From NCBI RefSeq assembly GCF_902713615.1, contig NC_052162.1, positions 99,272,559 through 99,336,558 of the forward strand: DNA of 64,000 nt, in the 5' to 3' direction. Under the pieces are notes generated by a model. That model saw nothing but the letters and a program-made list of their open reading frames with translations. It did no database searches and had not been told where the DNA came from. This document shows, piece after piece, positions 1 through 64,000 of this stretch. The position numbers and the translations under genes are program-made. Each line of letters starts with the position of its first letter. Positions within the stretch are counted from its first letter, which is position 1. The stretch is from Scyliorhinus canicula (taxonomy: Eukaryota).

Positions 1-299
1 GAATTCCTTCTCTTGGTCATTAGGTTCCCCACACCACCTGGTTGAATGACCAAGCAAACTTCACCTCTGCTGGTGATGAATGGCTGGTCGGGTGAGACAG
101 GTGTGATGTTTGTAGCTGTGCTCCTCAGGCAGAGTCTTTGTGAAAGAGAATGGGATGATGGCAAGGGATTGTGCTGCTTGTCGCTGCTGCTGGGTGGATT
201 GGGTGGCAAGGAAGGATCAGGTCGGGTGGGCAGAGGGTGGGCTGCCTAGATTTCCCCGCAATGCTGCAATGTGTTCTGGTGAGGAAGTGATTGCCCTCC

Positions 300-680
300 C
301 ATGTCCTTCCTCATTTCCACATCCCGCTTATCTTATCCCCCCTTTTATAGATCTTGACTCTCTCCCTCATCTCTCTCTTCCTCGACATTCTCTCATCTTT
401 CTTCCTCGACCCGCTCTCTCATCTCTTCCTCGTCCCTCTACCTCATTTCTCTCCTTCACTGTCTTCAACGACCCTCTCCCTCATCTCTCTTCCTCGATCT
501 TCCCCCTCATCTCCCTTTCTCAATTCTCTTCTTTGACCCGCTCCCTCACTTTCTTCATCAACGCTCTCCCTCATCTCTTCCTCGATATCTCTCTCTCATC
601 TCTCTTCCTCGACCCTCTCCCTCCCCTGTCTCTCTGACTTTCTGTTCTCCTTTCTCCATCTTCCATTTTCTCCCCATCAG
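300..680. repeat. CT-rich degenerate minisatellite (ctctccctcatctctcttcctcgac-like units)
   Basis: Repeated pyrimidine-rich units. Confidence 0.8.
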
Positions 681-685
681 CCCTT

Positions 686-841
686 GGGCTGGATTCTCCA
701 CCCCGCCGCATTTCTGTTTCACCCCACCGGCGGGATGCTCCGTTACGCCGGCCGGTCAATGGGGTTTCCCATTGTGGGGCTGCCCCACGCCATCAGGAAA
801 GCCAGCAAAACGGAGAATCCCGCCGGCAGAGAATCCAGCCC
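686..841. mobile_element. PIF/Harbinger-like MITE
   Basis: TIRs gggctggattctc...gagaatccagccc, 3-bp TSD ctt on both sides. Confidence 0.75.
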
Positions 842-1796
842 CTTGCCTCCCACTTTCCTTCTTCCATTTACCTGTTTTCATTTCCCTTACTCTGTCCTTA
901 CCCTCACTCTCTTTCCACATTTCTCCTTTCCCAGTCACCCCACTACCTCTTTCCCATCTTCATCCCATGTACTCAGTGAAGTAAACAAAACAATGAAAAT
1001 GACAGAAGTCAAAGAGAGGATAAGATACATCCTGGGCTAAATTCTCCGGTCCTCCAGCCACGTATTTTTCAGCTGCGTGCCGTTCGCTACACTGATATTA
1101 AGGGCTCAACTAGATATTTTAAAAGTCTACAATTAACGATAGAATGACCGAACACTTGAAAAATGTTCAACTGATCGACATGGATTTCTAAAGTCCAGGT
1201 CATGGCTGACAGAGCTGATTGAATCTTTTGAAGAGGTGACTAAAATATTTACGCTGACTTCCAGAAGGTATTTGTTAAGTCCCTTGAAAAAGACTGTTAA
1301 TTGAAACTGAAGGTCATGGAATCGAAGGCGTTATTAACCTGGTGAATAAGTTTGCTGAATGGATGGAGCCAGATGTCGGGATAATAGGCTGGCTAATTTT
1401 TATTATTTTACCGGAATGTGGTCCTCAATAGCGAGGCCTGCATTTATTGCCCATCCCTAATTGCCCTCGAGAAACTGGTGGTGAGCTGCCTTCTTGTACC
1501 ACTGTGGTCCATCTGCCGTAGGTACACCCGCAGTGCTGTTAGGGAGGGAGTTCCGGGATTTGAAAAATGAAAATCGCTTATTGTCACAAGTAGGCTTCAA
1601 ATGAGGTTACTGTGAAAATCCCGAGTCGCCACATTCCGCCGCCTGTTCGGGGAGGCTGGGAATTGAACCATGCTGCTGGCCTGCCTCGGTATTCTTTAAA
1701 AGCCAGCTCTTTAGCTCTGTGGTAAATTTTGACCCAGTGACGGCGAAGGAACGGCCGATATATTTCCAAGTCAGAATGGGGAGTGACCTTCTAGAT

Positions 1797-2268
1797 CAGG
1801 GGTGGGCAAACTTTTCCGTGCAAGGGCCACGTTCAGAAATTCACAATTTTAAAGGGCCGCATAGTATATTAGGTAAAATAATTAATATTTAAAATAGCCA
1901 AAATAAAAGGTTTTTAAAGAAAAAAAAGCAATTAATTTTTATTAATTTTTTAAAGTAGAAACTTTACATGAAACACATTTATTTGAAAAACAAAGTAACT
2001 CAGTTTAAAGAAAAAAAGCAATTAATTTTTATTAATTAATATTTTAAAGTAGAAACTTCACATGAAACACATGTTGTGCCGAGCAATGATCACCCTACTG
2101 AAGTCAACGTATCCACCCTATACCAGTAACCTAACAACCCCCCCCCATTAACCTTAAAATTAAAAAAAAAAATTTATTTTTTATTTTTCATGACTTGATC
2201 TTGGTGGGCCGCATAAAGACCTTTGGCGGGCCGCATGCGGCCCATGGGCCATAGTTTGCCCACCCCTG
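1797..2268. mobile_element. Non-autonomous hAT element (MITE), copy 1
   Basis: TIRs caggggtgggcaaac...gtttgcccacccctg; 8-bp TSD ttctagat (1789-1796 and 2269-2276). Confidence 0.92.
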
Positions 2269-3116
2269 TTCTAGATGGTAGTGGTTGCAGCTTTGGAAGG
2301 TGCTGTCAAAGTCAGTGTGTTGGAGTACCCAAACAAAGCCACACTAAATGCTGCATATGCAGCATTATGAGCAGTGTAGATGGAAACATCAAATGACACA
2401 GAGATATCGATAGATTAAGTGAATGGGCAAAAGTGTGACAAATGGATTCCGATGTAAACAAATGTGAGGTCATCCACTTTAAAGCTGATATGGATACAGT
2501 AAGAAGTCTTACACCAGGTTAAAGTCCAACAGGTTTGGATATGGATAGAAGAGGGCACTTTCTAAATGGTGACAAGCTAGAAACAGTGGAGGTCGAAAGA
2601 GGCTTCGGGTTCAGATACACAGATCATCAAAAATGCCACGAATATGTACAAAAAATAATCAGAAAGACTTTTATCTTTAGGTTAGAAATTGTGTTTCAGT
2701 TGTACAAGGCATTGGTTAGACCACACCCGAGTACTGTGAGTAGCTCTGGGCACCAGTAAATAAAGAGGACTTTAGGCTGCTTTCCCTTTTGGGGGACAAG
2801 CTGACTGGTGTTGATTTAACCTGAGGATCACAAACCTCAGTAAAGGGGCATGGTTGAGAGGGCAGAGCCTTCATAAATAACCTCGGCCGGTAAGGGAACT
2901 GAACCCACGCTGTTAGCCTCGCTCTGCATCACAAACCAGTTGTCCAGCCCACTCTGGGCACTACTCCGAGGGAAGGATACAGGGTTTCAACATATCAAGG
3001 AGAGCAGGTTGGATAAAGAGATAGAAACTCTTTCTGCTGGTCGGAGAGTCGAAAATTAGAGCCAGTCTTTTCAGAATTAAAATTGGATATGCTTTTGTGT
3101 TAGTCAATAGACATTG

Positions 3117-3412
3117 ACGGCACGGTAGCACAGTGGTTAGCACTGTGGCTTCACAGCGCCAGGGTCCCAGGTTCGATTCCCGGCTTGCGTCGCTGTCTGT
3201 GCGGAGTCTGCGCGTTCTCCCCGTTTCTGCGTGGGTTTCCTCCGGGTGCTCCGGTTTCCTCCAAGTCCCGAAAGAAGTGCTGTTAGGTAATCTGGACATT
3301 CTGAATTCTCCCTCTGTGTACCCAAACAGGCGCCAGAGTGTGGCGACTTTCAGAGTAACTTCATTGCAATGTTAATATCAGCCTATTTGTTACAATAAAG
3401 ATTATTATTATT
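3117..3412 (+). mobile_element. tRNA-derived V-SINE (HE1-like) with the ...cacagtaacttcattgcagtgttaat...gattattatt-type tail; similar copies at 29751-30030 and 57890-58188
   Basis: Pol III A/B boxes (tggttagc...gttcgattcc) plus V-domain gggtttcctccgggtgctccggtttcctcc. Confidence 0.85.
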
Positions 3413-3441
3413 GAGGAATATGAGCCACAAGCAGAGATATG

Positions 3442-3806
3442 GAGCTGGATTCTCCACCGGCGGGATCCATCGTTTCGCCGGCACGCCGGCAGCGCACTCA
3501 CGCCCCCGGATTTCCTGATGGCATGGGGGTGCCCACAATGGGGAACCTCATTGACTGGCTGCCGGGACAGAGAATCCCGCTGCCAGCGGGGGCGTGCTGC
3601 ACCAGAAAACGGGTGCGGCAGGACGGGATTCTCCAGTCCGCCAGCCGTGTTTTCCGGTGTGGCGCGCTCCTGCCAGCAGCGGGATTCATCATTCTTGCAA
3701 CCGGCCAATGGGGTTTCCCATTGTGGCAACCCCACGCTGCTGGAAGCCTGCGGGCCTGAGTGCGCTGCCGGCGAAACAATGGATCCCGCCGACGGAGAAT
3801 TCCACT
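3442..3806. mobile_element. Palindromic head-to-head MITE dimer related to the 686-841 element
   Basis: The two halves are imperfect reverse complements about a centre near 3622; ggattctcc/ggagaat termini. Confidence 0.7.
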
Positions 3807-4396
3807 GATGAAGTCAGACCGCAGATCAGCCGCTGAATGGCAGAACATCTCCTCCTCTTCCTATATTCCTCTATTTTAAAAATTTAGTTTTTTAATTCTT
3901 CCGATTAAAGGGAAATTTAGCATGGCCTATCCACCCACCCTGCACATCTTTTGGGTTGTGGGGGTGAGACCCACGCAGACACAGGAGGATGGGCAAACTC
4001 CATGCAGACTGTGACCCGGCGCCAGGATCGAACCCGGGTCCTCGGCACCATGAGGCAGCAGTGCTAACCACTGCGCCGCCATGCTGCCTTCTACATTCCA
4101 ACAGTGCCCAACGACTCAGGTACATGGCCTTAAGTGTGTTGTTAAGATGCAAAGCTAAGGTAGGTGTTTCAGAGACTGACAGGCCAGCAAGCTTTTCTCT
4201 GGTCTTTTCTTTTAAGTATAAGACATAGAATTTACAGTGCAGAAGGAGGCCATTCGGCCCATCGAGTCTGCACTGGCTCTTGGAAAGAGCACCCTACCCA
4301 AGCCCCTACCTCCACCCTATCCCCATAACCCAGAAACCCCACCTAACACTAAGGGGCAATTTGTCTAATTTTTCTCTCTTTATTAATCTTTTAGTT

Positions 4397-4755
4397 ATCA
4401 TAGATTATCATAGAATTTACAGTGCAGAAGGAGGCCATTCGGCCCATCGAGTCTGCACCGGCTCTTGTAAAGAGCACCTTACCCAAGGTCAACACCTCCA
4501 CCCTATCCCCATAACCCAGTAACCCCACCCAACACTAAGGGCAATTCTGGACACTAAGGGCAATTTATCATGGCCAATCCACATAACCTGCACATCTTTG
4601 GACTGTGGGAGGAAACCGGAGCATCCGGAGGAAACCCGCGCAGACGGGGGAGAACGTGCAGACTCCACACAGACAGTGACCCAGCGGGGAATCGAACCTG
4701 GGACCCTGGCGCTGTGAAGCATTTGTGCTATCCACAATGCTACCGTGCTGCCCCT
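4397..4755 (-). mobile_element. V-SINE (HE1-like); related minus-strand copies at 3880-4090, 8463-8810, 22370-22585, 25100-25443, 31880-32165, 55414-55730
   Basis: Reverse-complement tRNA head, V-domain and CR1-like tail. Confidence 0.85.
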
Positions 4756-5458
4756 ATATGGGGTGAATTGTTGAAGTACGCAATCCCTTCACATTATCCT
4801 GTGTCACCCCTGGTGTTAACTATGTGCAGCAACCTTTGTGTTGCAGCCATGCAGCTCAGAGTCATGAAACGTTAACTCTGTTTCTCTCACCACCATTGCT
4901 GCCAGACAGGCTGAGTTTTTCCAGAACTTTCTGTTTAATTTCAGATCTCCAGCATCTGCAGTATTTTGCTTCTGTCTCAGCTGAGAGGGAACTTTGTGGA
5001 CCAGGCCCACCCTGCCAGACCCACTTTTCCTTCACCCTTCAGGCTCACCCTTCCAGGACCAACTTTCCTTCACTAGAGATTCACGCAAACAACAGGAGTT
5101 CACCTTGTGCCTCTGTCCCACACAGGGGGTGGAACCTTACAGGTTGCTCAGCCGTGGGAACAGTGGCAAACATCATTTGCGGAGAGGCCAAAAATAAATT
5201 TCCTGATGGCGAGATAAGCTATTGGAATTCTGTTCTGAGGAGCTTCAAGGCGGGTCAAAGGCAGGTCAAGTTTCTCAATGGGCCTGTCGGGGCCCTATGA
5301 CTCATGCACGGCCACTACAAGGCCACCTCGCTGGAATTAAATTTGCACTCCAAATTAAGTTTCCTGCCAGCGAGAATTTAGAATGCTCAATTTTACAACT
5401 GGATATAAGTGGCATGCACCTGACTTCACTCCTTCCATGAATTTGAGGACATTAGAGG

Positions 5459-5760
5459 GTGGGACCAGTGGGGGTGGAGCGGAGGCAGGACAGCGGGGGA
5501 GTGGGGGGGGGGGCAGTGGAACTAATGGGGGTAGAACGGAGGCAGGACAGCTGGGAAGTTGGGGAGGGGACGGTGGGACCAATGGGAGTAGAACGGAGGC
5601 AGGACAGCTGGGAAGTTGGGGAGGGGACGGTGGGACCAATGGGGGTAGAACGGAGGCAGGACAGCTGGGGACGGAACAGTGGGGGTAGAGCGGAGGCAGG
5701 ACAGGGGAGATTGGGGTGTAGAAGCAGTGGGGGTGGAATGGAGGCAGGGCAGGGGAGGGC
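5459..5760. repeat. G-rich minisatellite, about 57-60-nt unit
   Basis: Repeated ggggtagaacggaggcaggacagctgggaagttggggagggg. Confidence 0.85.
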
Positions 5761-5799
5761 GAGAGACTGGCCTGGCAAAGAAGGCAAATGTTCCGGGCA

Positions 5800-8700
5800 T
5801 GTTCTAAGGATAAGCATGTTACCGATGCAATGGCTGTGAGAATAACTAAGGAAAGATATATTTGCATTGGAACTGTTCGATAACAATTCACTCGATTGAT
5901 CCATAGGTTATCCTATGAGAGGCTGAGTACATTAGGCCGATAGTCTCTGAGGATTAGAAGAATGAGAGGTAACCTCACTGAAACATAAAAAATTGTAAAG
6001 GTGTTTGACAAGGCAGATACCAAGAGATTATTTCCCCTGGCTTGTGAATCTAAAACATGGGGGCACAGCCTCAGGATAAGGGACAGATCATTTTGGAGTG
6101 AGGTAATGTCTTCACTCAGAGTTTTGTGGATCTTTGGAATTCTCTACCCCAGAGGTTTGTTAATACACCATCTTTGAATATATTTAAGGATGAGATGGAT
6201 ACAGTTTAGATCTCTCAGGGAATCAAGGGATACAGAGAGTGGGCAGGATAGTGAAATTGAGGTAAAGGTCAACTATACTCATACTGAACGGTGAAGCAGA
6301 TTCGAGAGACCGTCTGATCTACTCCTGGTCCTATTTCTTATGTGAAATTTGATGTGCTTTCAAATGATGTTAAAAAGGGAAGCATGTAGTTGAGAAGTAG
6401 GAAATGACCAAGGATTAATTCATGTGGGACAGGGACGAGCAGCCATTGTCGAAGCATGTCTGTCTACAACAGCACAGATAAGAGTGATTGTAGTCCCATC
6501 AGGAGTCCCATCAGGATGGAGGTGTTGGAGGAGGTTGATATGTTCATCACTGATTTTGGTAAGGGTCATTTCAGTGCTGAGGCAGAAACAGAAACCCGTA
6601 TGGAAAGACTGAAGCATGGAGTTCTGTGAAAATTGGACATGGATTTAGGAGGTGGAAATCCGGTCAAGGACTTTGAAGAGGAAAGGAAGGTTGGAGATTG
6701 TGTATTAGTTTGCAAGCTCAAGGGTGTCAAGAGTAGTTTTTTGGAGGGCTAATAATTGCAGTTTGAAAATGAGAGGGACAAGAGGGAAACATTATAAGGG
6801 CCAGAAATGGAAGTTCAATGGTCATACGTTTGGTGGCAGAAGGGTCGAGAGTGCAAGATTTTGTATTAGCACAATAGAAAGGAATGAGCTAGGATCAGGA
6901 AAACAGAATGGTAGAGATGAGAAACGGTAAAATCAAGAAGTCACTTTTGGGAGTCATGTACAGGCCCCCTAATGATAACCACATGGTAGGGTGGAGTACA
7001 AAGGAAGAAATAATAGAAGCTTATCAGAAAGGCACGGCGATAATCATGGAAGATTTAACTCTACATGTAGGTTAGAGAAGCCAGATGGGCAAAAATAGCC
7101 TAGATGAGGAATGTTTCCGGATTAGTTTATTAGTACACCAAGTTCTGGAGCCAACTAGAGAGCGGGCTATGCTAGACCTGGTATTGAGCAATGATTTGGG
7201 ATTAATCACTTATCTCATAGTGAAGCCACCCGAGGTAGCAGCGACCATAATATGATTGAATTTTACATTCAGTTTGAGGGAGAGAGGAGTGGGTCTGAAA
7301 CTATGTTTTTAAACTAAAATAAAGGCAAATGAAGGTATGAAAGCCGAGCTGGCCAAAGTGAATTGGCAAATTAGGTTAAGGGTTGGCTCAATAGAGATGC
7401 CGTGGAAAACATTTACAATGAGATTTCAGAATAACTAGGATACATTCCAAGGAGTAAGAAAAGGTCTAAGGGATGGACACAGCATCCATGGGTAACTAGA
7501 AAGGTTAACGACAGTATCAAACTTAAAGAAAAAGCATAATTGTGTAAAGGCAGGTATCAGATTGGACAGAATATAAGGAACAGCAAAGGATGACTAAAAG
7601 ATTAATAAAGAGAGAAAAATTAGATATCAGAGAAAGCTAGTCAGAAATATAAAACAGATGGAAAGAGTTTTTATAAATGTTTTAAAAAGAAAAGTGAGCA
7701 TTGGTCCTATAGAAAGTCAGTCTGGAGACTCGTTAATGGGAAAAAGGAAATGGCTGATGAATGGAACCGGTATTTTGCATCAGTCTTCACTGGAGAACAA
7801 AGAACAATACAGCACAGGAACAGACCCTTCGTCCCCCACCGCCTCACCACGCTTGCAGCGACCATGGTACCTGCCTAAACTGCGTATGCACTTATGGAGT
7901 CCGTATCCTTCATTCCCACCCTATTCATATATTTATACGTGTAACATCCCAGAAGCAGCTATAAACCAGGAAATGGAAGGAGGGAGGAACTCAGGAAAAT
8001 TACAATCACCAGAGAAGTTGCACTGAGTAAATTGTTGGAGCTGCGGACCAACAAGAGCCTGGTTCCTGATGAACTTCATCCTAGGAGGGGCTAGTGAAAT
8101 AATTTTCCAAAACTCCCTAGATTCAAGGAAGATCTCATTAGATTGGAATATAGCAAATGTAACTCCTTAATTCAAAACGGGAGGGCGACAGAAAGTGGAA
8201 ACTGTCATGATGTACATCTATGTATATAATGGAATGCAGACAGGCAGTGATTGACACACAGGGTGACCAGTAAGCACACAGAAGAATAGCCAATCCACAG
8301 ACAGGACACTGCCACTATAAAGCCAGAGGGCACTAGGTTTCCCACTCTCTCTGGACCTAGCCACTGAGACAGTCAGAGTTCGTGAGGTAGCCAGTGCAAA
8401 CACCATGCGGTAGCTAGTAAGTCTTAGCTTAACATCTGTTGTAGGGATTAGAAGCTATTAAATCATAGAATTATCACAGAATTTACAGTGCAGAAGGAGG
8501 CCATTTGGCCCATCGAGTCTGCACCGGCTCTTGGAAAGAGCACACTACCCAAGGTCAACACCTCCACCCTATCCCCACAACCCAACCCAACACTAAGGGC
8601 AAGTTTTAGACACTATGGGCAATTTATCATAGCCAATCCACCTACCCTGCACATCTTTGGACTGTGGGAGGAAACCGGAGCACCCGGAGGAAACCCACGC

Positions 8701-9170
8701 ACACATGAGGAGGATGTGCAGACTCCGCACAGACAGTAACCCAAGCCGGAATCGAAACTGGGACCCTGGAGCTGCGAAGCATTTGTGCTATCCACAATGC
8801 TACCGTGCTGTTGTAGCAGGGCATTTGGATAAGCGCAAGGTAATCAGGCAGAGTCAACATGAAAATTAAATGAAAATGAAAATCGCTTATTGTCACAAGG
8901 CTTCAAATGAAGTTTCTGTGAAAAGCCCCGAGTCGCCACATTCCGGCGGCTGTTCGGGATTTTACATGGTTTCGTCAAAGGAAAATCATGTTTAACCAAC
9001 TTCGACGTTCTTTAAGGAAGTACTGTGCTGTGGATAAAGGGGAACTGGTTGATGTGCTGTAATTCAGATTTCCAGAAAGTATTTGATAAAAATGGCACAT
9101 CAAAGGTTATTGCTGAAAATAAAAGCTCATGGTAAAGGTGGTAACATATTGGCATGGATGGTAGACTCTG
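5800..9170 (+). mobile_element. Cluster of decayed CR1 LINE fragments with nested LTR and SINE insertions
   Basis: CR1 ORF2-like nucleotide motifs with many stops; interrupted at 8204, 8463 and 8860. Confidence 0.7.
8204..8425 (+). mobile_element. Partial LTR (TG start, CCAAT and TATA boxes) inserted in CR1
   Basis: Starts tgtcatg; agccaatc at about 8288; ctataaa at about 8314. Confidence 0.5.
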
Positions 9171-9826
9171 GGCCTAAGGTGAGTTGCATTGAACGAGATG
9201 AACGCAGCTGAGGCAGTTGATCAAATGGTCTCAATCTTTGTGACAAATAAGTTCATGAGTTCCTCACACCGGCAACTGAAGATGAGGGTGGAGGAGATAG
9301 GGGGAGGGATGTTTAAATAGATATTTGTTGGAAAGAGTATCCAGGGTTATCTTTTCATTCCATTGACAGATGAGAGCAGAACCCCAGAACCGCTCCAGCC
9401 AGATCTGGTTGTGAATGGTTAAATTAGTTGCCCACCTTCAATGTTCAAGTGAATATTCATTCGACTTAAGTGAGCTGTACCTGCAGATTGACCATTGTGA
9501 ACTTAACTAATGGCTTTAAAGAAGATGAGGGGGGGGGGGGGGGGGGGGGGGGCGATATAACCTAGGATCAGATAACTCTGCAGAGGCTGGGCATAGAGCC
9601 AGAGGCCTTCACTGGCCCTGATGGGAGTTTGCAAAGCAGTCATTCCTGGGGTGGGAGCATTAATGACAATTATTTCCCACCCCTGTTACTACACCTTGCT
9701 TGACTGTGATCAGGAGGCTGTGTGGTTGCTGTCTGATTACCACGAATTCCACTGAATAATGCTGGATTATTTACTGAGCGGATTTGGTGTTTCTGACTAA
9801 CTCTTTCACTTTGTTCTCTGTTGCAG

Positions 9827-9907
9827 AAAGCAGAGAATCGCCCGTCTTTCAACTTGCTGCTGAGCAATATCCAGGAGCTGGTGGAAGATGATAGCCAGGG
9901 GATGTGA
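9827..9907 (+). CDS. BTK: Bruton tyrosine kinase, final coding exon (KAENRPSFNLLLSNIQELVEDDSQGM*); upstream exons lie outside the window
   Basis: Polypyrimidine tract and ttgcag acceptor ending at 9826; phase-0 translation resembles the human BTK C-terminus [23 protein letters not shown], with an exon boundary at the same K as recalled; AATAAA at 10003 and 10102; directly upstream of TIMM8A on the same strand, as at human Xq22. Confidence 0.88.
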   Translation, partial: KAENRPSFNLLLSNIQELVEDDSQGM

Positions 9908-10002
9908 GGGGACTCTCCGCCGTCTAAGCCAGAACTTCTACGGCACATTCCCTCTTAGCCAATGCGACGTGTGTTTAGCCCTTTGCAATCTTCCTGCACA
10001 GT

Positions 10003-10008
10003 AATAAA
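10003..10008 (+). terminator. Candidate BTK polyadenylation signal (alternative AATAAA at 10102-10107)
   Basis: AATAAA about 95 nt after the stop codon. Confidence 0.55.
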
Positions 10009-10742
10009 ACAGCAATGTGTAAACCTTTTAAAACTGGACCCTATCCACACATACACTTACATAGCCCAAGCACACATATACATGCACACTGACATAGACA
10101 GAATAAAATAAATCTTTGATTCTATCTTATTTAAAACAGTGAACAGTGTGTTATTTGTGTGTAAGCACCAGTATGACTGAAACAAGCAAAGCAATGAAGA
10201 CCGAAACCAGATACTTGAAGTGTCATGATCCAGAATTTTGGAGGGCAGGGTGATCAGGAACTCTTGGGAGAGGGATTCAGCACTCTGACCGAGGAAATGA
10301 GAGACTCTGGGGAATCTGGAAGGATGTGCAATGGAATTCCGGAACACCAGTTGGAACCAGGACAACAAAGTAATCTGGGAGGTCAAATGATCTGGAATTC
10401 CAGACGAAATCCAGAATCACCAGGAATCTTTTGGTTCTAAACACCATAAAGAGCCTGCACATTGTGGGATGTTCCAAATAGATTGTAAGTCCTGGGATGT
10501 CTTGAAACAGACTGTTTGAGTTCTGGGTCACTCTGATTTGATTTGGTTTATTCTTGGCACATGTATTAGTATACAGTGAAAAGTATTGTTTCTTCCATGT
10601 TATTCAGACAATGCATACCGGACAGACTGCAGAATGTAATGTTACATTCATAGCTAGTGTGCAGAGAAAAGATCAACTTAATAAGAGGTTTGTCGATTCA
10701 AAAGTCTGATAGCAGCATGGAAGAAGCTGTTCTTGAATCGAT

Positions 10743-11114
10743 TAGAACATAGAACAGTACAGCGAAGAACAGGCCCTTCGGCCCTCGATGTTGTGCCGAG
10801 CAATGATCACCCTACTCAAACCCACGTATTCACCCTATACCCGTAACCCAACAACCCCCCCCCCCCCCCCCCCCGCCCGCCCCTGCCCCGCTTAACCTTA
10901 CTTTTTAGGACACTACGGGCAATTTAGCATGGCCAATCCACCTAACCCGCACATCTTTGGACTGTGGGAGGAAACCGGAGCACCCGGAGGAAACCCACGC
11001 ACACACGGGGAGGACGTGCAGACTCCGCACAGACAGTGACCCAGCCGGGAATCGAACCTGGGACCCTGGAGCTGTGAAGCATTTATGCTAACCACCATGC
11101 TACCGTGCTGCCCC
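10743..11114 (-). mobile_element. Young full-length V-SINE; near-identical copies at 18110-18457 (+), 22737-23075 (-), 26563-26905 (-)
   Basis: tRNA head, V-domain and CR1-type tail gggccgaagggcctgttc...ttctatgttcta; copies give near-identical conceptual translations. Confidence 0.9.
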
Positions 11115-11511
11115 TTGGTACGTGACCTCAAACTTTGGTATCTTTTTCCTGACGGAAGACGGTGGGAGTATGTCCGGGGTGCGTGGGGTCTTTAATTATG
11201 CTGACTACCTTTCCGAGGCAGCGGGAAATGTAGACAGAGTCAATGGACGGGAGGCTGGTTTGCGTGATCGACTGGGCAACATTCACCTTTTGTAGATTCT
11301 TGCGGTCTTGGGCAGCAAGTATTCTACACATTGTTCTGTATGTGTGTGTGTGTATCTGTAGGGGGAGCCAGGATAGTGGAATTCTGGGTGGATACACACT
11401 ACTTCTTCAGTTCTCTATCCGAAAGGAGTCGGACCTGCAACATTCACCATGGAGTAGGGCAATGAGGCAGGTCCTGAATCCATCCCGAGCGACTGGGACT
11501 GGGGACCAGGA

Positions 11512-12017
11512 CGGGCAGCACGGTAGCACAGTGAATATCATTGTGGCTTCACAGCGCCGGGGTCCAAGGTTCGATTCTCTGCTGGGTCACTATCTGCAGA
11601 GTCTGCACGTTCTCCCCGTGTCTGCGTGGGTTTCCTCCGGGTGCTCTGGTTTCCTCCCACAGTCCAACTATGCGCAGGTTAGGTGGTTTGGCCATGCTAA
11701 ATTGCCCTTAGTGTCCAAACAAATGTTAGGAGGGAGGGGTTGGTTTAGCTCACTCAGCTAAATTGCTGGCTTTTAAAGCAGACCAAGCAGGCCAGCAGCA
11801 CGGTTCTCGTACCAGCCTCCCTGGACAGGCGCCGGAATGTGGCGACTAGGGGCTTTTCACAGTAACTTCATTGAAGCCTACTCGTGACAATAAGCGATTT
11901 TCATTCATTTCATTTTTCATTATTGGGTTACCGGGATAGGGTGGAAGTGAGGGCTTAAGTGGGTCGGTGCAGACTCGATGGGCCAAATGGCCTCCTTCTG
12001 CACTGTATGTTCTGTGA
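11512..12017 (+). mobile_element. V-SINE interrupted by a short SINE (about 11737-11920); other + V-SINE copies at 12705-12985, 27153-27480, 47799-48240, 57527-57750
   Basis: Host SINE resumes at ttattgggttacc after the inserted element. Confidence 0.85.
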
Positions 12018-12229
12018 TTAAACTCCGCTCTGGGCATCACTCTGATTCCACCGCACTGCCTCTCCCCTCAGAAGCAGTCCCAGTTGCTGCGCAAACACCA
12101 CATTTCCCAATATGTTGTATCTGGAGTTCCTGATGGTGAAGGCTCGAATCCCCTCAGGAATCTCTCCCACTGTGCCCTGCTGCCGTTTAGATGTTGGGCG
12201 GAGAGGAGGGGTAGATTTACAGTTTAACA

Positions 12230-12520
12230 CTCCGCCTGTTTGGCCGGGAGAAGGGGGGCTCCAGAGCGGCGCCCGGCACTTCGGGTTCAGCACGTGTTTG
12301 CTGGAGGCTGCCATGTTGGGGTGAGTGGGCGGGGCCATGGTCTTTCCGCTTCCGGGTTGTGGGGCCCGGACGTGTGAAGGTCACAGGGAGAGCGGGAGCG
12401 GGACACAGAGAAACCCCCACCGGGAGAGAGCGAGTTCCCCGTCCACTCCCCGGACACGGATCCCCCAATACCCGGGGCATGGAGTCCCAGGCTCAGGCTC
12501 TGTCCGCGGATCCTCATTTG
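12230..12520 (+). promoter_or_regulatory. CpG-rich TIMM8A promoter/5' UTR
   Basis: Local CpG enrichment, GC box gggcgggg at about 12327, ETS-like ttccgcttccggg at about 12344, immediately 5' of the ATG. Confidence 0.6.
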
Positions 12521-12595
12521 CAACAATTCATTGAGGTGGAGAGTCAGAAGCAGAAATTCCAACAGCTGGTTCATGGCCTGACTGAGCTTTGCTGG
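12479..12595 (+). CDS. TIMM8A: TIMM8A exon 1 ([39 protein letters not shown])
   Basis: ATG at 12479, phase-0 donor TGG|gtaagc at 12595/12596; matches the small-Tim (Tim8/DDP1) N-terminal helix. Confidence 0.95.
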
Positions 12596-13880
12596 GTAAG
12601 CGATAGTTAACGTTACCAGTAACTAACTAGTGCTGACTCAACCAGAGCATGGCTTGACTGAGCCCTGCTGGGTAAGTGATAGTTAATGTAACAGCACGTT
12701 ATGTGGGCAGCATGGTAGCATTGTGGTTAGCACAATCGCTTCACAGCTCCAGGGTCCTAAGTTCGATTCCGACTTGGGTCACTGTCTGCACATCCTCCCT
12801 GTGTGTGCGTGGGTTTCCTCACACAGTCCAAAGATGTGCAGGTTAGTTGGTTTGGCCATGATAAATTGCCCTTAGTGACCAAAATAAAAGGGTTAGGAGT
12901 TATTGGGTTACGGGGATAGGGTGGAAGTGTAAGTGGGTTGGTACAGACTCAATGGGCTGAATGGCCTTCTGCACTCTATGTTCTAAAAGCTTGTGTCGCA
13001 GATCTCTGCTGGTTAACTGGTGATGGTTATATAACCCAGAATTAACTGGTTATGCCTGACCAGCATGAGTAACTAGCAATATTGTTAACATGACCTAAAC
13101 AGTAGCAACAAACTGCTGGGTAACTAGTGATACGGTTAATTAAACTGACTAGAGCTTAGGCTCACTGAACATTGTTAATTAAATATGCTGTGTGTGACGA
13201 TTGGCTGCTCCAGACCCAAGTACACCCCTTCCTTCCTCCCATGTTTTTCTGTCCTTTTTCTTCCTCTTCCTATTCTACAGTCATTTATCGATTTATTGGC
13301 TGTTGCTCGCTTGCCCAACCCACCAGTCACTCTCCCTCTCTACATTTCCCTGCTCAGGTCAACAGCGTGGGTTCAATTCCCGTACCAGCCTCCCCGAACA
13401 GGTGCCGGAATGTGGCGACTAGGGGCTTTTCACAGTAACTTCATTGAAGCCTACTCATGACAATAGGCGATTTTAATTTCATTTCATTGACAAGGCATTT
13501 GACATTGTAGGTTTGACAGAGTCTTGCAGATTGTGTGTTGCCTGCTTATCTCCTCTGGATTCCTCCCGGCCTGGCTATACTCCACACCACTTGCCCCACA
13601 TGCTGTGACTGTTTTCACCTTGGTGGCATCTTGATGTTTCCTCTTCTCCATCCCATTTCTGCCCCTCTATCTAGTTCTTCCCCTGTTGTATCCGATTTTC
13701 TCTCTCAGATTTTCTTCGGCTTTTGCACCCACCAAAGAGCTTCTCATCCACCTCTAATTGCATTGCCTTCTCTCCTGAGATCACTAGCCTCCTCTCCACT
13801 CTTCATCGCTCCCTCTTTTTAAACGGACAGGTGTCTGAGTGTGGTGATAGGGGATTTTCACAATAACTTCATTACAGTAC

Positions 13881-14080
13881 CCAAAGAGAAAATGCTGGAA
13901 AATCCCAGCAGCTCTGGCAGCATCTGTAGGAAGACAAAAGAGCTAACGCCCTTGAAACATTTGCTCTTTTCTCTCCCTACAGATGCTGCCAGACATGCTG
14001 AGATTTTCCAGCGTTTTCTCTTTGGTTTCAGATTCCAGCTTTAGTTTCAGATTTCAGCAACTGCAGGAATTTGCTTTTAA
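13881..14080. repeat. Inverted-repeat (hairpin) dispersed element; relatives at 4860-4975 and 28960-29210
   Basis: ccaaagagaaaatgctggaaaatc...gattttccagcgttttctctttgg arms of about 65 nt. Confidence 0.75.
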
Positions 14081-14696
14081 CTTCATTGCAGTGTTAATGT
14101 AAGCCTAATGTGACACTAATAAATATTATTATTATCTCCCAAATTCTTTCATCTTTCCAACTCCCTTGGCCTGTATCACTGACAAGTCCGTTCCTGACCA
14201 CTGGTATCTTTCACGAACCACACCTCCTAGATCACCTGCACCTTAGTTTCCTCCAGATTCAATAGATTCCAGCATCCCCACCTTCTCCCCATCACAATCC
14301 TCAGCACATTCTGCTACTGGCACTCTCTCTGACCAAACCTACCCTCATTTTTAAAAAAAATTAATTTATGGGTTACGCACAATGCTGGTTAGGCCAACAT
14401 TTATTGCCCATCCCTCGTTGTTATTCAGAAGGTGCGGGTGAGGTGTCTTCTTGAACCGCTGCAGTCCTTGAGGTGTAGGAACACCCACCGTGCTGTGAGG
14501 GAGTTCAAGGATGTTGTCCCAGCGACAGTGAAAGACCAGCGATTTATTTCCAAGTCAAGGTTGTGAGTGATTTGGAGGGGAATCTCCAGGTGGTGTGGTT
14601 TCCAGGTATCTGCTGTTCATGTCCTTCTAGATGGTAGTGGTCGTGGGTTGGAAGATGTTCTCTAAGGCGCCTTGGTGAGTTAATTCAGTGCATCAG

Positions 14697-15676
14697 GGAG
14701 CGTACCACAAGGATCTGTTCTGGGGCCGTTGCTGTTTGTCATTTTTATAAATGACCTAGAGGAGGGCGCAGAAGGATGGGTGAGTAAATTTGCAGACGAC
14801 ACTAAAGTCGGTGGAGTTGTAGACAGTGCGGAAGGATGTTGCAGGTTACAGAGGGACATAGATAAGCTGCAGAGCTGGGCTGAGAGGTGGCAAATGGAGT
14901 TTAATGTGGAGAAGTGTGAGGTGATTCACTTTGGAAAGAATAACAGAAATGCGGAATATTTGGCTAATGGTAAAATTCTTGGTAGTGTGGATGAGCAGAG
15001 GGATCTCGGTGTCCATGTACATAGATCCCTGAAAGTTGCCACCCAGGTTGATAGGGTTGTGAAGAAGGCCTATGGTGTGTTGGCCTTTATTGGTAGAGGG
15101 ATTGAGTTCCGGAGCCATGAGGTCATGTTGCAGTTGTACAAAACTCTAGTACGGCCGCATTTGGAGTATTGCGTACAGTTCTGGTCGCCTCATTATAGGA
15201 AGGACGTGGAAGCTTTGGAACGGGTGCAGAGGAGATTTACCAGGATGTTGCCTGGTATGGAGGGAAAATCTTATGAGGAAAGGCTGATGGACTTGAGGTT
15301 GTTTTCGTTAGAGAGAAGAAGGTTAAGAGGTGACTTAATAGAGGCATACAAAATGATCAGAGGGTTAGATAGGGTGGACAGCGAGAGCCTTCTCCCGCGG
15401 ATGGAGGTGGCTAGCACGAGGGGACATAGCCTTAAATTGAGGGGTAATAGATATAGGTCAGAGGTGGGTTTTTTACGCAAAGAGTGGTGAGGCCGTGGAA
15501 TGCCCTACCTGCAACAGTAGTGAACACGCCAACATTGAGGGCATTTAAAAATTTATTGGATAAGCATATGGATGATAAGGGCATAGTGTAGGTTAGATGG
15601 CCTTTAGATTTTTTCCATGTCGGTGCAACATCGAGGGCCGAAGGGCCTGTAATGCGCTGTATCGTTCTATGTTCTA
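14697..15676 (+). mobile_element. 5'-truncated CR1 LINE (ORF2 RT C-terminal part, ORF 14729-15490)
   Basis: FINDL...KFADDTK...YKTLVRPHLEYCVQFWSP...ERRRLRGDLIE motifs; tail ttctatgttctat. Confidence 0.93.
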
Positions 15677-16500
15677 TCTTGCAGATTGTACACACAGATG
15701 CCACTGTTTGTCGGTGGTGGAGGGTTTGAATGTTTGTGGAAGGAAGAGCAATCAAGCGGGCTGTTTTGTCGTGGATGGTGTTGAGCTTCTTGAGTGTTGT
15801 TGGAACTGCACTCAGTGGGCTGTTTAGCACAGAGCTAAATTGCTGATTTTGAAAGCAGACCAAGGCAGGCCAGCAGCATGGTTCAATTCCTGTAACAGCC
15901 TACCTGAACAGGCGCCGGAATGTGGCAACTAGGGGCTTTTCACAGTAACTTCATTTGAAGCCTACTTGTGACAATAAGCGATTTTCATCCAGGCAAGCGG
16001 AGAGTATTCCATTACACTCCTCACTTGTGCCTTGTAGATGGTGGACAGGTTTGTGTGTGTGTGTGTGGGGGGGGGGAAGAGTCAGGAGAGGAGTTACTCG
16101 CCGTAGAATTCCTCGCCTTTGACTTGCCCTGGTAGCCACAGTATTGATGTGACTAGTCCAGTTCAGTTTCTGATCAACGGTAACCCCCAGGAAGTTGATT
16201 GTGGGGGATTCAGTGATGATAATGCCATTGATGTGAAAGGACATGGTTAAATCCTCTCTTGTAGGAGATGGTCATTGCTTGGCACTTCTGTGGCGCAAAT
16301 GTAACTTGCCACTTGTCAGCCCAAGCTTGGATATTGTCCAGGTCTTGCTGCATTTGGTCATGGACTGCTTCAGTATCTGAGGAGTCGCGAGTGGTGCTGA
16401 ACATTGTACAGTCATCAGAAAATATCCCCACTTCTGGCCTTATGATGGAAGGAAGGTCATTGATGAAGCAGCTCAAGATGGTTGGGCCTAGGGGCTCCTG
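15676..16500 (-). mobile_element. Older CR1-clade LINE RT fragment (its 3' part continues at 14350-14696; related pieces at 1410-1790 and 49580-50140)
   Basis: LGPTILSCFINDLP...IFSDDCT...QQDLDNIQAWADKWQVTF motifs. Confidence 0.8.
15815..15988 (+). mobile_element. Short (about 175 nt) tRNA-like SINE without V-domain; copies at 1562-1720(-), 8860-8960(-), 11737-11920(+), 13355-13490(+), 16712-16875(+), 34567-34750(+), 43110-43300(-), 45835-46010(-)
   Basis: B-box ggttcaattcc; tail ggaatgtggcgactaggggcttttcacagtaacttcattgaagcctac...; mostly (tttca)n ends. Confidence 0.8.
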
Positions 16501-18752
16501 TTGTGGCTTGGTGATGATTGCTTTCTTTGATAACGCTCCCATGAAGCACCCTAGGATGTTGAACTATGTGAAAGGTGCTGTGCAAGTTGTCAGAGAGCAA
16601 AGATAAACTGCAGACAGCTTCAAACATTGGGAACATTGAAGCTACATCTTTGGCCCCCTTCAGATTGCGTTCCCTTGCCATCCCTTTCCTGACCACTGTC
16701 TCGTATGGTGACAGATTAGCTCACTGGGCTAAATCACTGGCTTTTAAAGCAGGCCAGCGGCACGGTTCGATTCCCATACCAGCCTCCCCGAGCAGGTGCC
16801 GGAATGTGGCGACTAGGGGCTTTTCACAGTAACTTCATTGAAGCCTCCTCGTGACAATAAGCGTTTTTCATTTTCGGATTGTTTACGTCCTCCGCATCCT
16901 ATCTGAGTCTGAACTAAGCATCCCTCATCACAGAGGCACCTCCCGTTCACCTCTTCACCACCTGCTGTGTTAACTCTGAAATTTTGATTTAACTTTCTGA
17001 ATTTCACTGAACAAGCTATTTCTGCTACTCTGTGTTCAGTTTGTTGTATCCGTCTTACTGCAGCTGTACAATAGATTGCGTTCAGTGCTGCTTTCTGAGA
17101 AAACCCGCAGGCATAGAAATCTTAGAGAAGCTTTAGGAGCCGCTCCAAGGGGTTGCAGCATCTCTTGATGACTAGCCATTCAAAAACTGCTGTCTTCGTG
17201 TTGGAGAGAGTTGAATGAGAGTTGAATACAGATGTCTGATATACTGGGAGGGTGCGAGAAAACCTGCAAACTAGTTCAATTTAAACCAGGACTGCAGGAC
17301 AGAGGGTCATGGGATTAGTATCTCTGGGAGGAGACTGGAATGAGTTGATCGACATGTACCTGATAGTGAGTCAGTCCCAGTCTAAGGAGAGATGAATTGG
17401 ATAGAGTCTCCTCATCTCCACAGAGTGTGAGCCATTCCATTGTTTTACCTTCTTTTTACTCTATATATTTTAGCCATAAGAGGTCGACAGCACAGAAAAG
17501 ACCCTTCTTTGCCCTTTGTGCAGGTCAAAAACAACCCCCTATTCTAGTCCTATTTTTCCGCACTTGGCCCATAGCCTTGCATGCCAGGGCATCACAAGTG
17601 GACATCTAAATACTTCTTGCGATGCTTCTTCTACTTGTAGGAAAGATGTTTCATTGTGTACCTTAATTTTATTTTAGTTTCTTTACCCAATTCACTTTTT
17701 CAAAACCTTGCTTTCTGCTTGCCCACACTACACAATGTACGTGGTCGCTCTGGTTCCAACCACACACCTCAGCCACCATCCCCTGTCTGCTTCTCACCAC
17801 TCTGCTGCCCCCATGGGAGTTTTGATGGCATTGGGGCTTGGATCAGGGTGGGGTGGGAGCGGTTGGGGATCTGCCCAAGCTTGGAAGTGAGCATAGACTT
17901 TGAATGATTGAAGCCTGCGTGCCATAAAGGTTCTGAACTTCGCCGAATATTCTGACAAGTCTGGGTGTTTGGGAGGGGGGGGGGGGGGTGTCAGAGCAAT
18001 TGTCGCCACTGGGGGTTGCAATCAGGGAATGGGGTTGGAATTAATGGGAAACTCAGGACGAGGGAGGCCCAAGCTTTCCTCGTGTTCTGATGCACCCTGA
18101 GCTCCCCCTGGGGCAGCAGGGTAGCATGGTGGTTAGCATACATGCTTCACAGCTCCAGGGTCCCAGGTTCGATTCCCGGCTGGGTCACTGTCTGTGTGGA
18201 GTCTGCACGTCCTCCCCCTGTGTGCGTGGGTTTCCTCCGGGTGCTCCGGTTTCCTCCCACAGTCCAAAGATGTGCGGGTTAGGTGGATTGGCCATGCTAA
18301 ATTGCCCGTAGTGTCGTAATAAAAGTAAGGTTAAGGGGGGGGGGGTTGTTGGGTTACGGGTATAGGGTGGATACGTGGGTTTGAGTAGGGTGATCATGGC
18401 TCGGCGCAACATTGAGGGCCGAAGGGCCTGTTCTGTGCTGTACTGTTCTATGTTCTACAACAGCAGAGCACAGGAAGACCAGAGAGAATAGATTACTGCT
18501 CTGCTTCGATTGCCAGCTACCCGATTTAAGGTGAGAGGTTTATCGCCTCACGTGATCCATGGGGTCAAAGCAGAAAATTTGTTTGTTTCAGACACGGGTT
18601 AATTTTTAACAACCGGTCACATTCCAGAATTTCAGAACAGATTTTCAGTAGACAAAAGAATTGCAGTGACAGGCTCGAGAGTGGGCCTGGTGGTAAATGT
18701 GGAGGGTCACAGAAGCCAGTGAGTTGTAGAAACAGTAGTCTTGGTATTTTCT

Positions 18753-21570
18753 AGCATTTACAGGGCTCACTGCAACTGTGAGCATTTACAGGGCTCTCTG
18801 GGACTGTGTGAGTATTTACAGGGCTCTCTGGGACTGTGTGAGTATTTACAGGGCTCTCTGGGACTGAGTATTTACAGGGCTCTCTGGGACTGTGTGAGTA
18901 TTTACAGGGCTCTCTGGAACTGCGTGAGTATTTACAGGGCTCTCTGGGACTGCGTCAGTATTTACAGGGCTCACTGGGACTGCGTGAGTATTTACAGGGC
19001 TCTCTGGGACTGAGTATTTACAGGGCTCACTGGGACTGTGTGAGTATTTACAGGGCTCTCTGGGACTGTGTGAGTATTTACAGGGCTCTCTGGAACTGCG
19101 TGAGTATTTACAGGGCTCTCTGGGACTGCGTCAGTATTTACAGGGCTCACTGGGACTGCGTGAGTATTTACAGGGCTCTCTGGGACTGAGTATTTACAGG
19201 GCTCACTGGGACTGTGTGAGTATTTACAGGGCTCACTGGGACTGTGAGAGTATTTACAGGGCTCACTGGGACTGTGTGAGCATTTACAGGGCTCTCTGGG
19301 ACTGTGTTAATATTTACAGGGCTCTCTGGGACTGCGTCAGTATTTACAGGGCTCACTGGGACTGAGTATTTACAGGGCTCACTGGGACTGCGTCAGTATT
19401 TACAGGGCTCACTGGGACTGTGAGAGTATTTACAGGGCTCACTGGGACTGCGTGAGTATTTACAGGGCTCTCTGGGACTGAGTATTTACAGGGCTCACTG
19501 GGACTGCGTCAGTATTTACAGGGCTCACTGGGACTGCGTGAGTATTTACAGGGCTCTCTGGGACTGAGTATTTACAGGGCTAGCTGGGACTGCGTGCGTA
19601 TTTACAGGGCTCACTGGGACTGCGTGAGTATTTACAGGGCTCTCTGGGACTGTGTGAGTATTTACAGGGCTCTCTGGGACTGTGTGAGTATTTACAGGGC
19701 TCTCTGGGACTGCGTGAGTATTTACAGGGCTCTCTGGGACTGAGTATTTACAGGGCTCTCTGGGACTGAGTATTTACAGGGCTCACTGGGACTGCGTCAG
19801 TATTTACAGGGCTCACTGGGACTGCGTGAGTATTTACAGGGCTCTCTGGGACTGAGTATTTACAGGGCTAGCTGGGACTGCGTGCGTATTTACAGGGCTC
19901 ACTGGGACTGCGTGAGTATTTACAGGGCTCTCTGGGACTGTGTGAGTATTTACAGGGCTCTCTGGGACTGTGTGAGTATTTACAGGGCTCTCTGGGACTG
20001 CGTGAGTATTTACAGGGCTCTCTGGGACTGTGTTAATATTTACAGGGCTCGCTGGGACTGTGTGAGTATTTACAGGGCTTTCTGGGACTGCGTCAGTATT
20101 TACAGGGCTCACTGGGACTGCGTGAGTATTTACAGGGCTCTCTGGGACTGAGTATTTACAGGGCTAGCTGGGACTGTGAGAGTATTTACAGGGCTCACTG
20201 GGACTGTGTGAGTATTTACAGGGCTCTCTGGGACTGAGTATTTACAGGGCTAGCTGGGACTGCGTGCGTATTTACAGGGCTCACTGGGACTGCGTGAGTA
20301 TTTACAGGGCTCTCTGGGACTGTGTGAGTATTTACAGGGCTCTCTGGGACTGTGTGAGTATTTACAGGGCTCTCTGGGACTGAGTATTTACAGGGCTCTC
20401 TGGGACTGTGTGAGTATTTACAGTGCTCTCTGGGACTGCGTGAGTATTTACAGGGCTCTCTGGGACTGAGTATTTACAGGGCTAGCTGGGACTGCGTGCG
20501 TATTTACAGGGCTCACTGGGACTGGGTGAATATTCACAGGGCTCTCTGGGACTGTGTGAGTATTTACAGGGCTCTCTGGGACTGTGTGAGTATTTACAGG
20601 ACTCACTGGGACTGCGTGAGTATTTACAGGGCTCACTGGGACTGTGTGAATATTTACAGGCCTCTCTGGGACTGAGAGTACTTACACGGCTCTCTGGGAC
20701 TGCGTGCGTATTTACAGGGCTCACTGGGACTGCGTGCGTATTTACAGGGCTCTCTGGGACTGTGTGCATATTTACAGGGCTCACTGGGACTGTGCGAATA
20801 TTTACAGGGCTCACTGGGACTGTGTGAGTATTTACAGGGCTCTCTGGGACTGCGTGTGTATTTACAGGGCTCACTGGGACTGCGTGAGTATTTACAGGGC
20901 TCACTGGGACTGTGAGTATTTACATGGCTCACTGGGACTGCGTGAGTATTTACTGGGCTCTCTGGAACTGCGTGAATATTTACAGGGCTCTCTGGGACTG
21001 CGTGAGTATTTACAGGGCTCTCTGGGACTGCGTGAGTATTTACAGGGCTCTCTGGGACTGCGTGTGTATTTACAGGGCTCACTGGGACTGCGTGAGTATT
21101 TACAGGGTTCTCTGGGACTGCGTGAGTATTTACAGGGCTCACTGGGACTGTGAGTATTTACATGGCTCACTGGGACTGCGTGAGTATTTACTGGGCTCTC
21201 TGGAACTGCGTGAATATTTACAGGGCTCTCTGGGACTGCGTGAGTATTTACAGGGCTCTCTGGAACTACGTGAGTATTTACAGGGCTCACTGGGACTGCG
21301 TGAGTATTTACAGGGCTCACTGGGACTGCGTGAGTATTTACAGGGCTCTCTGGGACTGCGTGAGTATTTACAGGGCACTCTGGAACTACGTGAGTATTTA
21401 CAGGGCTCTCTGGAACTACGTGAGTATTTACAGGGCTCTCTGGAACTACGTGACTATTTACAGAGCTTGCTGGGACTGCGTGAGTATTTACAGCGTGAGT
21501 GTGTCAGTATTTGCACTGGATACCGGGGTGCGTGTCAGTATTTACATGGATTCTGGGGAGCGTGTCATTA
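18753..21570. repeat. Tandem minisatellite of 30-nt units (26/28-nt variants), roughly 95 copies, in the TIMM8A intron
   Basis: Unit gtgagtatttacagggctc(t/a)ctgggactg(c/t). Confidence 0.97.
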
Positions 21571-23714
21571 TTTACACGGGATCCATCCGGAGAGCACTTC
21601 GGCGCGTGCACGGGATCGCTGCGGGATCACGTCCTTGTTTACATGAGGTCTCGTAAATTCATTCAACCCACCCAAACCATTTTGTGCTTTTGCCTGTGTG
21701 AGCAATGCCTTGGTAGCCGCCTCCTACCCTGGTCCGACATTCCTTTATCAATCTTTCCCTTATCCATCTATCTACCTATTCCTCAAGGTCAGTATAATCT
21801 CCGATATCACATATCCCTGTCATTACTAAAACACCTAATTAAACTGCTGTAACATCGGCCAAATGCACAGCTGCCTCAGCCCACCTGCTGCTGAAACCTT
21901 CATCCATGCTTTTGTTGGAGGAGACTTGACAATTCCCATACGCTCTGGCTTCTCTTCCAGCTTCCAACCTCTAGCGTCATGAGCTCTTAGAAAACTGTTC
22001 TGTATCTCACCAAATCCCATTTCGCTCTTTGCTTGCTGACCTACACTGGCTCCTGGTTAAGCAAGTTAGTGTTTTCAAATGAGACCGACCTCTCCTCTCC
22101 TCTATTTCTGTAACTTGTTGCAGCCTCTCTACCTTCCGACGTCTCTGCACTTGTTTCCGGGGCCGCTTGTGCATCTGTAGTTTTAATTGCCCCACAAATG
22201 GTGGCCTGGCTTTGAGTTGGAATTTGCTCACAACTTCTCCACCTTTTTCTTTCCTTCCAGATGCCATGGCCTCTAACACAGGCTTGGTCATGTGTCCATA
22301 CATCGCCTTGTGTGTCTCATCCTGGTTTGGTTTAGAATGCTCCTGGTGATGTTTTTTTAAAAAAAGTTTTAAAAAATAAATATGGACTACCCAATGATAT
22401 TTCCAATTTTAAGGGGCAATTTAGTGTGGCCAATCCACCTAATCTACATATCTTTGGGTTTTGGAGGTGAAACCCACTCAGACACACGGAGAATGTGCAA
22501 ACTCCACACAGACCGTGACCCGGGGCTGGGATCGAACCCAGGTCCTCAGCATGGTAGGCAGCAGTGCTAACTACTGTGATGCCCTTGCAATGTTTTAATC
22601 CATTAAAGATGATATACACACAAATGTTAATTGTTTAATCACTAACTCTGGGAATCTATTCTGCAACCTCACAACTTACTGTATAAATTAAAATGTTCCT
22701 GTTTCTGCCCTAGATCTCTTACATTAATCTTGTATCTAGAACATAGAACAGCACAGAACAGGCCCTTCGGCCCTCAATGTTGTGCCGAGCCATGATCACC
22801 CTACTCAAACCCACGTATCCACCCTATACTCGTAACCCAACAACCCCACCCTTAACCTTACTTTAATTAGGACACTACGGGCAATTTATCATGGCCAATC
22901 CACCTAACCCGCACATCTTTGGACTGTGGGAGGAAACCGGAGCACCCGGAGGAAACCCACGCACACAGGGGGAGGACGTGCAGACTCCACACAGACAGTG
23001 ACCCAGCCGGGAATCGAACCTGGGACCCTGGAGCTGTGAAGCATTTATGCTAACCACCATGCTACCCTGCTGCCCCGTGTGTGCATCTGTCTGCATCTGT
23101 GTTGCTTTTTACAAGATCTTCAATCTCCAGAAACAATCCGCAAACTGTATCTTAAAAACTTAGATCAGACTACCCCGAAATCGCCATTGTAACTTCACCT
23201 TGTATCGATTCACTGTTACAGCTCGACTTTTAGATTCTTTGCCTCTTTATCGGAAGAGTATTATTTACTTCCCATTTAAGTTTCTTCCGTAAATTTCAAT
23301 GTTTTCCCTTTCCCTACTGAACTCTGTGGGACCCCACTACCTATTTCCAACCATTGTCTGAAGTTATTGTTAAACCTATTTGCTATCCTCCCTTCATTCT
23401 TTGTGCTCTATTCTGCTGCGTGCTGCATTGTCAAAAGCTTTTTGAAGGTGCACAGCTCATATAAAACATAGAACAGCACAGAACAGGCCCTTCGGCCCTT
23501 GATGTTGTGCCGAGCCTTCTCCGAAACCAAGATCAAGCTATCCCATTCCCTGTCACTGTGGTGTGCTCCATGTGCCTATCCAATAACCGCTTGAAAGTTC
23601 CTAAAGTGTCCGCCTCCACTATCACAGCAGGCAGTCCATTCCACACCCTAACCACTCTGAGTAAAGAACCTACCTCGAACATCCCTCCTATATCTCCCAC
23701 CCCGAACCTTATAG

Positions 23715-24955
23715 TTCAGGAAAACAGTGGCCGGATTTGACAGTCAGCATGGATTTACGAAAGGGAAATCAAGCTTGACAAATCTACTAGAATTCTTTGA
23801 GGATGTAACTCATAGAGTTGACAAGGAGGAGCCAGTGGATGTGGTTTACTTGGACTTTCGGCAAAATCCCGCATTAGAGATTAGCATGTAAAATTAAAGC
23901 ACAAGGGTTTAGGGGTACTGAATTAAGATTGATAGAAAACTGGTTGACAGACAGGAAAGAAAGAGCAGGAATAAATGGAAGGCAGTGACTATTGGGGTAC
24001 CGCAGTGGTCAGTGCTGGGACCCCAGCTATTCAATATAAAGATTAATGACTTGGATGAGGATACTAAATGTCATATGGCCAAATTTCCATTTGGCACAAA
24101 GCTGGGTGGGAGAGTGAGCTGTGAGGAGAATGTGATTTGGGCAAGTTGAGTGAGTGGGCAAATGAATGACAGATGCCATGTATTTTGGATAAATGTGAGA
24201 TTATCCACTTTGGTAGCAAAAATGGGAAGGCAGACTATTATCTGAACAGTCATAAATTAGGAGAGGGGGATGTGCAACGAGATTTGGGTGTTCTCATACA
24301 CCAGTCGCTGAAAATAAGCATGCAGGTGCAGCAGGAAGTAAAGAATGCAAATGATATGTTGGCCTTCATTGCGAGAGGATTCGAGTACAGGAGCAGGATG
24401 TCTTGCTGCAATTATACAGGCCACATCTGGAATATTGTGTGCAGTTTTGGTTGCCTTATCTGACGAAGGATGATCCTATTCTAAAGGGAGTGCAGTGAAG
24501 GTTTGCCAGACTGATTCCTGGGTCGGCAGGACTGATGTATGAGGAGAGATTGGGTCAATTAGGATTGTATTCACTGGAGTTCAGAAGATTGAGGGGGGAA
24601 TCTCATAGAAACCTATAAACATCTAACAGTACTGGACAGGATAGATGCAAGAAAGATGTTCCCGATGGTGGGGGTGCCCAGAACTAGGGGTCACAGTTTG
24701 AGGACGCGGTGCAGACCATTTAGGACTGAGGTGAGGAGAATTGTTTTTGCCCAAAGTGGTGAGCCTGTGTAATTCATTATCACAGGTAGTTGAGGCCAAA
24801 ACATTGTATGTTTTCAAGAAGCAGTTAGATATTGCACTGGGCGAAGGGGATCAAAACATATGGAGGGAAAGCAGGATCAGACTACTGAGTTCAATGATCA
24901 TAATGAATGGCGGCGCAGGGCCGAATGACATCATTCTGCTCCAATTTTCTATGTT
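23715..24955 (+). mobile_element. Decayed CR1 LINE 3' region
   Basis: DKCEIIHFG...QRDLGVLIHQSLK motifs with frameshifts. Confidence 0.85.
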
Positions 24956-27900
24956 TTTATTCTTCCATCTGTCATATCTGTCACCTCTTCAAAAAACTCA
25001 AGATTGTATAGCACACTCATCCTTTCTACTCATGCTCATTACAAAGGGATTGAGTATAGTTGTATAAGGGGAGACAGTGGCATGGTGATCTTGTATCTGT
25101 CATAGAATTTACAGTGCAGAAGGAGGTCATTCGGCCCATTGAGTCTGCACCGGCTCTTGGAAAGAGCACACTACCCAAGGTCAACACCTCCCCCCTATTC
25201 CCATAACCCAGTAACCCCACCCAACACTAAGGGCAATTTTGGACGCTAAGGGCAATTTATCACGGCCAATCCACCTAACCTGCACATCTTTGGACTGTGG
25301 GAGGAAACCGGAGCACCCGGAGGAAACCCACGCACACACGGGGAGGATGTGCAGACTCCGCACAGACAGTGACCAAGCCAGAATCGAACCTGGGACCCTG
25401 GAGCTGTGAAGCATTTGTGCTATCCACAATGCTACCGTGCTGTCCTCACTGGACTAGTGGACTATTGGTCTCTGGACGAGTAATCCAGTGACCCTGGGTA
25501 ATGCTCTGGGAATCCGGGTTCGAATTCAAAAAATACCAAATTAAGTCTAATGATCATGAAATCATTGTCGGAAAAACCCATCTGGTTCACTATTGTCCTT
25601 TGGGTCAGGAAATCTGCTGTCCTTATCTGGTCTGGCCTAATGTGGTTGACTCATAATTGCCCTCAGGATAATGAGCAATAAATGCTGACCCAGCCAGTGG
25701 GGACCACATCTCGTGAACTAATAAAAAGGTCTTGGTATCGGAGTCGTGATCTGATCAAGGCCCGCTACATTGCACTATGTAACAATACACTTGCCTTAGA
25801 GTGAGGTGAAGGTTACCAAACTCTTTACTGTGATGAGGAGATTGAGTTGACTATATCAATGTTCTCTATAGTTTATAAAATTAAGTGGTGATCTTAAGGA
25901 GCTTTACAGGGTAGATGATGGGAGGAAGATTTCATTAACTGGGGAGTCTTGAACATGGGATCAAATCTCAAAATGAAGCTAATCAGGACTGGAGATGAGA
26001 AACTTCTTCACTTGTTGTGAGACTTTGGCATTCTCTATCCCAGACTGTGTGTATGCTTAAGACATGAGTTTATTCAAGACAGTCATAGCATCAGTCATTA
26101 CATCATGATTCTGCTGGTTGAGTTCATGCCAGCTTTCTGTCGAGCAGGCCAGTAAATCTCTTCCCTTTGCTCTATCTGAAGCATAGCAAGTTTATTTTCC
26201 TCCAGTCTCCATTCGGTTTTCTTCTTAAAGTCATTGATCGCCCCCACTCCCACCACCCTCTTGAACAGCAAAATCAAAGTAATTACCCCCTGTGGCACCA
26301 GGGAGGGGGATCTTCCATACATTCTCCCTGTGTCTCTTGCCCACAACCTTGGACAAGTCCCCTCATCCTCGTACAGTCCGATAGCTGATGAGCTTTTGTC
26401 TTCCTTTTCTAAACCTTGTTTTGTAAAGCTCATCAAATCTCTCAATCTCCTTTCCCCAAGAATAACGATCTCAGATTCTCCAATCAAACCTTTTAGCTAA
26501 AGTTCCTCAATCCTTGCACCCTTTCTAAAGTACGGTGAATAGAACACAATACTCTAGTTATGAATAGAATAGAACAGTACAGCACAGAACAGGCCCTTCG
26601 GCCCTCGATGTTGTGCCGAGCAATGATCACCCTACTCAAACCCACGTATCCACCCTATACCCATAACCCAACAACCCCCCCTTAACCTTACTTTTTTAGG
26701 ACACTACGGGCAATTTAGCATGGCCAATCCACCTAACCTGCACATCTTTGGACTGTGGGAGGAAACCGGAGCACCCGGAGGAAACCCACGCACACACGGG
26801 GAGGACGTGCAGACTCCACACAGACAATGACCCAGCCGGGAACCGAATCTGGGACCCTGGAGCTGTGAAGCATTTATGCTAACCACCATGCTACTGTGCT
26901 GCCCCAAGTTGGGGCCTAACCAGGGCTTTATAAAGGCTCAGTATAACTCTGTGGACTTTGTACTCATTTCTTCCTATTTCTGAAGCCCTAGATCCCGTAT
27001 ACTTTGCTAACTGCTCTCTCTCGATATGTTCTACCACATTCAAAGCTATATGGTATACATACCGTCCTCTGTCTCTGCACATGAACTGTGCCAATAAGAC
27101 TGCATTGCCTGTCCCTATCCCTTCTGCCAAATTGCCTCGGCTCTCAATTCTCTGCACGGTAGCATAATGGTTAGCACAGTTGCTTCACAGCTCCAGGGTC
27201 CCAGGTTCGATTCTCGGCTTGGGTCACTATGCGGAATCTGCACGTTCTTCCCGTGTCTGCGTGGGTTTCCTCCGGGTGCTCCAGTTTCCTCCCACAGTCC
27301 AAAGATGTGTGGGTTAGGTGGATTGGCCATGATAAGTTGCCCTTAGTGTCCAAAAAATGTTAAGTGGGGGTTACTGGGTTCCAAGGATAGGATAGATATG
27401 TGGGCTTCAGTAGGGTGCTCTTTGTAAAGGCCGGTGCAGACTCGATAGGCCGAATGGCCTCCTGCACTGTAAATTCTATGAAATTACGTCTGCCCATAAT
27501 GCTAACTTGTCTCCTGTTCGGGTTGATCAACCGTATTATTTGTCACAGCTTTGTTTGGTATCATTGTCAAGTTTTAAAATTTTACTCTATTCCAATATCC
27601 AAATCCTGAATGTGTAAAAATGATCAATTCTGTCTGTACTATGGGATTAAAGAATATAGATAGTGCAGGAAGGTGGAATTGAGGCATAAGATCAGTTGTG
27701 AATTTACTGAATGGTGTAATAGTCTAGGAGGGTTGAATAGTTTATTCCAGCTCCTGTGCTTCAAATCACTTTCTCATGTAGAGACCCCATTCCAGTATTC
27801 TGAAAGCGGTCACTATCCTGTTCTCTATTATCTGTGATTTTTATTTCTATAGTCACAATTTCCCTCCGAGTTGGAGGATTTGCACCATTCTGGCAAATTA

Positions 27901-27968
27901 CCTTCGTTAAACTTCACCCTGTTCTCTGTTGTTCTCTTGCTGATGGTGTCTGTCCTCTCCCATGGCAG

Positions 27969-28127
27969 GATAAGTGTATGGATAAACCAGGCCCTCGGCT
28001 TGACAGCAGAACAGAAACCTGCTTTGTGAACTGTGTGGAACGTTTCATCGACACCAGCCAGTTCATCCTCAATCGACTGGAACAGACGCAGAAAAGCAAA
28101 ATGTCACCAGAGAGCCTGAGCGATTGA
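27969..28127 (+). CDS. TIMM8A: TIMM8A exon 2 ([52 protein letters not shown])
   Basis: Acceptor ggcag at 27968; completes the twin CX3C motif (CWDKC...CFVNC); the ESLSD C-terminus is TIMM8A-type; AATAAA at 28351. Confidence 0.96.
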
Positions 28128-28350
28128 GCAGGCAGAAGGACCATGGATCGGCAATATACAATACAAAGGATTTGCCTCAACACATGACACAGTGCAGGAT
28201 GGGCACAGTGCAGGATGGGCAGCATTGCTCTGTGGTTGTGGCACAGCCCTGCAGGACCGGCTATCCTGTGGCTGCCCTTTAAAAGGACCTTAACTCAAGC
28301 TAACATGTCTTTGATACTGAGTTTCCTGTATGAACGTTACACCATCCAGA

Positions 28351-28356
28351 AATAAA
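28351..28356 (+). terminator. Candidate TIMM8A polyadenylation signal
   Basis: AATAAA about 225 nt after the stop. Confidence 0.6.
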
Positions 28357-28489
28357 GCATGGTGGCATTTTTAACATACGGTACTGCAATATTCTGTGTA
28401 CTATCTTCAGGATGAATACTTAAATCTGGGCTGAGAGAGATTGTCCATACAAACTGGTGTTAGCCAGTGATTTTCAACTGGCTGGATGA

Positions 28490-28950
28490 GAGTCTGTGTG
28501 ATTTTCACACTGATTTGGGGCGGGGGGAAGAGATAGACAGAGAGGAGGAGGGAGAAAGAGTCTGATTTTCACACTGATGCGATGCGGGGCAGGGTGGGGG
28601 TGTCCTGTGCTATTTTCAACACTGATGGGACCGGGGTCGGTGTGGTTTATACGCTGACGAGGTGGTGGGGGGGGTCTGTGATTTTTCAACACTGATGGGA
28701 CCAGGGGGGGGGGAAGAGGAGTGATTTTCACAATGATGGGAGAGTGGGGGGCCTGTGCGGTTTTTAACACTGATGGGACGGGGCCCTGTGCTTGAGATTT
28801 CTCGCACGGTGATGGAATGGCTTGTTTGAGATTACCTGCATGGAGACAGAACAGGAGTCTGTGGCTGCGATTTTCTGCAGGGTGCTGATATGGCGTGTTT
28901 GAAATTTTTCACACGGTGACGGGACGTGGATCTGTCCCTGTTTTTACATT
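28490..28950. repeat. Degenerate about 50-nt G-rich tandem repeat (gtgattttcacactgatgggacgggg) just 3' of TIMM8A
   Basis: About 8 degenerate units. Confidence 0.7.
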
Positions 28951-29363
28951 CCACAACCACGCAGTCTCTGCAGAGATAAAAATAGAAAGTGCTGGAAAAA
29001 CTCAGCAGGGCTGCAGAATCTGTGGAGGAAGAAACGGTTAATGATTCACTCCAATATGACTTCGGAACTGAAGAGACAGTTCGGAAGATGTATTGGATTG
29101 GAAATATCAATTCTGTTCCTCTCACCACAGAAGTTACCAGAGCTGCTGAGTTGTTCTAGCACTTTGTTTTTAATCAAGATCTCCAGCTGCCACAGTATTT
29201 TCCTTTGATTTAGTTTGAATAGAGAGACAGCAGGTCTTGTCACACACTGTACAGATGCAGTGATGCTCGATGACATGCCTGCAGGTAGTGTTCTACTGAA
29301 GTAACTGCAGAGTTCCATTAAATCACACTGATAAACACCTGCCACACGGTAATGAAAATATAT

Positions 29364-29369
29364 TTTATT
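29364..29369 (-). terminator. Candidate poly(A) signal of the NIPA2-like gene (about 1.7 kb 3' UTR)
   Basis: tttatt on + (AATAAA on -) in unique sequence downstream of the stop. Confidence 0.4.
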
Positions 29370-29509
29370 AGACATATAAAATTGGTAAGTACAGAACAGT
29401 GGCAGTCAGAGCATGTTAAATATGAGTGCCTGGAATCTGAAGTCATTTGGTGTATCCCAACAATTCTTAACCACAGGTGAGTTGTTTCTTAGATCCACTG
29501 CACGGTCAC

Positions 29510-30110
29510 TGTCAGACACTCCCAAGTCAGGGACAACACAGAGTGAGATACAGAGTAAAGCTCCCTCTACACTGTCACCATCAAACATTCACAGAACAGG
29601 TACAGCACAGCATCAGATACAGAGTAAAGCTTCTTCTACCCACCCCTATCAAACACTCCCAGGGCAGGAACAGCACAAGGTAAATACAGAGTAAAGCTCC
29701 CTCTACACTGTCTCCATAAAACACCCCCAGGACAGGTACAGCACAGGATTGGGGCTGCATGGTAACAGTGGTTAGCACCGTTGCTTCATAGCACCAGGGT
29801 CACTGTGGAGTCTACACATTCTCCCTGTGTCCGCGTAGGTTTTCTCTGGATGCTCCAGTTTCCTCCCGCAAGTCCTGAAAGATGCGCTTGTTAGGTGAAT
29901 TGGACATCATGAATTTTCCCTCCGTGTACCCGAACTGGTGTTGGAATGTGGCGTCTAGGGGATTTTCACAGTAACTTCAATTTCAGGTTAATGTAAGCCT
30001 ACTTGTAACAATAATAAAGATTATTATTATTAGATGTAGAGTAAGGCTCCCTTTACACTCCCAGGACAGGAACAACATGGGGTTAGATACAGAGAAAAGT
30101 GCACTCCACA
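29510..30110. repeat. About 69-nt satellite units (acagagtaaagctccctctacactgt...) split by a SINE at 29751-30030
   Basis: Reverse complement of the 33410-35155 unit. Confidence 0.8.
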
Positions 30111-31041
30111 CTGCAATAATAACCCGTATTGGAGGACAGCACATGGTCCCATTAACCTTTCAGGCTGTAATCTCAGATCATGCTGTGCTGTCGAATGGAG
30201 GTTGTGCTGGGAGGGGTGAATTTTCTGTGGTGTGTCAGGATGAGTATTGACAGCTGCCCATTTGTGACTGCTGGTGTTTGCGATGGGGGAAAATTCAAAC
30301 AATGTATTGACATCTAACCCTTGCGGTGACAGCACTGTCATTTCTCAGAGCTCATTACCACACCCCTGGTATTGGCACATGTTTTCTAAGACTATAACGT
30401 AAGTAGTCAATTTAGCGCATATACTGTCAAAATAGAGTCCTCAGCTGGTGAAAGATGAATAGATTATATTTGTGCTTTGCGGATTAACTAATTATTTTTG
30501 TTATAGTGCATAGTAATAAAACTGGTTTCCTGACCCATTAAGTTTGTATCTGCGATGTAGTATTTTAGAGGTGCGGGGGGTGGGTATCCCAGCTGTGTGC
30601 ACCAGCCCTGCAGCAGCTTATCTGGAGTCTTATACAAGTTTGAATGAGAGGCTCCCGCTAGCAGATCTCTCTACTCCATCCTTTCAAATATTTCGAGAGA
30701 AGGAGCACACTAACTTTTCTGTCAGTACTGGGGAATCGGACACTCTGGGTGCAGTAACTTCCAAATAGGCTGATGTACCTGTATGCGGAAGTTGTGGGCC
30801 AGTCTTCAGTTTACACAGCATCGACTCAAGCTGCAAAGGGATTACACACCAAGACAAAAGGAAGAAGGGAATTTCCAACAGCACATGCTGGTTGGAGGAA
30901 GTAAGTGGACACTTGAACAGGAAGCAGCAATCTCTGGAGCAGCGCTGAACTGGATTTCTGTGGAGCAATGGGAAGTGTTCTGATCTCACTGTACAGCTCG
31001 CACCTCCACAGCGACAGTCCCATTTCCGACCAGCCAAGGCT

Positions 31042-31661
31042 TCAGCTGAAACAACGCATGGTCCCATCTTCACTTGGGTGGATGAGGATTTCAGATGTCT
31101 GGTCTGGCAGAGCTTGGTACTGCTGGCGTCTCATTGCCCCGCTCCACACAGTACCAGGCTCGCCGTTCCTGAGAAATGGGGGCAGGGTACCTGGTGTGAA
31201 GCTGATGTTCTTGAAGGCATGGAGCAGGAAGATCCCAAGGACGATGATGATAAACCCGCTTATGGTGCCCAAGATGTTATCAAAGGTCATGTGGTACCAC
31301 TCCTTGAACAGGATGGCTGAACAGGTCATAACAGCAGTGGTGAAGAAGACGTAATAGATGGGTGTGACGATGGAGGTGTTGAAGATGTCCAAGGCTTTGT
31401 TCAAATAATTGATCTGTGTGCTTACACAAACTATCAGGCACCCAAGCAGGATCCAGGTCACCGGCTGTGCCAGCACACGGTGACCCACAAACAGCTCCTT
31501 GATGGCGATTCCCAGGCCCTTGACACACGAGACAGAGAGGGAGCCGATGACGGAACAGATGAGGATGTAGACCAGGACATTCTTCTGCCCATAACGTGGG
31601 GCCACCAGCACGATTAGGATCAGGCAGCTGCTTACAACACACACTGCAAACACAATAAAAC
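31042..31661 (-). CDS. NIPA2-like magnesium transporter, last coding exon
   Basis: Acceptor ttgcag at 31662; translation [10 protein letters not shown]...[11 protein letters not shown]...[29 protein letters not shown]...LLHAFK is typical of the NIPA2/NIPAL family; stop at 31042. Confidence 0.95.
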
Positions 31662-32497
31662 CTGCAAGCCCGACACAAGACTGAGATTAGACAGTTGAAG
31701 TGATGGCCCTCATGTTTTACAGCACAATGTACAATACATAGGATCACAACACATGCCAGACGATCAACGCCCAAACAAATCCAGCTCGGAATATCCCAAA
31801 CTGCTGAATAGAGCAGTGTGAAACTTTCCACTGGCAGGAGGGCAGGAATCTGGGAATATTGATTCAGGATCATTGGCAGTAGAATCATAGAATCCCTACA
31901 GTGCAGAAGGAGGCCATTTGGCCCTTCGAGTCTGCACTGACTCTTTGAAAGAGCACCCCACCCAGGCCTAATCCCCCACCCTATTCCCATAATACCACCT
32001 AGGGGCAATTAGCATGGCCAATCCACCTTATCTGCACATATTTGCACTGTGGGAGGAAACCGGAGCACCCGGAGGAAACCCACGCAGACACATGGAGAAA
32101 ATGCAAACTCCACACAGTCACCCGAGGTAGGAATTGAACCTGCCTCCCTGGCCACTGTGCCGCCCTGAATATGTGGGAAATGAGGAGAAATGTATTTACT
32201 CAAGTGAGTAATGACTGAGGAAAGCACTGCCTGAGAAAGCAGTGCAAGCAGATTCAATTGTAGCTTTCAAATGGGCTAAATTAGATAAATACTTAGAAAA
32301 ATCTTTCGCTCTCCCAAAGAGGATGCACAGGCTCAAGGGGCTGAAGGGTGCTTCTTTTGTGCTGGGGAAATCAATGATTTTGTGTCATTATGAAAACTTT
32401 CCAGTGAGGAGCTGCACGGTGCAGTAGTTACAGACTGACAGCTATTTAAAGGAGGTATCAGCCCTCCTAACTGCTTTTACTCTGATATTTGCCGTAC

Positions 32498-32658
32498 CTG
32501 GATCTTTGAGCTTTTCCACCATTTCAGTCAAGGTGCCGACCTCGTCCTCTTGTGGAGCATGGATCACCATCACTGTCGAACCCAAAATACTCAGGATGCA
32601 GCCCATCTTTCCGTGTAGGTTCAGGCGTTCGTTTAAAAAATAGGAGGATAAAATCGCA
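32498..32658 (-). CDS. NIPA2-like transporter, 161-nt exon ([40 protein letters not shown]...KLKDP)
   Basis: ctccag acceptor and CAG|gtac donor; phases agree with neighbouring exons. Confidence 0.95.
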
Positions 32659-33409
32659 CTGGAGAGAAGGAAGCAGGGACACTGGATTACCAGGTGCAAG
32701 GGCCCGGCCATACTGGAATTTACAAACACTTCTTCCCACTGCTCCCAATCTGAGAGAAAACCAACTCTACACAACTTGCAGGATGGGAATGAGAGCATTT
32801 TGACATCTGGACACATTTTCCCTTACGTTTTACATCTCCTGCAATCTTCCTATCTTCCTACAAATGACAAGATTTTAAATTGGACCGAACAACATCCACG
32901 GTAGCTTTCGCTATAGAACATAGAACATAGAACAGTACAGCACAGAACAGGCCCTTCGGCCCTCGATGTTGCGCCGAGCAACGACCACCCCACCCAAACC
33001 CACGCAACCCGTAACCCAACAATCCCCCCCCATCAACCTTACACCACGGGCAATTCAGCATGGCCAATCCACCTAACCCTATGTTCTGTGCCAAGGGCTC
33101 ATTCTTTCTCTCAACTTCCAGTGATCTTTTCAAATGTGGAATCGAATGGAAAACGGGCTATTCCAAGATTTTGTAGTTACCAGGCAATTTTCCGAAGGGT
33201 ATGAAACTAATTCAAACTAAAGAAAAGAATCTTTAAATGAAGATGTGATGATGAGAAACTGATAGGACCAACATGTTTCCCGAGATTTGAAGTTAAGATG
33301 CAGCTCCCTCGTTTGCAGATAGTGCAAGGATTGGGTGGTGGAGGGGCTAGTATTTTCTCTTTCAGATTCAGCTCTTATCATTAAAGGAATGGGATCAGTC
33401 TCCCGAATA

Positions 33410-35155
33410 TATCTGTCCTGGGTGTGTATGATGGGGTTAGTGTAGAGGGAGCTTTACTCTGCATCTAACCCTGTGCTATATCTGTCTCAAGATGTTTGAT
33501 GGGGACAGTGCGGAGGGAGCTTTACTCTGTATCTCACCCCGTGCTATACCTGTCCTGGGAGTAATTGGTTTAAACAAAAAGAACAAAGAAAATTACAGCA
33601 CAGGAACAGGCCCTTCGGCTCTCCCAGCCTGCGTTGATCCAGATCCTTTATCTAAACCTGTTGCCTATTTTCCAAGGATTTATTCCCTCTGTTCCCCGCC
33701 CATTCATATATCTGTCTAGATGCCTCTTAAATGATGCTATCGTGCCCGCCTCTACCACCTCCGCTGGCAAAGCGTTCCAGGCACCCACCACCCTCTGCGT
33801 AAAAAACTTTCCACGCACATCTCCCTTAAACTTTCCCCCTCTCACTTTGAAATAGTGGCCGCTTGTAATTGACACTTCACAGTTGCTATCCACACTTCCC
33901 TCAGTAACATGGGATAGATCCCATCCGGACCTGGGGACTTGTCCACCTTAATGCCTGTTGGAATACCCAAAACCTCCCCCTTCCTTATGCCGACATGACC
34001 TAGAATATTTAAACATCCATCATGTCCCTCTCCTTGGTGAATACCGATGCAAAGTACTCATTAAGAAGCTCACTTATTTCCTTTGACTCCACGCATAAAT
34101 TCCCTCTTTTGCTTTGAGTGGGCCAATCCTTTCTCTCGTTACCCTCTTGCTTCTTATATACGAATAAAAGGTTTTGGGATCTTCCTTAACCCTGTTAGCC
34201 AAAGATATTTCATGACCACTTTTAGCCCTCTTTATTGCGCGTTTGAGATTTGTCCTACTTTCCTGATATTCCTCCATAGCTTCATCAGTTTTAAGTCACC
34301 TAGATCTTATGTATGCTTCCTTTTTCATTTTAGCTAGTCTCACAATTCCACCCGTCATCTTGCCATTTCTATCCCTCATTTTCACAGGGACATGTCTGTC
34401 CTGCACTCTAGTCAACCTTTCCTTAAAAGACTCCCACATTTGAAATGTGGATTTACCCTTAAACAGCTGCTCCCATTCCACATTCCCTAGCTCCTGCCGA
34501 ATGTTGTTATACTTGGCCTTTCCCCAATTTAGCACTCCTCCTTTAGGACCACTCTCATCTTTGTTTAGGGGCTGGTTTGCACACCGGGTTAAACAGCTGG
34601 CTTGTAATGCAGAACAATGCCAGCAGCGCGGGTTCAATTCCCGTACCGGCCTCTCCGAACAGGTGCCAGAATGTGGCGGCTAGGGGCTTTTCACAGTAAC
34701 TTCATTGAAGCCGACTTGTGACAATAAGTGATTATTATTATTAATTATTATTTGATGGTGTCAGTATAGAGGGAGTTTTACTCTGTATCTAACCCTGAGC
34801 TGTACCTGTCCTGGGAGTGTTTGATGGGGACAGTGTGGAGGGAGCTTTACTCTGTATCTAACCCCATGGTGTACCTGTCCTGAGAGTGTTTGATGGGGTC
34901 AGTGTAGAGGGGGCTTTACTCTGTATCTAACCCCATGCTGTATCTGTCCTGCTACTGTTGGATGGGAGCAATGTCGACGGATCTTTACTCTGTGTCTAAC
35001 CCTGTGCTATACCTGTCCTGGGAGTGTTTGATGGGGATAGTGTGGACGGAGCTTTACTCTGTATCTAACCCCATGCTTTATCTGTACTGGGACTGTTTGA
35101 TGGGAGCAATGTAGACGGATCTTTACTCTGTATCTAAGCCCATGCTGTATCTGCC
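33410..35155. repeat. About 69-nt satellite array split by a CR1 fragment (33575-34560, -) and a short SINE (34567-34750)
   Basis: Unit gggagtgtttgatggggacagtgtagagggagctttactctgtatctaaccccatgctgtacctgtcct on both flanks of the insertions. Confidence 0.85.
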
Positions 35156-35592
35156 CTCAGTGTTTATAACCAACTTCGAGTACCTGATTGCGGTTCCAGT
35201 CCTGGGTTTGTCTAATATTGTACTCCGAGGTGGAGATGTGAGGAATGGTGTCTGTGTCACAGTGCTTTGGGGGTGAACCGGCATGGGGCGGGGGCAGGTG
35301 GGAGAGAATGAGGAGGAGGAGGAGAGAGAGGAATTTTCCAGTGCTGATTGCACAGCGCCTGCATCTGAAAAATGCACTGACGTGGACCTCAAGATTGGGC
35401 AGTGTCAGGCTGCCTTGATGGCAGAATCACAGTCCTGCAATTTTTGTCTGTGCACACAAAATGGCCATGTGCAAATGGATTGTCTAGTTGCTGGGATCTC
35501 TGGGACTGTAGAGGAGCAGCGAGGCAATTCCTTCAGGTCAGCAAGAGGGAGTTATATTGCAGCTGGAACGGTTATGTCAGGGGCTTGCTCAC

Positions 35593-35683
35593 CTCACAAG
35601 GACACTGAGGGCTCCCAGCGGAGTGACCAGAGTCGCTGGGGCAAAGACATAGGCAGCAAAATTTGCAGCTTCTCCCAAACCCA
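35593..35683 (-). CDS. NIPA2-like transporter, 91-nt exon ([29 protein letters not shown])
   Basis: ttttgcag acceptor, AG|gtgagc donor; NIPA signature [20 protein letters not shown]; absent from the ORF track. Confidence 0.95.
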
Positions 35684-36573
35684 CTGCAAAACAGGATAGA
35701 CAGAGTTAGAGCCTGAACCAGGTGCCCGATGTTCGAGCTACAGTCACCTACAGCCAGAAAAAGTATAACCATTTCACAAAGTGGGACACAACCTGCAGCC
35801 CTACTGCATTATAAAGGGTAGCGAGACACTGAGGTGAGGCAATGGGGGGAGATGAGAAGGAAGACACGGGCGGGGGTGGTGGTGTGATAAAGCAGGGAGA
35901 CACAACGATCTTACAAATCCCCACTGAGAGAAATATGAACTTCCAGGATGATACAAGATTCCACATTTTAAGACTTTTACTTTAATAAGCAAACTAAAAA
36001 CAATTGACTAAACACTATTTTTATTTCTCCTTTAAACTTTGGAACAGCACTTTCCTATTTTATTTTTAGAACAACTGAATAAATCACTTCACATGTCTAC
36101 CTTACACTGTCTCTTAAGTAGACATTCAATTTTCCTGGACCCAATCCAGAGATTTGTAGCTCCCGAGATTCTACTTCCATTTTTGTCCTTTCTTAGCCTG
36201 CTAACTTTTAACTCCAGAACTGTCTTGCGCAGTGAGGGTTTTTCTTGTCGATTCTCCCTCTATCACAAGCTAGGCAATCTTCCAGCCTTGTTACAAATCG
36301 TCATGACATTGGTGTTTTCAATCCAAGCACGAGGTCCCTCCCTCATTCCTGCACAGGAAATCTGACACTATCTGCCTCTAGCTACTCTCTCTCACCCGAT
36401 CATGGCAATCTGCTTCTCTGAGAATTTCAGGGATATCTTCGAAACCCTTTCCTTCTCAAAGACATCTTCATGGCAACATGAATCAAATGGGCGTTGTATC
36501 CAGGTAGAAATGCTTAATGCCTAACTTTGAGACCTCATCTCTTTAATCTTGGAAGTAAATGGACAGTTTAAAG

Positions 36574-36959
36574 CAGGGGTGGGCAAACTTTTCCGTGCAA
36601 GGGCCACATTCAGAAATTCACAATTCACAAAGGGCCGCATAGTATATTAAGTAAAATAATTACTTCACCCGGTTATGATTCTGGGCGCCTCATATAGAAC
36701 ATAGAACAGTACAGCACAGAACAGGCCCTTCGGCCCTCGACGTTGTGCCGAGCAATGATCACCCTACTCAAGTCAACGTATCCACCCTATACCAGTAAGT
36801 AACCCAACAGCCCCCCCCCCATTAACCTTAAAAAAAAAAAAAAAAAAAAAATTTTTTTTTAAAAAAGATTTTTTTTTTTTTTTTTAATGACTTGGTGGGC
36901 CGCAGAAATACCTTTGGCGGGCCGCATGCGGCCCGCGGGCCGTAGTTTGCCCACCCCTG
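36574..36959. mobile_element. Non-autonomous hAT element (MITE), copy 2
   Basis: Same TIRs; 8-bp TSD gtttaaag (36566-36573 and 36960-36967). Confidence 0.92.
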
Positions 36960-37749
36960 GTTTAAAGCATTACTGTTTACAACCTGACATTCCCAACTTC
37001 TTTCTTTCATTCTCCCTGTGGCTACATGGGTTTCCTCCGAGTCCTCCGGTTTGCTCCCACAGTCCAATGGGAGGTTAGATGAATTGGCCGTGTTAAATTA
37101 TCTCTTAGTATCCAAAGATGTGCAGGTTAGGTGGAGCTACAGGGATAGGGCAGGGTGCTCTTTCAGAAGGTTGGTGCAGACTTGCTGGGCCGAATGGCCT
37201 CCTGCATTGTAAGGATTCTATGATCTTGGAACTTTGGAGACTAGCAGTCTCATCACTGTAAACACAGATACTGCTGCCATTGACTCAAGATGTGAATACC
37301 TTAAATCTTGGTTTCAATGACCGGTGTCTCTCATTAATCTTTAAAAGCCATGCAATCCAGACCTGTTGTTAGGTAGCGTTCAGAACAGGAGAAACACTTA
37401 ATTTTATCCGACATTAAAGACACAGTCATAAAACATACAAATAGGAGGTTTATAAGATTGTTAACATGGGGGAGGTAGAAGGAGGGAGACATTGAGCAGG
37501 GGAAAAAAACAGGGTGACAATGGGGGAGAGGAGAGGCAGTGAGACACTGGGGGGGGGGGGGGGGCGGAGAACATAAGGGATTCAAGAAGGTGGCAGGAGG
37601 GAAGCAGCAGTGAGACACCAGGGTGGGGAAGCGGGTAGAAATGGAGGCGGGGAGCGAAGCAGGGGACATGGGGGAAGAGAGTGGGGCATCAGGGAGAAGC
37701 CGAGGCCCCGAGGGGAAGGAGAAGCAAGGCGTCATGCGGGTGGGATGAA

Positions 37750-40030
37750 GAAGCAGTGGGTCACTGGGGGATTCAGTGGGAAGCAGTGGGGTCACTGGGA
37801 TTCAGTGGGAAGCAGCGAGGTCACTGGGATTCAGTGGGAAGCAGAGGGTCACTGGGAGAATGAGTGAAGCAGGGGATCACTGGAGTATGGGTGAAGTTGG
37901 GGATCACTGGGGTATGGGTGAAGCACGGGGTCACTGGGGTATGGGTGAAGCACGGGGTCACTGGGGTATGGGTGAAGCACGGGGTCACTGGGGTATGGGT
38001 TAAGCACGGGGTCACTGGGGTATGGGTGAAGCAGGGGATCACTGGAGTATGGGCGATGCAGGGGATCACAGGAATATGGGTGATGCAGGGGGTCACAGGA
38101 GTATGGGTGAAGCAGGGGATCACTGGAGTATGGCCGACGTTGGGGATCACTGGGGTATAGGTGAAGCACGGGCCACTGGGGTATGGGTGAAGCAGGGGAT
38201 CACTGAAGTATGGGTGAAGTTGGGGATCACTGGGGTATAGGTGAAGTTGGGGATCACTGGGGTATAGGTGAAGCACGGGGTCTCTGGGGTATGGGTGAAG
38301 CAGGGGGTCTCTGGGGTATGGGTGAAGCAGGGGATCACTGCGGGAATGGGTGCAGCAGGGGATCACTGGGGGAATGGGTGAAGCAGGGGATCACTGGAGT
38401 ATGGGTGAAGCGGGGGATCACTGGGGGAATGGATGAAGCGGGGATCATTGGGGTATAGGTGAAGCAGGGTATCACTCGGGGAATGGGTGAAGCAGGGGAT
38501 CACTGGAGTATGGGTGAAGCGGGGGATCACTGGAGTATTGGTGAAGCAGGGGATCACTGGAGTATGGGTGAAGCGGGGGATCACTGGGGGAATGGATGAA
38601 GCGGGGATCACTGGGGTATAGGTGAAGCAGGGTTTCACTGGAGGAATGGGTGGAGCAGGGGTCCACTTGGGGAATGGGTGAAGCGGGGGGCCACTGGGGG
38701 AATGGGTGAAGCAGGGATCACTGGGGTATAGGTGAAGCACGGGGTCACTGGGGTATGGGTGAAGCAGGGGATCACTGGGGGAATGGGTGAAGCCGGGATC
38801 ACTGGAGTATGGGTGAAGCAGGGGATCACTGGAGTATGGGTGAAGAAGGGGATCACTGGAGTATGGGTGAAGCAGGGGATCACTGGGGGAATGCGTGAAG
38901 CAGGGGATCACTGGGGGAATGGGTGAAGCCGGGATCACTGGAGTACGGGTGAAGTTGGGGATCACGGGGGGGAATGGGTGAAGTAGGAGATCACTGAGGG
39001 AATGGGTGAAGTAGGGGATCACTGGGGGAATGGGTGAAGTAGAGGATCACAGGGGGAATGGGTGAAGCAGGGGATCACTGGAGTATGGGTGAAGCAGGGG
39101 ATCACTGGAGTATTGGTGAAGCAGGGGATCACTGGGGGAATGGGTGAAGCAGGGGATCACTCGGGGAATGGGTGAAGCAGGGGATCACTGGGGGAATGCG
39201 TGAAGCAGGGGATCACTGGGGGAATGGGTGAAGCAGGGGAACACTGGCGTATGGGTGAAGCAGGGGATCACTGGAGTATGGGTGAAGCAGGGGATCACTG
39301 GAGTATGGGTGAAGCGGGGGATCACTGGGGAAATGGATGAAGCGGGGATCACTGGGGTATAGGTGAAGCAGCGTTTCACTGGAGGAATGGGTGAACCAGG
39401 GGATCACTGGGGGAATGGGTGAAGCAGGGGTCCACTTGGGGAATGGGTGAAGCGGGGGGCCACTGGGGGAATGGGTGAAGCAGGGGACCACTGGGGGAAT
39501 GGGTGAAGCAGGGATCACTGGGGTATAGGTGAAGCACGGGGTCACTGGGGGAATGCGTGAAGCAGGGGATCACTGGGGGAATGGGTGAAGCAGGGGATCA
39601 CTGGAGTATGGGTGAAGTTGGGGATCACTGGAGTATGGGTGATATTGGGGATCACTGGAGAATGGGTGAAGTTGGGGATCACTGGGGGAATGGGTGAAGT
39701 TGGGGATCACTGGGGGAATGGGTGAAGTTGGGGATCACTGGGGGAATGGGTGAAGTTGGGGATCACAGGGGGAATGGGTGCAGTTGGGGATCACAGGGGG
39801 AATGGGTGACGTTGGGGATCACAGGGGGAATGGGTGACGTTGGGGATCACTGGGGGAATGGGTGAAGCAGGGGATCATTGGGGGAATGGGTGAAGCCGGG
39901 ATCACTGGAGGAATGGATGAAGCAGCGTATCACTGGGGGAATGGGTGAAGCAGGGTATCACTGGGGGAATGGGTGAAGCAGGGATCACTGTGGGAATGGG
40001 TGAAGCAGGGGATCACTGGGGGATGGGGGA
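37750..40030. repeat. 27-nt G-rich tandem minisatellite, roughly 85 copies, in a NIPA intron
   Basis: Unit tgggtgaagcaggggatcactgg(ag/gg)(t/g)a; 9-aa periodicity in the ORF track. Confidence 0.97.
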
Positions 40031-40237
40031 CAGGAGAAGCAGGGGGCCACTGGTGGGGGGGGGGATTAAGTGGGAAACCAGGTTGTTGTATATCGAGGCA
40101 GAATGTGGGAGACGCCATAATGAGCAGTAATTTGCTGTATCTCCTGTGATGTTCCTCAGCGCTGCCATAGCCAATAGGAGAAATTTACAAGAAAGCATTT
40201 TAAAGTTATTCTACCTGTTACCATGAGCAACACTCAC

Positions 40238-40294
40238 TTGTGAGCAGTCCGGCCCACCACAGCCATTCCTTCAGGTATGCATGGCCACCCTGAC
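40238..40294 (-). CDS. NIPA2-like transporter, 57-nt exon ([19 protein letters not shown])
   Basis: ctcacag acceptor, A|gtgagt donor; NIPA signature [14 protein letters not shown]. Confidence 0.95.
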
Positions 40295-40508
40295 CTGTGA
40301 GGGGAGAACAAAGCACATTGAGCCGTACAGCCTGACAGCTTCTATCACTATCTCCCCATCCAGTTCGCTGCCTAACCTCACCAGCTGTGTAAGCTGGTGA
40401 ATAAGGGATCTGATGGGTAATGGTGTCTCGTGTGTAATTTCCCTGTGTGAAACATCAACTTCCAGTTTCAACTTGTTTGTCAAACTTGGCAACAGTGAAT
40501 TAGTAGCG

Positions 40509-41276
40509 ATTACAAGGTGAGGGAACTGTATTTGGAGGAAGGGTTCGCCAGTCTGGAGGAGCTAAGGGGGAGGGTAGAGCTGCCGAGGTGGAGTGAGTTC
40601 AGGTATCTGCAGGTTAGGGACTTTGAGCGAAAGGTCTGGAGGGGGTTCCCTAGGTTGCTGGGATACACCTTGCTGGAGCGACTGCTGCTTCTGGATGTGG
40701 AAGGGAGGGAAGAATTGGGGATATATATACAAGTGGTTGCGGGAGCAGGGAGGCGAGCAAGTGGTGAAGATCAAAGAGAAATGGGAAGCGGAGTTGGGAG
40801 AGGAGATCAATTGGGGAGAATGGAATGAGGCACTGGGTAGGGTAAACGGGACCTCCTCATGTGCAAGGATGAGCCTGATACAGTTTAAGGGGGTGCACAG
40901 GTTGCATATGACTCGGGCGAGAATGAGTCGGTTCTTTCAGAGAGTAGTAGGTGAGTGTGAGAGGTCTGGGCGGGGGCCAGCGAATCATGCGCACATGTTT
41001 TGGGGTTGAGAAAAATTGGGAAGATTCTGGGCGGGGGATGCTCGCAGTCTTAGCCAGGATAGTGGAGGATCCGGACCCTTTGGTGGTGATATTTGGGGTC
41101 TCAGAGAAGCCAGAGCTCATGGAGAAGAGGAAGGCCGATGTCTTGGCCTTCGCCTCTCTGACTGCACGGGCGAATTTTGCTGGAGTAGGGGTCGGCATCG
41201 TCCCAGAAGGTAGCTTCTGTTTGTTCACTGTAACGTGTTTTGATACATGTTTGTAATAAAAACATTTTTAAAAAAA
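40509..41276 (+). mobile_element. 5'-truncated L1-clade LINE (ORF2 C-terminal region)
   Basis: KEKWEAELG...SLIQFK..HRLH...C...HAHMFW zinc-knuckle-like region; AATAAA plus A-tail; 12-bp TSD gaattagtagcg (40497-40508, 41277-41288). Confidence 0.88.
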
Positions 41277-41899
41277 GAATTAGTAGCGTTTAACTTCAAA
41301 TTATCACCAACTCTTGAAAGGCTCAGGTCGTGTCCACCGCTGTGGCACAGCTGCTGGGGTGAGCATGTGGGGAGGGGCACAGAGTCACAGGTGTCAGGGG
41401 ATTGGCACTATGAGTGCTGAGGTATGGCATTTTTAAATTTGAATAAAACATCTCAAGAATGAATAAGCCAGTGAAAAGGGACTTTCTGTATTCATATCAG
41501 AAAGGAAAGGCTCAGATTTAGTCATTACCTTGTGCTGAGGTGCATCAATTCAGGACTGCAATTAGAGGCAGTACAATGTTTACGGTGCAGGACTCAGGAT
41601 TAATGAATCAGATTAAATTGCTGTTCCTCATCAGAATCCATTGCTGATTAATGACTGAGCTCAGCTGGACAAGGCATTGGTGAGATCAAATTTAATAACT
41701 TGCCAAATTTAATCATGAAGAGAGGTCATTTGGGTGTGGTAGCAGGGGTCCTATCTCCATCAGGGAGGGTCACGTTTTGGGGAGGGGGAGGGCCTCCTTT
41801 GGTGAGGGGGGCCACCTTCGGGGGGGGAGGGGGGGGGGCTATCTGGGGAGGGGTCACCAGGGTGGGGGAGGGCCACATTCGTGGAGAGGAGAGCCACCT

Positions 41900-43765
41900 T
41901 TTTCATCTGTATTCACACAGGAAAAAGACAATGTTGTCGAGGAGAATACTGAGATACAGGCTACTAGACTAGAAGGGTTTGAGGTTCATAAGGAGGAGGT
42001 GTTAGCGATTCTGGAAAGTGTGAAAATAGATAAGTCCCCTGGGCCGGATGGGATTTAGCCTAGGATTCACTGGGAAGCTAGGGAGGAGATTGCTGAGCCT
42101 TTGGCTTTGATCTTCAGATCATCTTTGTCTACAGGAATAGTGCCAGAAGACTGGAGGATAGCAAATGTTGTCCCCTTGTTCAAGAAGGGGAGTGGAGATA
42201 ACCCCGGTAACTATAGACCAGTGAGCCTTACTTCTGTTGTGGGAAAAGTCTTGGAAAGGTTTATAAGGGTTAGGATGTATAATCATCTGGAAAGGAATAA
42301 TCTGATTAGAGATAGTTAACATGGTTTTGTGAAGGGTAGGTCGTGCCTCACAAACCTTATTGAGTTCTTCGAGAAGGTGACCAAACAGGTGGATGAGGGT
42401 AAATCAGTTGATGTGGTGTATATGGATTTCAGTAATGCGTTTGATAAGGTTCCCCACGGTAGGCTATTGCAAAAAATACAGAGGCATGGGATTCAGGGTG
42501 ATTTAGCAGTTTGGATCAGAAATTGGCTAGCTGATAGAAGACAAAGGATGGTGGTTGATGGGAAATGTTCAGACTGGTGTCCAGTTACTAGTGGTGTACC
42601 ACAAGGATCTGTTTTGGGGCCGCTGCTGTTTGTCATTTTTATAAATGACCTGGAGGAAGGCGTAGAAGGATGGGTGAGTAAATTTGCAGATGACACTAAA
42701 GTCGGTGGAGTTGTGGACAGTGCAAAAGGATGTTACAAGTTACAGAGGGACATAGATAAGATGCAGAGCTGGGCTGACAGGTGGCAAATGGAGTTTAATG
42801 CAGAAAAGTGTGAGGTGATTCATTTTGGAAGGAATAACAGGAAGACAGAGTACTGGGCTAATGGTAAGATTCTTGGTAGTGTGGACGAGCAGAGAGATCT
42901 CAGTGTCCATGTCCATAGATCCCTGAAAGTTGCCACCCAGGTTGAGAGGGTTGTTAAGAAGGCGTACGGTGTGTTAGCTTTTATTGGTAGAGGAATTGAG
43001 TTTCGGAGCCATGAGGTCATGTTGCAGTTGTACAAAACTCTGGTGCGGCCGCATTTGGAGTGTTGCGTGCACTTCTGGTCGCTGCATTACAGGAAGGATG
43101 TGGAAGCATTGAAAATGAAATTAAATGAAAATTGCTTATTGTCACGAGTAGGCTTCAATGAAGTTACTGTGAAAAGCCCCTAGTCGCCACATTCCGGCGC
43201 CTGTCCGGGGAGGCTGGTACGGGAATCGAACTGTGCTGCTGGCCTGCCTTGGTCTGGTTTTAAAAGCCAGCGATTTAGCGGAGTGAGCTAAACCTGCCCC
43301 TAAAATTGGAAAGGGTACAGAAGAGAAAAGAGTTGCCTGGTATGGCGGGAAGATCTTACGAGGAAAGGCTGAAGGACTTGAGGCTGTTTTCGTTAGAGAG
43401 AAGAAGGTTAAGAGGTGACTTAATTGAGGCATACAAGATGATCAGAGGATTAGATAGGGTGGACATTGAGAGTCTTTTTCCTCGGATGGTGATGTCCAGC
43501 ACGAGGGGACATAGCTTTAAATTGAGGGGAGATAGATATAGGACAGATGTCAGAGGTAGATTCTTTACTCAGAGAGTAGTAAGGGCATGGAATGCCCTGC
43601 CTGCAACAGTAGTGGACTCGCCAACACTAAACGCATTCAAATGGTCATTGGATAGGCATATGGACGATAAGGGAATAGTGTAGATGGGCTTTAGAGGAGT
43701 TTCACAGGTCGGTGCAACATCGAGGGCCGAAGGGCCTGTACTGCGCTGTAATGTTCTATGTTTCA
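41900..43765 (+). mobile_element. CR1 LINE ORF2 (RT) fragment, same family as 14697-15676, interrupted by a short SINE at about 43110-43300
   Basis: KSPGPDG, NYRPVSLTS, DFSNAFDKVPH, GVPQGSVLGPLLF, KFADDTK motifs; CR1 tail. Confidence 0.95.
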
Positions 43766-43769
43766 GGGA

Positions 43770-44450
43770 TGTGGACGGCCAATATCGGGGAGGGGGAAGG
43801 GCAGGGCCACCTTCAGGGAGGGGACCGAGAGGCAGGAAGGTGGAGGTCCACCTTGGGGGAGGAGGAGGGGAGGTCACCTTGGGGGAGGGGCGGTGGAGGG
43901 ACATCTTCGGAGAGGAAGGTGCAGGGCCACCTTTGGGGAGGGCCAGGGCCACCTTTGGTGAATGGTAGAGCAGGAGGCCACCTTCGGGCAATGGATGGCC
44001 ATCTTCAGGGAGGGGAGAGCCACCTTTGGGAAGGGGAGGGCCACCTTCGAGGAGGGATATGGCCATCTTTGGGAAGGGGAGGGCCATCTTCGGGGAGGGG
44101 AGGGGGGGGGCATGTTCGGGGAGGAAGAGGGTCACCTTCTGGGAGGGGAGGCCCACATTTGGGGGAGGGGGCAATGCGGGGCTACATTCAGGGAGGGGGA
44201 CACATTTGAGGAGGAGGGCCACCTTCAGGAATGGGGCCAGCTTCGGGAAAGGGAGACCACCTTCGTTGGGGCAGGGGCACTTTCAGGGAGTGTGGGGGCA
44301 CCCTCTGGGAGTGGAGGATCATGTTTGAGGAGGGAAAGGGATTTCATCTTCAGGGAGGAGAGGGGGCCACCTTCTGGAAGGGAAGAGGCACAGGGGAACC
44401 ACCTTCAGAGGTTGGGGGGGGGGGGGGGGCATCTTCGGGGAAGGCACGAT
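43770..44450. repeat. G-rich degenerate minisatellite (ggccaccttcggggagggga); remnants at 41750-41900, 45340-45570, 48895-48970
   Basis: Recurrent ggccacctt motif. Confidence 0.8.
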
Positions 44451-44454
44451 GATA

Positions 44455-44882
44455 AGTAAAAAGAGGTAAGGTGTTGAATGAATATTTCACATCTGTCTTC
44501 ACCCAAGAGAATGAGGAGGTAGATAGAGAGAGACTGTGAAGTTCTTGAGCCCATTGTCAATAGAGAGTGACAAGGTTTTGAATGTCTTGGCGGACTTGTC
44601 CATTTGCAGATGATTTGTGTCCCAGGATGCTGTGGGAGGCGAGGGAGGAGTTTGCAGGAGGTCTGACTCAAATATTTAATTGCTCTCTGGCCACAGAGGA
44701 GATGCCAGAGGAGTGGAGAACAGCTAATGTGCTCTCACTATTTAACAAAGGTTGTAGAGATAAGTCAGGGAACTACAGGCCAGTGAATCTCACACCAGTG
44801 ATCGGGAAACTACTGGAGCAAATTCTGAAGAAGAGAATCTATCTCCACGTAGAGAGGCGCGAGAGAGAGAGGTGAGAGAGAG

Positions 44883-44926
<44 letters not shown>

Positions 44927-45335
44927 ATCACTATGTTTGTGGATGACACAAAGATTAGCCGGATGGCTAACAGTGAGGTAAAGTGTCTTGTGTTACAGGA
45001 AGATATAAATCGGATCATTAAATGGACAGAAAATGGGCAAAGTGTGAGGTGCTCCACTTTAGAAGTCGTGATGTGACAAGAATGTATTCAATGAATGGCC
45101 TGATACTGGGACGTTCTGAGGAACAAAGGCTTCTTTGTCCATAGATCTCTTGAAGGCAGAAGGGCAGGTTAATAGGCTGCTGAAAAAGGCATATGGGGCA
45201 CTTGCTTTTATCAATCAGGGCATAGATTACAAAAGCAGGGTGTTCATGCTGGAGCTGTACAGAACTTTGGTGAGGCCACAGCTGGAGTACTGTGTACAGT
45301 TTTGGTCACCACGTTATAGGGAGGATGTGATTGGA
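44455..45335 (+). mobile_element. Decayed CR1 fragments with a (GA)n microsatellite at about 44860-44922
   Basis: NYRPVNLT and YRTLVRPQLEYCVQFWSP motifs. Confidence 0.8.
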
Positions 45336-46764
45336 CTTTCGCAAGAAGGTGGGACATCTTCGGGGGGGGGGTGGGGGGGGGGAGAAGAGGCGGTAAAGAG
45401 TCACCTTCGAAGAGAGGGAAGGGGAGGTGGAGGGCCACCTCGGCAGCTTCGGGGAGGGGGAGCCAGCACCTTCTGGGGTTTGGGGTGAGTCAACACCTTC
45501 AGGGGAGGGGGCGCTCAGCACTTTCAGGGAAGACGAGAGACAGTCGGCACCTTCAGAGTAGGGGGTAAACGGACTGAAGGAAAATACTGTTAGCATGGAC
45601 TCAAAGCGATACGCCCACTCCTGGCTGACATGGTCCCATTCAGACTTAAACTCATCAGGGAACGCAGAGGGTGATTCACCCACGATCCACTATCTTTCGG
45701 GATATTCCTCATTGGCCAATCATTATCCTAGTACAGAGTCTGAGCACATATTTTTCCATCAATGGAAGATTAGTTGTATATGAATGGCCTAGCTCAGGTC
45801 TTTATGTAAATGGGAGTGGGCAATCAAGCAGCACAATTATTTTTATTTTATTTTTTATTTTAATCGCTTATTGTCACAAGTAGGCTTCAAAATGAAGTTA
45901 CTGTGAAAAGCCCCTAATCGCCACATTCCGGCGCCTGTTCGGGGAGGCTGGTACGGGAATTGAACCGTGCTGCTGGCCTGCTTGGTCTGCTTTCAAAGCC
46001 AGCACTTAGTTGATAAGTTCCAGTCTGGACATTCTAGAGGAGGATCTTTGTTTGAAGGGCTGGGCAGGGCTTCGAGAGAGAAGAAATTAATTTGGAGCGG
46101 CAAAGAAAAAAGAAGATGCGAGCAGCCATGAGACAAGTCATGAAGTCTGCTACACAAAATAAGGATCTAAGCAGCCATCGAAGAGGTCATGGAAAAAAAC
46201 CATAGACAGAAGGCTTTGGAAAAGAGTTCTGAATGAATGTCCCGACCAGAAGAAAGATTGCTTCAGAAATGCAAGTGGTGCTTTTGGCTGTATATGTAAG
46301 TGGAACGAGAGCTGTATTTTCATGCCAAGTGTTATTTGATGAGAACTAGTAAGAAACTAGCACAGATGAATGCGTGCCTTAAGAGTCGGATGTGTAACTT
46401 TTTAAAGGTTTAAGACGGTGCAGAAAAATCGATTTGTTCCGGTTGTGATAATATAAGAAATAGGGCCTGGTTATTCTATAAACAAACAGGAGGGAAGGTT
46501 TTAGATTCCTAGACCATTGGGACCGTTTTGGGGAAGGTGGGACCTGTACAAGCGGGATGGTCGACATCTTAACCAGAGAGGGACTAACATCCTTGCTGGT
46601 GGGTTCGCTAGTGCTGTTGGGAAGAGTTAATCTGTTAGTTTGAAGTTTAAAACTTTAAATGTTTTTTTTTGGTTTAATAACGTTTGTTTAGAAAATAACC
46701 AAACTCTATTTATTACATTGTCACAGCCGAAATGAATCAAATTTTCTGCACCATCTGGTTCAAT

Positions 46765-48600
46765 AGGGGACCCCAGAGTCATGGGCACAGGTAGACGCTT
46801 TTGTGGTCATGAAAATGACTCCAGGATGGTGTGATGCCTCCTTGATGTCGGGGTCTGGGATATCACCGAACGGTTGCAGGGCACCCTGAAGAGGGAGAGT
46901 GATAAGCCAGAGGTCATGGTACATGTTGGTACCAACGACATAGGTTGAAAGAAGGATGAGGTTTTGCATCAATAATTCAAGGAGTTAGGCAATAGACTAA
47001 AGAGCAGGACCTCTCGGGTTGTAATCTCTGGATTACTCCCAGTGCCACATGCTAGTGAGTACAGGAATAGGAGACTAGCACAGATGAATGCGTGGCTTAA
47101 GAGTCGGATGTGTAACTTTTTTAAGGTTTAATACGGTGCAGAAAAATCAATTTGTTCCGGTTGTGATAATATAAGAAATAGGGCTTGATTATTCTATAAA
47201 CAAACAGGAGGGAGGTTTTTAGATTCCTGGACCATTGGGACCGTTTTGGGGAAGGTGGGACCTGTACACGCGGGATGGTCGACATCTTAACCAGAGAGGG
47301 ACTAACATCCTTGCTGGTGGGTTTGCTGTTGGGAAAAGTTAAACTAGTTTGGCAGGCGGAGGGGATGCAGACTGATTGCAGAATATGGACACAGTATAAC
47401 ATAGAAAAGCAATCAGGTTAGAGGGAATACAGCGGTAGTAAGTTTCAAAGGAGTAAGACAAGGCTGGATGGCCTCTACTTTAATGCCAGGAGTATTAAAG
47501 GTAAATGGATGAGTTAAGGGTGATGATTGACACATGGAATCATGATATAATAGCTATCACAGAGCTATGGTTGATTCAGGGGCAGGATTGGCAGCTTAAC
47601 AGCCGGGATATAGAATCTTCAGGCAAGGCAGAGACGGGGATAGAAGAGGAGGAGGCATTGCATTGTTAGTTCAGGAGGAGTTACTATGGTAAGGAGAGCT
47701 GATATCTTGAAGGGGACATCAAATTAAGCTGTGGTAGAGCTTAGGAATAAAAAAGGAACAGCTACGTTGCTCGGAGTTTATTATAGACCCCCAGAAGCTG
47801 CACGGTGGCACAGTGGGTTAGCCCTGCTGCCTCACGGCACCGAGGTCCCAGGTTCGATCCTGGCTCTGGATCACTGTCCGTGTGGAGTTTGCACATTCTC
47901 TTCCCAACAGCGCTAGCGACCCACCAGCAAGGATGTTAGTCCCTCTCTGGTTCAGATGTAGACTGTCCCGCTTGTCCAGGTCTCACCTTCCCCAAATTCA
48001 GTCCCAAAGGTCCAGGAATCTAAAGCCCTCCCTCCTGTTTGTTTATAAAATCACCAAGCCCTATTTCTTACATTATCACAACCGGAACAAATCGATTTTT
48101 CTGCACCGTCTTATACCTTAAAAATTTTATTTCTTGTTTCGGCCCCACAACTCAAAGATGTGCAGGTTCGGTGGATTGGCCACGCTAAATTTCCCCTTAA
48201 TTGAAAAAAGTGAATTGGGTACTCTAAATTTATTTTAAAAAAACTATAGACCCCAGATAGTCAGTGGGAAAGTTGGAGCAAATATTTGCGCAATAAAAAG
48301 AGGGTTATTAATAATAATCTTTATTATTGTCACAAGTAGGCTTACAATAACACTAAAGTTACTGTGAAAATCCCTTATTTACCAATATTAGGTGATTTTA
48401 ACTTTCCCAAAATTAATTGGGATACCCATTCATGTTAAGGGCTTAAATAGAGTATGCTTCTTAAAATATATACAGGAAAACTTTACAAGTCAATACATAG
48501 AGTCCAACAAGGGACGGTGCAGTGCTGGACCTAATTTTGGGGAATGAAGTCAGACAGGCAGTTAATGTGTTGGTGGGGGAGCATTTTGGTGATAGCGACC
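46765..48600 (+). mobile_element. Decayed CR1 ORF1 (esterase-like)/endonuclease region with SINE and templated insertions
   Basis: gtggtacatgttggtaccaacgac-like (VHVGTND), gtaatctctggattactccc (VISGLLP) and GVYYRPP motifs. Confidence 0.75.
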
Positions 48601-49267
48601 ACGACAAAGAGCAAAATAGCATAGGAACAGGCCCTTCGACCCTCTAAGCCTGTACCGGTCATGATACCAATCCTTGCCAAATCCCTCAGAACTTCCTTGT
48701 GCAGTATCCATCCTATCCATGTATTTGTCAAGATGCCCTTTTGAACGGTGTTTATGTATCTGCTTCCACAACCTTGCCTGGCAAAGCGTTCCAGGCACTC
48801 ACCACCTTCTGCGTAAAAAACCTGCCTCGCACATCTCCTCTAAACTATGCCCCACAGACCTTAAACCTATGATCCCCGGCGACTGCCCCTCCGCACTGGA
48901 GAGTGAGAGTCAGCACCTTCAGGGGAGAGAGAGTCAGCACCTTTGTGTAAGGGGAGCAGTGAGGGGAAAAAGCAGTGTTCTATCAACAAATAAGCATTTT
49001 ACTACCTAGCCCTTTGTGGGGGTCTAGTGATGCAATGTCCCTGTAATAGATTATCTAAATTCACAGGATTATGGAATGGCCTTGTGTGGCAGAGTACCAG
49101 GGAATTGGTTCCTATGATCTGATCGAGGGGATGGGTCAGTGCCAGTGTGCTGGGAAAGGGAAGTACTGAAGGTGAAAATGAAAATCAGGTCGTTCATCTT
49201 TAAAAACTGAGACTGAGATCAGTGACTGTTAGTCAGGTCACTGTATGTTCCCTCAGCGGTAACCTAC

Positions 49268-49441
49268 CTGCTCTGATCACCCCCTTGCCGGACAGACGTA
49301 ACAGCCCCTTCTTTTTCAGGATGAAACTACTTCCGATGAAGATGCTGGAGCTGATGGCGAGAGCAAGCCCGACGTAGAAATGATAGCCCAAAGCGGCATT
49401 GGCCACGGTGGATTGCTGCAGGAAATAAGGACATGGGGTCA
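49268..49441 (-). CDS. NIPA2-like transporter exon ([57 protein letters not shown])
   Basis: Donor G|gtaggt at 49268/49267; tandem AAG/CAG acceptor (exon start 49444 or 49441); NIPA TM1 motif [22 protein letters not shown]. Confidence 0.9.
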
Positions 49442-51030
49442 CTGCTTTCAGAATATACACAGGGGGAAACCCAAAGTCACTCAGCATCACAGAGATGCCT
49501 CAAGTAGCGAATATCTTGCTTGTGGGTGATGGTGTGTGTGTGTGAGAGAGAGATCTGTATTTGTGTGGAAAAGGACTGGAGCCAAGTCTGTAATAAAGTC
49601 AGGAGCTGAGTGGCCTTGGTGGAAACCAAACTGAGTGTCAGTGAGCAGATTATTGCTGAGTGTGCAGCTTGATAGCACTATTGCTAACCCCTTCCATCAT
49701 TTTACTCATGACTGAGAGTAGACTGATCAGGTAGTAATTGGCTGGGTTGTATTTGTCCTATTTCTTATGTACAAGACATATCTGGGCAATTTCCCACATT
49801 GCCGGGTAGATGTCAGTCTTGTAGCTGTACTAGAACAGCTTGGCTCGGGGCACGGCAAGTTCTGGAGCACAAGTATTGTCAGAATATTGTCAGGGTCCCT
49901 AGCCTTTGCAGTAACCAGTACCTTCTGCCGTTTCTTAATCACGTGGATTAAATTGAGTTAGTTGAAGAATGGCATCTATGATGCTGGGGACCTTCAGAGG
50001 AGACCAAGTTAGATCATCCACTTGACACTTCTGCCTGAAGATTGTTGCAAATGCTTCAGCCTTATCTTCTTCATCAATGAGGATGGGGTTATTTGTGGAG
50101 CTAGTAAGTTGTTTAATTTTCCACCGCCATTCACGACTGGATGGCACAATGGTTAGCACTGCTGTTTCAAAGCACCAAGAAACCGGGTTCAATTCTCCCC
50201 TCAGTTGTCTATGTGGAGTTTGCACTTTCACCCCATGACTGCATGGGTTTCCTCTGGATGCTCATTTTGTCCGATAGTACAAAGATTTGTGGGTCTGTCC
50301 TGTCGGTGGGACAGGGCATACCCATGGATGGTCATTGTGGTATAAGGGAATATCATATCATCTGTAATGAGTGTGACTACGTCAGGCTGTTGCTTGGCAT
50401 TATCTGTGACAGCTCTCTGAAGTCTGGCACATGCCCCCAGGTGTTAGTAAGGAGGTCTTCACAGGTCTGGGTATGGCACTGTCATTTCTGGTTGTGCCAG
50501 GTGATCCATCCAGTTTAATAGCAGCTTGATACAACTGAATGGCTTGCTGGACCATTTAAGAGTCAACCACAGTGGGTCTCGAGTCACATGTAGGCCAGCC
50601 CAAGTAAGGACAGCAGATTTCCTACTTAGCCACAGGGTAATTACAACAGTTGACAATTTCAATTCCAAATTTATTAATTGATTCCATGAGCTGCAAAGTG
50701 GGATTTGAACTCATGTTTCCAGAACATTAACCTGGGCCTCTGGATTGCTTGTCAAGTGGCATTACTATTACACTACCATCTCCACTATGAACCTACAGTT
50801 CACAATGTGTTCTATGGAGATTCTTTGGATAAAAGTGAACAGAAACATATTTTAATGTCAAAACCAACCAAACGATCAGAAACCACAAGGGAGGAATTGC
50901 AGAGCAGCAGGAGATCACACCATGATTAATGCCTTAGAGGTTAGAATTTGAAAGCCTCTGGTCAATACCCAGGAATGCAAAAGCTTGAATATTAAGTACC
51001 GGTGCAGTTATCTATTCTAGAGTCACCTAC

Positions 51031-51082
51031 CAAGGGTGAAGTGGAAGACATTCTCCAGGCTGCAGATAATTGTCACCAGCAT
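51031..51082 (-). CDS. Probable first coding exon of the NIPA2-like gene (MLVTIICSLENVFHFTL)
   Basis: ATG at 51082 with an upstream in-frame stop; phase-1 donor G|gtaggt matches the phase the next exon needs; no recognisable homology, so tentative. Confidence 0.45.
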
Positions 51083-51239
51083 ACGTCAGGAATTCAGTTC
51101 CACCAACTGGAATTGCAACCCCACCTCCTCCTCCTCCTCCACGAGGGAGCTGCGAGGCAAACTGACGGAGAGCACCTCAATTTCCTCACTCAGGCTCTAC
51201 CTGTCACTTGCACTCTTCTAACCAGGGCCCTACTGGCTC

Positions 51240-51772
51240 TCTGCTAACTCCGCCCCCACTGGTACACTGCTAATTCTGCCCCCACTGGATCACCGCTAAC
51301 TCTGCTCTCACTGGATCACCGCTAACGCCCATCCCCACTGGCACCATTCTAACCTCCCCCCACTGGCACCCTGCTAACCCAGTCCCCGTTGGCACCCTGT
51401 TAACCTTGCACACACACTGGCACCCTGATAACCCTACTCCTGTTGGCACTCCAATAACCCCGCTCGCACTGGCACTGAACTAATCCCTCCCACACTGGCA
51501 CCTAACCCTGCCCACACTGGCACCCTACTGACCCTGCCCCACTGCTAACCCCACCCCGCTGGATCCCTGCTAACCTCGCCCCCCACTGTCACTCTGCTAA
51601 CCCCGCCCCACTAGATCCTAGCTAATCTCGCCCCCCTCCCCACTGGTTCTTTGCTAACCCCGCCCACACTGGCATCCTTCTAACCCCGCCCCCCACTGGC
51701 ACCCTGTTAACCCCCACCCCCACTGGCACCCTGCCAAACCCCACCCCCACTGGCACCCTGCTAACCCCCACT
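51240..51772. repeat. C-rich about 24-nt degenerate minisatellite (ccccactggcaccctgctaacccc) next to the promoter
   Basis: About 20 degenerate units. Confidence 0.85.
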
Positions 51773-51784
51773 ATCTCTTTCTCT

Positions 51785-51990
51785 CTGGTCCCGCGCTGAT
51801 TCCGGTCCCGCTTCCCTTTCCGGTCCGTCACCTTCACTGTTCGCCCTCCTCCCAATCCGAAACCATTTTCTCCGCGCTGTGCAGCGGCTTCCCCGGTCAC
51901 TTCCGGTACTCAACTAGGCCGAAGCGGCAGGAAACAGAGTGCGGCTGGTCCGTCCCGGTCCCTTCCCCCGGGCCCGGAATCTCTCCTTGG
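51785..51990. promoter_or_regulatory. CpG-rich putative bidirectional promoter shared by the NIPA2-like gene (-) and TAF7/TAF7L (+)
   Basis: Dense CpG; ETS/GABP-type TTCCGG sites at about 51800, 51818 and CACTTCCGGT at 51898-51907; CCAAT at about 51852; YY1-like ccatttt at 51863; lies between two divergent genes. Confidence 0.65.
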
Positions 51991-52063
51991 CTTCATCCTC
52001 TGTTCTGTTCTCATTCCAGTTACAGTCTCTGATCCCGATGGATTAACGGCCAAGCCTGTGAAT

Positions 52064-52103
52064 ATGGATAAGAAAGGATCAATATCCTGGAAAAAAATGA
52101 CAG
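52064..52103 (+). CDS. TAF7: Probable TAF7/TAF7L start exon (ATG at 52097, MT; in-frame upstream ATG at 52064)
   Basis: atg aca g|gtggga gives the phase-1 junction required by the next exon, yielding MTAKGQKQGSKNKEDAPHE, similar to recalled fish Taf7 N-termini; possible acceptor at 52019. Confidence 0.5.
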
Positions 52104-52199
52104 GTGGGAATGCTCACAATCTCCCAGTTAACTCAAACTATCTGTTCCTGAAATCCCAGTTAACACAACCGCAGTCAGTCCAAACTCGACCACAGCTTT

Positions 52200-53600
52200 T
52201 AGAAAATATAATAAAGTTAATGGTCACTTGGATGAATGTGGATTAATTAATGAAAAGGGACATGGATTAGTTAAAGGCAAATCATTTTTAAACTGCGAAG
52301 AGTGTAGAACTTAAAAGTACTTTGACAAATTTGTGGAGTGGGCAGATAGGTGGCAGATGTGTGGAGAAGTGTAAGGTAATGCATTTTGATAGGAAGGATT
52401 TAAGAGAGATTATATAAAATCTGGGCCAAAACTCTTAAAGGGTGCAGCAGCAGAGGGACCTGGATGTATACGTGCACAGATCATTGCAGTGGTAGGTCAG
52501 ATGGAGAGAGCAGTTAATAAAGCGTTTATTATTCTGGGCTCCATTAATGGGTTCCGAAACTACAAGGATAAGGAGGTTACACTGAACCTGTACAAGACCC
52601 TAGTTAGACCTCAGCTAGAATATTGTGTAGAGTTCTGGGCGGCACATTATCGGAAGGTTGTGAACATATTGGAGAGAGTGCAGAGAGGTTTACAAGAATG
52701 GTTCTAGAAATGAGAAATTTCAGTTATGAGGGTAAGTTGATGTTGGGACTGTTCTCCTTGGACAGAGGAAGGCTAAGAGGAGATTTGATAATGATGTTCA
52801 AAATGATGAGGAAGGCTGGACAGAGTACATAGAACATACAGAGATGGGGAGAAACTTCCCACTAGAAAAAGGATCAAGAATGAGAGGGCAGAGATTTAAA
52901 GTGAAGAAGCGAATGCGAACTGAGAAAAAACTTCACACCGCGAGTGGTTGGGGTCTGGAATACATTGTCTGGGAGTGTGGCGGATGCAGATTCAATCAAG
53001 GCATTCAAGAAGGCATCAGATGATTACTTAACTATTAGCAATGTGCAGGGGTATGGGGAAATACAGAGGAATGATAAACAGCTATAATGCTAGTTTGGAG
53101 AGCCAGTGCAGACATAATGGCCCTAACAATTTTGTGATTTAACTAACTTGATAAAGTGCCACATAAAGAGCTCCTCGGCAAATTTGAAGCCTATGGAATA
53201 AAATGGACAGTAGCAGCATAGATACGAAGCTGACTGACAGGGAACAGAGAGACACGAAGAACAGTTGTTGTTCAGACTGGATGAAGGGATATTGTAGAGT
53301 TCCCTTCGGACCGATATAAGGAGCAATGCTTTTTTAGCCAAGATTAACATTTACCAGGCTGGTTAAATGGGCAGGCACATGACAGATGGAATTTAGGAAG
53401 GCTGTAGTCAGGCAAGACAAAATAGGCTAAAATTTTGAAAGCAGCTGCAGGAGCAGAGTGACTGGACATCTTGGGCTTTGAGGTACTATGTAACAGCAAA
53501 GATGTTGTGATGAACCTTTATAAAACTCTGGTTTCTTGTGCCCAGTACATCAGAAAAGATATAGGCTTTTGAAAATATGCAGAAAAGATTTAAAATCATA
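52200..53600 (+). mobile_element. Decayed CR1 3' fragments
   Basis: LYKTLVRPQLEYCVEFW, RGRLRGDLI motifs. Confidence 0.8.
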
Positions 53601-54044
53601 GAATGGTCAGAGCACTGAGGAAGACCATTCAGCCCATTAAGTTTATGATGGCACTCCAGCAAAGCTACTCGGTTAGTCCCACTTCTCTGCCTTTTCCCTG
53701 TATTGGATAATTACTTAAAGAGAAAGATTTAAAAAACAATTAGGGAAAAGGCTGGGTGTGGAACTGGCCCAGTAGCGCTTGCGGGGAGTGGACACAGCCT
53801 GATGGATGGAATGACCTCTTGTGCTGTAACTATTTCATAATTCTAATGCTGGCCTAGCAACAGGAGAAATGGGGGCAGGGCGGGCGGGGGGGGGGGGGGG
53901 GTGTAGAGGGACAGAAAGCAGCTGTAAACGCTGAGAAGATTCAAATAAGGTTTGTCTGTAGGCTGTCTCTACTGTGGCTGATTTAACCACTGTCTGCTTT
54001 CAGCAATAACTGTTCTTGTTTCTGGGACTCTTGTCCGTGTTGTG

Positions 54045-54425
54045 ACCCTGTTGGTAGCACTCTCATCTCTGACTCACAAGGTCCTGGGTTTAATTCCCAC
54101 TTGAGCACTTAAGCACAAAAATTAAACCTGACACTCCGATGCAGTTTTGGACTTTCAAATGAGACATTAAACCAAGATCCCACCTACCCTTGGGTGGACA
54201 TCAAAGATCCCATGGTATTATTTTGAAGAGCAGGAGAGTTATCGTCAGAGTCTTGACCAATCTTTTCCTCAGAAAACAGATTACCTATCTGGTCACTTAC
54301 ACAACGCTGTGGCAGACAATTGCTGCCGTGTTTCCTATGTTACAATAGTGGCTACAGTTCAAAGGCACTTCATTGACTGCAAAGTTCTTTGAGATGCCCT
54401 ATGATTGTGAAAAATGCCATTAGGA
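54045..54425 (+). mobile_element. Old DeuSINE-like element (SacSINE1-type); partial copy at about 58300-58500
   Basis: tRNA-like head plus gagacattaaacc...aaagatcccatgg...gaagagcaggagagtt, resembling the recalled Deu-domain. Confidence 0.6.
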
Positions 54426-57400
54426 AGATGGTGTCGTGGATCTGAAAAAATACTCTTTGTGACCATTAGAAAAGATAAGATTCCATCCGAAGTTCTCAGC
54501 ATGGCTTCCAAGAAACGTCTTTCAAACTTGCCAGAGTTTTTCTTTGAAGAATTGAAGCATGTTATTGGATAAGGATAATATGTTAGATTTTGTTCCTTTC
54601 AGACTTTCAGAAAACCTTTGTTTGGTACCTCGTGTTCACTGCCCTGAATCAGTAATTGGCCCCAATTCCACAGGCATAAAATTATAGTCAATGGTCATGA
54701 ATAAACTAAGAGGCATAGGTGATTAGTAATCACCCCCTGGGATAATTGTTGGACCCTTACCCATCACTGTTTTCATGATGGCCTTTACAATGGATGGGGG
54801 AGAGGGGGAAACTGGATTCCATTATTTTTCAAGTCATCTGTCCCAGAGCAGAGGTGTTTTAATTTTTGTAATAGACTGGTGTGTTTCACTGAACCCTCTG
54901 TTTGTGAAGTCAATTTTTAAAGTGAGTCGTAACCAACTCTCTTTCGGGTTAAATCAGAAGTATTGTTTATTCATACATTCAAACCCCATGATGGTTGGCA
55001 CAACAACATATGCACATGAGCACACAAGAAGGACATAGAAAAGAAAAGAGTTTTCCAACTAGGAATAACTTAAAATAAAACAAATTAAAGATTTGGATAT
55101 TAATTCACATGAATTTTGGAGAGTCCAACGAGGATCCCTTCACATAGGAGTTAAAGCTCAAGTGAGCAGGAGTTGCAGAATGCCTTCAAAGTTTGTGATG
55201 GTGCAGCTACATGATGTTAGTATCCAGAGACTTGATCCACCCAGCAGCCAATGACAGAAACCTTTCAGACAGCCAGGCTTCCAAGAGTTTTAGACTTCAG
55301 GCAGGCTTTGTTGTCAACCCAGAGTCCTGCTTTGGTGTTGATGGGCTGGATTTTAGCAGCAGACTGCCCTGGGGTCCAGGAATGTAATAAGAACGAACAA
55401 AGAAAAGTGCAGCATATAGAACATACAGTGCAGAAGGAGGCCATTCAGCCCATCAAGTCTGCACCGACCCACTTAAACCCTCACCCACCCTATCCCGGTA
55501 ACCCACTAACCCCTCCTAACCTTTTTTGGTCACTAAGGGCAATTTATCATGGCCAATCCACCTAATCTGCATACCTTTGGACTGTGGGAGGAAACCGGAG
55601 CACCCGGAGGAAACCCACGCAGACACAGGGAGAACGTGCAGACTCCGCACAGACAGTGACCCAGCAGGGAATTGAAGCTGGGACCCTGGCGCTGTGAAGC
55701 TACAGTGCTAATCACATGTGCTACTGTGCAGCACGGGAACAGGTCCTTCAGCCCTCCAAGCCGGCGCCAACCATGCTGCCCATCTCGCCTAAAACCTACA
55801 TTCCCTGGGTCCATATTCCTCTATTCCCATCCTATTCATTTGTCAAGACTCCCCTTAAACGTCACTATCGTACCTGCTTCCACCACCTCCCCTGACAGCG
55901 CGTTCTAGGTACCCGCTACCTTCTGTTTAAAAAAGACTTCCCTCGTACATCTCTAAACTTTTGTCCCTTACACCTTAAACCAATGTCCCCTAGTAATTGA
56001 CGCTTCCACCCTGGTAAAAAGCTTCTGACTATCCGTTCTGTCCACGCTCCTCATAATTTTGTTGACTTCTATCAGGTCGCCCCTTAACCTCCGTCATTCC
56101 AGTGAGAACAAACCGGGTTTATCCAACCTCTCCTTACAGCTAATGCCCTCCTTACCAGGCAAGATCCTGGTAAACCTCTACTGTACCCTCTCCAAAGCCT
56201 TCACATCCTTCTGGTAGTGTGTCCCATCATTTAAATTTTCCAAAAGCCAAAGGAGCTTAGGTCTTGAGAGATTTTGTATAGATGCACCAGTTTCATATTC
56301 TATGCCTCTAGTTAAAATCCATTGTTCACCTTGGGAGATGTATGGTGGCAATAGCGTCTCCACAGATATAATGAGTTTTGATGGCTCTGTTATAAATCCA
56401 GGCTGGGGAGAGAGATTGTCTACTGCTGCCTTGTTTTATTGATTGTTATTGACCCACATAATGAAAGATATGAGACTCCACAAGGATGAGAATTAGTCTT
56501 TGCCTTCTAATTATTATAATAGAATAAATCCATAGAATTCCCAGTGCAGAAAGAGGCCATTCGGCAAATCGGGTCTGCATCGACCCTCTGAAAGAGCACC
56601 CTGCCTTCCCACCCTATTATCATGACCCTATAACCCCATCTAAACTCCACATCTTTGGACTGTTGGAAGCATTGGAAGTTTCCAGAATGTAGCCAACCTG
56701 CAAATTATGTGACAAGCAGCCTTTTTCTTAGTTCTGCAAAGTCCATTTTTAAATAGGCTGAAAGTAAGATTTAATTTGAACAGTTTATGATTGCTTTTAT
56801 GTCTTACGGACATGGCACTATGATTGCTACTAATTACAGTTACATAGGGTGGAGATTAACTCGGAGATAGGTGGCGTTGGGGGGGGTTGGTGGTTTGAAA
56901 TCAAAATTTTTGAAGAATGGACGTCCCACAGGTTCTGCCACATTTAAAGTTAATGGCGGTATCCAGTTAACTGTTTCCAGACTGCAACAAGCCAGATTGA
57001 GCGGTTACTTAGCAGTTGGACAGGTGAGCCAGTGGCACTCCGTGAAGAGAGAGGGATCAGAAAAGGTGGTAGTGGGGTAATTGAGTGGAGGCCAGGGGCA
57101 AGATCAGGATCTGGAGGTTAGGGGAGATTGGAAGGACTGTGAGAGAGATTGGAAGATAGTGTGGAGTGGAGTGGGATTGATATGGTGTTCAATTGTGGGC
57201 GGTGTTGAAGCAGATATACTGAATCCAATAAATAAGTGGAAGATGCTTTACTCTTGGAAGCAGCCGTCTTTGTTTCTCTTTAGCCATTAGAGTTCCCGAG
57301 ACTCAGAAACTTCAACCAGGGTTAAGTCTAAAACGGTTGTTAAGTGCTCCCTGGTCACATTATAATATCTAAATTGCCAACCTGGCCTCTTGGGAGTGGC

Positions 57401-58718
57401 TTTGTCAGCCACCCCCTGTAATATCCTCTGTTCAAATCAGAAGTGGGTATTTTGGGGTTGGGCTGGAGATTTTTAACATTTTAACATCCCATTGAATGAA
57501 CACCACTTGTTAAAAGTCCCCTCTAAGGGCAGCACGGTGGCGCAGTGGGTTAGCCCTGCTGCCTCATGGTGCCGAGGTCCCAGGCTCGATCCCGGCTCTG
57601 GGTCACTGTCTGTGTGGAATTTGCACATTCTCCCGTGCTGTGTGGATTTCACCGCCACAACCCAAAGATGTGCAGGAGAGGTGGATTGAACACGTTAAAT
57701 TGCCCCTTAATTGGGAAAAAATTAATTGGGTACTCTAAATTTTTTTTTTAAAAGTCCCCTCTGGATGGGTCCTGGTGGCTAGTTTTCACCAGAACTTCAT
57801 TTCAGTTACACATCTGGTTAATTTGTTTTTTTGTTGGAATTCATTAGGAGAGGAGAGGTAATGCTAAAATGCTATTAGCTAGGGTGTTAGGGCAGCACGG
57901 TATCATAGTGGTTAGCACTATAGCTTCACAGCGCCAAAGTCCCAGGTTCAATTCCCTGCTTGGGTCACTGTCTGCATATTCTCCCTGTGTCTGCTTGGGT
58001 TTCCTCCGGGTGCCCCGGTTTCCTCCCACAAGTTTCGAAAGACCTGCTTGTTAGGTAATTTGGACATTCTGAATTCTCCCTCTGTGTATCCGAACAGGTG
58101 CCGGAATTTGGTGACTAGGGGATTTTTACAGTGACTTCATTGCAGTGTTAATGTAAGCCTATTCGTGACAAAATAAAGATTATTATTGTTATATTATTTC
58201 CTGGTTTTGAATCACAGAATACTGTAAATTTCTGAAGCTGTATTGCTGGCCTTCACACCCTCTCTGTGATTTCTTTCAAAAATATGTGGGACTATTATTG
58301 GGTGAAATTCAGGGGAGTTCTCCTGGTGTCCTGGCCAACGTTCATTCTTGAACTAGCATTCCTAAAACTACTCATTGTTTTGGGAGCTTGTTGTGCTTAA
58401 GTTGGCTGCAGATTCTTACATTTCAGATGTGACAATGTTTCAAATATACTTCATGGGCAGAGATGCGCCTTGGAGGTTGCAAAAACGTGCTACATAAATG
58501 GAGAGTTGTACATTCACATTTTCATAGAACAGTACAGCACAGAGCAGGCCCTTCGGCCCTCAGTAGTACATGCACACACCCCAGCAAGGTTTGGTGCTTA
58601 TTTGTAGACCAGAACTATAAATTGTCTCAGCTTTCTCTCTCTCACATTCCTTCTCATACTCGTTCCATTGACAGTGGGTTTTAGGCTAATCTAGCTCCAT
58701 TCCTCTTTCATCTTGCAG

Positions 58719-58801
58719 CAAAAGGACAGAAACAGGGTTCGAAGAACAAAGAAGATGCGCCTCACGAGTTAGAGAGCCAGTGCATTCTGAGGCTGCCATC
58801 G
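58719..58801 (+). CDS. TAF7: TAF7/TAF7L exon (KGQKQGSKNKEDAPHELESQCILRLPS)
   Basis: tcttgcag acceptor, G|gtaaga donor; matches TAF7 SKDDAPHELESQFILRLP. Confidence 0.93.
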
Positions 58802-59942
58802 GTAAGATTTTCACATTTTCTTCAGTAACGTGGGTTCAGGATCTCGTGTCAAGGTTGGGGGTGAAAATTCAGATTTCGAACAATCTTTGATATGGTCTGA
58901 GCAAAAAAAATTAAAAATAAAGACTGCAGGCTTTGGTTGAAGATCTGAAACAGAAAATTATGCAGTGGTAAGATTTACCCACATACAAAGAGTCCATTCG
59001 GCCCATTGTGCCTGTGCTGTTTTGTTGAAAAAGCTATTCAATTAAATCTCATTCTCTCTGTTCTTTCCCCAGAGCCCTGCAAATATTTCTATTTTGCACT
59101 ATATTTAACTGCCTGCTGAGAATTGCTAACAAGTCTGCTTCCACCATCCTGTTAAGCAGCACAAATTCTATGAGTTACAAGAAATAATGAAGAATTTCCA
59201 CTACACTAAGTGTGAAGAAGTGCTTTATGACATTATGCCTGAACAGCCCAACTCTAATTTTAATAAGTGTCCTGTTCTCCAGCAAGACAAAATAGTTTAT
59301 CTCCAAGTATCATTTCTTTAAGAGGATGTTTCCACTTGTAGGAAAAACTAGAACCAGAGGACACAATCTCAGACTAAAGGGACAATCCTTTAAAACAGAG
59401 ATGAGGAGGAATTTCTTCAGCCAGAGGGTGGTGAATCTGTGGAACTTTCTTTGCTGCAGAAGGCTGTGGAGGCCAAATCACTGAGTGTCTTTAAGACAGA
59501 GATAGAGCTTCTTGATAAATAAGGGGATCAGGGGTTATGGAGAGAAGGCAGGAGAATGGGGACGAGAAAAATATCAGCCATGATTGAATGGCGGAGCAGA
59601 CTCGATGGGCCAAGTGGCCTAATTCTGCTCCTATGTCTTTTGGTCTTAATTAGACCATCCCTTAATATGTTATATTCAGGAGAATAAAAATCTAGTCTAT
59701 GCCACCAGTCCTCATAATTGGCCCTTTTTTGCCCTGGTGTCAGTCTGGTGAATCCAGTGCAAGGGTACCTGAACTGAACTGAATACAATGCTCGAAATGG
59801 GACCTAATCAGAGCTCTGTAAAACTGAGGCATCACTTCTATCCCTTTGTATTTCAGCCTCCTTGAGATGAAGGCCAACATTCCATTAGCCTTTTCAAACA
59901 TTTTTTCTATCTGTCCATTAGCTTTTAATGACTTCTGTATTT

Positions 59943-60492
59943 TGTTATGGATCAGGGTTTAGAGAACCCCAAAATGTATCATGGCGTTCATCTGACCCAC
60001 AACTTTTAATAGATTGTGGTACGGGGAGCACACGGCCCACTCTACAGGTGTGGAACAGCAGAAATGGAAAGGTATTTTTTTAAAGCAAAGCAATGTTTTT
60101 CTATGAACTCAAGTTAACCTTTTTAAAACATACAGTAAACATGTTAGCAACCATTAATTCAAATAAAACCCCCAAAGAATACAATACTAAGTCATCCTTA
60201 AACTGTCCTTTTAACATCCATAAGACTTGAAAAATAACTTTTAACAGAAGAACATCAGGTTAAAGTCACTACTGAGAGCAGTTATTAGTTTTAAATCACC
60301 AAAGGATCAATTTACAGTCTTTAGATTACAGAGAGAGACTTTAATACACGTTCTGGTTGTGACTGCAGATATCCAGCTCTAAAAACAAAACTAAAACACA
60401 CCCTGCAGCAAACAGCCTGAAACAAAAGTAAAAAGCTGACAGACAGCCTAGCTCCGCCCACACACTGATAAACACCCATTTCTTAAAGGTGA
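59943..60492. mobile_element. LTR-like fragment inserted in a minus-strand CR1; other LTR-like segments at about 10221-10530, 46020-46760, 54883-55390, 61290-61880
   Basis: Starts tgtta; CR1 sequence resumes on both sides; classification tentative. Confidence 0.45.
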
Positions 60493-60963
60493 CAATTTGA
60501 ACCCCTAAATCTCTGCTCCTCCACAGTTCCTGAAATCTCATGATATATAAAATACTCTGATCTATCTTTTCTGAGTCAAAGTGAATGACTTCAAACTTCC
60601 CCTCAGGAAATGCCACAGTTTCCCCCACTCACTTAATCCATCAGTATCTCAATACAACTTACTGCTTCCCCATCTTCATTATAGGTTGTTCCTCCCATCT
60701 GTATTCCGTTCATCCAATTCAGATAGAACCAGACCGAAAAGCTAATGCTCTGGCACACATCCCTGAGGACACCACCAGCCATATCTTTCCAGTTTGAATC
60801 TATGCTCATTTCCCCTTCTCTCTACTCCAGATCAATTCCCTATCCCAGCCAATAGGTTGTCTCCAATTCCAATCATTCTTGTGTTTGTTGCAATGTGTGG
60901 AAGTGCCATGTGGCCAGCTGGATAGGTCCGGTAGATTTTCTAGTCCGTGTTTTTTCTTTGCAG

Positions 60964-61042
60964 GATCATGCAGCTACTGTGCGGAGAGCTGTTCAGTCTG
61001 GAAATGTCAACCTCCGGGACCGACTGACCATCGAGTTGCATC
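60964..61042 (+). CDS. TAF7: TAF7/TAF7L exon (DHAATVRRAVQSGNVNLRDRLTIELH)
   Basis: tttgcag acceptor, C|gtgagt donor; matches TAF7 EYASTVRRAVQSGHVNLKDRLTIELH. Confidence 0.95.
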
Positions 61043-62139
61043 GTGAGTGCTTTGGCCAAATGTGTTCTTAATCACTCATCATAATTTCCCATCTGTGCTG
61101 TGCTTTTTAAGGCCGATTCTGTCAATCTCACAAAGGAGTTTTTCTTCCCTCTGCTGTTACAAGGATCCCTTCTGCTGTTACAAGGATCTCTTTGGTTGTT
61201 TTGCTGTGTGCTATTAACTCCTTCCTTTGTGAGCTGTTAAACCACAAAGGGTTTTACAGGCAAGCATGTCCTGATTTTTGTGCTTTTCCTCTTTCTCACA
61301 AAATAACCGGAGGAGTCTCAGGCACAGAACAATAGTTTATTGACCTACACGTTGGGAGAGCCCAGCTTCAGAAATGGACCTCCAGAGCTGACTCTGCCCA
61401 ACCCATGGAATCAAGTAACATTTATACAGAGCTGATTACGTAGGCAAGAATATTGTTTACATTGGATCATGTCTGTTTTAAATGTTACATTAAATATGTT
61501 ATGTATGTGCACTCAAGCAGAGTGAGTGGTATCTACCATTCATTTTTCTATTGATCTCTCCCTAACCTCCCTACTTGGTGCCGGACCCGATAGATGTGTC
61601 TGGTCCTTGGGTCGAGTTAGAAAAATGTTTATGCTGACTGCTGTAAATTGTGTCTTAAGAACAAACTTTTTAAGTTCACTGAAATCTGGTTTAGCTGGAA
61701 CATGTTGCTAGACCTTATGCTAACTGTTGTAGATGGTGCCCCGTCAGCTGTTAGCTGACATCTTTATGAAAATTGCTTTAGTACACTGTACCACACTATT
61801 TGGATTCCAAATCCCTAAGAATAAGTGCTAATTGTCCTAATAAATTGTTGTTAATGAATCCTAATCATTTGTCTTCCCACAACACTGACGTACATCTAGT
61901 TCCAGTGGGGCTGGAGTTTTGGGTGGAAATTCTGACTGAGATTGCATTGTCCCTTTAACAATTGTAGCTCTCCTGATTCAGAGTGGCTAACTCGGTGCAA
62001 TGTGGTGATCCAACCCAAGATTTTCCTGATTAACTGCCCCACAACACTACAGACTCCACTTAACAACTCAGACTATTCAATAACTACCTGTCAAAATCGT
62101 CGGTGGTAGTACAGGACTTAAGTATGGCTGGGAAATGAG

Positions 62140-62565
62140 ACCATTTTTGTCAAAACCTTTCATCTTGCACTCATCAAATCAATTCCTAAGAATATCAAAT
62201 GTAAAGGGAACAAAATTGACACTGTATGAGAAGACACGGTGCATTGGTTGGCAAGTGGCCTCTGATTGGTAGGGGCATTGCCATGTAAAATCCACCAATT
62301 GATGGTGATTGACAGTTAACTGCCATTTATTGTTTGAAATTTTAACCAGTTAGTTTGACTCTGATTGTTCAAGGCATTGCCCTGAGGAAAGAAGACAGAA
62401 AGAACAGTACATGCATTTTGTCTGTTTCAGCTATACAAAATAAATGACAGCCATTCACTGGTTCATTTTCAACCAATCAGCAGTCTCTTCTCATACAGTA
62501 TAAATTGTTGGTCCCTTGAAAGTGGCATTCTTGCAAATTGTCATGAAGAGTGCAAGATATTTTTC
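62140..62565. mobile_element. Inverted-repeat element, probably Penelope-like-derived
   Basis: About 90-nt imperfect inverted arms (62160-62250 vs 62470-62560) ending in (C)TGANGAG-TGCAAGA motifs. Confidence 0.55.
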
Positions 62566-63768
62566 AGAAATACCATAGAATAGAATCAGAATACCTATAA
62601 TGCCATTCGGGCCATTGAGTTTGCACCAACCCTCTGAAAGAGCACCTTACCTAGGCACACGCCAACACCCTATCCTCGTAACCCCAACTAACCTGCACAT
62701 CTTTGGACCTGTCAAAAATATATTAATTATCCTCTTAGAAGCTCTGACCTTTGGTTTAATTGCCTCCGTGGTCAGCTTTTTACCATGTGAAGAAATTAGC
62801 GCTTAGATTTTCCCCGCCGGTTTCTTGAGAGGCCGAAATCCTGTACAATGCATAACGCAAGGTTCTGCTGAGCTTGGGTGTCCAGGCAAGAGATCCCGAC
62901 CTACCACTTTCTTGTGAACCTCTCCGCATATATCTTAATCATACATTTCACTGTTTCATCCAAATTAAATCTCTACCCCAGTGTACTAGGTCTTTGTAGG
63001 ATCACAGAATTTCAGCACAGGTCTAGGTGGCTCAGCAATTTGTGCTGCACTCACTCTTCAGCTGTGCTGGTGAATCTAAACCTGCACACACACACACACA
63101 CACACACACATACAGACAAAAAGGCCAGCTGCCCCATCAAGCCTGCTCCATACCACAGTGACGCCTGAAGCATCGTAACTTCATAACTCATTACCAGCAA
63201 CCATCCAAGTTTCTGGGAGAAAGGATAAAGCAGATAAAAAGCTAATTAGGGACATAAAATTCGGAAATTCTTCTCTGAGCCCCATCGACAATCAAAATCT
63301 CATCTGGGTGACCACATCCACCGTGTTTAAATGACCAGATATTCAACCCTCACCACAGCTAGGAATTGGCACTTCTTTCTCAATATTTACAACAAATCAG
63401 CATTTACCACAATCTGGCAACTCATTCCAGGCATTGACTATCACCTGGGAAAAGAAGATCCCAACATTTAATCTGGCCCTTTCCCCACCACCTTTAACAT
63501 TCCTTTCCAAACCCTACCCAGTCTCCTTTTATGTAATGTTCAAGACTCCTTGCCTAAACACCTGTTTGTAGCAAGCAAATCCCTTTCTAATAACCCCTCA
63601 TGTTGATATTGAATGTCACTTTAGGATCACTTTGCATACCTTGGGTCACACTTTGTAGAACTATCAGACGCTGTGGAACATCATGAGTACAGAGGTAGAG
63701 GAGAGGAGAATGTAAATGCAGTGGCAGTGGATGAGCTGACTGACTTTCTATAATTTCCATTCACACAG

Positions 63769-63902
63769 CGGATGGTCGCCACGGCATCGTGCGAGTGGAC
63801 AAGCAGCCCTTGGCTGCGAAGTTAGTGGATCTGCCTTGTATCATCGAATCCCTCAAGACCATCGATAAAAAGACGTTCTATAAAACCGCTGATCTGTGTC
63901 AG
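63769..63902 (+). CDS. TAF7: TAF7/TAF7L exon ([45 protein letters not shown]); gene continues beyond the window
   Basis: cacag acceptor, CAG|gtgtgg donor; TAFII55 N-terminal domain signature. Confidence 0.96.
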
Positions 63903-64000
63903 GTGTGGTTATCCCTTATTTATAACAATATAAATTTGGATCAGAAGTGACAGCAATGAACAAGTAGTCCGTATCTAAAGGGCAAGTGACTATTTGTTTC

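What the first reader, a model, noticed from the sequence alone, without database searches (positions are those of the whole stretch)
31042..51082. Intact NIPA2-like gene between TIMM8A and TAF7L: candidate fourth 2R ohnolog of the Tec-kinase/NIPA paralogon
Seen: a phase-consistent multi-exon NIPA gene (about 384 aa, no stops) inside the BTK-TIMM8A-TAF7L block. Established: in human, NIPA2 is at 15q11 with CYFIP1, NIPAL1 at 4p12 next to TXK/TEC, and NIPAL4 at 5q33 near ITK/CYFIP2; I know of no NIPA gene at the Xq22 BTK locus. Inference: this is not NIPA2 itself but the BTK-linked ohnolog, kept in sharks and lost in mammals. It would probably be auto-annotated as NIPA2, leaving a distinct vertebrate Mg2+ transporter lineage uncharacterised.
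Basis: partly seen in the sequence, partly recalled or inferred. Interest (0 to 1): 0.75.

Follow-up and report, generated by a model that had tools for sequence, protein, structure and literature searches.

The report
BTK-linked seventh NIPA magnesium transporter gene
This catshark gene is an intact, expressed copy of an unnamed NIPA2-like magnesium-transporter gene that sits beside BTK and TIMM8A in sharks, fishes, birds, platypus and marsupials, was not found in placental mammals, and is labelled plain "NIPA2" in databases.

Summary
On the minus strand, six GT-AG coding exons (51051 to 31042) encode 365 aa, not about 384. They match exactly the protein annotated as "NIPA2 isoform X1" of Scyliorhinus canicula. 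Contigs from four studies carry two of its splice junctions.

The gene lies between TIMM8A and the genome's only detected TAF7-type gene, about 120 kb from BTK. The same genome has a separate CYFIP–NIPA2–NIPA1 block, a TEC-linked NIPAL1-type gene and an ITK/CYFIP-linked NIPAL4-position gene.

In an ML tree the window gene falls in a strongly supported clade (100/99) distinct from true NIPA2. That clade holds sharks, a ray, bichir, bowfin, gar, teleosts (zgc:101583), coelacanth, lungfish, caecilians, salamanders, reptiles, birds, platypus and six marsupials. An AU test rejects a shark-only duplication (p = 5e-5). Gar, a bird, tilapia, platypus and a possum keep the same neighbours.

"Kept in sharks, lost in mammals" is too narrow: I found no copy only in placentals and, tentatively, frogs. 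All Mg2+-site residues of human NIPA2 are invariant in the clade, so the mechanism is probably the same. Origin in the 2R genome duplication is inferred, not shown. I found no paper on the lineage and no earlier scan note on this locus. Interest is moderate.

The parts
51031..51051 (-). Coding exon 1 (ATG plus 7 codons, donor GT)
   Evidence: It matches the N-terminus of annotated P0001. It was not covered by the stretch laid with reads.
49268..49415 (-). Coding exon 2 (helix 1 region, PF05653 positions 2-40)
40238..40294 (-). Coding exon 3 (57 nt)
35593..35683 (-). Coding exon 4 (holds site residues E80 and N83, which are human E70 and N73)
   Evidence: The junction 32658/35593 is present in contigs of 4 runs.
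32498..32658 (-). Coding exon 5
   Evidence: Both of its junctions are present in contigs of 4 runs.
31042..31661 (-). Coding exon 6, coding part with stop codon (helices 5-9 and C-terminal tail)
   Evidence: Contigs run through it without a break.
30400..31041 (-). 3' untranslated region (at least this far; the contigs go on about 400 nt beyond 30400)
   Evidence: table 8: the records continue unbroken from 31659 down to 30400 and beyond
12494..28124 (+). TIMM8A (exons 12494-12598 and 27966-28124), convergent neighbour 3 kb from the NIPA stop codon
58730..63956 (+). TAF7-type gene (exons 58730-58807, 60964-61062, 63768-63905 and onward past the window end), divergent neighbour

Best explanation
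The window holds the catshark ortholog of an unnamed seventh lineage of the vertebrate NIPA/SLC57 family. It is the sister of NIPA2 and is fixed between TIMM8A and TAF7, next to BTK. Elsewhere it is annotated as zgc:101583, 'NIPA2-like' or simply 'NIPA2'. The lineage arose before sharks and bony vertebrates split, most likely as the BTK-block counterpart of the CYFIP1-NIPA2-NIPA1 block in the second vertebrate genome duplication. Every sampled jawed-vertebrate group keeps it except placental mammals and, tentatively, frogs. The protein most likely works as human NIPA2 does: a dimeric nine-helix DMT-fold carrier that passes hydrated Mg2+ (and possibly nucleotides) down its gradient by alternating access. 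Shown here: the gene structure, two splice junctions in transcript-like contigs, the separate orthogroup, the conserved neighbours and the conserved site residues. Inferred: transport activity, the 2R origin and the placental loss.
For: Gene model: an exact GT-AG six-exon model equals P0001. Contigs of four runs from four studies join exons 6-5-4 at exactly these junctions.
Own genome: five NIPA1/2/L1/L4-type loci. C14 carries CYFIP(+) 21.18-21.32 Mb, NIPA2(-) 21.336-21.348 Mb and NIPA1(-) 21.453 Mb. C4 carries a NIPA gene, CYFIP and ITK. C3 carries TEC and a NIPAL1-type gene. C17 carries BTK, TIMM8A, this gene and TAF7. All five loci share intron positions.
Tree: in the careful IQ-TREE of 82 rows, the window clade has 33 rows with support 100/99. 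The NIPA2 clade, which holds mouse and catshark C14A, has 89/96. The two are sisters at 87/76. With marsupials, squamates and salamanders added, the window clade has 50 rows and SH-aLRT 99. The AU test rejects one chondrichthyan clade (lnL lower by 84.8, p = 5e-5).
Synteny elsewhere: gar TAF7-NIPA-TIMM8-BTK, platypus TAF7-NIPA-TIMM8 (41), possum the same (44), gannet TAF7-NIPA-TIMM8-BTK (45), tilapia NIPA-TIMM8-BTK (46). Bowfin true NIPA2 lies between NIPA1 and CYFIP (81).
Mechanism: the protein aligns without gaps to solved human NIPA2 9Z6N, residues 8-319, E = 2e-155. E70, N73, G89, S92, S192, Q232, Y252, Y253, F256 and K197 (PMC13500462) are invariant or nearly so across the 50 clade members.
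Against: The NIPA2 + window-clade sister node has only moderate support (87/76).
NIPA1 sits on a very long branch and is probably misplaced, so its relation to the pair is unresolved.
No Tec kinase was found near the catshark NIPA2 block, and BMX could not be located. The four-fold symmetry is therefore incomplete.
Absence in placentals and frogs rests on truncated hit lists and on the six-member human SLC57 list (PMC9333335), not on genome searches.
The runs are only guessed to be RNA.
Transport was not assayed. One dimer-interface residue (human D278) and one hinge glycine (G26) are not kept in this clade.
Confidence: 0.8

Rival explanations
1. The lineage is old and distinct, but it arose by a small-scale or segmental duplication in the jawed-vertebrate stem (or earlier), not by the 2R genome duplication.
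For: There is no Tec kinase beside the NIPA2/NIPA1/CYFIP block and no CYFIP beside BTK. Only one TAF7-type locus was found, so TAF7 gives no paralogy signal. The lamprey sequence sits on a long branch, so its position is unsure.
Against: Three of the four NIPA loci are linked to three different Tec kinases, and two to the two CYFIP genes. That is what block or genome duplication followed by gene loss predicts. The split predates the shark/bony-vertebrate divergence, and in the tree it follows the lamprey branch (92/88).
Confidence: 0.14
2. It is a shark-specific duplicate of NIPA2, or NIPA2 itself moved to a new place.
For: It is annotated as NIPA2 and is 72% identical to the catshark C14 NIPA2.
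Against: A separate NIPA2 sits beside CYFIP and NIPA1 on C14. The AU test gives p = 5e-5 against a chondrichthyan-only clade. Orthologs occupy the same interval in gar, tilapia, a bird, platypus and a possum.
Confidence: 0.01
3. It is a decaying or silent copy with no function.
For: None beyond the lack of a direct assay. The runs are only guessed to be RNA.
Against: The frame is open and all introns are GT-AG. It is 92% identical to Mustelus and 75% to coelacanth. The site residues are invariant in 50 species. Intron-skipping contigs occur in four studies.
Confidence: 0.01

Closest known systems
Human NIPA2 (SLC57A2; cryo-EM structures 9Z6N, 9Z7R, 9Z7T; PMC13500462)
   Same: They align without gaps over human residues 8-319 (E = 2e-155). 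The window protein is 68% identical to mouse NIPA2. All Mg2+ site 1 and site 2 residues, the K197 bridge, the H111/H129/F299 interface residues and an acidic 4-5 loop patch are kept. The intron positions match those of catshark NIPA2.
   Different: It is a separate clade at a different locus: BTK/TIMM8A/TAF7 rather than CYFIP1/NIPA1. Clade-wide substitutions are A190S, I178V, T183L and L261M. D278 becomes N, G or S. G26 is variable and is S in catshark. The C-terminal tail is unrelated.
zgc:101583 / 'magnesium transporter NIPA2-like' gene models of gar, teleosts, coelacanth, birds, reptiles, platypus and marsupials
   Same: Same clade and same neighbours. The window gene is their catshark ortholog.
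   Different: Only the label differs. NCBI calls the catshark, gar and tilapia genes 'NIPA2' and calls others 'NIPA2-like'. I found no paper that describes the lineage.
NIPAL1 (NIPA3) and the NIPAL4-position gene
   Same: Same family and same exon structure. They are 61-62% identical to the window protein. Each is linked to a Tec kinase: TEC on C3, and ITK plus CYFIP on C4.
   Different: They fall outside the NIPA2 + window-clade pair in the tree. The C4 gene is called NIPAL4-type by position only, because no named NIPAL4 sequence was in the set.
NIPA1 (SLC57A1)
   Same: Same family. It is the tandem neighbour of NIPA2 in catshark and bowfin.
   Different: About 44% identical in the last exon. 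It sits on a very long branch whose placement is unreliable.

Membership tests
NIPA / SLC57 (Pfam PF05653 Mg_trans_NIPA, DMT superfamily) | Pfam Mg_trans_NIPA match above the curated cut-off over the whole domain | tested here: met
   the exons cover profile positions 2-294 and the last exon alone scores 192.9 bits against a cut-off of 26.2. P0001 carries PF05653.
NIPA / SLC57 (Pfam PF05653 Mg_trans_NIPA, DMT superfamily) | Collinear with the solved nine-helix NIPA2 protomer | tested here: met
   gap-free alignment of residues 18-329 to 9Z6N residues 8-319, E = 2e-155. No structure was predicted.
NIPA / SLC57 (Pfam PF05653 Mg_trans_NIPA, DMT superfamily) | Mg2+ site residues E70, N73, G89, S92, S192, Q232, Y252, Y253, F256 (PMC13500462) | tested here: met
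   all are present in the window protein. Across the 50 clade members all are invariant except S92, which is kept in 48.
NIPA / SLC57 (Pfam PF05653 Mg_trans_NIPA, DMT superfamily) | Measured Mg2+ transport | not testable with these tools
   This needs a liposome or cell flux assay.
NIPA2 orthogroup (SLC57A2) | Groups with human/mouse NIPA2 to the exclusion of other paralogs | tested here: not met
   it falls in the sister clade (100/99). Catshark C14A is the sequence that groups with mouse NIPA2. AU test.
NIPA2 orthogroup (SLC57A2) | Lies beside CYFIP1 and NIPA1 | tested here: not met
   that block is on C14 at 21.18-21.46 Mb, whereas the window is on C17.
BTK-linked NIPA2-like orthogroup (zgc:101583) | Clade membership with gar, teleost, coelacanth, bird, platypus and marsupial 'NIPA2-like' genes | tested here: met
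BTK-linked NIPA2-like orthogroup (zgc:101583) | Position between TIMM8A and TAF7, on the opposite strand, with BTK beyond TIMM8A | tested here: met
   Window. Other species.
2R ohnolog | Duplication node older than the shark/bony-vertebrate split and younger than the invertebrate outgroups | tested here: met
   both clades hold chondrichthyans and osteichthyans, and the mollusc, insect and nematode sequences (named) fall outside.
2R ohnolog | Timing relative to cyclostomes | tested here: inconclusive
   Lamprey 'NIPA2-like' falls outside the pair (92/88), but on a long branch that is joined to another long branch.
2R ohnolog | Paralogous neighbours on the sister blocks | tested here: inconclusive
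   Tec kinases sit beside 3 of the 4 blocks and CYFIP beside 2 of 4. Nothing is shared directly between the C17 and C14 blocks, and BMX was not located.
2R ohnolog | Chromosome-scale paralogon assignment | not tested
   This needs genome-wide ohnolog or ancestral-linkage-group mapping.

The most novel reading that the evidence does not exclude
A seventh, unnamed SLC57/NIPA transporter is the fourth, BTK-block member of the NIPA / Tec-kinase / CYFIP paralogon. It was kept for over 400 million years in every jawed-vertebrate group, including monotremes and marsupials. It was deleted once on the placental stem, and independently in frogs. Its altered dimer-interface and hinge residues point to a sub-function that placentals do without or have handed to NIPA2.
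Probability: 0.6. Interest if true: 0.45.

Novelty: new member of a known kind. Interest (0 to 1): 0.38.

Why it matters
Orthology labels. NCBI names both catshark genes, both gar genes and many teleost genes "NIPA2". Comparative or expression studies can therefore mix two genes that split before sharks and bony fishes did.

Disease models. Zebrafish work on the human 15q11.2 deletion knocks out nipa1 and nipa2 (bioRxiv 10.64898/2026.02.17.706411). Fishes carry this extra NIPA2-like gene, with identical Mg2+-site residues, and humans lack it. It is an obvious candidate for compensation.

Evolution. The gene supplies a NIPA member for the BTK block, the one Tec-kinase-linked block that has none in human. 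It is also a clean case of a gene kept in monotremes and marsupials but not found in placentals.

This kind of finding is fairly common, so it is useful rather than surprising.

Tried and rejected
- BMX. I tried to place a fourth Tec kinase near the NIPA2 block. The BTK-motif exon at C14:158.397 Mb, and the one on C13, match no Tec kinase specifically (best 36.8 bits). From memory they look like GAP1-type RasGAP PH/BTK exons. Weak motif exons on C12 and C1 were inconclusive against PDB. BMX therefore remains unplaced.
- BTK in the window. Gar BTK 3' exon pieces found nothing in the window except reverse-transcriptase repeats.
- NIPA1 placement. NIPA1 fell outside the invertebrates on a branch of length 3.4. 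I treat this as long-branch attraction and drew no conclusion. Its first two coding exons were not found in the 40 kb fetched.
- Representative search. It gave mostly invertebrate, plant-like or fungal-like clusters and few vertebrate paralogs. It served only for outgroups, named.
- Naming the C4 gene as NIPAL4. No named NIPAL4 sequence turned up, so it is called that by position only.
- Literature. Searches for zgc:101583, NIPA2-like, NIPA2+ohnolog and NIPA2+TIMM8A+BTK found nothing on this lineage.
- Earlier scan notes. There were none on this locus.
- Exact-protein look-ups failed for gar NIPA2, the coelacanth copy and Podarcis.
Full report
**What is there**

The window is G000:C17:99272559-99336558 of a 4.22-Gb genome. 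The best protein hit identifies the genome as Scyliorhinus canicula.

ORFs on the minus strand between 31042 and 49490 match Pfam PF05653 (Mg_trans_NIPA) at 192.9, 65.5 and 42.4 bits. The database protein P0001 has 365 aa and is annotated "magnesium transporter NIPA2 isoform X1 [S. canicula]". It is 100% identical to the last exon and maps to collinear exons.

Enumerating GT/AG boundaries gives one model that translates exactly to P0001. Its exons are 51051-51031, 49415-49268, 40294-40238, 35683-35593, 32658-32498 and 31661-31042.

The length is 365 aa, not about 384. The difference is at the N-terminus, where an in-frame extension of exon 2 exists.

**Expression**

Eighteen public runs from seven studies hold the last exon. 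I laid contigs from four runs, each from a different study, on 30400-36000. In each run one contig of 1.6-2.6 kb:
- runs unbroken through the 3' UTR and exon 6;
- skips 31661 to 32498, and 32658 to 35593;
- shows CT..AC ends on the plus strand, which is GT..AG on the gene's strand.

The two longest contigs then continue about 670 nt further upstream, past exon 4. The runs are only guessed to be RNA. Still, intron-skipping contigs at exactly the predicted junctions are what spliced mRNA gives. Exons 1-3 were outside the stretch laid.

**Neighbours in the window**

- TIMM8A exons lie at 12494-12598 and 27966-28124 (+). The gene ends 3 kb from the NIPA stop codon.
- TAF7-type exons lie at 58730-58807, 60964-61062 and 63768-63905 (+).
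- No BTK exon was found in the window. Its PH/BTK-motif exon is at C17:99182384 and matches BTK best in PDB (57.9 bits, against 42 for ITK).

**The rest of the family in this genome**

PF05653 finds seven loci. Five are of the NIPA1/2/L1/L4 type and share the same intron positions.

| Contig | Content |
|---|---|
| C14 | CYFIP (+, 21.18-21.32 Mb); a NIPA gene (-, 21.336-21.348 Mb) whose last exon is 94% identical to Chiloscyllium NIPA2 and 73% to mouse NIPA2; a divergent NIPA1-type gene (-, 21.453 Mb) |
| C4 | a NIPA gene (227.51-227.54 Mb), CYFIP (227.58-227.62 Mb), and a BTK-motif exon that matches ITK best |
| C3 | a BTK-motif exon that matches TEC best (124.11 Mb), and a NIPA gene (124.35-124.37 Mb) that groups with named NIPA3/NIPAL1 |
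| C17 | BTK, TIMM8A, the window gene, TAF7 |

**Phylogeny**

The set had 82 rows: named hits, the four other catshark paralogs stitched from their exons, and mollusc, insect, nematode and lamprey outgroups (named). The method was IQ-TREE with LG+C20+F+G4 PMSF, reporting ultrafast bootstrap / SH-aLRT.

- The window clade has 33 rows and support 100/99. It contains six sharks and a manta; bichir, bowfin, gar and teleosts (UniProt "Zgc:101583"); coelacanth and lungfish; caecilians and axolotl; tuatara, turtle, birds and platypus.
- The clade with mouse NIPA2 and catshark C14A has 28 rows and support 89/96. It also spans chimaera to mammals.
- The two clades are sisters (87/76), and lamprey lies outside them (92/88, on a long branch).
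- Forcing all chondrichthyan sequences of both kinds into one clade costs 84.8 lnL units and is rejected (AU p = 5e-5).

A search with the platypus protein added six marsupials, many squamates, salamanders and turtles. It found no placental and no frog. In the 86-row quick tree these all fall inside the window clade (50 rows, SH-aLRT 99), in roughly species-tree order.

**Synteny in other species**

| Species | Order of genes |
|---|---|
| Gar | TAF7 - NIPA - TIMM8 - BTK |
| Platypus | TAF7 - NIPA - TIMM8 |
| Brushtail possum | TAF7 - NIPA - TIMM8 |
| Gannet | TAF7 - NIPA - TIMM8 - BTK |
| Tilapia | NIPA - TIMM8 - BTK |

In each case the strand pattern matches the window. Bowfin true NIPA2 lies between a NIPA1-type gene and CYFIP. 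A zebrafish preprint states that tubgcp5, cyfip1, nipa1 and nipa2 are syntenic there (10.64898/2026.02.17.706411).

The gene is ancestral to jawed vertebrates.

**Where it was not found**

- The human SLC57 family is listed with six members: NIPA1, NIPA2 and NIPAL1-4 (PMC9333335).
- No placental sequence appears among the platypus query's best 120 hits outside true NIPA2, whereas six marsupials do.
- No frog appears in the clade either, although frog NIPA2 is found.

These are absences from truncated lists, not genome searches. Loss in placentals is likely. Loss in frogs is tentative.

**How it probably works**

The protein aligns without a gap to solved human NIPA2 (9Z6N), with window residue = human residue + 10. 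That study shows:
- a dimer of nine-helix protomers;
- two hydrated Mg2+ sites, formed by E70, S192 and Q232, and by F28, N73, G89, S92, Y252, Y253 and F256;
- loss of transport in the E70A, Q232A and F256A mutants;
- passive Mg2+ and nucleotide transport (PMC13500462).

All of these residues are present in the window protein. Across the 50 clade members they are invariant, apart from S92, which two sequences lack. The same holds for K197, H111, H129, K145, F268 and E270. I infer the same carrier mechanism.

Differences that hold across the clade:
- A190S, I178V, T183L and L261M.
- Loss of the interface aspartate D278, which becomes N, G or S.
- K or R at position 147, where NIPA2 has G, V or A.
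- A relaxed hinge glycine G26, which is S in catshark.

Their meaning is unknown.

**Origin**

Three of the four NIPA blocks carry different Tec kinases: BTK, TEC and ITK. Two carry the two CYFIP genes. The split predates the shark/bony-vertebrate divergence. This fits block duplication in the vertebrate genome duplications followed by losses.

From memory, the human counterparts (4p12, 5q33, 15q11, Xq) belong to the same four-fold paralogon as the GABA-A receptor clusters. I did not test that.

Weak points:
- Nothing is shared directly between the C17 and C14 blocks.
- BMX was not located.
- NIPA1 is misplaced on a long branch.
- The lamprey placement is unsure.

I give the 2R origin about 0.7, given a distinct old lineage. 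The distinct old lineage itself I put at about 0.97.

**Novelty and verdict**

Gene models of this lineage exist in many genomes under three different labels. I found no paper that treats it and no earlier scan note on it.

It is a new, unnamed member of a known family, not a new kind of system. Its value lies in correct orthology, in paralog compensation in fish models of 15q11.2 genes, and as a tidy case of a gene that placentals appear to have lost.

Noticed in passing
window 37838-40027: A minisatellite of 80 copies with a 27-28-nt unit (87% matches) fills much of intron 3 of the NIPA gene. It explains the GC peak (0.58) and strong GC skew (0.60) at 38-40 kb, and the many repetitive ORFs on both strands.
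   Followed up: partly
window 42329-43183 (+); also 14702-14758 and 23985-24053: There is a reverse-transcriptase ORF (RVT_1, 89.6 bits) of a LINE-like element in intron 2. Further RT fragments lie inside the TIMM8A intron.
   Followed up: partly
G000:C4:227515648-227516220 (L018, L019): The NIPAL4-position paralog has its exon 4 twice, about 350 bp apart and in inverted orientation. Which copy is spliced was not examined.
   Followed up: no
G000:C17:99336311-99336514 (window 63753-63956): Only one TAF7-family locus was detected in the whole genome. The search gives only a lower bound.
   Followed up: no
P0405-P0409, P0414 (teleost 'NIPA2-like', 540-593 aa): Long teleost gene models of this clade carry a partial extra NIPA stretch in front of a full domain. 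They may be fused tandem copies or model errors.
   Followed up: partly
G000:C14:158397087-158397173 and G000:C13:136385301-136385384 (L045, L047): These PH-plus-BTK-motif exons match no Tec kinase specifically. From memory they look like GAP1-type RasGAP genes.
   Followed up: partly
window 31022: All four runs read G where the assembly has A, 20 nt past the stop codon in the 3' UTR. This is probably an allele of the sequenced individual.
   Followed up: no
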